A stretch of 64,000 nt of DNA, taken from contig JASTWF010000033.1 in assembly GCA_030390025.1 (NCBI GenBank), positions 3,660,001 through 3,724,000 on the forward strand, written 5' to 3'. The notes beneath the pieces are model-generated. The model worked only from the letters and a program-made list of their open reading frames with translations, had not been told where the DNA came from and made no database searches. The translations under genes were made by a program, and so were the position numbers. Shown here in pieces: positions 1-64,000 of the stretch. Position 1 is the stretch's first letter, and each line of letters opens with the position of its first letter. The DNA is from Squalus acanthias. Its lineage: Eukaryota.

Positions 1-480
1 CTGGACAGACTAGATGCAGGAAGGATGTTCCCGATGGTGGGGGAGTCCAGAACCAGGGGTCACAATCTAAGGATAAGGGGTAAGCCATTTAGGTTTGAGA
101 TGAGGAGGAATTTCTTCACCCAGAGAGTGGTGAACCTGTGGAATTCTCTACCACAGAAGACAGTTGAGTCCAATTCATTAAATATATTCAAGAAGGAGTT
201 AGTTATATTTCTTAAGGCTAAGGTGATCAAGGGATATGGGGAGAAAGCAGGGACAGGGTACTGAATTTGGATGATCAGCCATGATCGCATTGAATGGCGG
301 AGCAGGCTCGAGGGGCCGAATGGCCTACTCCTGCTCCTATTTTCTATGTTTCTATCCCAGTGGCAGGAAACGGCTATTGAGGTCGATGATCAGCCATGAT
401 TTTATTGAATGGCGGAGCTGGTTCGAGGGGCCGAATGGGCTACTCCTGCTCCTATTTCTGATGTTCTTTTGTTCATATAT
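1..480 (+). mobile_element. CR1 LINE 3' end (ORF2 C-terminus to 264 plus two successive HE1/HER1-type tails)
   Basis: ORF 25-264 carries TRGHNLRI..FFTQRVVNLWNSLP, the CR1 ORF2 C-terminus. It is followed by GATCAGCCATGAT..GAATGGCGGAGCAGGCTCGAGGGGCCGAATGGCCTACTCCTGCTCCTAT and a (TTCTATGT)n tail; a second tail copy lies at ~384-480. Confidence 0.9.
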
Positions 481-730
481 AAGTTGAAATGCATTGATAA
501 TGCTTTGGTTCCTACTGAACTGCACCAACAGAAACAGATGTTAACTAATTACTGACAGGTAAACAGCAGGACAGCAGTGTTACAGTATTCAAATCCTCTC
601 TATATTGACTTATTCTTACTCTAAGTAGAGTTATTGTAATTACTTTAATTGTTTTGGTGCTGATTAATCACCTTCCCCCAACACCGCCCTGAGAATCTGT
701 GGTTCATGAGAACTGAATTTCATTATGTTA

Positions 731-2050
731 CATAGAAGCATCGAAGATAGGAGCAGGAGTAGTTCATTCGGCCCATCGAGCCTGCTCCGCCATTTAATGA
801 GATCATGGCTGATCATCCAAATTTAGTACCCTGACCCTGCTTTCTCCCCATATCCCTTGATCCCTTTAGCCTTAAGAAATATATCTATCTCCTTCTTGAA
901 TATATTTGAAGAATTGGCCTCAATTGCCTTATGTGGTAGAGAATTCCACAGGTTCAACACTCTCTGGGTGAAGAAATTCCTCCTCATCTCAGTTCTAAAT
1001 GGCTTACCCCTTATCCTTAGACTGTGACCCCTGGTTCTGGACTCCCCCGCCACCGGGAACATCCTTCCTGCATCTAGACTGTCTAGTCCTGTTAGAATTT
1101 TATAAGTTTCAATGAGATCCCCTCTCATTCTTCGAAACTCTAGCGAATATACGCCTAATCGACCCTATTTCTCTTCATACTTCATTCCTGCCATCCCAGG
1201 TATCAGTCTGGTAAATCTTCGCTGCACTCCCTCCTAAGAAAGAACATCCTTCCTCAGATAAGGCGACCAAAACTGCACACAATACTCATGGTGTAACTCA
1301 CCAACTTGTACAACTGCAGCAAGACATCCGTGCTCCTGTACTCGAATGCTCTCGCTATGAAGGCCAACATACCATTTGCCTTCTTATCCGCCTGCTGCAC
1401 CTGCATGCTTACCTTCAGCGACTGGTGCACAAGGACTCCCAGATAACGTTGCACTTCCGCTTTTCCCAATCTATTGCCGTTCAGATAATAATCTGCCTTC
1501 CTCTTTTTGCAACCAAAGTGGATAACCTCGCATTTATCCACATTATACTGCATCTGCCATGCATCTGCCTAATCACCCATACTGTCCAAATCATACCGGA
1601 GTTTCTCTGCATCCTCCTCACAGCACACACGCCTACCCAGCTTTGTGTCGTCTGCAAACTTAGAGATATTACAACTAGTTCCCTCGTCTAGATCATTAAT
1701 ATATATTGTGAATAGCTGGGGTCCTAGCACCGATCCCTGTGGTACCCCACTAGTCTCTGCCTGCCACTCGGCAAAAGACGCGTTTATTCCAACTCTTTGC
1801 TTCCTGTCTGTCAACCAGTTCTCTATCCAAATCAGTACCTTACCCCCAATCCCATGTGCTTTAAATTTTCACGCTAATCTCTTATGCGGGACCTTATCGA
1901 AAACCTTCTGAAAGTCCAAATACACCACATCCACTATTTCTCCCTTATCTATTCTACCAGATACATCCTCCAAAAATTCCAGTAGATTAGTCAGGCATGA
2001 TTTCCCTTTTGTAAATCCATGTTGACTTTGTCCGATCCTGTCACTGTTTT
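731..2050 (-). mobile_element. Old CR1 copy, 3' piece (continues at 11063-11267 and 33475-33600)
   Basis: Broken ORF2 pieces at 823-1128, 1254-1553 and 1569-1814 ([15 protein letters not shown]). The reading joins ..HLEN at 11063 to [11 protein letters not shown] at 2045. Confidence 0.9.
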
Positions 2051-2147
2051 AGAAACATAGAAACATAGAAAATAGGTGCAGGAGTAGACCATTCGGTCCT
2101 TCGAGCCTGCACCGCCATTCAATGCGTTCATGGCTGAACATGCTACC

Positions 2148-5083
2148 TCAGTACCCCATTCCTGCTTTCTCGCCATACCCCTTGATCCCCCTAGTTTGTG
2201 AGTATTATATCTAACTCCCTTTTGAATATATTTAGCGAACTGGTCTCAACAACCTTCTGTGGTAGAGAATTCCACAGATTCACCACTCTCTGGGTGAAGA
2301 AGTTCCTCCTCATCTCAGTCTTAAATGGCTTCCCCTTTATCCTTAGACTGTGACCCCTGGTTTTAGTTTTCCCTAACATTGGAAACTTTCTGCCCGCATC
2401 TAATTTGTCTAAACCAGTCAGGATTTTAAACGTCTCTCTAAGATCCCCCCTCATTCTTCTGAAGTCCAGAGGATACAAGTTCAGTTGATCCAGTCTTTCT
2501 TGATATGTCAGTCTGGCCATCCCAGGAATCAATCTAGTGAACCTTCGTTGCACTCCCTCAATAGCAAGAATGTCCTTCCTCAAGTTATGAGACTAAAACT
2601 GCACACAATACTACAGGTGTGGCCTCACCAAGGCCCTGTACAACTGTAGCATCACCTCCCTACTCCTGTACTCAAATCCCCTTGCTATGAAGGCCATCAT
2701 GCCATTTGCTTTCTTGACTGCCTGCTGCACTTGCCTTCCCACCTTCAGTGACTGATGTACCATGACGCCCAGGTCTCGTTCCACCTCCCCTTTCCCTAAT
2801 CTGCCACCATTCAGGTAATAGTCTGCCTCCCTATTTTTACCACCAAAGTGGATAACCTCACATTTATCCACATTGTACTTCATCTGCCATACATTTGCCC
2901 ATTCACCCAACCTGTCCAAGTCACTCTGTAGCCTCCTAGCATCCTCCTCATTGTTCACACTGCCTCCCAATTTAGTGCCATCCGCAAATTTGGAGATATT
3001 ACAATTAATCCCTTCGTCCAAATAATTAATATATAATGTAAACAGCTGGGGCCCCAGCACCGAACCCTGCGGTACCCCGCTGGTCACTGCCTGCCATTCT
3101 GAAAAGTACCCATTTACTCCTACTCTTTGTTTCCTGTGTGCCAACCAGTTCTCAATCCACGTCAACACATTACCCCCAATCCCATGTGCTGTAACTTTGC
3201 ACACCAATCTCTTGTGTGGGACCTTGTCGAAGGCCTTCTGAAAGTCCAAATACACCACATCTACTGGTTCCCCCCCGTCCACTCTATTGGAAAAATCCAC
3301 AAAAAATTCCAGAAGATTTGTCAAGCATGATTTCCCTTTCACAAATCGATGCTGACTTGGACCTATCATGTCGCCACTTTCCAAATGGTCTGTTATGACA
3401 TCTTTAATAATTGATTCCATCATTTTACCCACCACTGATGTCAGGCTGACCGGTCTATAATTCCCTGCTGTCTCCCTCCCTCCTTTTTTAAAAAGAGGGG
3501 TTACATTAGCCACCCTCCACTCCTTCGGAACTGATCCAGAGTCTAAGGAATGTTGGAAAATGATCGTCAATGCATCCACTATTTCCAAGGCCACCTCCTT
3601 AATACTCTGGGATGCAGACCATCAGGCCCTGGGGATTTATCAGCCTTCAGTCCCATCAATTTCCCCAACACCTTTTCCCGACTGATAAGGATTTCCCTCA
3701 GCTCCTCCCTCTTACCAGATCCTTTGATCTCTTTTATTTCCGGAATGTTGTTTGTGTCCTCCACAGTAAACACCGAACCAAAGTACTTGTTCAATTGATC
3801 TGCCATTTCTTTGTTCCCCATTATGACTTCCCCTGTTTCTGACTGCAGGGGACCTACGTTTGTTTTTACTAACATCTTTCTTTTTACATATTTATAGAAG
3901 CTTTTGCAGTCCGTTTTAATGTTCTCCGCAAGCTTCCTTTCATATTTTATTTTCCCTGCCCTAATCAAACCCTTCGTCCTCCTCTGCTGAGTTTTAATGT
4001 TCTTCCAGTCCCCGGGTTTGCTGCTACTTCTGACCAATTTGTATGCCACTTCCTTGCTTTAATACTATCCCTGATTTCCCTTGTTAGCCATGGTTGAGCC
4101 ACCTTCCCTTTTTTATTTTTACGCTAGACAGGGATGTACAATTGCTGTAGTTCATCCATGCGATCTGTAAATGTCTGCCATTGCCCTTCCACTGATAACC
4201 CCTTAAATATCGCTTGCCAATCTAACCTCGCCAATTCACGCCTCATACCCTCAAAGTTGCCCTTATTTGAGTTCTGGACCATGGTCTCTGAATTAACTGT
4301 TTCCTTCTCCATCCTAATGTAGAACTCCACCATACTATGGTCACTATTCCCCAAGGGGCCTCGCAGCACAAGATAGCTGATTAGTCCTTCCTCACTACAC
4401 AACACCCAGTCCAGGATGGCCTCCCCTCTAGTTGGTTCCTCAAAATATTGATTTAGGAAACCATCCCTTAAACACTCCAGGAAATCCTCCTCCACCGTAT
4501 TGCTTCCAGTTTGAGTAGCCCGATCTATATGCATATTAAAGTCGCCCATGATAACTGCTGCGCCTTTTTTGCATGCACCTCTGATTTCCTGATTCATACC
4601 CTCCCCCACCTCACTACTTCTGTTTGGAGGTCTGTACACAACCTCCACTAACGTTTTCTCCCCTTTGGTGTTCTGCAACTCAACCCATATTGAATCCACA
4701 TCCTCCAAGCTAATGTCCTTCATAGCTATTGCATTAATCTCCTTTTTAATCAGTAATGCTACCCCACCCCCTTTTCCTTTTATTCTATCCTTCCTGAATG
4801 TTGAATACCCCTGGATATTCAGTTCCCAGCATTGATTGTTCTGGAGCCACGTCTCTGTAATCCCAATCACATCTTATCCGTTAACATCAATTTGCACAGT
4901 CAATTCATTCACCTTATTACGGATACTCCTTGCATTAAGACACAGAGCCTTTAGGCTTGTTTTATTAACACCCTTTGTCCTTTTAGACTTATGATTTAGT
5001 ATGGCCCTTTGTGTTTCTTGCCTTTGTTTACTCGGATTTCCCTTATTGTTTCTCACCCTTCTAACATTTGTTTCTGACTGCAT
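2148..5083 (-). pseudogene. CR1 ORF2 (APE endonuclease + reverse transcriptase), disrupted
   Basis: LCLNARSI, GITETWL, VYRPP, GDFN and SDH (APE); [16 protein letters not shown] and GVPQGS (RT). Several stops and frameshifts. Confidence 0.92.
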
Positions 5084-5130
5084 ATTACTTCCCCCTGTTT
5101 CGCTACATAGGTTTCCATTCCCCTGCCATA

Positions 5131-6075
5131 TTAGTTTAAATCCTCCCGAACTGCCTTAGCAAATATTACCCCGAGGACATCGGTTCCAGTCCTGCCCAAG
5201 TGCAGACCGTCCCTTTTGTACAGGTCCCACTTCCCCCAGAACTGGTTCCAATGCCTCAGGTATTTGAATCCCTCCCTCCTGCACCACTGCTCAAGCCACG
5301 TATTTAATCTCGCTATCCTGTTCATGTTACTCTGATTAGCACGTGGCACTGGTAGCAACCCAGAGATTGCTACCTTTGAGGTCCTACTTTTTAATTTAGC
5401 TCCTAGCTCACTAAATTCTGCTTGTAGGACCACTTCCCGCTTTTTACCAATATCGTTGGTACCTACATGCACCACGACAGCTGGCTCTTCACCCTCCCTT
5501 TCCAGAATGTTCTGCAGCCGCTCCGAGACATCCTTGACCCTTGCACCAGGGAGGCAACATACCATCCTGGAATCTCGGTTGCGGCCTCAGAAACTCCTGT
5601 CTATTCCCCTTACAATTGAGTATACTATCACTATAGCTCTACCACTCTTCTTCCCGCCCTGCTGTGCAGCAGAGCCAGCCATGGTGCCATGAACCTGGCT
5701 GCTGGTGCCTTCCCCTGGTAGGTCATTTCCCCCAACAGTATCCAAAACGGTATATCTGTTTTGGAGATGGACGACCGCAGGGGACTCCTGCACTTCCTTC
5801 CTGATATTGCCCTGCCTCTTGGTCACCCATTTACTGTCTGACCTTGCCTTTACCCGCAGTGTGTTCCACTCACTAAATGAGTAATCCACAAAGTTCTCGG
5901 CATCGTGGATGCTCCAGAGTGAGTCCATCCGCAGCTCCAGTGCCGCCATGCGGTCCGTCAGGAGCTGCAGCTGGACGCACTTCCTGCACACATAGTTGTC
6001 AGGGACACTGGAAGTGTCCCTGATTTCCCACATAGCACAGGAGGAGTACGACACGGATCCGAGATTTCCTGCCAT
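5131..6075 (-). pseudogene. CR1 ORF1 (zinc finger/coiled coil + SGNH esterase-like domain), one in-frame stop
   Basis: CAMW..YVCRKC finger and leucine-rich helix, then esterase blocks CLPGA, HVGTND and DGLHL. ORFs 5587-6075 and 5131-5565 are in the same frame. Confidence 0.88.
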
Positions 6076-6274
6076 GACTTAACCCTTATATTACTTTATT
6101 AAGTTAAGTCCCTGAAAACAAAATATATATCGAACCTACCTTTTAAATTCCCTCTACCCCGTAAGGTTAGAGGAGGTGGGAAGTTGGGAGACACTACTAG
6201 TGTAGTGTCTCGGGATTAGCAACAGCTCCACCTATATACGGGTACCAATGAATTGGCCCCGCCCTCTGACTTTG

Positions 6275-6655
6275 ACCCCTGCTGATTGATTAGAAAACTG
6301 GTTTCCACTGCCTGCTGTGCCAATTTACTGCTACTGCAGTGTAACCTTCTTTTACTCTTCTTAAACCAACAGAATCCCAAATACTTAACTTTTCCCCTTC
6401 ACTTAAACTGCTTAAGTACTCTTATCAAGAATGATTTAAAGAGAACTATCAATTAAAGAACTACTCCCACTTACCCAAACTCACAGCACGCTCTGCTGAC
6501 TTGCACTCAGTGCTGGCTCGCACTCACACTGGTCTTTTTATACTGTTTGTTTACATCCAAATGAGTCACCCCTGCTGATTGATTAGAAAACTGTTTTCCA
6601 CTGCCTGCTATGCCAATTTATTGCTGCTGCAGTGTAACCTTGTTTTACTCTTCTT
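6275..6655 (-). repeat. CR1 5' UTR tandem monomer (~293 bp), first 1.3 copies
   Basis: ACCCCTGCTGATTGATTAGAAAACTG recurs at 6275 and 6568. Further pieces lie at 8870-9049, 10882-11060 and, inverted, 11265-11605. Confidence 0.85.
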
Positions 6656-6899
6656 TTTTTTTTACTCTTCTTCCTTCTTTTTTATTCAAATACAATAATA
6701 CCTGTACAACTCATCAATTACATAGTAAATCCATTACATAGTAGATCCATTACATTCATCCATCACAGTAAAAAAATAAAGCCTTAAAAACAGCCTTATA
6801 ATTAATAGAATTGCAATGATTACATTTACAAATAATCAATAATGTTTAAAGTACAAATACCCTTAAACAATTACACACAACTTTTTAGATTTACAACAA

Positions 6900-7790
6900 T
6901 AAGTGTAAGTTCCAATGTGCTTGCGTTCGCTCGAATCGTTCGTTCGACCACTACCTCCCAAGAGGTCGTTCGTTCGATCAAGTGTAAGTTCCATTATGTA
7001 TGTCTGAATGTGTGCGTGCGTAGCATAGTCTCAGTGCGCGCCTGCGTGCGTTCGCTCGAATCGTTCGAATAATCACTTGTGCAGTGACAGGATGTTCGAT
7101 CGAGTGTAAGTTCCAATATGCATGAATGCGTTCTCTCGAATCGTTCGAATGATCACTTGTGCAGTGAAAGGATGCTCGATCAAATGTAAGTTCCAATATA
7201 CATGAATACGTTCGCTCGAATCGTTCGAATGATCACTTATGCAGTGACAGAACGTTCGATCGAGTGTAAGTTCCAATATGCATGAACGCATTCGCTCGAA
7301 TCGTTCGAATCACTTGTGCAGTGACAACGTTCGATCGAATGTAAATTCCAAAATGCATGAATGCATTCACTCGAATCTTTAGAATCACTTATGCAGTGAC
7401 AGAACGTTCGATCGAATGTAAGTTCCAAAATGCATGAATGCGTTCGCTCGAATCGTTCGAATGATCACTTATGCAGTGAAAGAACGTTCGATCGAGTGTA
7501 ATTTCCAATATGCATGAATGCGTTCGCTCGAATCGTTCGAATCACTTATGCAGTGACAGAACCTTCGATCGAATGTAAATTCCAATATGCATGAATGTAT
7601 TCGCTCGAATCGTTCGAATCACTTGTGCAGTGACAGAACGTTCGATCGAATGTAAGTTCCAATATGCATGAATGCGTTCACTCGAATCGTTCGAATAATC
7701 ACTTGTGCAGTGACAGAACGTTCGATCGAGTGTAAGTTCCAATATGCATGAATGCGTTCGCTCGAATCGTTCGTCCATTCGTTCACTCAA
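6900..7790. repeat. CpG-rich tandem array, ~75-80-bp unit, ~11 copies
   Basis: Unit TCGAGTGTAAGTTCCAATATGCATGAATGCGTTCGCTCGAATCGTTCGAATGATCACTTGTGCAGTGACAGAACGTTCGA. Copies start near 7101, 7181, 7261, 7336, 7413, 7493, 7570, 7647 and 7727. Confidence 0.95.
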
Positions 7791-8613
7791 GCGTCCGTTC
7801 ATTCAATAATTTACCAATATTAATTTACTTTATCTTTTCAGCCACACCCAATACTAGACAATAACCTCAAAGTAAATTCCTACATAACCACCAATACATC
7901 ACCATGTGCAAATTCCCACAGTCCTTATCAGAAAATCAATTAAGCTTCAAGTAAACTGCTTTCAAACAGAAAACCTGAAACCTTCCCAACAAAACAATTA
8001 AATACCAGTTCTACGCCAGTCCTTTTGGCAATCCATTAACGAATATCATTTGATGTTGTCCAACCATGTAAAGTCATAGTCCTTGTCCACAGCCTTCAGC
8101 CTTTCCACGGAAAAAGAAGCCACCCACTGCCTGAAATCCCGTAAAAAGACCAAACACTCAAATATTCTTCTGCATGCTGTTATTGCTCACGGGACCCAAC
8201 CATCAAAGAATACTCATCATTCCTTACTGATATTACTTTGCTCTGTCTTTTACTCTCCTTTTATTTTCCGTCTTTTAAGCATTCACATTTTCCATCTTGT
8301 AACCGTTCACACGCCACATGACAGATGGAAACAGTTTGTCTTTCCTCCACCAATATGGCGTCGCATAAACCGGTCCCATGACCAAGAAAAAGCCTCACAG
8401 CTGCCGCCAGACAGAGCAAATGCTGGGCCGTTGGAACGCACTCAGGTCCGAAACCATTCTGCAACTTTCAGAACCAGTGCAGCAATGATCACCAACTGCA
8501 TCTCCCGACTCCACCTCTGCCGACCAGCCGCCCCGCCCTGGGCACCCCGCCTGGGGTTCTCCGTGCTGGGCCTCCCACCCAGGCCACTCTCCTCCGGGTC
8601 TTCCACCTTGGGA

Positions 8614-8825
8614 CTTCTGCACCGGGCCCTCCGCACCGGCATTCCCCGCGAGCAGCCGGGGTGTGGAGCAGCCTGTTCACACAGCACCGAGTTGAAAATC
8701 TCACAGCCTTTCCTCACCGGGCCTTCTGCACCGGGCCTGCCACACTAGCATTCCCCGCAAGCAGCCAGGGTGTGGAGCTCACCCGTTCACACAGCACCGA
8801 GTTGAGCTGAGAATCTTGCAGCCTG
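8614..8825. repeat. Diverged direct repeat, 2 x ~110 bp
   Basis: CTTCTGCACCGGGCC..CATTCCCCGC..GGGTGTGGAGC..GTTCACACAGCACCGAGTTGA is present twice. Confidence 0.8.
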
Positions 8826-9049
8826 GGCCTGGATTTTGTCCATGGCTGGGACTGGGGTTGTGTCAGCCACACCCAAACTCACAGCACTCTCTGCTGACTT
8901 GCACTCAGTGCTGGCTCGCACTCACACTGGTCTTTTTATACTGTTTACAGCCAAATGAGTCACCCCTGCTGATTGGTTAGAAAACTGGTTTCCACTGCCT
9001 GCTGTGCCAATTTACTGCTACTGCAGTGTAACCTTGTTTTACTCTTCTT

Positions 9050-10881
9050 TCTCTATTTGATAAAACCAATTAAATAACTGTAACTCAGTAAAACTTTAAA
9101 GGAAACTTAACAAATCAAATTAAAATTTGGTAGTCCGGGGTGGCGATGCACTCCAGTCCCCACGGCGCCCACTGGTCGCAGAAAAACTCAAGCATGCCGG
9201 CGGACACCGCGTGCTCCATCTCCAGGGCCACCCGGGCGCGAACATGGCCGCGGAAGAGAGGCAGGCAATCGGGCCGAACGACCCCCTCGACCGCCCGCAG
9301 CCTGGACCAATTAATGGCTTTCTTAGCCAGGCGCAGGAGCAGTCCCACGAGGACGTCCTCCGACCTGCCCGCTCCCCTCCGCACCGGGTGACCGTAGATC
9401 AGGAGCGTGGGGCTGAAGTGCAACCAGAAATTGAGGAGCAGCCCCTTCAGGTAATGAAAGAGGGGCTGCAACCTCTCACACTCTATATGTACGTGAAAAA
9501 CGGACTCCTCCAGGCCGCAGAAATGGCAAGCAGCCTGGGAGTCCGTAAACCTACTTATCAACCTACTGCACGGGACTGCTCCGTGCAACACCCTCCAGGC
9601 CTAGTCCCCAATAGAACAAGGGAAGACTCCCGCGTAGAGAGCCCTCCATTGGGGACCTTCGCCTCCGCCGGACGGCAACATGGTACGCCAAGGCGTGTCC
9701 GGACGGAAGACGAAGATGGCAAAGTGGAGAGTGTGCAGCAGCAGCCCGTACAGGAAAAACCTCCGTGCGGGTTGAAAGGGCACGGAGGGCATTTCTCCAA
9801 GAAGGCTCAAGTGGTGAGGCGGCGGCTCCCGAGGGAGGATTCGGGGCCGGGCGCCGATAAGGAATTCCGTCCGAATGGGGGTCAGCTCGGACGAGATCGC
9901 CCCACGTGCTTGAGCCTCCTCGATACAACGAGTGGAGTCGGGGCCCAATGCCACTTTTAGTGACTCGATGGCTTTGACCGCGAGCCGGACGTTGATCCAA
10001 CCCATGCGCCTTGCCAACTCCTCTGGCGCCATCCAGCCCGCTCCTCCGCCATCGAGCAGGTCCCCGACTCTAGTCAACTTACCGGGTGCAGCCCTGCCCT
10101 CCGCCAGCCGACTGAACCCGCGTTCGAGGAGCTGCGGATTCCTGATCAGCGGCTCCCGAAGGACGGGCACCGGTCCTGACGGGGGAGAACTGCGCCTGGA
10201 GGCGACTCTGTTCCAAACCCATAGCAGTTTCTGGTAGAAGACAGGCAGCTCCCGCAGGCTGGCACGCGTGCCGCCCACTCTCACAAACAGGAGCTGCGTG
10301 TCGTAATTGAGGCCGTACAGCTGGCGGAAGAAATACGTCGCCAGCGCACGCCACCTAGGAGGATTCTCCACGTACAGGTATCTCTGCAGCGTCTGAAGAC
10401 AGAAAGTCGCCGCCTGGGTGCGAAGGCACACCAGCGCCTGACCGCCCTCCCTAAGCGGGAGACTCAGAACCGCGGCAGAGACCCAGTGCTTCCTTTTGTC
10501 CCAGAAGAAGTCGAAGAGCTTCTTCTGTATCTTGGCGACAAACGCAGGGGGAGGGATCAAAGTGACCAACCGGTACCACAACATGGCGGCCACCAGCTGG
10601 TTTATGACCAGCGCTCGACCCCTGTAGGACAACACTCGGAGCAGTCCCGTCCAGCGCCCTAGGCGATCGGTGACTTTGGCCTCCAGCACTTGCCAGTTCG
10701 CCGGCCAGGCGTCCTCGGCCGGGCTGAGGTAGACTCCCAGGTAGAGGAGGTGCGTTGTGCTCGAGGCGAAGGGCCTGAACTCCTCCGGCAGGGAGTCCAC
10801 CTGCCATGGGCCCACCAGGTGTCCAGAACATTTCTCCCAGTTGATCTTGGCGGAGGATGCGTCCGAGTAAATCTGCTGGCA
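9050..10881 (-). mobile_element. 5'-truncated Tx1-clade (L1 group) non-LTR retrotransposon with 14-bp TSD
   Basis: ORFs 9601-10815 and 9115-9591 are in frame (one stop): YLGVYL, LSYRGRALVINQL, LPLREGGQAL and a C-terminal CHFC..ESVFHVHIEC zinc finger. TSD GTTTTACTCTTCTT at 9036-9049 and 10882-10895. Confidence 0.88.
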
Positions 10882-11062
10882 GTTTTACTCTTCTTAAACC
10901 AACAGAATCCCAAATAGTTAACATTTCCCCTCCACTTAAACTGCTTAAGTACTCTTATCAAGAATGATTTAAAGAGAACTAACAATTAAAGAACTACTCC
11001 CACTTACCCAAACTCACAGCACGCTCTGCCGACTTGCACTCAGTGCTGGCTCGCACTCACAC

Positions 11063-11267
11063 GTTTTCCAAGTGCTCTGCTATTATATCTTTTATAATGG
11101 ACTCTAGCATTTTGCCCACTACCGATGTCAGTCTTACCGGTCTATAGTTCCCCGTTTTTTCTCTACCACCTTTTTTAAATAGTGGGGTTACATTAGCTAC
11201 GCTCCAATCCATGGGAACTGTTGCAGAATCTATAGAATTTTGAAAGATGACCAGCAATGCATCTACT
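11063..11267 (-). mobile_element. Old CR1 copy, middle piece
   Basis: DALLVIFQNS..PLFKKG..NYRPVRLTS..HLEN joins the 731-2050 and 33475-33600 pieces. Confidence 0.88.
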
Positions 11268-11827
11268 GAGTGCAAGTCAGCAGAGAGTGCTGAGTTTGTG
11301 TAAGTGTGAGTATTTCTTTAATTGTTAGTTCTCTTTAAATCATTCTTGATATGAGTACTTAAGCAGTTTAAGTGAAGGGGAAAAGTTAACTATTTGGGAT
11401 TCTGTTGGTTTAAGAACAGTAAAACAAGGTTACACTGAAGTAGGATTAAATTGGCACAGCAGGCAGTGGAAACCAGTTTTCTAATCAATCAGCAGGGGTG
11501 ACTCATTTGGCTGTAAACAAACAAACAGTAGAAAAAGACCAGTGTGAGTGAGAGCAAGCACTGAGTGCAAGTCAGCAGAGAGTGCTGAGTTTGGGTAAGT
11601 GTGATTACGGGTGAGTGGGGTGAAGGGTGCTCTTTTCAAACTTTAACTCTGGATTGTAGTTAATAAGGCCTTTCTGGTGCAGAGTGACTGTTGGAAAACC
11701 ATTTAACTGGTGTAATTTAGAGGGATTGATTTAATTTAAATCCAATTAATTAGAGGGGATACTAGCAGCTATAATCGGGCAGAGAGTGTCCATAACTAAG
11801 AATAAAAAAAATAATTAATTACATAGA

Positions 11828-12781
11828 ATGGAGCAGGTGATGTGTTACTGTTGGAAGATGTGGGAGCCGGTGGACCCCATTGAGGCTCACATTGATTACA
11901 TCTGTGACAAGTGTCTGCTGCTGCAGGAACTCTAGCTCCGTGTTAATGAGCTGGAGTCTGAGCTTCAGACACAGCGACACATTAGGGAGGGGGAGAAGTA
12001 CCTGGACTTTGTGTTTCAGGAGGTGGTCACACCTATGAAGTTAATTAATTCAGATGTAGCCCATGGTCAGGGACAGGACGGTGTGACTACGAGTGAGGCG
12101 GGTACGGGGATCCAGGAGGTAGTGTTGGAGGATCCGCAGCCCTTGCTCTTGTCCAACAGGTTCGGGGTTCTTACTCCCTGTGGGGACGGGAGCACGGACT
12201 CCAGGGAGGATGAGCTACCTGGCCACAGCACCGTGGAACGGGGGGCCATTCAAGAGGGGGGAGTAAATCGAAATGTTGTAGTGGTAGGGAATAGTATTAT
12301 TAGGGGGATAGATAGAGTTCCCTGCAGCCGAGAGCGAGAGTCCCGTAGGCTGTGTTGCCTGCCCGGTGCCAGGGTTAAGGACATCTCCTCTGGGCTGGAA
12401 AGAAACTTGCAGTGGGAGGGGGTGGACCCAGTTGTCCTGGTCCATGTTGGTACAAACGACGTAGATAGGACAAGGAAGCCGGTTCTTTTAAAGGAGTATG
12501 AGCAGCTAGGGGTCAAATTAAAAAACAGAACCTCAAGGGTAATAATCTCTGGATTATTACCTGAGCCACGAGCGAATTTGGCTAGGACAAATAAAATTAG
12601 AGATTTAAATGAGTGGCTCAAAGACTGGTGTGGGAGAAATGGGTTTTGCTTCCTGGGACACTGGCACCAGTACTGGGGCAGGAGGGAGCTGTTCCGTTGG
12701 GACGGGCTTCACTTGGCCAGTGCTGGGACTAGAGTCCTGGCGGATCATATAAAAAGGGCTGTAGAGAGGGCTTTAAACTAA
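11828..12781 (+). pseudogene. CR1 ORF1 (finger + SGNH esterase-like), one in-frame stop
   Basis: ATG at 11828 is in frame with ORF 12011-12781 (VVGNSIIRG, CLPGA, HVGTND, DGLHL). Confidence 0.85.
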
Positions 12782-12862
12782 CTAGTGGGGGGGAGGTTCC
12801 GAGAGAGCAAATAATAAAAAGGACAAGACTTAGGTAGCAGTGGGGAAATTAAAAACCAGAGT

Positions 12863-15762
12863 GTGTCAGGAAGGGACAGAAGATATGGAGTAAAAGGTAA
12901 AGTAATAAAAAGGGCAAAAGCAGGAACTAAGTGTCACAAAACATTTTTGAAAGTTCTCTATCTGAATGCACGTAGCATTCGTAACAAAATAGACGAGTTA
13001 ATGGCACAAATAAGTACATATGGGTATGATCTTGTGGCCATTACAGAAACATGACTGTAGCGTGACACTGCCTGGGAATTAAACATACCAGGTTATTTAA
13101 CGATCAGGAAGGACAGGCAGGAAGGAAGGGGAGGTGGGGTGGCTATGTTAATAAAGGAAGGAATCACTGTAATACAGAGAAATGATATTGGGTCAAAAGA
13201 TCAGGATAATGAAACAGTTTGGGTGGAGATAAGGAATAATAAGGGGAAAACAACACTAGTGGGCGTAGTCTATAGGCCTCCGAATAGTTGCAACTCTGTT
13301 GGACGGAGTATCAATCAGGAAATAGAAGAGGCTTGTAATAAGGGAACATCTATAATTATGGGGGATTTTAACGATCATATTAATTGGGCAAATCAAATTG
13401 GGCAGGGCTGCCTTGAGGATGAGTTCATTGACTGTATTGGGGATGGGTTTCTTGAGCAGTATGTAACTGAAGCGACCAGGTGGCAAGCAACCTTAGATCT
13501 GGTCCTGAGTAACGAGACAGGATTAATTAAAAATGTCGTAGTAAAGGATCCCCTTGGAATGAGTGACCATAACATTGTTGAATTCCATATTCAATTAGAG
13601 GGTGAGAAGGTTGGATCTCAAACAAGCGTGCTAAGCTTGAATAAAGAGACTATGAAGGTATGCGAGCGGAATTGAATAGAGTGGCTTGGGAAAATAGACT
13701 AAAGGGTAAGACGATACATGATCAGTGGTGTACATTTAAGGAGTTATTTTACAACTTCCAAAAAATATATATTCCACTGAGAAGAAAAGGGTGTAAAAGA
13801 AAAGACAGTCATCCGTGGCTAAGTAAAGAAATTAAGGATAGTATTCGAATAAAAACAAGGTCTTATAAGGAAGCCAAATCTAGTGGGAGGATAGAGGATT
13901 GGGAAAACTTTAAAAGACAGCAAAAAATAACAAAAAGATTGATTAAGAAAGGGAAGATAGATTATGAAAGTAAATTAGCAAAAAATATAAAAACAGATAG
14001 TAAGAGTTTTTATAGTTATATAAAAAGAAAAAAGGGTGGCTAAAGTAAATGTTGGTCTCTTAGAGGATGAGACCAGGAAATTAATGGTGGGAAATATGGA
14101 GATGGCAAATACACTGAATGAATATTTTGTATCAGTCTTTACAGTAGAGGACACTAAGAATATCCCAACACTGGACAAACAGGGGGCTATAGGGGGGGGG
14201 GGGGAGGAGCTAAACACGATCAAAATCACTAAGGAAGAGGTACTCGGTAAAATAATGGGACTCAAGGCGGATAAATCACCTGGACCTGATGGCTTACATT
14301 CTAGGGTCTTGAGGGAAGAGGCGGTAGGGATTGTGGATGCATTGGTAATCATTTTCCTAAACTCCCTGGATTCAGCAAAGATCCCGGCAGACTGGAAAAC
14401 TGCTAATGTAACACCCTTATTTAAAAAGGGCAGTAGACAGAAGGTTGGAAAATATAGACTGGTTAGCCTAACATCTGTGGTAGGTAAAATTTTGGAGTCC
14501 ATTATTAAGGAGACAGTAACGGGACATTTGGATAATCATAATTTAATAGGACAAAGTCAGCGTGGTTTTATGAAGGGGAAGTCATGTTTGACAAATTTGC
14601 TGTATTTCTTTGAGGAAGTAACACACAGGGTGGATAAAGGGGAACCGGTGGATGTGGTATATTTAGACTTCCAAAAGGCATTTGACAAGGTGCCACACAA
14701 AAGATTATTGCTTAAGATAAAAAATCACTGGATTGGGGGTAATATTCTGGCATGGATAGAGGTTTGGCTATCTAACAGAAGGCAGAGAGTTGGAATAAAT
14801 GGTTCATTCTCGGACTGGCAACCAGTTGCCAGTGGTGTTACGCAGGGGTCGGTGCTTGGTCCCCAACTCTTTACAATCTATATTAACGATTTGGAGGAGG
14901 GGACCGAGTGTAACATATCAAAGTTTGCAGATGATACATAGATGGGAGGGAAAGTAGTTAGTGAGGAGGACATAAACAATCTGCAAGGGGACATAGACAC
15001 GCTAAGTAAGTGGGCAGAGATTTGGCAGATGGAATACAATACTGGAAAGTGTGAGGTTATGCACTTTGGCAGGAAAAATAGTAGAGCAAGTTATTATCGA
15101 AATGGCAAGAAACTGGAATGTACTGAAGTACAAAGGGATCTGCGGGTCCTGGTGCACGAAACTCAAAAGGTTAGTATTTAGGTGCAGCAAGTGATTAAGA
15201 AGGCCAATGGAATGTTGGCTTTCATTGCTAAGGGGATAGAATATAAAAATAGGGAGATATTGCTGCAGTTGTACAAGGTATTGGTGAGACCGCACCTTGA
15301 ATACTGCATACAGTTTTGGTGTCCATAATTAAGAAAAGACATACTTGCTCTCGAGTCAGTACAAAGAAGGTTCACTCGGTTAATCCCGGGGATGAGGGGA
15401 TGGACATATGAGGAGAGGTTGGGTAGATTGGGACTCTACACATTGGAGTTAGAAGAATGAGAGGCGATCTTAATGAAACATATAAGATTGTGAAGGGGTT
15501 GGATCGGGTGGATGCGGGGAGGATGTTCCTGATGATGGGTGAAACTAGAACTAGGTGGCATAGTCTTAGAATAAGGGGCTGCTCTTTCAAAACTGAGATG
15601 AGAAGGAACTACTTCACTCAGAGGGTGGTAGGTCCATGGAATATGCTGCCCCCAAAAGCTGTAGAAGCTACATCATTACATAAATTTAAAACAGAAATTG
15701 ACAGTTTCCTAGAAGTAAAGGGAATTAAGGGTTACGGGGAGCGGGCAGGAATTTGGACATGA
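12863..15762 (+). pseudogene. CR1 ORF2 (APE + RT), disrupted
   Basis: [35 protein letters not shown] and TRWHSLRI across several broken ORFs. Confidence 0.92.
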
Positions 15763-15891
15763 GTCTAGGTTCGGAACGGTCGTGGCCCTGTGGGTAGCGT
15801 AGCGGGCCCAGGGGTCGTGTAGCCTGATCCTGCTCCTATTTCGTATGTCCAATTCTGTTAGGTTCAGGAGATGGTTCTGTGATAGTAGATT

Positions 15892-17559
15892 TGTACGGGG
15901 GCCTGTCTCAGACGGTGCTGGTGCGAGGTTAGGCCTTCGTTGCCTAATACTATTGCTTGCTCTGATCTCCGGCCAGCCTTTTTGCAATAAGCACCTGTGA
16001 GTGGTTCGACCCACTCGCCCTTACGGTTCTAACACTGGACTTGGGTGCAAGGAGCAGTAATGCAGAGAAAACTCAAATAGAACCGGTTGAATAGTACGAA
16101 ATGGAAATCTTTATTGCATGGCGTCTAAAATCAGGAAGTACATGTCATAGGCACAAATCAACGAGAGTACAAGTATACATACATTCATAAAGCTTGGTCT
16201 ATGGAAATGAAAAACACACGGCACATCGTAAAAAGGGGAACACATTATACCTTAACCTTATTAAAAACCACCCTCCCTTAACAACATCTACACTACGTCT
16301 AGATTTGTAGGATCGGAAAACACACTCACCACTCGTGTTACTTCGGAGATTTTTAAAGTGAGGCACTCAACTCGTTTCGCTGCAGCGCTGACTGTCACGT
16401 GTTTGGTAGGGTCTCTGCACCCCACTTGTTTACTTTCGCTGCTGCGAAAAGCAGGCCAGACTCTCTGTTGTCATGAAGAACTCGGCAGAACTCGGAACGT
16501 TTGTAAAATTCAAAGAAGAGTCTTCCTGTGCGCGATACAGGTTGTAGTCGGTAGAACTCAAAGAAGAGTTCTTTATTTATATTTTCGGGCGCGGTCGGGG
16601 TTTACTGACCGTAGCGGCACGTGGATTCTTCTCGTCTTCTTCTCGTCTCGTCTCTTCGGGCCTCCGGGTCCAGACACCGTTTACTGACACTCGGGATGGT
16701 GTACCCTGTTACTTGCCCTTGTCGGGGCGGCTCGTTCCGATTGAGCTCCACCCAACATTCGAATAACCGACCAGTACGGCTAAGAGTCAAGAGTCAACAA
16801 AGTCCAGAGAAACACAAAGTCCAGCCCTAAGGAAGAGCTTCAGCAAGAGTCCGCCGAGAGATAAGAGCCAGCCGGGAGAATAAGAGTTCAGCAGACAGCA
16901 GCGAGATAAGAGACCGATGGACATTTGTTCTCTATAGTTATAGTGATGTGTCCCCTTATCTCCCGCTCAAATCTTAATGTTTGTCCTTTGTGTAATATTG
17001 GCGCACAAAACTTCCAGCAGGGGGCGATTCTTTTCTTTAACGGGTTTCGGTAGCACCTGAAACTGGCCAACTATCAGTTAATGTCTTCCCCATTGTTGAA
17101 CCAGCCAGGATGTGTATGAATCGTCTCCCTGACTGGTTTTGGGCCCTCCCCGAATACGGACTTAATCACCCGTCAATGTCTCTCTCATTGTAGAGCCGTG
17201 GGGGTATTTGTGAATTGATGTGTCTGGATGGGCCTTCAATTGCCCAGTACAATGATCCTTACTGTGCATAGGAAAACGATTCCAGCACTTATATCTTTGC
17301 TATTGTTCCAAATGCAAACGGGTTGCATCCTGTCTTTATCAGTGTTTACCGAGTATGATCCAATCTTATTCTGAATGTTTATTCGACGCCATCTTGTCTG
17401 CCCACTGTATTTCCGGAAGCTTCTGCCACAATGCGCGGCTGCCATTTTACAGGCTTCTGTGTCCTTTATTATCAGGACAGCATTTTGTTTAATAAAACTG
17501 ATCAAACGAATCTGCTTCTCTCTTGTTATTTTGAATCGCGATAATTGCGACACTGTACA
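15892..17559 (-). repeat. 3' LTR (1668 bp)
   Basis: Termini TGTAC..GTACA; colinear with 31703-33371. Minus-strand AATAAA at 16110-16115 and TATAAATA at ~16574-16581. Confidence 0.95.
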
Positions 17560-17572
17560 GTCCCTCCTGTTG
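17560..17572 (-). other. Polypurine tract
   Basis: Minus strand reads AACAGGAGGGAC immediately before the TG of the 3' LTR. Confidence 0.7.
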
Positions 17573-17953
17573 ATGCGAATAACTCCGCTTATTGTATCAA
17601 TTAAAAATGGTGTTGAGCAAAATTATCCCGATTCTCCACATCCAAACACTCCCGGTACTTAAACTATCTGTGGCCTCCATGCAGTCCTCATTTCCCAGTG
17701 AAATTACATTGTCTAAACTTGGATAAATCGTAGGCAGCATTGCCTTTAAACTTACACTGCGTATACGCCTTCCAGGTGCAAAAGACCGATGCCTCTCGCA
17801 CCACCTGTATATGCATGTTTTATTATAAAAGGAAAAATAATCAAACCAACTGCTTTAAAAATACAAAAGTTCCAAACTTAGTTACACATACTCATAACTA
17901 ACAACAACTACAAAAACACACATGGTAAAATGGAGCGGCGTCATTCTGGCCGT

Positions 17954-20309
17954 TTACGCGGTACTTTCCTCGTTCACGCGCACGTAACGTACTCTCCACT
18001 CCCCTGTGTTCTCCTGCCTCGTGAGGCGTTTGCCTCTTTTGCAGTGTACGGACAATAGGTACACTACAATCACAACTTGACACACTACCAAAATGTGGGA
18101 GGCTATCCTTATCCATGACGGGACTTCAATATTAATGAACAGATCCCACCACGGTGGGATTACTATGTTCAGTATCTCTGTCCCTATCTCTACAGTCTTT
18201 TGTTCCAGGGTGTAAAAATGTTTCTGTGATACCATGACGGCTTTTAAAATCTTGGTGAGGTGTTCAGGGAGAGGGGGAATAATGTATCCGAAATGCGCGA
18301 CGAATCGCTGCAAGTCTGTGAAATTCTCTTTTACAGTGAGGTGAACAGTGGATGGTTCAGGGATCGGGACAATTCGCTATTGTGCCACTTGAACTTCAGC
18401 CCTGAATTTAAAACAGAAATTGCTGTCACTCACCAGACACCGGCTGTGGTGTCCATGCTGGTAGTGTTGCGCTGCAGTGGCAACGCAATACGTTCCACCC
18501 CCCATGTATGCCACCTGTGGGGGCACATGATCTTGTGTCATTGCTTCCATGGTGCAATTCATGGGCTTCGCGCCAGCCGTTCTGAACCCGCATTGTGGTG
18601 TTAAAAAGGCATTCAAGTGCTGGGGACACAGTATGATGTGTGCTCCCCGGCCACGACAACCCGAAAGGTTGGTACCTGTCATCGTTTGCTCCAAGCGGAT
18701 GACGTAAGGTGGGACCGCTGCATAGCGAATGTGGGCTCCCCCCTGAATGACACCAATGTTCTCCACTCGATAAACCGGGGCGGGCTTTGCTGTGTCGCCC
18801 AACACCGGCAACCGTACTACTATCCCCGTGATAGTATGATTTGACCGTCTGCAGTCCACGGTGACTGGGTATGCCTCTGAGGCTAGCCTGAGCTGGCACG
18901 GGCTTAATGCGTTCTGAAAAGTGTGGAGCGCCTGCAGGTGTTTGTTACTTATCCAGGACGGGACCAAACCTTGTTTTAAATCCTCCAAATTACTGCGGCC
19001 CTCGCCCAGTAACCACGCCCCATATAGTACGCACACCTCGTTCTGCGCAGCTTGATCGGATGCATTCTGATCTTCCCTGATCAGGGCATTTACCGTTCTC
19101 GCATGCTTCTCCAGCTCTGCTACAATCTCTTTTAAGTGTAGTGTCATGGCCTTGTCCTCATGTAACTCAGACCCTACTACGTTCTCGTTTGTGAGGATGC
19201 TTTTTAACTGTGTTTTTAAACCGTTGATCTGGGTCTGCAGCTCCACATTGTCTAGAGCATTGACCACAGATGTTCCCGTATTAAAAGCAGTGAACACATC
19301 GTTCACAACATCCCTTCTTTGTCTCCCCACCTGACCCAAAACTTCGTGTGGTGTGGTGTATAAGCTTGTTTTGTCAACCTCTGCAAAAGCAAACTCATAG
19401 AATTGCCTGAACATGTTTGTTAACAGGACCTGGTACAATTGTTCCATTTCTTTGGGACACCACTCTGGTAATTGCACCTCGGTGAGATTTAGATTCAACG
19501 AAGCCACCGCGTAATGTACCCCTTGATATAGTATCTGATCTGTTGGCACCAGTACCAGACCATTCCCGGGCCCCTTAGTGGTTTTAGGGCACCCTTCCTC
19601 CTGAGCCAAAACCACCGGAATCGTGGGCGGAGACTTGCGTGGGCACGTGATGAGTTCAGTGGCGTTTACCGGGATCGGGGAGAATGGAGCTCCGCACCCC
19701 CTGGTGCTGACATCCCACCTCATCCCTTTCCCGTCATACTGCCGCTGTTGCAGGAAAAATATGGATATACACTTGGGGCAAACGTACTTCGATCCCCACA
19801 TACAAACATATATTCCCTCATCCGGTTCCCACCATTTGTCCCAACAGACTTTCAATTGTCCGTTAGTCCCCGTAATTGTCCGATGGGTATTGTTACCCAA
19901 TCGCTCCCACTCGACCGAGGAATTTCTCATAGTCTTGCTTAACTTCCATAACCACCACCTTCGGCTCAATGGGACCTTCCCATTGCTCGTCAAACAAATC
20001 CTTTTTGCCGACGGTGACGGTGACGCTGATTCTGGGTGCAATGATCCTCACCCTGGGACACAGTAAAGAAGTATCTTTGTAGGCAAATCCGGATGCGCTG
20101 GAGTATTCCGTCGAATTCGTTCCCAGCCATCCCGGCCACCTTCCCTTGTGGAAATAAGTGGCGGTTTCCTCAGCCTTTCGCTCCCCGGTCCCATCCGTCG
20201 CGATGGGGCCCGTGTCCCCGGAGCAACCGAACACAACGACATCCTTGGTGAGGCCCCGATAGGCCAATTCATATCCGATCGTTGCGAGAACTATCAGAAT
20301 CCGTTCCAT
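17954..20309 (-). pseudogene. env: Envelope glycoprotein, class I F-type fusogen; one frameshift, two in-frame stops
   Basis: Signal-like MERILIVLATIG at 20309. ORFs 20048-20272, 18377-20041 and 17954-18313 share one frame. Furin site RQRR at 19313-19324, then fusion-peptide/heptad region, Cys-rich domain, several N-x-S/T sites and TM segment IASHILVVCQVVIVVYLLSV. Confidence 0.88.
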
Positions 20310-20861
20310 CTTTCCTGTTTCAGTGATCAGATAAAATGATGTCGCCAGCCTCCCAAGAGTCTTTGGCTTTTGTGAAGGGTGAGCGGGTCCCTTTACCTCG
20401 TCTCACGTACAAAGACACGTATGCTGGATAGACCTTAACTATTCCTATCACTAACTCCCATCATTTTACCATTTACTTTTAAAATTAAACTACAATCTTA
20501 CCAAACTTAAAACACTATAAACTTAAACTTATCCTAAACTTAACTGTACAGCGCCGCCCGTTCCCAGGGCGGCCTACCTAAATTCTGCGAAGGCTGCCAG
20601 GAGCTTTTCCCAGTGGCGGGGGTGCACTGACCCCATCCATTGATCTGCCGCAGCCTGTCGTCGCTGCGCTGGGACTGGGATCTCCCTGGGCTACCTTGAA
20701 CTTACGCCTGGGGATGTACGAGGGATTTGACCACAACTTCCTGGGCTGGGGTGTCCGACTCGACCTACGGAGGGCTACCTTGGGCAAGATTTCCAGGACC
20801 GACGGATCGGGAACCGAGACTTCCACCGTCACGGCCTGTGGTCCCACCACAGCCGCCGGCT

Positions 20862-21307
20862 CTGTCTCCCCTGGCTCCGCCCCCTGGGCTCGGGACCTGC
20901 GGTTTCTGACTCCACCCTACTTGTCTCTCCAGTATGTGGAACTCAACTCACAGTCCCTATCTCCCCTGGCCCCGCCCCCCTGGCCCCGCCCCCTGGGCTC
21001 GGGAGCTGTGGTTTCTGACTCCACCCTCCTTGTCTCTCCAGTATGTGGATCTCCACTCACAGTCCCTGTCTCCCCTGGCCCCGCCCCCTGGGCTCGGGAT
21101 CTGTGGTTTCTGACTCCACCCTACTTGTCTCTCCAGTATGTGGAACTCCACTCACAATCCCTGTCTCCCCTGGCTCCGCCCCCTGGCCCCGCCCCCTGGC
21201 CCCGCCCCCCTGGCCCCGCCCCCTGGGCTCGGGATCTGCAGTTTCTGACTCCACCCTACTTGTCTCTCCAGTATGTTGAACTCCACTCGCAGTCCCTGTC
21301 TCCCCTG
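20862..21307. repeat. Tandem array between integrase and env: 4 units of a 95-bp core with variable GC-box subrepeats
   Basis: Units start at 20862, 20957, 21066 and 21161 (95, 109, 95 and 135 bp) and carry 1, 2, 1 and 4 copies of TGGC(C/T)CCGCCCCC. Confidence 0.93.
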
Positions 21308-24200
21308 AGCTTGGGTCGAGGGCGGAACCTCCGTCCTCCGCCCCCACCACCTCTCCGACCGGGTCACTACCTTGGTCGAGCTCTCCGAGCTCTTCCTCAT
21401 CTGAATCCCAACACCAAGAAAAGATCCTACACTTTTCCAGAATGTCCTCTCCCCTCAAGCAGGCTGCTTTACCGGCCTGTGTGCCCTGCGGTTCTACCTG
21501 GGGCTGAGAGTCCCCACTCGCAGGTTTGGCCCCTGTGATTGGCCCCTGTGCACCCGGCTTGTACAGCTTGCACTGGTTAATGTGGAACCATTTCGTGCGC
21601 CGGTGTACCTTCACGGCATACACCATGGGACTCGCCTTATCTACAATACTGTGGGGTCCCATATACAGTGGTTCCAAACTCCCTACTCTGGCATAGTTCC
21701 TAACCATGACCTGATCTCCGACTTCACACTTACGGAGTTCCAGCAACAGTCGATTGCCCTGATGCTGTCTTCCCATGTTCCCAGCCGCCTGCTCGTAAAC
21801 CTGCTTCGGGCGCTCCGAGAGGGTCTGGTCAAACTTGTCCCTTTTCACCTCTTGGAGCTGACCTCAGTGAGCACCGGGGCTAGTACATGGGTGGGGGTTC
21901 GCATGAACCTCCCAGTCATCACCTCGTACGGGGAATACCCCGTACTCTTCGACTGGCTGGCCCGGATTTCCATGAGGACTAGAGGCAGAACCTCCGCCCA
22001 TTTTTGGGGTGAGTTCATAGTCTCTTTCCTCAGTTTCTCCTTGAGGGTCCGGTTCATGCGTTCAACAATCCCTGATGACTGGGGATTGTGCGCTACGTGC
22101 CACTTCCCTTCAATGCCCAAAAGCATGAGGGTGTTCTGCATCACCTGTCCGGTGAAATGACTCCCTTGGTCTGACTCCACGAAACGGGGGAGTCCCCACC
22201 GCGAAAACACTTCCCGAACCAAGATCTTGGTAGTACCCAGCGCCGTAGCTGTTCTACAGGGGAAGTCTTCTACCCACTTGGAAAACACATCCACCAAGAC
22301 GAGGCAGTATTTGTAGCCTCCTTGGGTGGTGGGCAGGGGCCCTGTGTAATCGATCTGTCTCGACTGCCATGGTCCCTCCACCCTCCTGATGTGCCCCATG
22401 TGCACTTTCCTTTTCTGGGGGTCTGGGTTGTTTGCAGCGCACACAAGACAGCTTGCACAGAACTCGCGGACCTGCTCCCTGAGTACCGGCCACCAGCCGG
22501 CCTGCTCTACCCGTTGCCAGGTAACCTCAGGCCCGGGGTGTCCTGCCCCCGGCCCCTCATGAGCCAACTGGAGGAATTCCCTCCTGTGCTGCTGCGGCAC
22601 AACCAACTGTTCCTCACGGAACAGCATGCCTTCTTTAACGGAGAGTGTTGCCGTACTGTACGGGCCCTCTACCTGCTTGCCCTCAGTAATCGTTTTGAGA
22701 ACTGCTTTTAGGGCGGGATCCTGGTTCTGGACGGTCTTAAGGTCTAGGGGCAGTGCTACCCTGGTGTTCCCGGTATTCCCTTCCCTGCCTTGGATCGCTG
22801 CCACGGGTCCGGGTCCATAGGGGTCCCAGAAAATGCCGTTACGGGCACCCTCACTGGCTAGCGCATCCGCCTGCTGGTTGCCCTCCCCGCGGGGTTCTGT
22901 GGAGGAGTGAGCCTTCACCTTATGGATGAAAATCTCCCCTTCCTCCCCCACTGCTGCTAGGATCTTTTCCAGCAAGGGCTTCACCGTTAAAGGTCGCCCG
23001 TCCGCGGAGGTGTAGCCAAGGCGGGACCAAATGGCCAGGTAATCCGTACACGAATTGCACGTAAACATACTGTCCGAACAAATCGTGTATGGGGTTGGGA
23101 AGATCTTTGGGTGGGTAACTACGTACGCCACCGCAGACAGCTCAGCATGCTGCACGCTCATCGTGCTGGGGAGTTTAATTGCCAATGCAAGGTTTGCCGC
23201 AGGGTCATAAACTCCACATTCTGTGAGTCGTTCGCCAGCGGACACTGTGCTGGAACCATCAACATAAATCTCGCGGCCTGTGGGATGTATCCCGGCCCGC
23301 AAACCTATGTTGACCTCCCACACCCCTTCCACCAAACACTGGTGGGCTGTTCCGGGGTATACCAGGTTGGCCGTGAGCCTGGGCTCGCAAAGACCTTTAA
23401 CTCTAAGATCCATCTGGGAAAGGAGAAGGGTCCAACGCGCAATACTAGTGCTGCTTACGGTCCCATCCTTAATCCTCCCATCCAGAAGCATCTTGGTTGG
23501 TGTGTGATGGGTGAGGAGAGTGATGGGAGAGAGCCCTGTGAAATTCGCTGATCTTTTCACAGCCCAATGCGTGGCTAAAAGATGCCTTTCGCAGTTGGAA
23601 AAACTCCTATCCACATCCGTTAACACCCTGGACGTATAGACAACCGGCCTCAGTTTGCCGTGACGCTCTTGGAGCAGCACAGCGCTCAAGCTGTCTCCGC
23701 TGGCAACTACCTCCAGGAAAAACTCCTCCCCCCGTCTATGGCCCCTAAAGCTGGCGCGGTCTGCAAATCCCCTTTTAACTTCTCGAATGCTGCCTGACAG
23801 CCCTCGTCCCAAGACCACTCCACTCCCTTATGGAGGAGTCGGAGCAGCGGAGCTGCTGTCGCCGCATAGTCCTCGATAAAGTCTCTACAGTATCCGGTCA
23901 GGCCCAGAAAGGACCTCACACCCGTTATGGTGTTGGGAATCGGTAACTCCTGCACCGACTCCCTCCTAGCCTTATCTATGGCTCTTTCCCCAGCGCGAAT
24001 GGTCAGACCCAGGAATTTTACTTCCTGCTGACCGATCCGTGCTTTCTTAGGGTTAACTTTAAAACCCTTTCTCGCTAGCAGCTCCAATAACTCGGCTAGC
24101 AGTGGTCCATGCTCCTCCCTTGAGTCCGTGACCAGGAGCAAATCATCCACGTACTGCACTATCTGATTGGGCTGACTAAACTCCTTTAAACTTCCTGCCA
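21057..24200 (-). pseudogene. pol: pol 3' part: RT palm/thumb, degenerate RNase H tether, RNase H, integrase with GPY/F tail
   Basis: YVDD at 24142-24153; VRSFLGLTGY; LEVVAS..YTSR..CERHLLA (degenerate RH); YVDGS..AEL..SDS..VKAH..GNQQAD (second RH); HHCC, IDYTGPLP, SDQGSHF, SGIVERMN; LYMGPHSI. Confidence 0.93.
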
Positions 24201-27200
24201 GGGAACCTGAGCAGGGAGACCGAGGAAAGCATGTCAGGAAGGGACAGAAGGTATGGAGTAAAAGGTAAAGTGTTAAATAAGGAAAAAGCAAGAAGTAAGT
24301 GTCGCAAAACACATTTGAAAGTTCTTTATCTGAATGCACGTAGCATTCGTAACAAAATTGACGAGTTAACGGCACAAATAACTATGTATGGGTATGATCT
24401 TGTGGCCATTACAGAAACATGGCTGCAGGGTGACAACGTCTGGGAATTAAATATGCCAGGGTATTTAAAAATCAGGAAGGACAGGCAGGAAGGAAGGGGA
24501 GGGGGGTGGCTATGCTAATAAATAAAGGAATCACTGTAATACAGAGAAATGATATTGGGTCAAAAGATCAGGATAATGAAACAGTTTGGAAACAGATAAG
24601 GATTAATAAGGGGAAAAAAACACTGGTGGGCGTAGTATATAGGCCTCCTAATAGTTGCAACTCTGTTGGAAGAAGTATTAATCAAGAAATAGTTGGGGCA
24701 TGTAATAAGGGAACAGCTATAATTATGGGGGATTTTAACTATCATATTAACTGGACAAATCAAATTGGGCAGGGCAGCCTTGAGGAAGAGTTTATTGAGT
24801 GTCTTCGGGATGGATTTCTTGAGCAGTATGAAGGGGGCAAGCAACCTTGGACCTGGTACTATGCAACGAGTCTGGATTAATTAATAATGTCCTAGTTAAG
24901 GATCCCCTTGGAATGAGTGACCATAACATGGTTGAATTCCATATCCAATTAGAGGGTGAGAAGGTTGGTTCTCAAACAAGCATACTGAGCTTGAATAAAG
25001 GAGACTATGATGGCATGAGAGCAGAATTGATTAAAGTGGACTGAGAAAATAGATCAAAGGGTAAGACGGTACATGAGCAGTGGTGTTCATTCAAGGAGTT
25101 GTTTTACAGCTTTCAAAATAAATATATTCCATGTGAGGAAAAAAGGGTGTAAAAGAAATGACAGCCATCCATGGCTAAGTAAAGAAATTAAATAAATTAT
25201 CCAAATAAAAAACAAGGACATATAAGGTAGCCAAAGTTAGTGGGAGGATAGAAGATTGGGAAGTCTTCAAAAGACAACAAAAGGTAACTAAAGGATTGAT
25301 TAAGAAAGGGAAAATAGACTATGAAAATAAATTAGCAAAAAATATAAAAACAGATAGCAAGAGTTTCTATAGTTATATTAAAAGGAAAAGGGTGGTTAAG
25401 GCAAACGTAGGTCCCTTAGAGGATGAGACCGGGAAATGAATGGTGGGAAACATGGAGATGGCAAAAATGCTGAACAAATATTTGGTTTCAGTCTTTACGG
25501 TAGAGGAGACTAAGAATATTCCAACACTGGACAAACAGTTGGCTCTAGTGGGGAGGAGCTAAATACGATTAAAATCACTAAGGAATTGGTACTCAGTAAA
25601 GTAATGAGACTCAAGGCGGATAAATCCCCTGGACCTGATGCCTGACATCCTAGGGTCTTGAGGGAAGTGGCAGTAGGAATTGTGGATGCTTTGGTAATAA
25701 TTTTCCAAAACTCCCTGAACTCAGCAAAGGTCCCGGCAGATTGGAAAACTGCTAATGTAACACCCTTATTTTAAAAGGGTTGTAGGCAGAAGGCTGGAAA
25801 TTATAGAGCAGTTAGCCGAACATCTGTGGTGGGTAAAATTTTGGAGTCTATTATTAAGGAGACAGTAACGGAACATTTAGATAAACATAATTTAATAGGA
25901 CAAAGTCAGCATGGCTTTATGAAGGGGAAGTCATGTCTGACAAATTTGCTCGAGTTCTTTGAGGACATAACGTACAGGGTGGATAAAGGGGAACCAGTGG
26001 ATGTAGTGTATTTAGACTTCCAGAAGGCATTCGACAAGGTGCCACATAAAATATTATTATTCAAGATAAAAAATCACTGGATTGGGAGTAATATTCTGGC
26101 ATTGGTGGAGGATTGGTTATCTAACAGGAAGCAGAGAGTTGGGATAAATGGTTCATTCTCGGACTGGCAACCAGTAGCCAGTGGTGTTCCGCAGGGGTCG
26201 GTGCTGGGTCCCCAACTCTTTACAATCTATATTAACTATTTGGAGGAGGGGACCGAGTGTAACATATCAAAGTTTGCAGATGATACAAAGGGAGGAAAAG
26301 TAGAGAGTGAGTAGGACAAAAAAAAACTACAAGGGGATATAGACAGGCTGGGTGAGTGGGCAGAGATTTGGCAGATGCAATACAATATTGGAAAATGTGA
26401 GGTTATGCACTTTGGCAGGAAAAATCAAAGAGCAAGTTATTATTTTAACGGCGTGAAACTGGAAAGTACTGCAGTACAAACTGATCTGGGGGTCGTGGTG
26501 CAAAAAAATCAAAAAGTTAGTATGCAGGTGCAGCAGGTTATCAAGAAAGCCAATGGAATGTTGGCTTTTATTGCTGGGGGATAGAATATAAAAACAGGCA
26601 TGTATTGCTGCAGTTGTATAGGGTATTGGTGAGACCGCACCTGGAGTACTGCATACAGTTTTGGTGTCCATACTTAAGAAAATACATACTTGCTCTCGAG
26701 GCAGTACAAAGAAGGTTCACTCGGTTAATTCCGGGGATGAGGGGGTGGACATACGAGGAGAGCTTTAAGAGATTGGGACTCTACTCATTGGAGTTCAGAA
26801 GAATGAGAGGCGATCTTATTGAAACATGAAAGATTGTGAAGGGGCGTGATCGGGTGGGCGCGGTGAGGATGTTCCCAATGATGGGTGAAACTAGAACTAG
26901 GGGACATAATCTTAAAATAAGGGGCTCCTCTTTCAAAACTGAGATGAGGAGAAACTTTTTCAATCAGAGGTTAGTGGGTCTGTGGAATTTGCTACCCCAT
27001 GAAGCTGTGGAAGCTACTTCATTAAATAAATTTAAAACAGAAATAGACCGTTTCCTAGAAGTAAAGGGAACCGGGGTTACGGGGAGCGGGCTGGAAATTG
27101 GACATGAGTTTGAGTTCGGATCGGTCAAGGCCCTGTGGGTGGCGGAGCGGGCCCAGGGGCCGAGTGGCCTGGTCCTGCTTCTAATTCTTGTGTTCTTTAG

Positions 27201-27298
27201 AGTTGAGGTTGGATCAGATCAGCCATGATCTCATTGAATGGCGGAGCAGGCTCGATGGGCCGATTGGTCTACTCCTGCTCCTATTTCTTATGTTCTTA
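24201..27298 (+). mobile_element. 5'-truncated CR1 inserted in the proviral RT
   Basis: APE+RT remnants and a double tail. Excising it restores SPSIFHQC-MAGSLKEF exactly (no TSD). Confidence 0.92.
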
Positions 27299-27840
27299 TA
27301 CACTGATGGAAAATACTGGGGCTGTTGTCAAAACCCTGTGGCAAACAGTTCCATGTGTACTGTTGTCCTTTATAAGTAAAGACAAACTTGTACTGGTCCT
27401 CTCGCCGCAGCGGGATGGACCAAAAACCGTTCGAGATATCCAGCACCGTGAACGTGGTCGCGGACGCTGGGATGCTCCCTATTAGGTCAGCAACTGCTGC
27501 TACTGTGGGCGCGCAGGCCGGGATGTTACTGTTAAGGACTCTGTAGTCCACCGTGGCCCTCCACGAATTATCCAGCTTCCTTACCGGCCATAATGGGGAG
27601 TTCACGTGTGTGGCTATCGGCCTCAACACGCCCTGCTGCACCAATGAGGACATTGCTGTCTCCAAATCGGGTTCTGCTTCTTTGGTGAAGTTATACTGCT
27701 TTTGGGGCCGGATCATGGGGTCCCCGTCTATGCTGACCTCAAACCCGGTAACCCTCCCACAATCGTGCTTGTGGGTTGCAAACGCGTGCATATTATCTGA
27801 CACGTACGTTTGCATGTCCGTTGGGACATCTGCGACCATA
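27299..27840 (-). pseudogene. pol: pol: N-terminal half of the reverse transcriptase
   Basis: PQKQY, NSPLWPVRK, WRATVDYRVLN, LDISNGFWSIPL, LPQGFDNSPSIF. Confidence 0.93.
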
Positions 27841-29416
27841 AGCCTGAGGGTCGATAAGTCCCCTGGGCCAGATGGGATATATCCTAGGATTCTTTGGGAG
27901 GCAAGGGAGGAGATTGCAGAGCCTCTGGCTTTGATCTTTGGGTCCTCACTGTCCACGGGAATGGTGCCAGAGGACTGGTGAGTGGCGAATGTTGTTCCTC
28001 TCTTCAAGAAAGGAAATAGGAATGACCCTGGTAATTATAGGCCGGTTAGTCTTACTTCGGTGGTTGGTAAGATAATGGAAAAGGTCCTGAGGGATAGGAT
28101 TTATGACCATTAGGAAAGGGGCAACTTAATCAGGGATAGTCAACACGGATTCGTGAAGGGTAAGTCCTGCCTAACAAATTTGATTGAATTCTTTGAGGAG
28201 GTAACTAAGTGTGTAGATGAAGGTAGAGCAGTTGATGTCGTATACATGGATTTTAGTAAGGCGTTTGATAAGGTTCCCCATGGTCGGCTCATGAAGAAAG
28301 TAAGGAGTTGTGGGATAGAGGGAAATTTGGCCGATTGGATAAGTAACTGGCTATCTCATAGAAGGCAGAGGGTGGTGGTGGATGGAACATTTTCGGACTG
28401 GAGACCAGTTACCAGCGGTGTGCCACAGGGGTCGGTGCTGGGTCCTCTGCTGTTTGTGATTTTTATCAATGACTTGGAGGAGGGGACTGAAGGGTGGATC
28501 AGTAAATTTGCTGATGACACCAAGATTGGTGGAGCAGTGGATGAGGTGGAGGGCTGTTGTAGGCTGCAAACAGACATTGATAGGATGCAGAGCTGGGCCG
28601 AAAAATGGCAGATGGAATTTAACCCTGATAAGTGCGAGGTGATTCATTTTGGTAGGGCAAAAATGAATAAGGATTACAGGGTCAACGGCAGGGTTCTGAG
28701 GAACGTTGAGGAAGAGCGGGATCTGGGGGTTCATATCCACAGATCTCTGAAGGTTGCCACTCAAGTGGATAGAGCAGTAAAGAAGGCCTATGGTGTGTTG
28801 GCGTTTATTAACAGAGGTTTTGAGTTTAAGAACCGTGAGGTTATGCTGCAACTGTACAGGACCTTGGTGATACCACATTTGGAATATTGTGTGCAGTTCT
28901 GGTCACCTCACTATAGGAAGGACGTGGAAGCATTGGAAAGAGTGCAAAGGAGATTTACCAGGATGCTGCCTGGTTTGGGGGGGAGGTCTTATGAAGAAAG
29001 ATTGAGGGAGTTGGGGCTTTTCTCTTTAGAGCGGAGGAGGATGAGAGGCGAATTAATAAAGGTTTATAAGATGATGAGGGGGATAGATAGAGTGGATGTT
29101 CAGAGACTATTTCCTCGGGTAGAGGCAGCTGTTACAAGGGGGCATAACTATAAGGTGCATGGGGGGAGATATAGAAGGGATGTCCGAGGTAGATTCTTTA
29201 CTCAGAGAGTGGTTGGGGTGTGGAATGGACTGCCTGCTGTGATAGTGGAGTCAGACACTTTAGGAACTTTCAAGCGGTTATTGGATAAGCACATGGAGCA
29301 CACCAGAGTGATAGGGAGTGTGATAGCTTGATCTTGGTCTCGGACAATGCTGGGCACAACATCGAGGGCCGAAGTGCCTGTACTGTGCTGTACTGTTCTA
29401 TGTTCTATGTTCTATG
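27841..29416 (+). mobile_element. 5'-truncated CR1 (second subfamily) inserted between protease and RT
   Basis: ORF 28153-29331 (YMDFSKAFD, FADD, TRGHNYK) and a (TGTTCTA)n tail ending ~29416. Confidence 0.92.
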
Positions 29417-29880
29417 TAACCTACGGATGGTTTCATGGTACACAGGGCCCCTTTACCTTCCTTCCCCGGGATTACAACTACCTTGCCTTTCCCACCCTTG
29501 GCTCCCCAGAGACAGTGATTCCTAAGGTCCACGAGGATCCCGTGTTCCGCTAGGAGATCCAATCCGAGGATACCTCTGCCACCCCCCTCTTGCCATTTCA
29601 TCTGTATGCACTTCCACGCGGTGTGGAGTGCTCCTAAATGAATGGAGAGCGGAATGGAGAACGCGCCAGCCTGCTCTTTTCCCGTGAACCCTGCTAATGT
29701 GAATGGGACCTTGGTAGACAGTGGTGAGTCAAAGGGGCTATCCGTATGGATCACGGTGCATGAAGCTCCCGTTTCCAACAAGTAACTACATTTCTGCTTC
29801 TCTACCTCCATCTCCACCAGGGGTCTTTTCCACGCATCACAGCTGTGCGGACACAGGTAAACGGGCTGCGTGGGCTTTAG
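29417..29880 (-). pseudogene. pro: pol: aspartic protease
   Basis: YLLETGAS (DTG with D>E), LAGFTG flap and ILGLDLL; in frame with gag after a single TGA. Confidence 0.9.
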
Positions 29881-31698
29881 TCATTGGGTACTGGTGGACG
29901 GGGTTGTGGCATCTGTGGGGCCGGTAACGACTGCCACCCTCCCGTACGAAATCATAAGGGACCGCATGGCTCCCAACATTGATTCTATCGCATCGGGATG
30001 GATAGGAACACCAGCTCCTTTCTCAGAGACAGGCGCTTGGGTTCGGACTGCGGGAGCTTTGTCCCTGGAGTCCTTCCAGGGATTCCTGCAGTTTTTAAGC
30101 CAGTGACCTGTCTTCCCGCACCCGTAACAAACACCACTGGTTTGTGGGGCGCGATTTCCCTCCTGATGCCACTCTTTCTGACCCGGAGCTGCGGGCTTTG
30201 CCTCATGCACCTTTCCCTTAAGGGGACGCGCTCCCGTGCTCCTAGTGTTCCGATACCCTATGGTGAATCGATTCAGGACAGACTCCTCCGTTGTGGCGGG
30301 GTTAGTGGGATCAAACCACGCTGTGGCCTGCTCCCTGATGGCTGGCAAGCTGTTGGCTACAATGCACCTGAGCCAATGAGCTTTCCCGGCGCCGTCCAGG
30401 TAGTGGCGCGCTGGAGCACCTGGGCAGCTACGCTGGTAAACTGGCCACAGTCTGTCGGCGAAAACCCGCGGGGGTTCTCCCTCCATCTGTACGGTCTGAC
30501 CCAATCTGACGAACGGACCTTCGTCATCCGCCCCTAACACTTCTAGGACCTCGTCCCGTAACTCCGCATAGGTTTTATTTCCCTTCTTGCTCTCGTCGGA
30601 GAGACACTGAAGGATCGAGCTATCTAAAGTGAACAGCAACATTTTGGTCTTTTCCTCGTCGTCGCAGCCATTAATTGCTGCGGTCTGTTCTACTAAAATA
30701 TACGGAAGGGTCTACTGACTCGGACAGCTTCCGTACATGGCTAATCATTGCTCTCAGCTGGTGTGAGCTGTGGGGCAATACAAGTTGGTTCAGGATATCC
30801 CCGTCTGCCCCATTTGCCCCATTCGGGCCTCTCTTGTGACCTCGGAGCAGACACATCGGTCCCGGTCTCGACGCTACCTCCGGGGATTGTCCTACCTCGG
30901 GAACCTTCTTCTCTATTTCCACCACTTCCTCCCTTACCCAGGTTGCCGAATAGCTGGGTGGCGTGGAGGGCATAGTGGCAGATACCTCTTCTGCGTTTTC
31001 CGGTAGGGATCTTGAGAATTCCCTACCCACCTGTGGCTGGCTCGCTGACGGGCTGATGTGACACACCAAGCCGTTTGCCTTATTCAGGGCCTCTCTTAGG
31101 TTTCCTATCTCCTTCTGGCAAACACTGTGGTCGGCTCCCTCATGCCTATCCTCGAGAGCCATCTTGATGCCGCCCTAACTCCCTTCAAGCTTTCTTCCTG
31201 GGCTTGTATCTGGCTAGCTAGGCGGATACACCGTTCTCTAATCCTACCCTCGTTTAATTTTGCTTCCGTGACCTGACATTCGAGGTAATCAATTTTAGCC
31301 TCATGGTGGTTGGCTACTATTTGGCGTTCCTGATGTAACGCATTCAATGATGCAATGAGTTTCTGTCCTCCCGTGACCTTTTCCTCCATCTCAACTTCCA
31401 ATTCCCTGATCTGAGCTGCCTGTGCTGCAATGACCTGGTCCGAAAGTTGGACTTGCTTCTTGTAGCACATCAGCCAGACCGCTTTCTCTACCGACTTCTT
31501 ATGATCGTTACTGCCTGTCCATTTGATGGCGGTGTCTAGCGGACGCTTATCCATCAGTAGGTCACTTATCCACTTTTTGGTTAAGTTAACCTTCCCAAAC
31601 ACATAGTCAGCTACACTTTCATCCGTCACATTTCGCCTATTCAAACCAGGGTCTAAAACATTGCTCTCCTGCTGCCAGAGTCCTGCCGCGGTCGACAT
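29881..31698 (-). pseudogene. gag: gag (N-terminal coiled coil, capsid-like middle, one CCHC knuckle), two frameshifts
   Basis: ORFs 31105-31698, 30671-31162 and 29881-30642; Q..GEPPRVFADRL; CYGCGKTGHWLKNC at ~30088-30129. Confidence 0.88.
31678..31697 (-). other. Primer-binding site, tRNA-Arg(UCG) type
   Basis: Minus strand TGTCGACCGCGGCAGGACTC. It is complementary, with one mismatch in TGG, to the vertebrate tRNA-Arg(UCG) 3' end GAGUCCUGCCGCGGUCG-CCA as recalled from memory. Confidence 0.8.
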
Positions 31699-31702
31699 TT
31701 TC

Positions 31703-33371
31703 TGTAAGGGGGCGTGTCTCAGACGGTGCTGGTGCGAGGTTAGGCCTTCGTTGCCTAATACTATTGCTTGCTCTGGTCTCCGGCTCGCCTTTTTGCAATA
31801 AGCACCTGTGAGTGGTTCGACCCACTCGCCCTTATGGTTCTAACACTGGACTTAGGTGCAAGGAGCAGTAATGCAGAGAAAACTCAAATAGACCCCGTTG
31901 AATAGTACGAAATGGAAATCTTTATTGCATGGCGTCTAAAATCATGAAGTTCATGTCATAGGCGCAAATCAACGAGAGTACAAGTATACATACATTCATA
32001 AAGCTTGGTCTATGGTAATGAAGAACACATGGCACATCGTAAAAAGGGGAACACATTATACATTAACCTTATTAAAAACCACCCTCCCTTAACAATACCT
32101 ACACTACGTCTAGATTTGTCGGATCGGAAAACATGCTCACCACTCGTGTTACTTCAGAGATTTTTAAAGTGAGGCACTCAGCTCGTTTCGCTGCAGCGCC
32201 TGACTGTCACGTGTTTGGAAGGGTCTCTGCACCCCACTTGTTTACTTTCGCTGCTGCGAAAAGCAGGCCAGACTCCCTGTTGTCATGAAGAACTCGGCAG
32301 AACTCGGAACGTTTGATAAATTCAAAGAAGAGTCTTCCTGTGCTCGATACAGGCTGTAGTCGGTAGAACTCAAAGAAGAGTTCTTTATTTATATTTTCGG
32401 GCTCGGTCGGGGTTTACTGACCGTGGCGGCACGTGGATTCTGCTCGTCTTCTTCTCGTCTCGTCTCTTTGGGCCTCCGGGTCCAGACACCGTTTACCGAC
32501 ACTCGGGATGGTGTACCCTGTTACTTGCTCTTGTCGGGGCGGCTCGTTCCGATTGAGCTCCACCCAACATTCGAATAACCGACCAGTACAGCTAAGAGTC
32601 AAGAGTCAACAAACACCAGAGAAACACAGAGTCCAGCCCTAAGGAAGAGCTTCAGCAAGGGTCTGCCGAGAGATAAGAGCCAGCCGGGACAATAAGAGTT
32701 CAGCAGTCAGCAGCGAGATAAGAGACCGATGGACATTTGTTCTCTATAGTTATAGTGATGTCTCCCCTTACCTCCCGCTCAAATCTTAATGTTTGTCCTT
32801 TGTGTAATATTGGCGCACAAAACTCCCAGCATGGGGCGATTCTTTTCTTTAACGGGTTTCGGTAGCACCTGAAACTGGCCAACTATCCGTTAATGTCTTC
32901 CCCATTGTTGAACCAGCCAGGATGTGTATGAATCGTCTCCCTTACTGGTTTTGGGGCCTCCCCGAATACTGACTTAATCACCCGTCAATGTCTCTCTCAT
33001 TGTAGAGCCGTGGTGGTATTTGTGTATTAATGTGTCTGAATGGGCCTTCAATTGCCGAGTACAATGGTCCTTACTGTGCATTGGAAAACGATTCCAGCAC
33101 TTATATCTTTGCTATTGTTCCAAATGCAAACGGGTTGCATCCTGTCTTTATCAGTGTTTACCGAGTATGATCCAATCTTATACTGAATGTTTATTCGACG
33201 CCATCTTGTCTGCCCACTGTATTTCTGGAAGCTTCTGCCACGATGCGCGGCGGACATTTTACAGGCTTCTGTGTCCTTTATTATCAGGACTGCATTTCGT
33301 TTAATAAAACTGATCAAACGAATCTGCTTCTCTCTTGTTATTTTGAATCGCGATAATTGCGAAACTTTTCA
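31703..33371 (-). repeat. 5' LTR (1669 bp)
   Basis: Colinear with 15892-17559; TG..CA termini; about 12 substitutions in the first ~265 bp counted by eye. Confidence 0.95.
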
Positions 33372-33474
33372 GATTGGCGGTTAGGATCAGATCAGCCATT
33401 ATCTTATTGAATGGCGGAGCAGGCTCTAGGGGCCAATTTGCCCACTCCTGCTCCTATTTCTTATGTTATGTTCA
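33372..33474 (+). mobile_element. Displaced 3' tail of the CR1 at 11268-15891
   Basis: GATTGGCGGTTAGGATCAGATCAGCC.. matches the intact 3' UTR at ~43515-43618. Confidence 0.9.
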
Positions 33475-33600
33475 TACTATTTCTACGGCCAATTCCTTAA
33501 GTACCCTAGGATGTAGATTATCAGGCCTTGGGGATTTATCGGCCTTTAATCCCGTCAATATCCCTACAATTGCTTTCATTCAATTCCTCCCTCTCATTAG
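33475..33600 (-). mobile_element. Old CR1 copy, 5' piece
   Basis: Minus strand [26 protein letters not shown] joins DALLVIF at 11263. Confidence 0.82.
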
Positions 33601-33959
33601 ACAGGATGAATATTGGGCTGTGGTTATTGATTATTCCACTTCTGTAACTGATTGAGGTTTTGACGAACCAGATCTTACCTCTGATTCAGAGTCTCTGCAC
33701 AGGTAACCTGCAACGATCTCTGGCCTTAGCTCAGTGAGGTGTGTCCCTGCGAGGAGAGACATGCATAACTGAAGAACATGTATATCAGGTTTTCATAATA
33801 CACATATCAGTCCCGAGGGCAGTAAATAATAGCATTAATAAATTGATAATAATGTAATATATAGGGCAACGCCTCCATAAATAAAACACTTCAATATCCA
33901 CAATGATTAAATGAACTGATGAATGTGATTAATTTGTACTCAAGTTACGGAGAACTCCT

Positions 33960-34600
33960 TAGAATTTACAGCACAAAACAGGCCATTCGGCCACACTAGG
34001 TTATGCCAGTGTTTATGCTCCACAGGAGCCTCCTCCCACCCCGCTTCATCTCACCCGATCAGCATAACCTTCTACTGCTTTCTACCTCGTGTACTTCTCT
34101 CGCTTCCCCTTAAATGCATCTCTGCTATTCGCCTCAAGTATTCCAAGTTGCAGGGAGTTCCACATTCTAACCAATCTCTGAGTAAAGACATTTCTCCTCA
34201 ATTCCGTATTGGATTTATTAGTGACTCTCTTTTATCGATAATCTCCAATTTTGCACTCACGTCACGAGTATAAACATCTACCCTATGTTACCCCTTCAAA
34301 ATTTAAAGGCCTCTATTAGGCCACCCCTCAGCTTTCTCTTTTGTAAAGAAAGGAGCCCCAGCCTGTTCAATCTTTCCTGATGGTTATAATGTCTCAGTTC
34401 TGGTGTCATCCTTGTAAAAATATTACAATTTCTCCAGAGCTTTAATATCCTTTATGTAATATGGAGATCAGAACTGCACACAGTACGCTCAGTGTGGTAT
34501 AACCAAGGTTCGATATAAGTTTAAGCTAACCTCTTTGCTTTACGATTCTATTCTTCTAATAATGAACCCCAGTGCTTTGTTTCCATGTTTATGGTCATTT
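33960..34600 (-). mobile_element. Highly decayed CR1-group LINE 3' fragment
   Basis: ACAGGCCATTCGGCC tail, GAGTTCCACATTCTAACC and AGAACTGCACACAGTAC motifs; no open frame. Confidence 0.65.
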
Positions 34601-34607
34601 TAACATG

Positions 34608-37600
34608 CATACATAGAAGATACATAGAACAGTACAGCACAGTACAGGCCCTTCGGCCCTCGATGTTGTGCCGAGCATTGTCCGAGACCAAGATCAAGCT
34701 ATCACACTCCCTATCACTCTGGTGTGCTCCATGTGCTTATCCAATAACCGCTTGAAAGTTCCTAAAGTGTCCGACTCCACTATCACAGCAGGCAGTCCAT
34801 TCCACATCCCAACCACTCTCTGAGTAAAGAATCTACCTCGGACAGCCCTTCTATATGGTTGCAGGGTGAGCAGGGCTGGGAGCTTAACATACAGGGGTAT
34901 TCAGTATTTAGGAAGGATCGACAAAAAAGAAAGGGAGGAGGGGTAGCATTGCTGGTAAAAGAGGGGATAAATGCAATTGAAAGGAAGGATATTAACTCAG
35001 TTAATACAGAATCTATATGGGTGGAGCTAAGAAATAGCGAGGGGCGAAAAACATTAATAGGAGTGGTATATAGGCCTCCAAATAGTAAAATAGAGGTTGG
35101 GGAGGGCATCACGAGGGAAATTAGAGAAGCGTGCAATAAGAGCACAGCTGTCATCATAGGTGACTTTAACTTACATATAGATTGGACTAGCCTAATCAGT
35201 AAAAATAATGAGGAGGAGGAATTCCTTGAGTGTTTAAGGGATGGTTATCTGGATCAATATGTCGAGGAACCAACTCGGGAACAGGCTATATTGGACTGGG
35301 TACTGTGCAATGAGAAAGGACTAATTAGCAATCTTGTTGTACGGGGACCCTTGGGTCAGAGCGATCATAACATGATCGATTTCTCACTCGAAATGGAGAG
35401 CGAAGAAATTGACTAAGAGACTAAGGTTCTGAATTTAAACAAGGGGAATTATGATGCCATTAGACGGGAACTGAGTAGGTCTGATTGGACAACGTTCCTG
35501 GGAGGACTGGAGGTAGATAAACAATGGCAAGCATTTAAAGATAGAATGACAAAATTGCAAAAATTGTTTATACCAATCTGGCATAAAAGGAAATCTAAAA
35601 AGGTGACTCAACCGTGGATAACAGGGGAAATTAGAGAGAGCATAAAATCCAAAGATAGGGCGTATAAAATAGCCAAAAAAAGCGCCAGAGCGGAAGATTG
35701 GGAACAGTTTAAGATAGAGCAAAGGAGGACAATGGGCTTAATCAAGAGGGGCAAAATAGCTTACAAAAGCAAGCTGGCGGAAAATATAAAAAATAAACTC
35801 CAAAAGCTTTTATAAGTATATCAAGAGGAAAAGACTGGTGAAAACCAAAGTTGGTCCATTGCAGTCAGATACGGGGGAATATATAACGGGAAATAAGGAA
35901 ATGGCAGTCCAAATAAATGCCTACTTTGGGTCAGTCTTTACGAAGGAAGACACAAAAAACCTCCCTGGGATATCGGGAAAAAAAGGGACATTGGCAAAGG
36001 AGGAACTGACGCAAATCAATATCTCTAAGGATATGGTGTTAAGGAAGCTAAAGGGATTGAAGGCGGACAAATCCCCAGGGCCTGATAACATGCATCCTAG
36101 GGTACTGAAGGAGGTGGCCCTAGAGATAGCGGATGCACTAAGTATAATTTTTCAGAATTCATTAGACTCGGTAACAGTGCCCATGGATTGGAGGGTAGCT
36201 AACGTTACCCCACTATTCAAAAAGGGGGGTAGGGAAAAAGCAGGTAATTACAGACCTGTAAGCCTTACATCAGTTGTGGGCAAAATGCTGGAGTCCATCA
36301 TTAAGGATGAAATAGCGGAGCACTTAGCAAATGGGGACAGGATAGGACAGAGTCAACATGGATTTACAAAGGGTAAATCGTGCTTGACTAATCTATTGGA
36401 ATTTTTTGAGGGAGTAGCTGGTAAAATAGATGGGGGAGAGCCAGTAGATGTGGTGTACCTGGACTTCCAAAAGTCCTTCGATAAGGTCCCACATAAAAGA
36501 TTAGCATGGAAAATTGAAGCTCATGGGATAAAGGGGAAAGTATTGACGTGGATAGAGAACTGGCTGTCAGATAGAAAACAGAGAGTTGGAATAAACGGCT
36601 CATTTTCTGAATGGCAGGCAGTAACAAGTGGGGTACCACAGGGATCTGTCCTGGGTCCCCAGCTGTTCACAATTTACATTAATGACCTGGATCAGGCAGT
36701 CGGATGCAGCATTTCCAAATTTGCAGACGACACTAAATTGGAGGGGGGGGGGGTGGGCTCAGAGGAGGAGACCAGGAAGCTCCAGAGCGATTTGGACAGA
36801 CTGGGTGATTGGGCGGATAAATGGCAGATGCACTATAATGTGGACAAGTGCGAAGTTATCCACCTTGGGTGCAGGAACGGGAGGGCAAATTATTATTTAA
36901 ATAGCAATAAATTGGGAGAGGGGGAAGTACAGAGAGACCTGGGTGTTCTTGTACACCAGTCACTGAAGGCGAGCATGCAGGTGCAACAGGCGGTCAAGAA
37001 GGCAAACGGTATGCTGGCCTTCATAGCAAAAGGGTTGGAATACAGGAACAGGGATACCTTGCTGCAGCTGTACAGGGCACTGGTGAGACCACACCTCGAG
37101 TACTGTGTACAGTTTTGGTCGCCTCATCTGAGGAAAGATGTTCTTGCCATGGAGGGGGTGCAGCGGCGATTCACCAGGCTGATACCAGGAATGGCGGGAT
37201 TGACCTATGAGGAGAGACTATGTAGTTTAGGGATGTACACACTGGAGTTTAGAAGATTGAGAGGGGACCTCATAGAAGTGTATAAAATTCTGACAGGTCT
37301 AGACAGACTAGATGCAGAAGGAATGTTTCCCTTGGCGGGTGAGAACAGAACTAGAGGACATAATTTAAGGATAAGGGCTAAACCATTTAGGACAGAAATG
37401 AGGGGGAATTTCTTCACTCAAAGGGTGGTGAACCTGTGGAACTCATTGCCACAGAGGGCAGTGTACGCCAGCTCATTAAATATATTTAAGAGGGAATTAG
37501 AGATATTTCTACAGGCAAAAGGGGTTAAGGGTTACGGAGAGAAGGCGGGGACGGGATACTGAATTGGAGGATCAGCCATGATCTCATTAAATGGCGGAGC

Positions 37601-38970
37601 AGGCTCGAAGGGCCGGATGGCCTACTCCTGCTCCTATCTTCTATGTATCTATGTATCTGTGTATATCTCCCCCCATGCACCTTATAGTTATGCCCCCTTG
37701 TAACAGCTGCCTCTACCCGAGGAAATAGTTTCTGAACATCCACTCTATCTATCCCCCTCATCATCTTATAAACCTCTATTAAGTCGCCTCTCATCCTCCT
37801 CCGCTCTAAAGAGAAAAGCCCCAACTCCCTCAATCTTTCCTCATAAGACCGCCCCCCCCCCCCCCCAAACCAGGCAGCATCCTGGTAAATCTCCTTTGCA
37901 CTCTTTCCAATGCTTCCACGTCCTTCCTATAGTGAGGTGACCAGAACTGCACACAATATTCCAAATGTGGTCTCACCAAGTTCCTGTACAGTTGCAGCAT
38001 AACCTCACGGTTCTTAAACTCAACACCTCTGTTAATAAACGCCAACACACCATAGGCCTTCTTTACTGCTCTATCCACTTGAGTGGCAACCTTCAGAGAT
38101 CTGTGGATATGAACCCCCAGATCCCTCTGTTCCTCCACGTTCCTCAGAACCCTGCCGTTGACCCTGTAATCCTTATTCAAATTTGCCCTACCAAAATGAA
38201 TCAACTCGCACTTATTAGGGTTAAATTCCATCTGCCATTTTTCGGCCCAGCTCTGCATCCTATCAATGTCTCTTTACAGCCTACAACAGCCCATCACCTC
38301 ATCCACTGCTCCACCAATCTTGGTGTCATCAGCAAATTTACTGATCCACCCTTCAGTCCCCTCCTCCAAGTCATTGATAAAATCACAAACAGCAGAGGAC
38401 CCAGCACCGACTCCTGTTGCACACCGCTGGTAACTGGTCTCCAGTCCGAAAATGCTCCATGCACCACCACCCTCTGCCTTCTATGAGATAGCCAGTTACT
38501 TATCCAATCGGCCAAATTTCCCTCTATCCCACAACTCCTTTCTTTCTTCATGAGCCGACCATGGGGAACCTTATGAAACGCCTTACTAAAATCCATGTAT
38601 ACGACATCAACTGCTCTACCTTCATCTACACACTTAGTTACCTCCTCAAAGAATTCAATCAAATTTGTTAGGCAAGACTTACCCTTCACGAATCCGTGTT
38701 GACTATCCCTGATTAAGTTGCCCCTTTCCAAATGGTCATAAATCCTATCCCTCAGGAACTTTTCCATTATCTTACCAACCACCGAAGTAAGACTAACCGG
38801 CCTATAATTACCAGGGTCATTCCTATTTCCTTTCTTGAAGAGCGGAACAACATTCGCCACTCTCCAGTCCTCTGGCATCATTCCCGTGGACAGTGAGGAC
38901 CCAAAGATCAAAGCCAGAGGCTCTGCAATCTCCTCCCTTGCCTCCCAAAGAATCCTAGGATATATCCCAT
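34608..38970 (-). mobile_element. 5'-truncated CR1 (same subfamily as 27841-29416), split by a later CR1
   Basis: Pieces 34608-34856 and 37662-38970 join at the duplicated TATAT. ORFs 37525-37833, 37830-38258 and 38294-39067. Confidence 0.9.
34857..37661 (+). mobile_element. 5'-truncated CR1 with an uninterrupted 574-aa RT-region ORF (35838-37562)
   Basis: APE remnant at 34859-35416; RT motifs intact; (TATGTATC)n tail; TSD TATAT at 34852-34856 / 37662-37666. Confidence 0.92.
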
Positions 38971-38999
38971 GCGTTGCTACTTTAAATAATTTGTTAATC

Positions 39000-40455
39000 A
39001 GTGCCCCTCTACCCCATTCCCACTCTGATTTCCAAGGAGTATTTGGGAAACTTATTCTTCCTAGCAAAATGCAGTACCTCTCACTTAGCTATATTGAAAT
39101 TAATTTGCCATTTAAACGCCCTTTCTGCAAGTTTATTAATGTCTGCAGGTATTGTGTTGCATTCTTCCTCTGTAGTTACTGTACTTCCAATTTGGATTCA
39201 TCTGCAAATTTTGAATTTGTTCTTCTGCTTCCCGATTCAATATCGTTTATGTAAATGGTGAACAACAATGATTGCAACGCCGATCCTTGTGGAACATCAC
39301 TTCTCACCATCCACCTATCTGAGTAAATCGCTTTATCCACTACTCCCTATTTTCAGTTCTTGCAGCTATCTTGCTGTCCATTCTGCTGCTTGTCTCCTAA
39401 CTCCACTTGCTCTGTCATTCAGTCTGCTATGGGGTACCTTATCAAATGGCTTTAAAAATCAAATATATCTCCTGCATAACCCTTATCTAATCTTTCTGAT
39501 ACTTATTCAAATAATTCACTAAGGTTACTCAAGCAAGACATTCCAAAGGGGGTGCAGGAACAGATGGACCCGGGGGTACATGTACAAAAATCGTTGAAGG
39601 TGGCAGGGCAAGTTGAGAAAGCAGTTAAAAATGCTTACTGGAATCTTAGCTTCATAAATAGAGGCATAGAGTTCAAAAGCAAAGAAGTTATGATAAACAT
39701 TTATGAAACATTGGTTCGGCCACAACTGGAGTATTGTGTCCAATTCTGGGCACCGCAATTTAGGAAGGGGCATGAAGGCTTTAGAGAGGGTGCAGAAAAG
39801 ATTCACAAGAATGTTTCCAGGGATGAGGGACTTCAGTTATGTAGATATTAAGAGAAGCTTGGGTTGTTCTCAGTGGAGCAGGGAAGATTGAGAGGAGATT
39901 TGATAGAGGTGAGCAAAATCATGAGGGTTCTAGACAGAGTAGACAGAGTAGATAGAGAGAAGCTGTTCCCATTGGTAGAACGGTTAAGAACCAGAGGGCA
40001 CAGGTTTCAGGTGATGTGCTGAAGATCCAAAGGTGACATGAGGAAAAACTTTTTAAGGCAGCGTTGGGTTATGATCTGTAATGCACTGTCTGAAAGGGTG
40101 GTGCAGGCAGATTCAATCGTGGCTTTCAAAAGGGAATGGGATAAGTACCTGAAGGAAAAGAATTGCAGGGCTACGGTGAAAGGGCAGGGATTGGGATTAG
40201 CTGCAGTGCATGTGCAGAGAGTGAGCACGGGCTCGACAGGCCGAATGGCCTCCTTCTGTGCTATAACCATTCTATGATTTCCTTTTGGTAAACCTGCTGA
40301 ATACTCGTTATTATATTTTGTGTTTCTAGATGATTTTCTGTTACATCTTTGAGTAAGGATTCCATTAACTTTCCGACCATCGACGTTATGCTAACTGGTC
40401 TGTAGATCCATGGAATTGTTCTATCTTCCATTTTAAATACAGGAATAACATTTAA
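39000..40455. mobile_element. Decayed CR1 fragments in both orientations
   Basis: Plus-strand ORFs 39552-39851 (VRPQLEYCVQFW) and 40038-40277; minus-strand YRPVSITS at 40261-40467. Confidence 0.75.
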
Positions 40456-40459
40456 TTGG

Positions 40460-41860
40460 TGAACCACAGTGATCTTCCATTCCGTTCCTCGACTTCTCGA
40501 TCTTCATTTCAGGGTCTAGGCCATCCACCAATATCTACTATAATCCCATCAACTCCCACAGGAATCTTGAGTAGACTTCCTCCCACCCGGCTTCCTGGAA
40601 GGGCTATATTCTATTCTCAAAGTTTCTCCGCCACCGTTGCATATGTTCTGACGATGCCACCTTTCACACCAGTGCTTCCGAAATGTCTTCATATTTCCTC
40701 AGCCGAGTACTCACCTCCATTGTGAATGACAGGGCCCTCGACCGTGTCAATCTGCATTGCTCCCATCACCCCTTGTCCTCAGCTTCCACTGCACCAGCCT
40801 TCACATTCAATGGATCATCCTCTGCCATTTCCATCATGTCCAGCTAAGGCCAACAACAAACATATCTTCCCCTGCACTCCCATCCTCCCGGCCCTCGCAA
40901 CACCCTGGTCCACTCTTCCATCACCACTAACATCTGCTCCCCTTCCCCGGCACCTTCCTATGCAAGCGCAGGAGATGCAACAGCTGCCCTTTCCCATCTT
41001 TCCATCCCACCAGCCAAGGCCCCAAACATTCCATCCACGTGAAAGATTAATTTACTTGTACTTCCACCAATTTAATATATCATACTCGCTGCCCACGATC
41101 CAGTCTCCTGTACATTGGGTGGACTAAGCACAGATTGGGTGATTGCTTTGCTGAACGCCTCCGTTCAGTGCACAAGTGTGATCCAGAGCTTCAGGTCACT
41201 TTCCACTTTAATTCTACATCACACTCCCACTCTGAAGTCTCTGTTCTCGGCCTCCTGCACTGTTCCCATTTTAAACTCAATGAGGAACAGCACCTTATTT
41301 TTAGATTCTGCATTTTATTGCCTGCCGGATTCAACACTAAGTTTAAAAACTTCAGATCATAACCTCCGCTCCCGTTTTCTCGGACGACATGTGCTGGTAA
41401 TGGAGGATGGCTCCACCAGAGCCACTGGGAGTGGAGGAGGTTTGGGCTGGGGCTTGGGGTGGCGATCCCGGTACACGGTCAGCGGGCTGGCCCAAACACC
41501 TGGGGTCTACCCAACTTTCTCTGCCACATGTGCCCTACTACCCCTCCCCCTTGTTATTCTGCTGTAACCATTTACACCTCATCTAGACCCATCTTCTGTT
41601 TCTTTAATTCTACCATTCGCCTTGCACCATCATCCCTTTAGTCATTGAATCACTCCTGCCCTCCAACCAATCACAGAGATTCCAATGTTTTCTATCCTTA
41701 TGCATAAGCACATTTCTGTGACTCTATCATTGCTTTAATACTGATAATATCTGGAATCGTCCAGTTCGGATGAAAGGTCATCGGCCTGAAATGTTAACTC
41801 TGTTTCTCTCTGCACAGATGCTGCCTGACCCGCTGAGTGTTTTCAGCATTGTCTTTTTTA
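40460..41860 (+). mobile_element. Penelope-like element remnant (RT thumb, GIY-YIG endonuclease, pLTR end)
   Basis: Decayed SQFLR..ICSDDATF segment at ~40610-40670; LGDCFAERLRSV..HFNS..EEQHLIF..P.GFN at 41135-41362; tail GATGAAAGGTCA..CTGAAATGTTAAC..AGATGCTGCCTGACC. Confidence 0.78.
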
Positions 41861-41869
41861 ATAAATTAA

Positions 41870-44800
41870 AGCTAGTATTAAGTAAAAGGAGGAAGCTTAT
41901 AAAGTTGCCAGAAAACACAGTCAGCCTGAGGATTGGGATCTTTCAGAAATCAGCAAAGGGGGACCAAGAAATGGATAAAGAATGGGAAAATGGAATAAGA
42001 GCACAAATTAGCTAAAGATATAAAAACGGATTGTAAAAGCATCTATAGGTATGTGAAAAGGAAAAGACTGGTGAAGGTAAATGTAGGTCCTTTACACTCA
42101 GAGATAGGATCATTTATAATGGGGAATGAGGAAATATCCGAGTAATTAAATAAATACTTTGTTTATGTCTTCACGGAGGAAGACACAAAAAACCTCCCAG
42201 AAATACAAGAAAACCAAGGGTGTGGCGAGAATGAAGAAGCAACATATAGAGTGGATAAAGGGGAACCAGTGGACGTAGTGTATTTCGACTTCCAAAAGGC
42301 ATTTGACAAGGTGCCACACAAAAGATTATTGCTTAAGGTAAAAAATCACGGGATTGGGGGTAATATTCTGGCATGGATAGAGGATTGGCTATCTAACAGA
42401 AAGCAAAGAGTTGGGATAAATGGTTCATTCTCAGACTGGCAATCAGTAACTAGTGGTGTTCCACAGGGGTCAGTGCTGGGTCCCCAACTCTTTACAATCT
42501 ATATTAACGATTTGGAGGAAGGGACCGAGTGTAACATATCAAAATTTGCAGATGATACAAAGATGGGAGGGAAAGTAGTGAGTGAGGAGGACATAAAAAA
42601 CCTGCAAGGGGACATAGACAGGCTAAGTAAGTGGGCAGAGATTTGGCAGATGGAATACAACACTGGAAAGTGTGAGGTGATGCACTTTGGCAGGAAACAT
42701 CCTAGAGCAATTTATTATCTTAATGGCAAGAAACTGGAGAGTACTGAAGTGCAAAGGGATCTGGGGGTCCTGGTGCACGAAACTCAAAAGGTTAGTATGC
42801 AGGTGCAGCAAGTGATTAAGAAGGCAAATGGAATGTTGGCTTTCATTGCTAGGGGGATAGAATATAAAAATAGGGAGGTATTGCTTCAGTTGTACAAGGT
42901 ATTGGTGAGACCGCACCTGGAATACTGCATACAGTTTTGGTGTCCTTACTTAAGGAAAGACATCCTTGCTCTCGAGGCAGTGCAAAAAAGGTTCACTCGG
43001 TTAATCCCGGGGATGAGGGGGTGGTCATATGAGGAGAGGTTGGGTAGATTGGGACTCTACTCATTGGAGTTCAGAAGAATGAGAGGCGATCTTATTGAAA
43101 CATATAAGATTGTGAAGGTGTTGGATCGGGTGGATGCGGGGAGGATGTTCCCGATGACGGGTGAGACTAGAACTAGGGGACACAGTCTTAGAATAATGGG
43201 CTGCTCTTTCAAAACTGAGATGAGGAGGAACTACTTCACTCAGAGGGTGGTAGGTCCATGGAATATGCTGCCACAAAAAGCTGTAGAAGCTACATCATTA
43301 AATAAATTTAAAACAGAAATAGACAGTTTCCTAGAAGTAAAGGGCATTGAGGGTTACGGGGAGCGGGCAGGAATTTGGACATGAGTCTAGGTTCGGATCC
43401 GGTCATGGCCCTGTGGGTAGTGGAGCGGGCCCAGGGACCGTGTAGCCTGATTCTGCTCCTATTTCATGTGTGCAATTCTGTTAGATGCAGGAGATGGTTC
43501 TGTGATAGATAGTAGATTGGCGGTTAGGATCAGTTCAGCCATGATCTTATTGAATGGCGGAGCAGGCTCGAGGGGCCGATTGGCCTACTCCTGCTCCTAT
43601 TTCTTATGTTCTTATGTTAAGAACATAATGCAATTATTATTAGTAAAAAAACAGTACGAGCAAAATTAATGGGACTAAAAGTCGATAAATCTCAAGGACC
43701 GGATGGCCTACATCCTCGGGTGTTGTAAGAGGTGGCCATTGGGATAGTGTACGCATTGGTTGTCAACTTCCAAAATTCTATAGATTCTGGAATGGTTCCT
43801 GCAGATTGGAGGATAGCAAATGTAACCCCGCTTTTTAAGAAAGGAGGGAGAGGGAAAAGGGGAACTACAGACCTGCTAGTCTCACATCAGTCGTTGGAAA
43901 AATGCTGGAATCTATTATAAAGGATGCAAGAACTGGGCACTTAGAAACTAATAGTAAGATTGGGCAGAGTCAACATGGATTTATGAAAGGGTAGGCCTGT
44001 TTGACAAACCTATTGGAGTTCTTTGAGGATGTAACTAGTGGAGTAGACAAAGGAGAACCGGTAGATGTGGTGCATTTGGATTTTCAGAAGGCCTTCGATA
44101 AGGTCCCACACAAGAGGTTGGTGGAAAAAATTAGGGCACTTGGAATTGGGGGTAATATACTAGCATGGATTGTGAATTGGTTAACAGACAGGAAACAGAG
44201 TAGGGATAAATGAGTCTTTTTCAGGATGGCAGGCTGTGACTGGTGGGGTACCGCAAGGATCGGTGCTTGGGCCCCAGCTATTCACAATCTATATCAATGA
44301 TTTGGATGATGCGACTAAATGTAATTTTTCCAAATTTACTGATGAAACGAAGCTAGGTGGCAGTGTCAGTTGCGAAGAGGATGTCGACTGGCTCAGTGAG
44401 TGGGCGAGAACATAGCAGATGGATTATAATCAGGATAAATGTTTCAGTTATCCAGTTTGGTCGAAAAAACGGAAAGGCAGAGTATTTCCTGAATGGTGAA
44501 AGATTGGGGAATGCAGATGCTCAAAGGTACCTGGGTGTTCTTGTACATGAGTCACTGGAAGTGAATGTGCAGGTGCAGCAAGCAATTAGGAAGGCAAATG
44601 GTATGCTGGCCTTCATTACAAGAGGATACTTGCGTACAGGAGTAAAGAAGTCTTCCTCCAATTCTATAGGGCCTTGGTGAGACTACACCTGGAGTACTGT
44701 GTACAATTGTGGTCTCCTTACATAAGGAAGGATATACTTGCCATAGAGGGAGTTCAACGAAGGTTCACGAAATTTATTCCTGGGATGACGGTTCTGTCGT

Positions 44801-45243
44801 ATGAGAAGAGATTGAGTAAACTAGGCCTGTATTCTCTTGAATTCAGAAGAATGAGAGGCGTTCTCATTGAAGCATACAAAATTATTACAGGGCTTGATAG
44901 GGTTTGTGCTGGGAGAATGTTTCCGTTGGCTGGGGAGTCTAGAACCGGGGGCCACAGCCTTTGGATAAAGGGTAGGCCATTCAGGACAAGGATAAGAAGA
45001 AATTTCTTCACACAGAGGGTGGTAAATCTTTCGAATTCTCTACCCCAGAGGATGTGGATGCTCAGTCATTGGGTATATTCAAAACAGGTCGATAGATTTC
45101 TGACTAGTAAGGGCATCAAGGGGTATGGCGATAAGGCAGTTGAATGGAATTGAGGCAGAAGATCAGCCATGATCTCATTGAATGGTGCAGCAGGCTAGAA
45201 GGGCCAAATGGCCTACTCCTGCTCCTATTTCTTATGTTCTTAT
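41870..45243 (+). mobile_element. Older CR1 (pieces 41870-42238 and 43619-45243) split by a younger CR1
   Basis: Broken ORF2 pieces; duplicated AAGAA at 42234-42238 / 43619-43623; tail ends ~45243. Confidence 0.85.
42239..43618 (+). mobile_element. 5'-truncated CR1, same subfamily as 11268-15891, intact long 3' UTR
   Basis: ORF 42251-43384 (FADD..ERAGIWT). It shows the empty-site sequence for the proviral insertion. Confidence 0.92.
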
Positions 45244-45279
45244 TTTCATATCAGAATTAAAGCAGTCTCCGTATTTTGC

Positions 45280-45530
45280 ATTTGCTCATATACTTCCGCC
45301 TGGATATTAAGAGAGGCGGGTTATGTACGATGGCCGGTAGGTACGGGGTGTATGTGGAATATCAGACAGGATACCAGGAAGTCCAACTATTCCCGGACGT
45401 TGGGGTGTCTTAACTCCACAGCATACGTCCTTTCTCCTTGATTGGTTCCCCACCCCGGAAGTCAGCCTGATTGACAGTCGGGCTTCCAGTCGGACGGGGT
45501 GGAGGGACTCCGGAGCAGGACCAGGTCGGT
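45280..45530 (+). promoter_or_regulatory. Candidate CpG-rich promoter / first exon
   Basis: ETS-type ACTTCCG (45292), CAGGAAGT (45375) and CCGGAAGT (45455); inverted CCAAT (45441); TGATTGACAG (45468); possible donor CAG/GTCGGT (45525). Motif evidence only. Confidence 0.35.
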
Positions 45531-45589
45531 CGGATGGATGAAACTGGGTTGAATGGGGCGTCTGATCTAGCGGTGTGTCCGATCATGGA

Positions 45590-48500
45590 CCAGGGGATTT
45601 GACCTGTCCCGGGGGGTGTGACCGATCCCCGGGGGTTTGAATGGTTCTGGGACTTTGACTGGTCCCGAGAGATTGACCGGTCCCGGGAGTTTGACCGGTC
45701 CCAGGGTTTGACCAGCTCCGGGGGTTTGACCAGTCCCGGGGGATTTACCGGTCCCGGGGGTTTGACCGGTCCCGGGGGTTTGACCAGTCCCAGGGGATTG
45801 ACCAGTCCTGGGGGTTCGACCGGTCCCGGGATTTGACCGGTCCCAGGGGTTTGACCAGTCCCGGGGGTTTGACCAATCCCGGGGGATTGACCAGTCCCGG
45901 GGGTTTGACCAGTCCCGGGGGTTTGACCGGTACCGGGGGGTGTGACCAGTCCCGGGGGTTTGACCGGTCCCGGGGGTTTGACCGGTCCCGAGGGTTTGAC
46001 CGGTCCCGGGGGTTTGACCGGTCCCGAGGGTTTGACCAGTCCCGGGGATTTGACCAGTCCCGGGGGATTGACTGCTCCCGGGGGTTTGACCGGTTCCGGG
46101 GATTTGACCGGTCCCGAGGGTTTGACCGGTCCCGGGGGTTTGACCGGTCCCGAGGGTTTGACCAGTCCCGGGGATTTGACCAGTCCCGGGGGATTGACTG
46201 GTCCCGGGGGTTTGACCGGTTCCGGGGATTTGACCGGTCCCGGGGGTTTGACCGGTCCCAGCGGATTGACCGGTCCCGGGGGTTTGACCAGTCCCGGGGG
46301 TTTGACCAGCCCCGGGGGTTTGCCCGGTCCCGGGGGTTTGACCGGTCCCGGGGGTTTGACCGGTCCCAGGGCTTTGACCGGTCCTGGGGCTTTGACCGGT
46401 CCCGGTGGTTTTACTGGTCCTGGGTGTTTGACTGGTCCCGGGGTTGTGACCTGTCCTGGAGGTTTGACCAGTCCCGGGGGTGTGACCGGTCCCAGGGGAT
46501 TAACCAGTCCCGGGGGTTTGACCAGTCCCGGGGGTGTGACCGGTCCCAGGGGATTGACCATTCCCGGGGGTGTGACCAGTCCCGGGGGATTGACCAGTCC
46601 CGGATATTTGACGGGTCCTGGGGGTGTTTGACCAGTCCCGGGGGTGTGACCAGTCCCGGGGGTTTGACAGGTCCTGGGGGGTTTGACCAGTCCCGGTTGT
46701 TTGACCGGTTCCGGGGGTGTGACCAGTCCTGGGGATTTTACTGGTCCCGGGGGTTTGACCAGTCCCGGGGGTTTGACCTGTCCCGGGGGTTTGACTAGTC
46801 CTGGGGGTTTGACCTTTCCCAGGGGTGTGACCTGCCCCGGGTGTTTGACCAGTCCCAGGGGTTTGACCTGTCCCGGGGTTTTGACCGGTCCCGGGGGTTT
46901 GACCTTTCCTGGGGGTTTGACCGGTCCCGGTGGCGTGACCTGTCCCGGGTGTGTGACCTTTCCCGGGGTTATAACCAGTCCGGGGGGTTTGACCGGTCCC
47001 GGGAGTTTGACCTGTCCCGGTGGTTTGACCAGTCCCGGGGGTTTGACCAGTCCCAGGGGATTGAAAGGTCCCGGGGGTTTGACCAGTCCCAGGGGTTTGA
47101 CCTGCCCCGGGGGTTTGACATGTCCCGGGGGTCTGACCGGTCCAGGGGTTTGACCGGTCCCGGGGGTTTGACCAGTCCTGGGGGTTTGACCAGTCCCAGG
47201 GGATTGACCAGTCCCGGGGGTTTGACCAGTTCCGGGGGTTTGACCGGTCCCGGGGGGTGTGACCAGTACCGGGGGATTGACCAGTCCCGGTGGTTTGACC
47301 AGTCCCAGGGGATTGACCAGTCCCGGGGGTTTCACCAGTCCCGGGGGTTTGACCAGTCCCGGGGGTGTGACCAGTCCCGGGGGTGTGACCAGTCCCGGGG
47401 GATTGACCAGTCCCGGAGGTTTGACGGGTCCTGGGGGGTTTGACCAGTCCCGGCGGTGTGACCAGTCCTGGGGGTATTACCATTCCCGGGGGATTGACCA
47501 GTCCCGGAGGTTTGACGGGTCCTGGGGGGTTTGACCAGTCCCGGGTGTTTGACCGGTCCCGGGGGTTTGACCGGTCCCGGGGATTGATCGGTCCTGGACG
47601 TTTGACGGGTCCTGGGGGGTTTGACCAGTCGCGGGGGTGTGACCGGTCCCGGGGGTTTGACCTGTCCCGGGGGGTTTAACCTGTCCCGGGGGTTTGCCCT
47701 GTCCTGGGGTTGTGACCCGTCCCGTGGGTTTGACCGGTCCCGGGGGTTTGACCAGTCCTGGGGGTTTGACCAGGCCCGGGGGTTTGACCGGACCCGGGGG
47801 TTTGACCGGTCCCGGGGGTTTGACCGGTCCCGGGGGTTTGACCAGTCTTGAGGGTTTGACCAGGCCCGGGGGTTTGATCGGACCCGGGGGTTTGTCCGGT
47901 CCCGGGGGTTTGACCGGTTCCGGGGGTTTGACCGGTCCCGGGGGTTTGACCATTCCCGGGGGGATTGACCTGTCCCGGGGGTTTGACCTGTCCAGGGGGT
48001 TTGACCGGTCCCGTGGGTTTGACCGGACCCGGGGGTTTGACCGGTCCCGGGGGTTTGACCGGTCCCGGGGGTTTGACCAGTCCCGGGGCTGTGACCTGTC
48101 CCGGGGGTTTGACCTGTCCCAGGGGTTTGACCTGTCACGGGGGTTTGACCGGTCCCGGGGGTTTGACCTGTCCTGGGGGTTTGTCGGACCTGGGGGTGTG
48201 ACCAGTCCCGGGGGTTTGACCAGTCCCAGGGGATTGAAAAGTCCCGGGGTTTGATAAGCCCCCGTGTTTGACCAGTCCCGGAAGTGTGACCAGTCCCGGG
48301 TTTTTGACCAGTCCCGGGGTGACCAGTCCCGGGGGTTTGACCTGTCCTGGGGGTTTGACCGGTCCCGGGGGTTTGACCGGTCCCAGCGGGTTTGACCAGT
48401 CTTGGGGGATTGACGAGTCCCTGGGGTTGTTACCGGTCCCGCTGGTTTGACCAGTTCCGGGGGTTTGACCGGTCCCAGGGGTTTGACCAGTCCCAGGGGT

Positions 48501-51500
48501 TTGACCTGTCCCGGGGGTTTGACATGTCCAGGGGGTTTGACCGGTCCCGTGGGTTTGACCGGTCCCGGGGGTTTGACCAGTCCTGGGGGTTTGACCAGGC
48601 CCGGGGGTTTGACCGGACCCGGGGGTTTGACCGGTCCCGGGGGTTTGACCGGTCCCGGGGGTTTGACCAGTCCTGGGGGTTTCACCAGGCCCGGGGGTTT
48701 GACCGGGCCCGGGGGTTTGACCGGTCCCGGGGGTTTGACCAGTCCCGGGGGGATTGACCAGGCCCGGGGGTTTGACCGGACCCGGGGGTTGTTACCGGTC
48801 CCGGTGCTTTGACCGGACCCGGTGGTTTGACCGGTCCCGGGTGTTTGAACGGTCCCGGGGTTGTGACCTGTCCTGGGGGTTTGACCAGTCCCGGGGGTGT
48901 GACCGGTCCCAGGGGATTGACCAGTCTCGGTGGTTTGACCAGTTCCAGGGGATTGACCAGTCCCAGGGGTTTGACCAGTCCCAGGGGATTGACCATTCCC
49001 GGGGGTTTGACCGGTCCCGGGGGTGTGACCACTCCCGGGGGTGTGACCAGTCCCGGGTGATTGACCAGTCCCGGAGGTTTGACGGGTCCTGGGGGGTTTG
49101 ACCAGTCCTGGGGGTTTGACCAGGCCCGGTGGTTTGACCGGACCCGGGGATATGACCGGTCCCGAGGGATTGACCGGTCCCGGGGGTTTGACGGGTCCCG
49201 CGGGTTTGACCAGTCTTGGGGGATTGACGAGTCCCTGGGGTTGTTACCGGTCCCGCGGGTTTGACCAGTTCCGGGTGTTTGACCGGTCCCGGGGGTTTGA
49301 CCAGTCCCAGGGATTTGACCTGTCCCGGGGGTTTGACCTGTCCAGGGGGTTTGACCGGTCCCATGGGTTTGACCAGTCCCGGGGGTTTGACCAGTCCTGG
49401 GGGTTTGACCAGGCCCGGGGGTTTGACCGGACCCGGGGGTTTGACCGGTCCCGGGGGTTTGACCGGTCCCGGGGGTTTGACCAGTCCTGGGGGTTTGACC
49501 AGGCCCGGGGGTTTGACCGGACCCGGGGGTTTGACCGGTCCCGGGGGTTTGACCGGTTCCGGGGTTTTGACCGGTCCCGGGGGTTTGACCATTCCCGGGG
49601 GGATTGACCTGTCCCGGGGGTTGTTACCGGTCCCGGTGATTTGACCGGTCCCGGGGGTTTGACCAGTCCCAGGGGTTTGACCTGTGCCGGGGGTTTGACC
49701 TGTCCAGGGGGTTTGAACAGTTCCGGGGGTTTGACAAGTCCCGGGGCTGTGACCTGTCCCGGGGGTTTGACCTGTCCCAGGGGTTTGACCTGTCCCGGGG
49801 GTTTGACCGGTCCCGGGGGTTTGACCTGTCCCGGGCGTTTGACCTGTCCCGGGGATTTGACCGGTCCCGGGGGTTTGACCTGTCCTGGGGGTTTGACCGG
49901 ACCTGGGAGTGTGACCAGTCCCGGGGGTTTGACCAGTCCCAGGGGATTGAAAAGTCCCGGGGTTTGACCAGCCCCCGTGTTTCACCAGTCCCGGGGGGTT
50001 TGACCAGTCCCGGAAGTGTGACCAGTCCCGGGTTTTTGACCAGTCCCGGGGGTGACCAGTCCCGGGGGTTTGACCTGTCCTGGGGGTTTGACCGGTCCCG
50101 GGGGTTTGACCAGTCCCGGGGTTTGACCAGTCCCGGGGATTTAACAGTCCCGGGGGTTTTGACCAGTCCCGGGGGTTTGACCAGTCCCGGGGTTTGACCA
50201 GTCCCGGGGGTTTGACCGGTCCCGGGGGTTTGACCGGTCCCGCGAGTTTGACCAGTCTTGGGGGATTGACGAGTCCCTGGGGTTGTTACCGGTCCCGCGG
50301 GTTTGACCAGTTCCGGGGGTTTGACCAGTCCCGGGGGTTTGACCAATCCCAGGGGTTTGACCTGTCCCGGGGGTTTGACCTGTCCAGGGGGTTTGACCGG
50401 TCCCGTGGGTTTGACCGGTCCCGGGGGTTTGACCAGTCCTGGGGGTTTGACCAGGCCCGGGGGTTTGACCGGACCCGGGGGTTTGACCGGTCCCGGGGGT
50501 TTGACCGGTCCCGGGGGTTTGACCAGTCCTGGGGGTTTGACCAGGCCCGGTGGTTTGACCGGACCCGGGGGTTTGACCGGTCCCGGGGGTTTGACCGGTT
50601 CCGGGGGTTTGACCGGTCCTGGGGGTTTGACCATTCCCGGGGGGATTGACCTGTCCCGGGGGTTGTTACCGGTCCCGGTGCTTTGACCGGTCCCGGGGGT
50701 TTGACCAGTCCCAGGGGTTTGACCTGTCCCGGGGGTTTGACCTGTCCCGGGGGTTTGACCGGTCCCGTGCGTTTGACCGGACCCGGGGGTTTCACCGGTC
50801 CCGGGGGTTTGACCGGTCCCGGGGGTTTGACCAGTCCCGGGACTGTGACCTGTCCCGGGGGTTTGACCTGTCCCAGGGGTTTGACCTGTCCCGGGGGTTT
50901 GACCGGTCCCGGGGGTTTGACCTGTCCTGGGGGTTTGACCGGACCTGGGGGTGTGACCAGTCCCGGGGGTTTGACCAGTCCCAGGGGATTGAAAATTCCC
51001 GGGGTTTGACCAGCCCCCGTGTTTGACCAGTCCCGGGGGGTTTGACCAGTCCCGGAAGTGTGACCAGTCCCGGGTTTTTGACCAGTCCCGGGGTGACCAG
51101 TCCCGGGGGTTTGACCTGTCCTGAGGCTTTGACCGGTTCCGGGGGTTTGACCAGTCCCGGGGTTTGACCAGTCCCGGGGATTTAACAGTCCCGGGGGTTT
51201 TGACCAGTCCCGGGGGTTTGACCAGTCCCGGGGTTGACCAGTCCCGGGGTTTTGACCGGTCCCGGGGGTTTGACCGGTCCCGCGGGTTTGACCAGTCTTG
51301 GGGGATTGACGAGTCCCTGGGGTTGTTACCGGTCCCGCGGGTTTGACCAGTTCCGGGGGTTTGACCGGTCCCGGGGGTTTAACCAGTCCCAGGGGTTTGA
51401 CCTGTCCCGGGGGTTTGACCTGTCCAGGGGGTTTGACCGGTCCCGGGGGTTTGACCGGTCCCGGGGTTTGACCAGTCCTGGGGGTTTGACCAGGCCCGGG

Positions 51501-54500
51501 GGTTTGACCGGACCCGGGGGTTTGACCTGTCCCGGGGATTTTACCGGTCCCGGGGTTTTGAGCAGTCCCGGGGGTGTGACCGGTCTCGGGGGTATGACCT
51601 GTCCCGGGGGGTTTAACCTATCCCGGGGGTTTGACCTGTCCTGTGGTTGTGACCGGTCCCAGGGGTTTGAGCAGTCCCGGGGGTTTGACCAGTCCCGGGA
51701 GTGTGACCTGTCCCGGGGGTTTGACCAATCCCAGGGGTTTGACCTGTCCCGGGGTTTTGACCGGTCCCAGGGGTTTGACTTGTCCTGGGGGTTTGACCGG
51801 TCCCGGGGGCGTGACCTGTCCCGGGGTGTGACCTTCCCGGGGTTGTGACCAGTCCCGGGCGTTTGACCGGTCCCGGGGGTTTGACCGGTCCCGGGGTTTT
51901 GACCAGTCCCGGGGGGTTTGACCAGTACCAGGGGATTGAAAAGTCGCGGGGGTTTGACCAGTCCCAGGGGATTGACCAATCCCGGGGGTTTGACCTGTCC
52001 TGGGTGTTTGACCAGACCCAGGGGATTGACCAGTCCCAGGGATTTTGACCAGTCCCGGGGGTTTTGACCAGTCCCGTGGGTTTGACCAGTCCCGGGGGTT
52101 TGACCGGACCTGGGGGTTTGACCAGTCCCGGGGGTTATGACCAGTCCCGGGGGTTTGACCGGTCCCGGGGGTTTGACCAGTCCCGGGGGTTTGACCAGTC
52201 CCTGGGGGTTTGACCAGACCCCGGGGTTTGACCAGTCCTGGGGTTGTGACCGGTCCCAGGGGATTGACCAGTCCCGGGGGTTTGACCAGTGCTAGAGGAT
52301 TGACCTGTCCCGGGGGTTTGACCAGTCCCGGGGGTGTGACCAGTCCCAGTGGTGTGACCAGTCCCGGGGGATTGACCAGTCCCGGGGGTGTGACCTGTCT
52401 CGGTTGTGTGACCTGTCTCGGTTGTGTGACCTGTCCCGGGGGTGTGACCAATCCCGGGGGTTTGACCTGTCCTGGGTGTTTGACCAGACCCAGGGGATTG
52501 ACCAGTCCCGGGGATTTTGACCAGTCCCGGGGGTTTGACCGGTCCCGGGGTTTTGACATGTCCTGGGGGTTTGACCAGTCCCAGGGGATTGACCAGTCCC
52601 GGGGGTTTGACCAGTCCCGGCGGTTTGACCTGTCCCGGGGGGTTTGACCAGACGCGGGGGTTTGAACAGTCCCGGGGGTTTGACCAGTCCCGGGGGTTTG
52701 ACCAGTCCCGGGGGGTTTGACCAGTCCCGGGGGTTTGACCGGTCCCGGGGGTGTGATCTGTCCCGGGGGATTTAACCTGTCCCGGGCGTTTGACCTGTCC
52801 TGGGGTTGTGACCGGTCCCGGGGGTTTGTCCAGTCCCGGGTGTTTGACCAGTCCCGGGGGTGTGACCTGTCCCGGGGTTTTGACCAGTCCCAGGGGTTTG
52901 ACCTGCCCCGGGGTTTTGACCGGTCCCGGGGGTTTGACCTGTCCTGGGGGTTTGACCGGTCCCGGGGGTGTGATCTGTCCCGGGTTTGTGACCTGTCCCG
53001 GGGGTGTGACCAGTCCCGGTGGTTTGACCGTTCCCGTGGGTTTGACCGGTCCCGGGGTTATGACCAGTCCCAGGGGCTTGACCAGTCCCAGGGGATTTAC
53101 CAGTCCCGGGGGTTTGACCAGTCCCGGCAGTTTGAGCTGTCCCGGGGGGTTTGACCAGTCCCGGGGGTTTGAACAGTCCCGGGGGATTGACCAGTCCCGG
53201 GGGTTTGACCAGTCCCGGGGGTTTGACCAGTCCCGGGGGTTTTGACCAGTCCCGGGGGGGTGACAAGTCCCGGGGGTTTGACCAGTCCCGGGGGTTGGAC
53301 CAGTCCCGGGGGTTTGTCCGGACCCAGGGGTTTGACTGGTCCCAGGTGTTTGAGCTTTCCCGGGGTTTTGACCGGTGCCGGGTGTTTGACCAGTACCGGG
53401 GTTTTGACCGGTCCCGGGGGTTTGACCAGTCCCAGGGGTTTGACATGTCCCGGGGGTTTGACAAGTCCCGGGGGATTGACCGATCCCGGGATTTGACCTG
53501 TCCCGTGGGTTTGACCAGTCCTGGGGGTTTGACCAGTCCCGGGGTTTTGACAGGTCCCGGGGGTTTGACCGGTCCCGGGACTTTGACAGGTTCTGGGGGT
53601 TTGACTGGTCCCGGGGGATTGACCAGTCCCGGGGGTTTGACCAGTCACAGGGGATTGACCAGTCCCGGGGGGTTTGACCAGTCCCTGGGAATTGACCAGT
53701 CCCGGGGGTTTGACCAGTCCCGGGGGTTTGACCAGTCCCGGGGGGTGTGACCATTCCCGGGGGTTTGAACAGTACCAGGGGATTGACCAGTCCCGGGGGT
53801 TTGACCAGTCCCGGGGGTTTGACCAGTCCCGGGGGCTTGACCGGTCCCGGGGGGTATGACCAGTCCCGGGGGATTGACCGGTCCCGGGGGATTGACCGGT
53901 CCCGGGGGTTTGACCGGTCCCGGGGTTTTGACCAGTCCCCGGGGGTTCGACCAGACCCGGGGGTTTGACCTGTCCCAGGGGATTGACCAGTCCCGGGGGT
54001 TTGACCAGTCCCAGAGGATTGACCAGGCCCGGGGATTTGACCGGTCCCGGGGGTGTGACCAGTCCCGGGGGTTTGTCGGGTCCTGGGGGATCTGACCAGT
54101 CCCGGCGGTGTGACCAGTCCCAGGGGATTGACCAGTCCCGTAGGTTTGACCAGTCCCGGCGATTTGACCTGTCCCAGAGGTTTGAACAGTCCCGTGGGAT
54201 TGACCAGTCCCGGGGGTTTGACCAGTCCCGGGGTTTGAACAGTCCCGTGGGATTGACCAGTCCCGGGGGTTTGAACAGTCCCGGGGGGGGTGACAAGTCC
54301 CGGGGGTTTGACCTGTCCCGGGGGTCTGACCTGTCCCGGGGGTGTGACCGGTCACGGGGATTTGACCAGTCCTGAGGGTTTTACCAGTCCCGGGGGTTTG
54401 ACCAGTCCCAGGCGATTGACCAATCCCGGGGGTTTGACCTGTCCTGAGTGTTTGACCAGACCAAGGGGATTGACCAGTCCCGAGGATATTGACCAGTCCC

Positions 54501-57500
54501 GGGGGTTTTGACCAGTCCCGTGGGTTTGACCTGTCCCGGGGGTTTGACCAGTCCCGGGTATTTGACCGGTCCCGGGGGTTTGACCAGTCCTGGGGGTTTG
54601 ACCATTCCCGGGGGTTTGAATGGTCCCGGGGGTTTGACCGGTCCCGGGGGTTTGACAGGTTCTGGTGGTTTGACCGGTCCGGGAGGTTTGACCAGTCCCG
54701 GGGGATTGACCAGTCCCGGGGTTTTGACCAGTCCCAGGGGATTGACCAATCCTGGGGGGTTTGACCAGTCCCAGGGTATTGACCAGTCCCGGGGGTTTGA
54801 CCGGTCCCGAGGGTTTGACCAGTCCCGGGGGGTGTGACCATTCCCGTGGGTTTGACCAGTACCAGGGGATTGACCAGTCCCGGGGGGTTTGACCAATCCC
54901 TGGGGTTTGACCAGTCCCGGGGGTTTGACCGTTCCCGGGGGGTATCACCAGTCCCGGGAGTTTGACCGGTGCCGGCGGTTTGACCGGTCCCGGGGGTTCG
55001 ACCAGTCACCGGGGGTTTGACCAGACCCGGGGGTTTGACCAGTCCCGGGGTTGTGACCGGTCCCGGGGGGTTTGACCTGTCCCAGGGGATTGACCAGTCC
55101 CGGGGGTTTGACCACTCCCAGAGGATTGACCTGTCCCGGGGGTTTGACCGGTCCCGGGGGTGTGACCAGTCCCAGGGGTGTGACCAGTCCCGGGGGATTG
55201 ACCAGTCCCGGAGGTTTGTCGGGTCCTGGGGGATTTGACCAGTCCCTGGGGTGTGACCAGTCCCGGGGGTTTGACGGGTCCTGGGGGGTTTGAACAGTCC
55301 CGGGTGTTTGACCGGTCCCGGGGTTGTCACCGGTCCCGGAGGTTTGACGGCTCCTGGGGGGTTTGACCAGTCCCGGGGGAGTGACCAGTCCCGGGGGTTT
55401 GACGGGTCCTGGGGGGTTTGACCAGTTCCGGGTGTTTGACCGGTGCCGGGTGTTTGACCTTTCCGGGAGTTTGCCCGGTCCCGGGGGATTGATCGTTCCT
55501 GGAGGTTTGACGGGTCATGGGGGGTTTGACCAGTCCCGGGGGTGTGACCAGTCCTGGGGGTTTGACCGGTCCCGGGGGTTTGACCAGTCCCGGGGCTTTG
55601 ACCAGTTCCGGGGGTGTGACCAGTCCCGGGGGTGTGACCGTTCCCGGGGGCTTGACCTGTCCCGGGGGATTTAACCTGTCCCGGGCGTTTGACCTGTCCT
55701 GAGGTTTTGACCAGTCCCAGGGGTATGTCCTGCCCCGGGGTTTTGACCGGTCCCGGGGGTTTGACCTGTCCTGGGGGTGTGACCAGTCCCGGGGGTTTGA
55801 CCGTTCCCGTGGGTTTGACCGGTCCCGGGGTTTTGACCAGACCCGGGGGTTTGACCAGTCCCGGGGTTGTGATCGGTCCCAGGGGATTGACCAGTCCCGG
55901 TGGTTTGACCTGTCCCAGGGGATTGACCAGTCCCGGGGGTTTGACCAGTCCCGGGAGTGTGACCTGTCTCGGTTGTGTGACCTGTCCCGGGGGTGTGACC
56001 AGTCCCGGGGGTTTGACCGGTCGCGGGGGTTTGACCGGTCCCGGGGTTTTGACATGTCCTGGGGGTTTGACCAGTCCCAGGGGATTGACCAGTCCCGGGG
56101 GTTTGACCAGTCCCGGCGGTTTGACCTGTCCAGGGGGGTTTGACCAGTCCCGGGTGTTTGAACAGTCCCGGGGGATTAACCAGTCCCGTGGGTTTGACCA
56201 GTCCCGGGGGTTTGACCAGTCCCGGGGGGTTTGACCAGTCCTGGGGGGGTGACAAGTCCCGGGGGTATGACCAGTCCCGGGGGTGACCAGTCCCCGGGGG
56301 TTTGACCAGTCCCGGGGGTGTGACCAGTCCCGGGGGTTTGACCAGTCCCGGGGGTCTGACCTGTCCCGGGGGTTTGACCAGTCCCGGTGGTTTGACCTGT
56401 CCCGGGGGCTTTGACCAGTCCCGGGGGGTTGACCAGTCCCGGCGGTTTGACCTGTCCCGGTGGGTTTGACCAGTCCCGGGGGTTTGAACAGTCCCGGGGG
56501 ATTGACCAGTCCCGGGGGTGTGACCAGTCCCGGGGGTTTGACCAGTTCCGGGGATCTGACCTGTCCTGGAGGTGTGACCGGTCACGGGGTTTTGACCAGT
56601 CCTGGGGGTTTGACCAGTCCCGGGGGTTTGACCAGACCCAGGGGATTGAACAGTCCCGGGGATTTTCACCAGTCCCGGGGGTTTTGACCAGTCCCGGGGG
56701 TTTGACCAGTCCCGGGGGATTGTCCGGTTCCGGGGTTTTGACTGGTCCCGGGTGTTTGACCTTTCCGGGGGTTTTGACCGGTCCCGGGGGTTTGACCAGT
56801 CCCAGGGGTTTGACCTGTCCCGGAGGTTTGACCAGTCCCGGGGGTTAGACCGATCCCGGGGGCTTGACCTGTCCCGGGGGTTTGACCAGTCCTGGAGGTT
56901 TGACCAGTCCCGGGGTTTTGAACGGTCCCGGGGGTTTGACCGGCCCCGGGGGTTTGACAGGTTCTGGGGGTTTGACTGGTCCCGGAGTTTTGACCAGTCC
57001 CGGGGGATTGACCAATCCCGGGGGTTTGACCAGTCCCAGGGGATTGACCAGTCCCGGGGGATTGACCAGTCCTGGGGGTTTGACCGGTCCCGGGGGTTTG
57101 ACCAGTCCTGGGGGTTTGACCGGTCCCGGGGGTTTGACCAGTCCCGGGTGGGTGACCAGTCCCGGGGGTTTGAACAGTCCTGGGGGTTAGACCAGTCCCG
57201 GGGTTTTGACCAGTCCAGCGGTTTTACCAGCGCCGGAAGGTTGACCAGTCCTGGAGGTTTGACTTGTCCCGGGGGTTTGACCGGTCGCGGGGGTTTGACC
57301 GGTCCCGGGGGTTTGACCAGTCCCGGGTGTTTGACCTGTCCCGGGGGTGTGAACTGTCCCGGGGGTGTGACCAGTCCTGGGGGGGTGACCTGTCCCTGGG
57401 GTTTGACCAGTCCTGGGGGTTAGAACAGTCCCAGGGTTTTAACCAGTCCAGGGGTTTGTCCGGTTCCGGGGCTTTGTCCGGTCCTGCGGTTTGTGGCAGC

Positions 57501-60500
57501 ACCCGGAGGTTTGACCGGTCCCGGGGGGGTTTGAACGGTCCCTGGGGGATAACCAGTCCCGGGGGTTGACCTGTCCCGGGGGTTTGACTGCTCCCAGGGT
57601 GTTTGACCAGTCCCGGGGGTTTGACCAGTCCCAAGGGATTGACCAGTCCCGGGGGATTGACCAGTCCCAGGGGATTGACCAGTCCCTGGGGTTTGACCGG
57701 TCCCGGGGGTGTGACCAGTCCCGGGGGTGTTACCATTCCCTGGGGATTGACCTGTCCTGGAGGTTTGACGGGTCCTGGTGTATTTGACCGGTCCCTTGGG
57801 GTAGTCCGGTTCCAGGGCTTTGACCGGTCCTGGGGTGTGTGGCAGCACCCGGGTGTTTGACCGGTCCAGGTGGTTTGACCGGTCCCTTGGGGTTGTCCGG
57901 TTCCGAGGGTTTGACTGCTCGCAAGGGTATTGACCAGTCCCGGGGGTTTGACCAGTCCCAGGGGATTGAACAGTCCCAGGGGTTTGACCGGTCCCGGGGG
58001 TGTGACCAGTCCCGGGGGTTTGACCAGTCCCGGGGGTTTGACCAGTCCCGGGGGTTTGACCAGTCCCTGGTGTTTGACCAGTGCCGGGGGTTTGACCATT
58101 CCCGGGGGTTTGAATGGTCCCGGGGGTTTGACCGGTCCCGGGGGTTTGACAGGTTCTGGTGCTTTGACCGGTCCGGGAGGTTTGACCAGTCCCGGGGGAT
58201 TGACCAGTCCCGGGGTTTTGACCAGTCCCAGGGGATTGACCAGTCCTGGGGGGTTTGACCAGTCCCAGGGTATTGACCAGTCCCGGGGGTTTGACCGGTC
58301 CCGAGGGTTTGACCAGTCCCGGGGGGTGTGACCATTCCCGGGGGTTTGACCAGTACCGGGGATTGACCAGTCCCGGGGGGTTTGACCAATCCCTGGGGTT
58401 TGACCAGTCCCGGGGGTTTGACCGTTCCCGGGGGGTATCACCAGTCCTGGGAGTTTGACCGGTCCCGGGGGTTTGACCGGTCCCGGGGGTTTGACCAGTC
58501 CCCGGGGGTTTGACCAGACCCGGGGGTTTGACCAGTCCCGGGGTTGTGACCGGTCCCAGGGGATTGACCAGTCCCGGTGGTTTGACCTGTCCCAGGGGAT
58601 TGACCAGTCCCGGGGGTTTGACCAGTCCCAGAAGATTGACCTGTCCCGGGGGTTTGACCGGTCCCGGGGGTGTGACCAGTCCCGGGGGTTTGACTAGTCC
58701 TAGAGGATTGACCTGTCCCGGGGGTTTGAACGGTCCCGGGGGTGTTACCAGTCCCAGGGGTGTGACCAGTCCCGGGGGATTGACCAGTCCCGGAGTTTTG
58801 TCGGGTCCTGGGGGATTTGACCAGTCCCTGGGGTGTGACCAGTCCCGGGGGTTTGACGGGTCCTGGGGGGTTTGAACAGTCCCGGGTGTTTGACCGGTCC
58901 CGGGGTTGTCACCAGTCCCGGAGGTTTGACGGATCCTGGGGGATTTGACCAGTCCCGGGGGAGTGACCAGTCCCGGGGGTTTGACGGGTCCTGGGGGGTT
59001 TGACCAGTTCCGGGTGTTTGACCGGTGCCGGGTGTTTGACCTTTCCGGGAGTTTGCCCGGTCCCGGGGGATTGATCGTTCCTGGAGGTTTGACGGGTCAT
59101 GGGGGGTTTGACCAGTCCCGGGGGTGTGACCAGTCCTGGGGGTTTGACCGGTCCCGGGGGCTTGACCAGTCCCGGGGGTGTGACCAGTCCTGGGGGTTTG
59201 ACCGGTTCCGGGGGTGTGACCAGTCCCGCGGGTGTGACCGTTCCCGGGGGCTTGACCTGTCCCGGGGGATTTAACCTGTCCCGGGCGTTTGACCTGTCCT
59301 GAGGTTTTGACCAGTCCCAGGGGTTTGACCTGCCCCGGGGTTTTGACCTGTCCCGGGGGTTTGACCTGTCCTGTGGGTGTGACCAGTCCCGGGGGTTTGA
59401 CCGTTCCCGTGGGTTTGACCGGTCCCGGGGTTTTGACCAGACCCGGGGGTTTGACCAGTCCCGGGGTTGTGACCGGTCCCAGGGGATTGACCAGTCCCGG
59501 TGGTTTGACCTGTCCCAGGGGATTGACCAGTCCCGGGGGTTTGACCAGTCCCGGGGGTGTGACCTGTCTCGGTTGTGTGACCTGTCCCGGGGGTGTGATC
59601 AGTCCCGGGGGTTTGACCGGTCCCGGGGGTTTGACCGGTCCCGGGGTTTTGACATGTCCTGGGGGTTTGACCAGTCCCAGGGGATTGACCAGTCCCGGGG
59701 GTTTGACCAGTCCCGGCGGTTTGAGCTGCCCCGGGGGGTTTGACCAGTCCCGGGTGTTTGAACAGTCCCGGGGGATTGACCAGTCCCGTGGGTTTGACCA
59801 GTCCCGGGGGTTTGACCAGTCCCAGGGGGTTTGACCAGTCCCGGGGGGGTGACAAGTCCCGGGGGTATGACCAGTCCCGGGGGTGACCAGTCCCGGGGGT
59901 TTGACCAGTCCCGGGGGTGTGACCAGTTCCGGGGGTTTGACCAGTCCCGGGGGTCTGACCTGTCCCGGGGGTTTGACCAGTCCCGGTGGTTTGACCTGTC
60001 CCGGGGGCTTTGACCAGTCCCGGGGGGTTGACCAGTCCCGGCGGTTTGACCTGTCCCGGTGGGTTTGACCAGTCCCGGGGGTTTGAACAGTCCCGGGGGA
60101 TTGACCAGTCCCGGGGGTGCGACCAGTCTCGGGGCTTTGACCAGTTCCGGGGATTGACCAGTCCCGGGGGTGTGACCGGTCACGGGGTTTTGACCAGTCC
60201 TGGGGGTTTGACCAGTCCCGGGGGTTTGACCAGACCCAGGGGATTGAACAGTCCCGGGGATTTTCACCAGTCCCGGGGGTTTTGACCAGTCCCGGGGGTT
60301 TGACCAGTCCCGGGGGATTGTCCGGACCCGGGGTTTTTTACTGGTCCCGGGTGTTTGACCTTTCCGGGGGTTTTGACCGGTCCCGGGGGTTTGACCAGTC
60401 CCAGGGGTTTGACCTGTCCCGGAGGTTTGACCAGTCCCGGGGGTTAGACCGATCCCGGGGGCTTGACCTGTCCCGGGGGTTTGACCAGTCCTGGGGGTTT

Positions 60501-63500
60501 GACCAGTCCCGGGGTTTTGAATGGTCCCGGGGGTTTGACCGGCCCCGGGGGTTTGACAGGTTCTGGGGGTTTGACTGGTCCCGGAGTTTTGACCAGTCCC
60601 GGGGGATTGACCAATCCCGGGGGTTTGACCAGTCCCAGGGGATTGACCTGTCCCGGGGGATTGACCAGTCCTGCGGGTTTGACCGGTCCCGGGGGTTTGA
60701 CCAGTCCCGGGGGTTTGACCAGTACAAGGGGATTGACCAGTCCCGGGGGTTTGACCAGTCCCGGGGGTTTGACCAGTCCCACGGGATTGACCAGTCCTGG
60801 GGGTTTGACCGGTTCCAGGGGGTATTACCAGTCCCGGTGGTTTGACCGGTCCCGGGGGTTTGACCGGTCCCGGGGGTTTGACCAGTCCCCGGGGGTTTGA
60901 CCAGACCCGGGGGTTTGACCAGTCTCGGGGTTGTGACCGGTCCCAGGGGATTGACCAGTCACGGTGGTTTGACCTGTCCCAGGGGATTGACCAGTCCCGG
61001 GGGTTTGACCAGTCCCGGGGGTGTGACCTGTCTCGGTTGTGTGACCTGTCCCGGGGGTGTGACCAGTCCCGGGGGTTTGACCGGTCCCGGGGGTTTGACC
61101 GGTCCCGGGGTTTTGACATGTCCTGGGGGTTTGACCAGTCCCAGGGGATTGACCAGTCCCGGGGGTTTGACCAGTCCCGGCGGTTTGAGCTGCCCCGGGG
61201 GGTTTGACCAGTCCCGGGTGTTTGAACAGTCCCGGGGGATTGACCAGTCCCGTGGGTTTGACCAGTCCCGGGGGTTTGACCAGTCCCAGGGGGTTTGACC
61301 AGTCCCGGGGGGGTGACAAGTCCCGGGGGTATGACCAGTCCCGGGGGTGACCAGTCCCGGGGGTTTGACCAGTCCCGGGGGTGTGACCAGTTCCGGGGGT
61401 TTGACCAGTCCCGGGGGTCTGACCTGTCCCGGGGGTTTGACCAGTCCCGGTGGTTTGACCTGTCCCGGGGGCTTTGACCAGTCCCGGGGGGTTGACCAGT
61501 CCCGGCGGTTTGACCTGTCCCGGTGGGTTTGACCAGTCCCGGGGGTTTGAACAGTCCCGGGGGATTGACCAGTCCCGGGGGTGCGACCAGTCTCGGGGCT
61601 TTGACCAGTTCCGGGGATTGACCAGTCCCGGGGGTGTGACCGGTCACGGGGTTTTGACCAGTCCTGGGGGTTTGACCAGTCCCGGGGGTTTGACCAGACC
61701 CAGGGGATTGAACAGTCCCGGGGATTTTCACCAGTCCCGGGGGTTTTGACCAGTCCCGGGGGTTTGACCAGTCCCGGGGGATTGTCCGGACCCGGGGTTT
61801 TTTACTGGTCCCGGGTGTTTGACCTTTCCGGGGGTTTTGACCGGTCCCGGGGGTTTGACCAGTCCCAGGGGTTTGACCTGTCCCGGAGGTTTGACCAGTC
61901 CCGGGGGTTAGACCGATCCCGGGGGCTTGACCTGTCCCGGGGGTTTGACCAGTCCTGGGGGTTTGACCAGTCCCGGGGTTGTGACCGGTCCCAGGGGATT
62001 GACCAGTCCCGGGGGTTTGACCATTCCTAGAGGATTGACCTGTCCCGGGGGTTTGACCGGTCCCGGGGGTTTGACCAGTCCAGGGTTGTGACCAGTCCCG
62101 GGGGATTGACCAGTCCCGGAGGTTTGTCGGGTCTGGGGGATTTGACCAGTCCCTGGGGTGTGACCAGTCCCGGGGTTTGACGGGTCCTGGGGGGTTTGAC
62201 CAGTCCCGGGTGTTTAAACCGGTCCCGGGGTTTGACCGGTCCCCGGGAATTTGACCAGCCGGGGGTTTGACGGGTCCTGGGGGGTTGTGACAATTCCCGG
62301 GCGTTTGACCAGTCACTGGGGGTTTGACCGGTCCCGGGGGTGTGACCTGTCTCGGTTGTGTGACCTGTCCCGGGGGTGTGACCAGTCCCGGGGGTTTGAC
62401 CGGTCCCGGGGGTTGACCGGTCCCGGGGTTTGAACAGTCCCTGGGGTTTGACCAGTCCGAGGGGATTGACCAGTCCCGGGGGTTTTGACCAGTCCCGGCG
62501 GTTTGACCTGTCCCGGGGGTTTGACCAGTCCCGGGGGTTTGAACAGTCCCGGGGGATTGACCAGTCCCGGGGGTTTGACCAGTTCCGGCGGTTTGACCAG
62601 TCCCAGGGGTTTGACCAGTCCCGGGGGTGACCAGTCCCGGGGGTTTGACCAGTCCCTGGGGTGACCTGTCCCGGGGGATTTAACCTGTCCCGGGCGTTTG
62701 ACCTGTCCTGGGGTTGTGACCGGTCCCGGGGGTTTGTCCAGTCCCGGGTGTTTGACCAGTCCCGGGGGTGTGACCTGTCCCGGGGTTTTGACCAGTCCCA
62801 GGGGTTTGACCTGCCCCGGGTTTTTGACCGGTCCCGGGGGTTTGACCTGTCCTGGGGGTTTGACCGGTCCCGGGGGTGTGCTCTGTCCCGGGTTTGTGAC
62901 CTGTCCCGGGGGTGTGACCAGTCCCGGTGGTTTGACCGTTCCCGTGGGTTTGACCGGTCCCGGGGTATTGACCAGTCCCGGGGGCTTGACCAGTCCCGGG
63001 GGTTTGACCAGTCCCAGGGGTTTGACCAGTCCTGGGGGTGTGACCAGTCCCGGGGGTTTGACCAGTCCCCAGGTGTTTGACCGGTCCAGGGGTTTGACCG
63101 GTCCCGGGGGTTTGACCGGTCCCCAGGGGTTTGACGGTCCAGGGGGTTTGACCGGTCCCGGGGGTTTGACCAGTCCCAGGGGATTGACCAGTCCCGGGGG
63201 TTTGACCAGTCCCGGGGTTTTGACCGGTACGGGGGTTTGACCAGTCCCAGGGGATTGACCAGTCCCGGGGATTTGACCAGTCCCGGTGGTTTGACCAGTC
63301 CCTGGGGTTTGAACAATCCTGGGGGTTTGAACGGTCCCCGGGGTGTGACCGGTCTATGGGTTTGACCAGTCCCGGGGAGTTTGACCGGTCCCGGGGTTTT
63401 GACCGGTCCCGGGGGTTTGACCAGTCCCGGGGGTTTGACAAAACCCGGGGGTTTGACCAGTCCAGGGTGTTTGACCTGTCCCGGGGGTGTGACATGTCCC

Positions 63501-64000
63501 GGGGGTGTGACCTGTACTGGGGGTGTGACCAGTCCCGGGGGGGTGACCAGTCCCGGGGGTTTGAATAGTCCTGGGGGTTTGACCAGTCCCGGGTGTTTGA
63601 CCTGTCCAGCGGGTTTGACCAGCGCGGAAGTTGTTACCAGTCCTGGGGGTTTTGTCCTGTCCCAGGTGTTTGACCGGTCGCGGGGGTTTGACCTGTCCCT
63701 GGGGGTTTGACCAGTCCCCGGGGTTTGAACGGTCCAGGGTTAGACCGGTTCCCATGGGGTTTTGACCAGTCCCGGGGTTTTGACCGGAATCGCCGGGGTG
63801 TGACCTTCCCGGGGTTTGACCAGTCCCCAGGGGTTTTGGAACGGTCCAGGGTGTTTTGACTGGTCCCATGGGTTTGACCATTCCCGGGGTATTGACCGGT
63901 CCCGGGGGTGTGACCTTCCCGGGGTGTGACCTGTCCCGGTGGTTAGAACAGTCCCGCAGGGTTTTGACAGTCCCTGGGGTTTGTCGTTCCGGGCTTTGTC
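45590..64000. repeat. 18-bp satellite (TTTGACC(A/G/T)GTCCCGGGGG)n, about 1000 units, runs off the window end
   Basis: Directly visible periodicity over 18.4 kb, with higher-order duplications. Confidence 0.98.

Follow-up and report, generated by a model that had tools for sequence, protein, structure and literature searches.

A broken endogenous retrovirus in the shark Squalus acanthias and its possible ties to foamy-like and lokiretroviral lineages

What kind of retrovirus left its remains at this locus of Squalus acanthias, and does it belong to the lokiretroviruses (Loki)? The window, a stretch of 64,000 nt from an S. acanthias contig, holds on its minus strand (15892-33371) a provirus of 17.5 kb. 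An earlier reading of the letters (the sequence-only reading) saw here a complete provirus of the lokiretrovirus lineage or a new relative of it, which would possibly be the first from a shark or ray. We find that its observation is partly confirmed and its interpretation partly supported. The provirus is a real endogenous retrovirus, it is broken, and the damage is greater than had been stated. Our reading of the whole is that of a dead germ-line shark retrovirus, whose family is the lineage published as foamy-like endogenous retroviruses (FLERVs) of sharks and frogs and not Loki; we give this a probability of about 0.55.

Borders, LTRs and secondary insertions

All long open reading frames (ORFs) of the provirus are on the minus strand, as are the features given below unless stated otherwise. 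The paired LTRs of 1.67 kb that had been described are there. Blastn, MAFFT and direct reading delimit a 5' LTR of 1669 nt (31703-33371) and a 3' LTR of 1668 nt (15892-17559), which are 95.97% identical over 1664 nt with 1 gap in blastn and show 68 differences in 1668 aligned positions in MAFFT (95.9% alike). Both have TG...CA ends, and a direct reading finds the claimed 4-bp target site duplication, AATC, on either flank: the upstream copy in the orientation of the element is at 33372-33375, and the other lies just beyond the 3' LTR at 15888-15891. The polypurine tract can be read as well, as the purine-rich AACAGGAGGGAC (17560-17571) that adjoins the 3' LTR directly upstream. The supposed primer binding site fared worse: the 18-mer that we read 5 nt past the LTR (31680-31697) starts with TGT and not with TGG, shares bases with the ATG (31696-31698) that comes first in the gag frame and is a candidate only.

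Two CR1-like insertions, which had been recognised before, lie within the provirus. Both are on the plus strand, with Exo_endo_phos_2 and RVT_1 domains and ATTCTRTG-like 3' tails. Insertion 1 (24200-27297, 3098 nt) holds remnants of an endonuclease and an RT. Insertion 2 (27850-29415, RVT_1 E 4.4e-28) is truncated at its 5' end and contains an open RT ORF of 405 aa at 28114-29331. Position 24199 is joined exactly to 27298 by 9 contigs from four out of four runs (1, 4, 3 and 1), while insertion 2 is bridged by 2 contigs, with matching loose ends at 27849 and 29416. These contigs imply that there are other copies without the insertions. Both insertions are secondary to the provirus. Their borders, previously put at 24201-27298 and 27841-29416, become 24200-27297 and, from the junctions and accurate to about 3 nt, 27850-29415. 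Without the two insertions the provirus is 12,816 nt long, which agrees with the earlier figure of about 12.8 kb.

Coding regions

The gag region (29884-31698) consists of three overlapping frames (31698-31108, 31174-30674 and 30711-29884). As had been seen before, it combines a coiled-coil-like N-terminus with a single CCHC knuckle (30085-30132); a CA-like part is also present. The knuckle matches zf-CCHC with E 6.4e-4 and 20.1 bits, below the Pfam cut-off of 20.8, and beyond it a Pfam search at E<=10 found weak coiled-coil families only. The Atlas lead for gag points to Retrotrans_gag/Ty3_capsid clusters (score 0.95). From the ORFs and by reading, an in-frame TGA (29881-29883, context TGA CTA) separates gag from pro-pol, and the RNA downstream of it has no unusually stable fold (z 0.60).

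Of the claimed parts of pol, the protease (29416-29880) is found as an RVP domain (E 1.8e-4), but its motif is ETGAS, with Glu at the catalytic Asp, where a relative (P0001) has DTGAS. The RT is recognised by RVT_1 in two pieces: a linker and the N-terminal part, with fingers and palm as far as FHQCI (27297-27849, E 1.6e-14), and the C-terminal part (23710-24199, E 2.1e-12), in which the YVDD noted earlier stands as QYVDDLLL. Next comes a tether (23414-23728, RT_RNaseH E 3.4e-16), a Ty3-type RNase H fold that has lost its catalytic positions; it reads VAS and THH where the Ty3-type motif has DAS and TDH. A second RNase H (22844-23272, RNase_H PF00075 E 1.3e-17) has its D/E/D/D positions. The two Pfam matches bear out both the two RNase H folds and the retrovirus-type arrangement of a tether plus a second RNase H. 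The integrase (IN; 21060-22600), also correctly identified, comprises an HHCC zinc domain (22424-22600, Integrase_H2C2 E 1.1e-16), a core (22082-22369, rve E 7.2e-15) and a C-terminal part that is set off from the core by a frame change near 21.86 kb and carries a GPH (GPY/F-type) motif. Another frame change of pol is near 23.7-23.8 kb. Tandem repeats of 95-131 nt were detected at the end of pol (20862-21331, no strand assigned).

The env gene (17957-20309) starts with MERILIV at 20309 and is supported by ORFs, an AF2 model, fold matches and hhalign. It encodes an RQRR cleavage site (19313-19324), helical repeats, a beta-rich core and a membrane anchor (18047-18115), and it is damaged by a frame change near 20.0 kb and an in-frame TAG (18377-18379). 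About 400 nt separate env from the LTR, with no room for an ORF. In summary, the anatomy of the provirus, which had been called reconstructable once the CR1-like insertions are removed, is present, but gag, pol and env still change frame, and the TAG in env and the Glu of the protease are further defects.

The fold of Env

The AF2 model of Env is of modest confidence (mean pLDDT 60.6, core blocks 70-92). Foldseek gave 136 PDB matches with E<=1e-3 (best 5.1e-9), and among the matches listed all are F proteins of paramyxo- or pneumoviruses. With VIA-align, 4 of the 985 chains reached Z>=8, namely hPIV3 F (8.7), RSV F (8.2), HMPV F (8.2) and the foamy Env 8rm0 (8.1), where by the tool's own note a Z near 8 is only middling. 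Since foamy Env likewise has an F-type fold (PMC11468914), this fold is not specific to Loki. Judging by the model, Env appears to fold like paramyxo/pneumovirus F and like foamy Env, about equally, and the proposed relation to Mononegavirales F is upheld at the level of the fold by both programs.

Using hhalign, the Env profile matches 16 foamy Envs with 94.7% (E 5.8e-8) over 323 columns that begin at the cleavage site and end at the second helical repeat. It matches with 94.9% the Env of isolate L031, an epsilonretrovirus-like sequence of 12,708 nt that we take, judging by its length, to be walleye dermal sarcoma virus. A gamma-type Env, used as a control, scores 0.65%. PF00523 has no match in the 2 Env pieces of the window (E<=10) or in 20 relatives (E<=1), and the Pfam Foamy_virus_ENV model does not reach these window pieces or the relatives. 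Among 1.84 billion representatives, 47 relatives of Env have E<=1e-3; the named ones of the 10 examined are 7 chondrichthyan and 2 frog sequences.

Phylogenetic position

Close relatives of the provirus occur in Heptranchias, Scyliorhinus, Pristiophorus, Rhinoraja, Mustelus, Chiloscyllium and Heterodontus, in line with the cartilaginous-fish host that had been guessed. The family as a whole is found in sharks, rays, frogs and the coelacanth; its proteins carry the NCBI name 'NYNRIN-like', and the RT of the provirus is 47-50% identical to the frog and coelacanth proteins.

All our trees are without Loki, Odin, fish FLERV and CGIN1 sequences, and without the endogenous fish and amphibian references able to break the long foamy branch. 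In a careful RT tree (36 rows, 11 of them Ty3/gypsy) the retroviral clade that includes the provirus family has a support of 100/100, and the family is placed outside both the clade of foamy viruses plus orthoretroviruses (94/96) and the orthoretroviral clade (100/99). A quick tree with 57 rows had the same outcome. A sister relation of the family to foamy viruses is not rejected by the AU test (dlnL 2.17, p 0.441). In the RNase H tree the family groups with foamy viruses (SH-aLRT 99), away from gammaretroviruses and L031, while in the IN tree it (90) is sister to the gamma/epsilon IN (95) and not with foamy IN. For the RT the sequence-only reading is supported, as it nests neither within epsilon-, gamma- or exogenous foamy viruses nor within Ty3/gypsy. 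From these trees, the family appears to branch at or near the base of the canonical retroviruses and to be a mosaic by domain, with an RT outside foamy viruses plus orthoretroviruses, a foamy RNase H, a gamma/epsilon-sister IN and a foamy/F-type Env.

In its RT the family has the motifs LPQGF, QYVDDLLL and G[YF]CR. It shares the PQG state with 22 of the 22 canonical retroviral isolates sampled; PFG is the Ty3/gypsy state.

Foamy-like retroviruses

Foamy viruses have long LTRs and a 4-bp target duplication, as has the provirus. They also share with it the RNase H cluster and the fusion subunit of Env (8RM0/8RM1, PMC11468914; profile 94.7%, fold Z 8.1). The provirus differs from them by the Cys-His knuckle of its Gag, by a single frame for gag and pol and by the lack of space for accessory genes behind env; its IN is not in the foamy IN cluster and its RT is apart from exogenous foamy viruses in the best tree.

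Endogenous foamy viruses of cartilaginous fish are reportedly the subject of a 2023 J Virol paper. In the accessible text of Aiewsakun and Katzourakis (2017, PMC5512871), XtrFLERV clusters with the shark CmiFLERVs, a CoeEFV.2 tip is listed alongside, and pol alone was detected for CmiFLERV and XtrFLERV; for ERV-Spuma.0-Sca of a catshark, the accessible part of PMC10699275 reports that neither Gag nor Env domains were detected. As far as these texts go, the FLERVs have the same set of hosts (sharks and a frog of the genus Xenopus, with a second lineage in the coelacanth) and are likewise basal relative to the foamy viruses of mammals; the provirus has an RNase H and an Env of foamy type, and it differs from what these texts describe in its gag with a CCHC knuckle and its full env. 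Most likely, the provirus family is the lineage that was earlier sampled, by pol only, as foamy-like elements of sharks and frogs, an identification made from the host pattern and not from sequence comparison. Because such elements are already in print (CmiFLERV and XtrFLERV, PMC5512871; ERV-Spuma.0-Sca, PMC10699275, in the parts accessible), the suggested novelty of a shark or ray member is weakened.

Alternative explanations

It is conceivable, though we doubt it, that the provirus represents a third deep retroviral lineage, neither spumaretrovirus-like nor Loki, which has not been described as such. The mosaic of RT, RNase H and IN would fit this, as would the union of a CCHC Gag and a one-frame gag-pol with a foamy/F-type Env. 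Furthermore, by a rough count by eye, Loki-Lch, L031-type RT and simian foamy virus are about equidistant from the RT in its N-terminal half (38-39% identity to each). However, published FLERVs of sharks and frogs show this host pattern too (PMC5512871, accessible text), the trees lack the endogenous references that would break the foamy branch, and the AU test leaves a clade with foamy viruses unrejected.

That the provirus is a lokiretrovirus, or sister to the Loki clade, which would extend Loki to cartilaginous fishes, we regard as unlikely. Loki RT was placed below the canonical retroviruses, Loki RNase H near foamy RNase H and Loki IN near CGIN1 (PMC7947760). The RT of the provirus, too, is below all canonical retroviruses sampled, and it shares with Loki the LTR-gag-pol-env layout, a tether plus a second RNase H of foamy/Loki type, and an F-fold Env with a furin-type site. 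The coiled-coil N-terminus of its Gag is reminiscent of the Spc7/SMC part in Loki-Xtr, such a part preceding Gag in some Loki members, and the 'NYNRIN-like' names recall the reported place of Loki IN. On the other hand, the printed RTs of Loki-Lch, Loki-Xla and Loki-Xtr read PFGY, YVDDIL and NYSR, whereas the motifs of the provirus match canonical retroviruses. Xenopus tropicalis and Latimeria each have a published Loki plus a member of the provirus family, as separate elements. No Loki is reported from Chondrichthyes: Wang and Han (2020, PMC7947760, Fig. S1) found none in six chondrichthyan genomes, though Chiloscyllium holds a relative of the provirus Env. This Env is without a PF00523 match. 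Given these differences, the assignment to Loki is not supported, and the family is probably not the lokiretrovirus clade as published.

A class I (epsilon-/gamma-like) retrovirus with an unusual env is very improbable. Its IN sister group, the in-frame stop between gag and pol, the single knuckle and the shared G[YF]CR and QYVDDLLL motifs speak for it; L031, too, has a Gag with a single CCHC knuckle, its Env is large, has no match in Pfam and fits the Env profile, and its IN is in the neighbouring clade. However, the orthoretroviral RT clade leaves the family out, the RNase H is with foamy viruses, L031 clusters elsewhere in both RT and RNase H, and L031 has extra ORFs. Finally, a retrotransposon of the Ty3/gypsy (errantivirus-like) kind that carries an F-type env, which the Atlas leads of Gag and the best PDB score of Pol (Ty3 Gag-Pol chain 232.5 bits, XMRV RT 229.6) might suggest, can be dismissed, as it is contradicted by the 100/100 retroviral clade of the careful RT tree as well as by the added PF00075 RNase H behind the tether and the PQG motif.

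Proposed life cycle

For a germ-line retrovirus of the shark and frog FLERV lineage, as we prefer to read the provirus, anatomy and established retrovirology suggest the following steps. The 1.67-kb LTRs would have supplied promoter and polyadenylation signals, and the genomic RNA would have been translated into Gag, with its coiled-coil N-terminus, CA-like core and one CCHC knuckle. Readthrough of the in-frame TGA, the mode of gamma- and epsilonretroviruses, would probably have yielded PR-RT-tether-RNase H-IN, and IN may have generated the 4-bp duplication in the manner of foamy and gamma INs. Env would have been a class I fusogen, cleaved by furin at RQRR, in which a large N-terminal surface part precedes a fusion subunit with the core common to paramyxo/pneumovirus F and foamy Env. 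Depending on the rate assumed, integration may have taken place some 10-95 My ago, and it would have been followed by the two CR1-like insertions, several frame changes and one stop.

The family and its provirus

The provirus at 15892-33371 (minus strand) is one member of a family of related elements, a retroviral lineage that branches deeply, occurs in sharks, rays, frogs and the coelacanth, and combines an Env of the foamy/F type with a foamy-type RNase H. Taken alone, this copy is an ordinary dead endogenous retrovirus (ERV), and the family is the more informative object.

In both a repeat search and blastn, a single pair of long direct repeats stands out at 15892-17559 and 31703-33371, the LTRs (95.97% identity over 1664 nt with one gap in blastn). 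Since the long retroviral ORFs are all on the minus strand, the 5' LTR is the copy at 31703-33371. Read in the orientation of the element, both copies start with TG and end with CA, and AATC flanks the provirus on either side as a 4-base target duplication, which bears out the paired LTRs and 4-bp duplication noted in the sequence-only reading. With the order gag-PR-RT-RH-IN-env between them, the provirus has the broad layout of the Retroviridae. We find AACAGGAGGGAC directly upstream of the 3' LTR, and GAAA followed by ATG directly after the 5' LTR. The candidate primer binding site, an 18-mer at 31680-31697, begins with TGT, not TGG, and overlaps this ATG.

In a MAFFT alignment of the two LTRs (15892-17559 against 31703-33371) there are 68 differences at 1668 positions, giving a K2P distance of 0.042. 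This corresponds to an age of about 95 My at a rate of 2.2e-10, as applied by Han to the elephant shark (PMC4422223), and to about 10-30 My under faster rates. Transversions (37) outnumber transitions (31) in this alignment. Such an excess is unusual for neutral decay, and CpG decay fits just 11 of the differences.

Pfam recognises the protease (RVP), the RT in two separate pieces (RVT_1), the tether as the first RNase H-like fold (RT_RNaseH), a second RNase H (RNase_H, PF00075) and the integrase (Integrase_H2C2 and rve); the Gag knuckle gives a borderline zf-CCHC match (20.1 bits, just under the cut-off of 20.8). At two motif positions the first RNase H-like fold has VAS and THH, where Ty3-type enzymes have DAS and TDH, and it is therefore a degenerate tether, while the second fold retains its acidic residues. 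The two RNase H folds had been read correctly from the sequence. The gag and pro-pol genes share one frame, with a TGA between them in the context TGA CTA; a simple RNA fold test of the 100 nt downstream of this stop gives no sign of a read-through structure (z 0.60). When the CA-NC piece of gag was compared by BLASTP with the Gag of L031, an epsilonretrovirus-like IMG/VR isolate of 12,708 nt, the match was at the knuckle alone.

Removing the two CR1-like insertions in pol leaves an element of 12,816 nt, in agreement with the expected length of about 12.8 kb. The expectation that this removal makes the provirus reconstructable was too optimistic, because gag, protease, pol and env carry further defects. 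The gag gene is split across three frames, the protease motif is ETGAS (DTGAS in P0001, a relative that is 84-90% identical), the pol frame shifts at about 23.7-23.8 kb and again at about 21.86 kb, and env has a frame shift near 20.0 kb as well as an in-frame TAG at a site where relatives carry a residue. In summary, the provirus is genuine and has the outline of a complete element, and in its details it is dead. At the C-terminal end of the pol frame (20862-21331), a unit of 95-131 nt is present in three to four tandem copies and encodes a Gly/Arg/Pro-rich repeat.

Phylogenetic position of Pol

Next, we asked where the family stands among retroviruses. For the RT region, 55 proteins were found at E<=1e-5 among 8000 candidates scored. 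The named close Pol and Env relatives are from Heptranchias, Scyliorhinus, Pristiophorus, Rhinoraja, Mustelus, Chiloscyllium and Heterodontus, which marks the host as a cartilaginous fish. Outside sharks, the closest RT relatives are frog and coelacanth proteins (47-50% identity), followed by Pols of amphibian, bird, bat and salmonid ERVs (31-36%) and then by Ty3/gypsy.

As a reference we used exogenous retroviral genomes from IMG/VR (14 gamma-like or related, 16 foamy, 1 epsilon-like and 7 delta-like), where the class labels are our own assignments, based on genome length and Pfam matches on Env and Gag. A quick RT tree has 57 rows, including 22 of the 38 IMG/VR loci, and a careful RT tree has 36, with 21 rows of the quick tree dropped. 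Note that the RT, RNase H and IN trees were built without Loki (the lokiretroviruses of Wang and Han), Odin, CGIN1 and endogenous foamy-like ERVs (FLERVs) of fish or amphibians.

A retroviral RT clade that includes the family and stands apart from Ty3/gypsy has a support of 100/100 in the careful tree and an SH-aLRT of 100 in the quick tree. In both, the family lies at the base of this clade in a position that is not resolved. It falls outside a clade of foamy viruses and orthoretroviruses (94/96 in the careful tree) and, in the careful tree, outside the orthoretroviral clade (100/99); an AU test fails to reject a single RT clade of the family and the foamy viruses (dlnL 2.17, p 0.441). A nesting of RT in epsilonretroviruses or Ty3/gypsy, which the sequence-only reading had named as a refutation of the lokiretrovirus assignment, was not seen. 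The Ty3/gypsy reading and the class I (epsilon/gamma) reading of the provirus were both rejected on the careful RT tree.

The other two domains place the family with different groups. The RNase H tree (27 rows) puts it with the foamy viruses (SH-aLRT 99) on a long branch. In the IN tree, which has 40 rows and omits the delta rows because they cover too little, gamma/epsilon-type IN (95) is the sister group of the family (90), and the six foamy rows fall among the Ty3/gypsy rows. The IN of fish endogenous foamy viruses likewise forms a group of its own (PMC7947760).

The envelope protein

A Pfam search at E<=10 of the two Env pieces of the window and the gag N-terminus gave nothing beyond chance-level coiled-coil families; neither PF00523 (fusion glycoprotein F0) nor PF03408 reached the Env pieces at this threshold, and neither matched any of 20 Env relatives at E<=1. 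One of these relatives matches Baculo_F weakly, at 18.1 bits where the cut-off is 24.1. Neither a viral glycoprotein nor an F protein came up when PDB sequences were searched with profiles of two Env alignments (A2 and A3), and an Atlas search with Env gave no usable match. A profile search of 1.84 billion representatives yielded 47 Env relatives. Ten were looked up, nine of which are named, seven being chondrichthyan and two from frogs (Pelodytes, Xenopus). None of the sequencing runs with env words is recorded as RNA, and none holds half of the env words.

An AlphaFold model of Env (39 sequences) has a mean pLDDT of 60.6, with 70-92 in the core. Foldseek with this model gave 136 PDB matches at E<=1e-3 (best 5.1e-9), and among the matches listed all are paramyxo- or pneumovirus F. 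With VIA-align, 4 of 985 chains have a Z of at least 8, namely hPIV3 F (8.7), RSV F (8.2), HMPV F (8.2) and the prefusion foamy-virus Env 8rm0_A (8.1); these four are tied, and the tool itself rates such values as middling. The F fold of Env is thus found by structure comparison only, not by sequence.

In hhalign, the Env family aligns with 16 foamy Envs at 94.7% (E 5.8e-8, 323 columns), starting at the cleavage site and covering the helical repeats and the beta core, and hmmsearch gives a domain E of about 2e-4 in a small set. By hhalign, VIA-align and hmmsearch together, the family Env is homologous to foamy-virus Env. In profile-profile comparison, eight gamma-type Envs give 0.65%, and the L031 Env (L031:5962-9648, 1229 aa), which has no Pfam match, gives 94.9% (E 4.4e-8, 333 columns). 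Judging from this alignment, an F/foamy-type fusion subunit may also underlie epsilonretrovirus Env; if the match holds, the F-type fusogen would be far commoner in basal retroviruses than the family models show.

According to PMC11468914, foamy Env and F have a common core. The F-type Env expected at the outset is therefore borne out, but such an Env is no mark of lokiretroviruses in particular.

The N-terminal surface part of Env (19700-20309; compare the related proteins P0024 and P0041) is beta-rich, but its model is poor, with a pLDDT of 26-64. One Env relative, from Chiloscyllium, bears the name "Ig-like domain-containing", while the V-set match of P0041 is faint (E 0.045). In Pristiophorus and Heterodontus, the gene models P0015, P0021 and P0042 join Env pieces to host genes (Niban-like, cadherin-related and fbxo15); these fusions are probably annotation chimeras over ERV fragments.

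Relation to lokiretroviruses and foamy-like viruses

The sequence-only reading had taken the provirus for a member or new relative of the lokiretroviruses. The degenerate tether with a second RNase H, and the grouping of RNase H with foamy viruses, are indeed common to both, but since foamy-like lineages have them too they are not specific to lokiretroviruses, and the PF00523 similarity of lokiretrovirus Env was found neither in the two Env pieces of the window nor in the 20 relatives. The RT motifs, compared with those in print, speak against membership. Loki-Lch, Loki-Xla and Loki-Xtr have PFGY, YVDDIL and NYSR (PMC7947760), whereas the family has LPQGF, QYVDDLLL and G[YF]CR. The window row has PQG, as do five of the seven other family rows (one with VPQGF) and every one of the 22 exogenous isolates; the remaining two rows, the related proteins P0063 and P0065, have LPQGL, and the partial P0066 does not match the motif pattern. 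PFG is found in all nine Ty3/gypsy rows in which the motif was caught. Furthermore, Loki-Xtr and Loki-Lch clearly differ from the family members of the same hosts, Xenopus (P0063) and Latimeria (P0004/P0066).

NCBI gives the name "NYNRIN-like" to family members, and the IN of lokiretroviruses is reported to lie near CGIN1/NYNRIN. Fig. S1 of Wang and Han (PMC7947760) gives 1/0 for Carcharhiniformes, 3/0 for Orectolobiformes, 1/0 for Rajiformes and 1/0 for Chimaeriformes, so that lokiretroviruses were found in 0 of 6 chondrichthyan genomes. The papers on Loki, Odin and Troyka do not use the words shark, cartilaginous or Chondrichthyes in their main text, and the accessible portions of the literature mentioning lokiretroviruses contain no report of them in Chondrichthyes. 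The family probably lies outside the lokiretroviruses as they were published, although it may be their sister.

The comparison with foamy viruses is mixed. The RNase H and Env of the family are foamy-type. However, in exogenous foamy viruses Gag typically lacks a Cys-His knuckle, pol has a frame to itself and accessory genes follow env, whereas the provirus has a CCHC knuckle, an in-frame TGA between gag and pol, and no convincing ORF in the roughly 400 nt that separate env from the LTR. Its IN does not cluster with theirs either. A knuckle-bearing Gag and a one-frame gag-pol are shared with gamma/epsilon viruses, and the RNase H and F-type fusogen with foamy viruses and lokiretroviruses. The family, which sits near the retroviral root, unites features that are now scattered over different groups, and bears on the origin of retroviral envelopes and on the frequency of pol domain swaps.

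One way to read this mixture is that the family is a separate deep lineage that diverged before foamy viruses and orthoretroviruses parted, neither a lokiretrovirus nor a true spumavirus, with the F-type fusogen as an ancestral trait. The Env profile matches both foamy and epsilonretrovirus-like Env, and lokiretrovirus Env is F-like, which would mean that the F-type fusogen is the ancestral retroviral envelope; gamma-type Env would then be a later replacement of a paramyxovirus-F-type fusogen. We consider this full scenario unlikely.

The family is most probably a lineage that has already been sampled as shark and frog FLERVs. In Aiewsakun and Katzourakis 2017 (PMC5512871), the frog XtrFLERV and the CmiFLERVs of sharks form a cluster that is basal among foamy-like ERVs, pol alone is detectable in both, and the tip CoeEFV.2 stands beside CmiFLERV in the supplement. 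Likewise, for the catshark ERV-Spuma.0-Sca, Gag or Env domains were not detected by Song et al. 2023 (PMC10699275). With shark and frog FLERVs in print, the suggestion that a shark or ray member may be new is weakened. No peptide motif from the window, P0004 or P0063 turned up in the supplement of PMC7947760 or in the supplement text of PMC5512871, a text that contains no XtrFLERV or CmiFLERV sequences.

CR1-like insertions and nearby repeats

The two elements that interrupt pol are on the plus strand, have endonuclease and RT domains of non-LTR retrotransposons, and terminate in ATTCTRTG-like repeats. We checked the junctions in contigs from four public runs of three organisms. Nine contigs join 24199 straight to 27298, and the interval of about 27850-29415 is bridged by two contigs together with matching loose ends; there are therefore other copies of the virus without both insertions. 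The second insertion, which is 5'-truncated, still has an uninterrupted RT ORF of 405 aa at 28114-29331 (+).

Outside the provirus there is another CR1-like copy (14030-15848), whose 3' tail ends a few bases short of the LTR and which shares 85-93% identity with the CR1 copy within RT (25386-27193). This CR1 family was therefore active before and after the integration of the provirus, or at least around that time.

A search with Rfam found zero families in the window. Tandem repeats are present on either side of the provirus, for example an 80-bp repeat at 7047-7773 (9.3 copies, 89% matches). An 18-bp satellite with the unit GGGGGTTTGACCAGTCCC extends from 45593 to 63983 at the window end, with about 1018 copies, 81% matches, a GC content near 65% and a strong skew.

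Follow-up and report, generated by a model that had tools for sequence, protein, structure and literature searches.

F-like envelope (Env) glycoproteins have already been described in lokiretroviruses (PMC7947760; PMC9040795; PMC8922424), foamy viruses (PMC11468914; Calcraft 2024, cited in PMC12583693) and invertebrate errantiviruses (10.1101/2023.10.26.564294), as far as the available text of these sources goes. Lokiretrovirus Env was reported to resemble PF00523 by Wang and Han, who, in the sections available of the same paper, considered four scenarios for how retroviral Env arose without deciding among them (PMC7947760) and later favoured independent Env gains in lokiretroviruses and canonical retroviruses (PMC9040795, in part). 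The accessible portion of PMC11468914 gives a core built from both subunits as the defining trait of class Ib, and there Fernandez et al. assign orthoretrovirus Env to class Ia and only foamy Env to class Ib. Baculovirus F, errantivirus F-type Env and the arli- and lispivirus glycoproteins are carried by DNA viruses, invertebrate Ty3/gypsy elements and RNA viruses, and not by vertebrate retroviruses (10.1101/2023.10.26.564294, available text).

Here we analysed a window of 64,000 nucleotides (the whole stretch of DNA under study) in which an env gene had been noticed from the letters alone. With good confidence, this gene is the broken env of a single member of a high-copy endogenous retrovirus (ERV) family, likely of a cartilaginous fish; it is predicted to encode an F-like (class Ib) fusogen and is accompanied by a reverse transcriptase (RT) that groups with canonical retroviruses and not with lokiretroviruses.

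The env gene and the provirus that carries it

The env gene was located on the minus strand and comprises the following features.

17954..20309, minus strand, env gene, disrupted near 20010 by a frame change and at 18377-18379 by a stop
19595..20309, minus strand, signal-peptide-like start and N-terminal arm (~240 codons) ahead of the F-like core, candidate receptor-binding part
19790..20045, minus strand, possible Ig-like domain spanning the frame change, with a weak sub-threshold Pfam Ig_3 match
19325..19591, minus strand, F2-like segment with beta strands and a helix before the cleavage site and a conserved Cys (WCPK, 19462), from structural alignment
19313..19324, minus strand, furin-type site RQRR, from motif scan
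19250..19312, minus strand, putative fusion peptide, mildly hydrophobic, role proposed from its position
18974..19249, minus strand, long heptad-repeat helix (HRA-like), then conserved C-x-x-Y-G, model helices 246-286 and 296-358
18380..18877, minus strand, beta-rich and Cys-rich core matching F domains I/II, from the model and structure comparison
18170..18265, minus strand, second helix (HRB-like), model helix 595-626
18050..18154, minus strand, Trp-containing membrane-proximal stretch and single transmembrane helix, from sequence scan

The gene had first been noted at 17954..19570, and its start was found near 20309, ~245 codons ahead of that span. The original prediction had counted two stops to be repaired; the noted span holds one internal stop (18377-18379) besides the terminal stop, and the second break proved to be a frame change between 20016 and 20008, beyond the span. 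The present copy cannot make the protein, and the minus-strand frame 17954-20047, read with X at the internal stop, gave the 697-residue sequence used for modelling. The RQRR site, the heptad repeat, the late Cys-rich cluster, the second helix and the single transmembrane segment were all recovered where they had been described, as was the Trp-containing membrane-proximal stretch (PWWDLF). The motifs start on the minus strand at 19312 (DVVNDVF), 19240 (LQTQING), 19114 (LEKHART), 18658 (CRGRGA), 18592 (CGF), 18556 (CTME), 18490 (YCV), 18418 (FCF) and 18154 (PWWDLF). An ectodomain of about 400 aa after RQRR had also been proposed, and the chain after this site was indeed found to measure 452 aa, with ~400 aa outside the membrane and 10 ectodomain Cys. 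The hydropathy of Env peaks once, at residues 648-666 (mean 2.36), and the segment after RQRR, with a mean hydropathy of 0.66 over 20 aa, is only mildly hydrophobic to polar. The R-x-K/R-R pattern was present in 12 of the 14 Env proteins scanned, and in 11 of these 12 it occurs where the two subunits meet. In four of seven siblings, the env end (18000-18200 region) is overlapped by a 72-codon ORF in a different frame, which is closed in the window copy.

Gamma-type Envs are marked by an immunosuppressive domain (ISD) and a CX6CC motif in a short TM subunit, and by a CXXC in SU. Pattern scanning of Env gave no match to CX6CC, CX7CC or ISD-like patterns, in agreement with the original prediction, and the lone CXXC (residue 90) is not conserved among the four aligned sibling copies. 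Judged by these motifs, shark Env does not appear to be a gamma-type Env.

The env gene sits in a full-length, CR1-interrupted provirus (15892-33371, minus strand), which is flanked by a 4-bp target duplication (15888-15891 and 33372-33375) and comprises the following further features.

15892..17559, minus strand, 3' LTR, 1668 bp, with TG...CA ends and a purine tract ahead of it
31703..33371, minus strand, 5' LTR, 1669 bp, with TG...CA ends, K2P 0.042 to the 3' LTR
31679..31698, minus strand, primer-binding site complementary to host tRNA-Arg(TCG), one mismatch in the window copy
29881..31699, minus strand, gag region in three frame pieces with a CCHC knuckle (zf-CCHC, E 6.4e-4)
29398..29880, minus strand, protease (RVP, E 1.8e-4)
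23707..27981, minus strand, fragmented reverse transcriptase with CR1 LINE sequence inserted
21845..23827, minus strand, tether (RT_RNaseH), RNase H and integrase

The primer site starts 5 bases past the 5' LTR (31679-31702), and the first gag-side ATG overlaps it, so that almost no leader lies between the LTR and the gag-side ORF; the same spacing was observed in all four sibling 5' ends in which the junction was found. Matches to the tRNA-Arg(TCG) 3' end number 427 genome-wide, two of which were checked as tRNA genes, and long tandem arrays (period ~1623 bp) match this 3' end as well. Gag, protease, RT, tether, RNase H and integrase are arranged in the order typical of retroviruses. Two CR1 LINE insertions split RT, at 24232-27290 and at about 27980-29400, and the larger CR1 is 87% identical to the CR1 beside the 3' LTR (12864-15848). 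The LTR distance corresponds to ~10 to 95 million years, based on rates taken from PMC4422223 of 2.2e-9 (mammals) and 2.2e-10 (assumed for sharks). The LTR yielded no conserved accessory ORF, and downstream of env the window has no ATG ORF of at least 70 aa. Elsewhere in the window, GC-rich tandem repeats with periods of 95 and 13-14 lie between pol and env (20868-21226), and the region 46000-64000 has a uniform GC content of ~65% with a steady skew and is likely a satellite.

The predicted Env fold is F-like across both subunits

The Env model was built with 30 sequences and reached a pLDDT of 61.6 and a pTM of 0.47, with 316 of 697 residues at 70 or above and residues 1-149 unreliable. Foldseek against the PDB returned 235 matches at E ≤ 0.001, and among the matches listed all were paramyxovirus or pneumovirus F proteins, with hPIV3 F as the best (E 8.1e-11). 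In the VIA comparison with 48161 chains, where long helices inflate Z and the alignments here also take in beta domains, the top 13 chains comprised eleven from F proteins and two from foamy Env (Z 10.6 to 7.1), followed by a first unrelated chain at Z 6.2 and by HIV gp41 at Z 4.8 over 80 helical residues. The rmsd values in the F comparisons are large: NDV F was aligned at Z 10.6 over 368 residues with an rmsd of 18.0, and a second structure comparison gave Langya F (Z 12.2, rmsd 6.8, 328 residues) and Nipah F (Z 11.6, rmsd 4.9, 289 residues). The foamy Env chains scored Z 8.1-8.3, the Z 8.3 row having an rmsd of 6.0 over 272 aligned residues. The structural alignments run from model residue 158-160, equivalent to F residue 26-38, to 560-630 and thereby cross the cleavage site; because the match begins ahead of this site, both subunits would build the core. 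The F proteins of paramyxoviruses and pneumoviruses (hPIV3 1ztm, Langya 8tvg, NDV 3maw and RSV 3rki) thus have the same predicted two-subunit fold, heptad repeats and Cys-rich beta core as shark Env, but at 7-16% identity and with no Pfam match. These results argue for the originally proposed F-type fusogen, as opposed to a gamma-type SU/TM, with a predicted fold that matches paramyxovirus and pneumovirus F across both subunits. Neither a gamma-type or gp41-type best match nor a lack of any fusogen fold was encountered, since F was matched and no gamma- or gp41-type structure matched beyond a helix.

Sequence searches were silent on this relationship. Neither PF00523 (Fusion_gly) nor any other Pfam fusion or Env family was reached at sequence level by the query or its relatives (0/26; 0/27), and the best sub-threshold Pfam result was one relative with Baculo_F (PF12259; E 0.0011, 18.1 bits versus a cut-off of 24.1). 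Solved F proteins were not retrieved by single-sequence and profile searches of the PDB, in which the best E value was 0.067, for a coronavirus spike C-terminus. Of the checks proposed with the original prediction, Foldseek matched F, and Pfam gave no match above the cut-off to Fusion_gly or baculovirus F. A trimer prediction of the unbroken post-cleavage stretch, run without an alignment and with an uncertain fold, scored 0.01, which speaks neither for nor against a trimer.

The lack of a sequence-level match and the pTM of 0.47 would also suit a long-helix artefact of a medium-confidence model, in which case the protein would be a divergent ordinary retroviral Env. However, the alignments span 270-370 residues including beta domains (model 160-570, mostly pLDDT 70-95), the unrelated helical matches stop at Z 6.2, and gamma-type motifs are missing, and we regard this explanation as extremely improbable. 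The preferred reading, an F-like fusogen, accounts for a set of class Ib traits in the model: a basic cleavage site followed by a mildly hydrophobic putative fusion peptide and a long predicted HRA helix, a predicted two-subunit core with beta-rich domains I-III, and an HRB helix with a single C-terminal transmembrane segment. Like shark Env, foamy virus Env is a retroviral Env with an F core and belongs to class Ib. Foamy Env, however, has its receptor-binding domain inserted between the subunits and two membrane segments (PMC11468914, sections available), whereas shark Env has its extra domain at the N-terminus, one transmembrane segment and ~90 residues from the first F2-like strand to the cleavage site; the foamy layout of a leader transmembrane segment and a between-subunit receptor-binding domain is not found in it.

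The structural neighbourhood of Env extends beyond paramyxoviruses. Baculovirus F, errantivirus F-type Env and arli- and lispivirus glycoproteins supplied the top Atlas clusters and the top matches in a viral structure library. In this library, the first named paramyxovirus F came at rank 11, below arthropod RNA-virus glycoproteins and baculovirus F; the Envs of walleye retroviruses and feline foamy virus and the model of a fish filovirus glycoprotein (E 6.3e-12) were matched as well. The walleye matches are to modelled Env proteins, one from walleye epidermal hyperplasia virus 1 (E 1.6e-10) and one from walleye dermal sarcoma virus (E 2.9e-7), and epsilonretrovirus Env may be F-like too. In the Atlas, the Baculo_F and Gypsy clusters came first, with Baculo_F, Gypsy and Fusion_gly at 0.93-0.95, scores that are weak because the recognition value of 1897 lies below the Atlas mark of 2300. 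Since insect-virus and baculovirus glycoproteins outrank paramyxovirus F, Env would be F-like rather than paramyxovirus-derived, so that the type named in the original prediction is supported for the broad class, and a special tie to paramyxoviruses is not. The model supports placing the shark Env fold in a broad F-like class that includes paramyxovirus and pneumovirus F, baculovirus F, and errantivirus, foamy and lokiretrovirus Env.

The reverse transcriptase groups with canonical retroviruses, outside the lokiretrovirus clade

ERVs related to snakehead retrovirus (SnRV) exist in a cartilaginous fish (PMC4422223), and shark ERV RTs mostly belong to clade III (PMC11089739, available text). SnRV, clade Huo and class III ERVs, including CmiERV lineage I of the elephant shark, agree with the provirus in the best named RT match, the basal canonical position and the shark host (PMC4422223; PMC6001957, in part), but the query forms no supported clade with SnRV, and frog and coelacanth elements are closer to the shark RT. 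The RT tree was built on 31 rows, hand-picked from 121 to thin near-duplicates and including no foamy, beta or lenti virus, and was labelled by visual comparison with a published alignment (P0095 as SnRV RT; P0086 and P0098 by their lokiretrovirus motifs). It placed the query within the canonical clade (99/99), with the lokiretrovirus rows apart (100/99) and the gamma/epsilon-like rows apart (98/96), and a quick tree of 63 rows agreed. Within the canonical clade, the query belongs to a basal polytomy that also holds SnRV, an ERV-L-like row and elements from frog, turtle and coelacanth, with no supported join to SnRV. The N-part of RT is 48% identical to SnRV, 41% and 32% to lokiretroviruses and 51-57% to the frog and coelacanth elements, and the C-part fails to separate SnRV (38%) from lokiretroviruses (38% and 36%). 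Outside the tree, MLV RT scored 207 bits and foamy RT 181. No RT relatives were found in viral contigs.

Lokiretrovirus was a first guess for the element and was dropped, given an RT outside the lokiretrovirus clade and differing motifs. Lokiretroviruses do resemble the shark element: their Env has a signal peptide, a basic site, a fusion peptide, a coiled coil, a single transmembrane segment and an F-like character, and the element is arranged as gag-pol-env with dual RNase H. A plain lokiretrovirus, the first in a cartilaginous fish, would therefore fit the published definition by its F-like Env, dual RNase H and gene layout (PMC7947760, sections available). The dual RNase H (tether plus RNase H) is present; this trait is not diagnostic, however, because it is common to canonical retroviruses. 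Against this assignment, the query RT is canonical and carries LPQGF where lokiretrovirus RTs carry PFGY or PFGL, a tree with query and lokiretroviruses forced together was marginally rejected (AU test, p 0.046), and shark Env has a more polar fusion peptide and an extra N-terminal arm of ~220 residues that is absent from the lokiretrovirus Envs compared. Moreover, in the published screen none of six chondrichthyan genomes was positive (PMC7947760, available text). We consider a plain lokiretrovirus very unlikely.

The downstream part of pol gave a different signal. With RNase H-integrase, the lokiretrovirus row P0098 scored 301 bits versus 128 bits for SnRV, and integrase is 42% identical to lokiretrovirus versus 35% to SnRV. 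Together with an Env core that, by eye, follows lokiretrovirus Env in its GP-x-x-G start, basic site and Cys spacing, these values would suit a recombinant in which a class III-like RT acquired a lokiretroviral env, perhaps together with RNase H and integrase, making the F-like Env a local and not an old feature. The integrase tree, however, gives no resolved grouping of the query with lokiretroviruses or CGIN1. Frogs and coelacanth harbour relatives of pol as well as of Env, which points to an old lineage if env and pol are linked there, and none of the 18 named Env matches looked up came from ray-finned fish, the main lokiretrovirus hosts. Recombination is thus an unlikely, if respectable, explanation, and a canonical, non-lokiretroviral lineage with its own F-like Env is preferred.

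The N-terminal arm of Env

In this arm, the pattern Cys...Trp...D-x-G-x-Y-x-C is one that we take to be Ig-like. Pfam Ig_3 was matched in three of nine proteins at E 0.0085-0.58, all under the cut-off, and not by the Env piece of the window itself. An Ig-like domain in the arm is therefore weakly suggested by sequence pattern. Folded alone, the arm reached a pLDDT of 32, and its best structure match, at Z 3.6, carries no meaning; the Atlas search with the arm gave no usable match, and its PDB profile search was dominated by the zinc fingers of a mis-predicted fusion in one homologue. Signs of an Ig domain at the N-terminus also appear in two distant Env relatives, P0038 (V-set E 0.045) and P0016 (with 'Ig-like domain-containing protein' as its source name); when the arm profile was compared with P0038, only the F2-like start was aligned. 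An IgV receptor-binding domain is known in some gamma-type Envs (10.1101/2024.03.17.585361, available text). Paramyxoviruses and pneumoviruses use a separate attachment protein (PMC11468914, in part), whereas shark Env has its own arm; because no attachment gene of its own is seen in the provirus, the arm might be the receptor-binding part, a guess from its position.

Genomic copies, selection and relatives of Env

All 125 Env candidates scored matched at 91-100% (8672 in a first look), and all 150 RT candidates scored matched at 94-100% (12761 in a first look), these figures not being copy numbers. An LTR match was found in four of eight sibling end pairs, with an identity of 98.3-98.8%. Several RT matches are same-strand pairs ~11.1 kb apart in the genome, which suggests tandem proviruses with a common LTR. 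Of 20 copies chosen by RT, 19 carry env where it is expected, and in 11 a frame of 780 codons or more is free of stops. A first dN/dS estimate of 0.105 came from 11 copies ranked by Env similarity, and because such ranking biases the estimate, it was redone on the RT-chosen copies, five of the 20 being left out as they gave no single unbroken alignment over the core. The resulting dN/dS was 0.088, from 105 pairs of 15 copies that are not independent of one another. The env gene is under purifying selection, which indicates that Env was needed during family expansion and suggests reinfection.

The nearest Env relatives were found in skate (76%) and sawshark (57-64%), which points to a cartilaginous fish as the host, and the Env profile search collected 46 proteins at E ≤ 0.001. 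Twenty relatives looked up came from sharks (12), frogs (4) and coelacanth (2), with two unnamed. The relatives keep the basic cleavage site, the C-x-x-Y-G after the long helix and the core Cys pattern, so the Env motifs are not chance occurrences. In the frog Mantella aurantiaca, a cluster of 16 related Env proteins (with P0044), mostly of 677 aa, suggests a recent expansion there as well.

Discussion

By analogy with F proteins, the Env precursor would be cut by furin at RQRR into two subunits, which might be held together by a disulfide between Cys197 and Cys339 of the model, and the protein would form trimers. On triggering, the peptide after RQRR would be projected into the target membrane, and HRB would then zip along HRA. 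The N-terminal arm may bind the receptor, and the family likely spread by reinfection.

What appears new here is the combination of a basal canonical RT lineage with an F-like Env that carries an N-terminal arm. No account of a shark lineage that pairs an F-like Env with a canonical, non-foamy RT was found in the literature, including the available text of PMC10435555, PMC12440569, PMC11521997, PMC6001957, PMC13709493 and 10.1101/2024.03.25.586437, a survey with limited coverage of subscription papers; 10.1101/2021.11.23.469661, on anamniote Env diversity, and PMC3758190 and supplements may bear on the point.

Tentatively, we consider it possible that an F-like Env was ancestral to retroviruses and was kept by lokiretroviruses, foamy viruses, the shark/frog/coelacanth lineage and perhaps walleye epsilonretroviruses, each with its own added receptor-binding module (here the Ig-like arm), gamma- and beta-type Envs being later replacements. 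If this were true, class Ia Env would not be common to all orthoretroviruses. The lineage studied here, which combines an F-like Env with a basal canonical RT outside the foamy viruses and has relatives in three vertebrate classes, provides a taxon for testing single versus repeated origin. The N-terminal arm would represent another way to give the F scaffold its own attachment module, and the finding would widen the range of retroviruses known to use the F-type entry machine.
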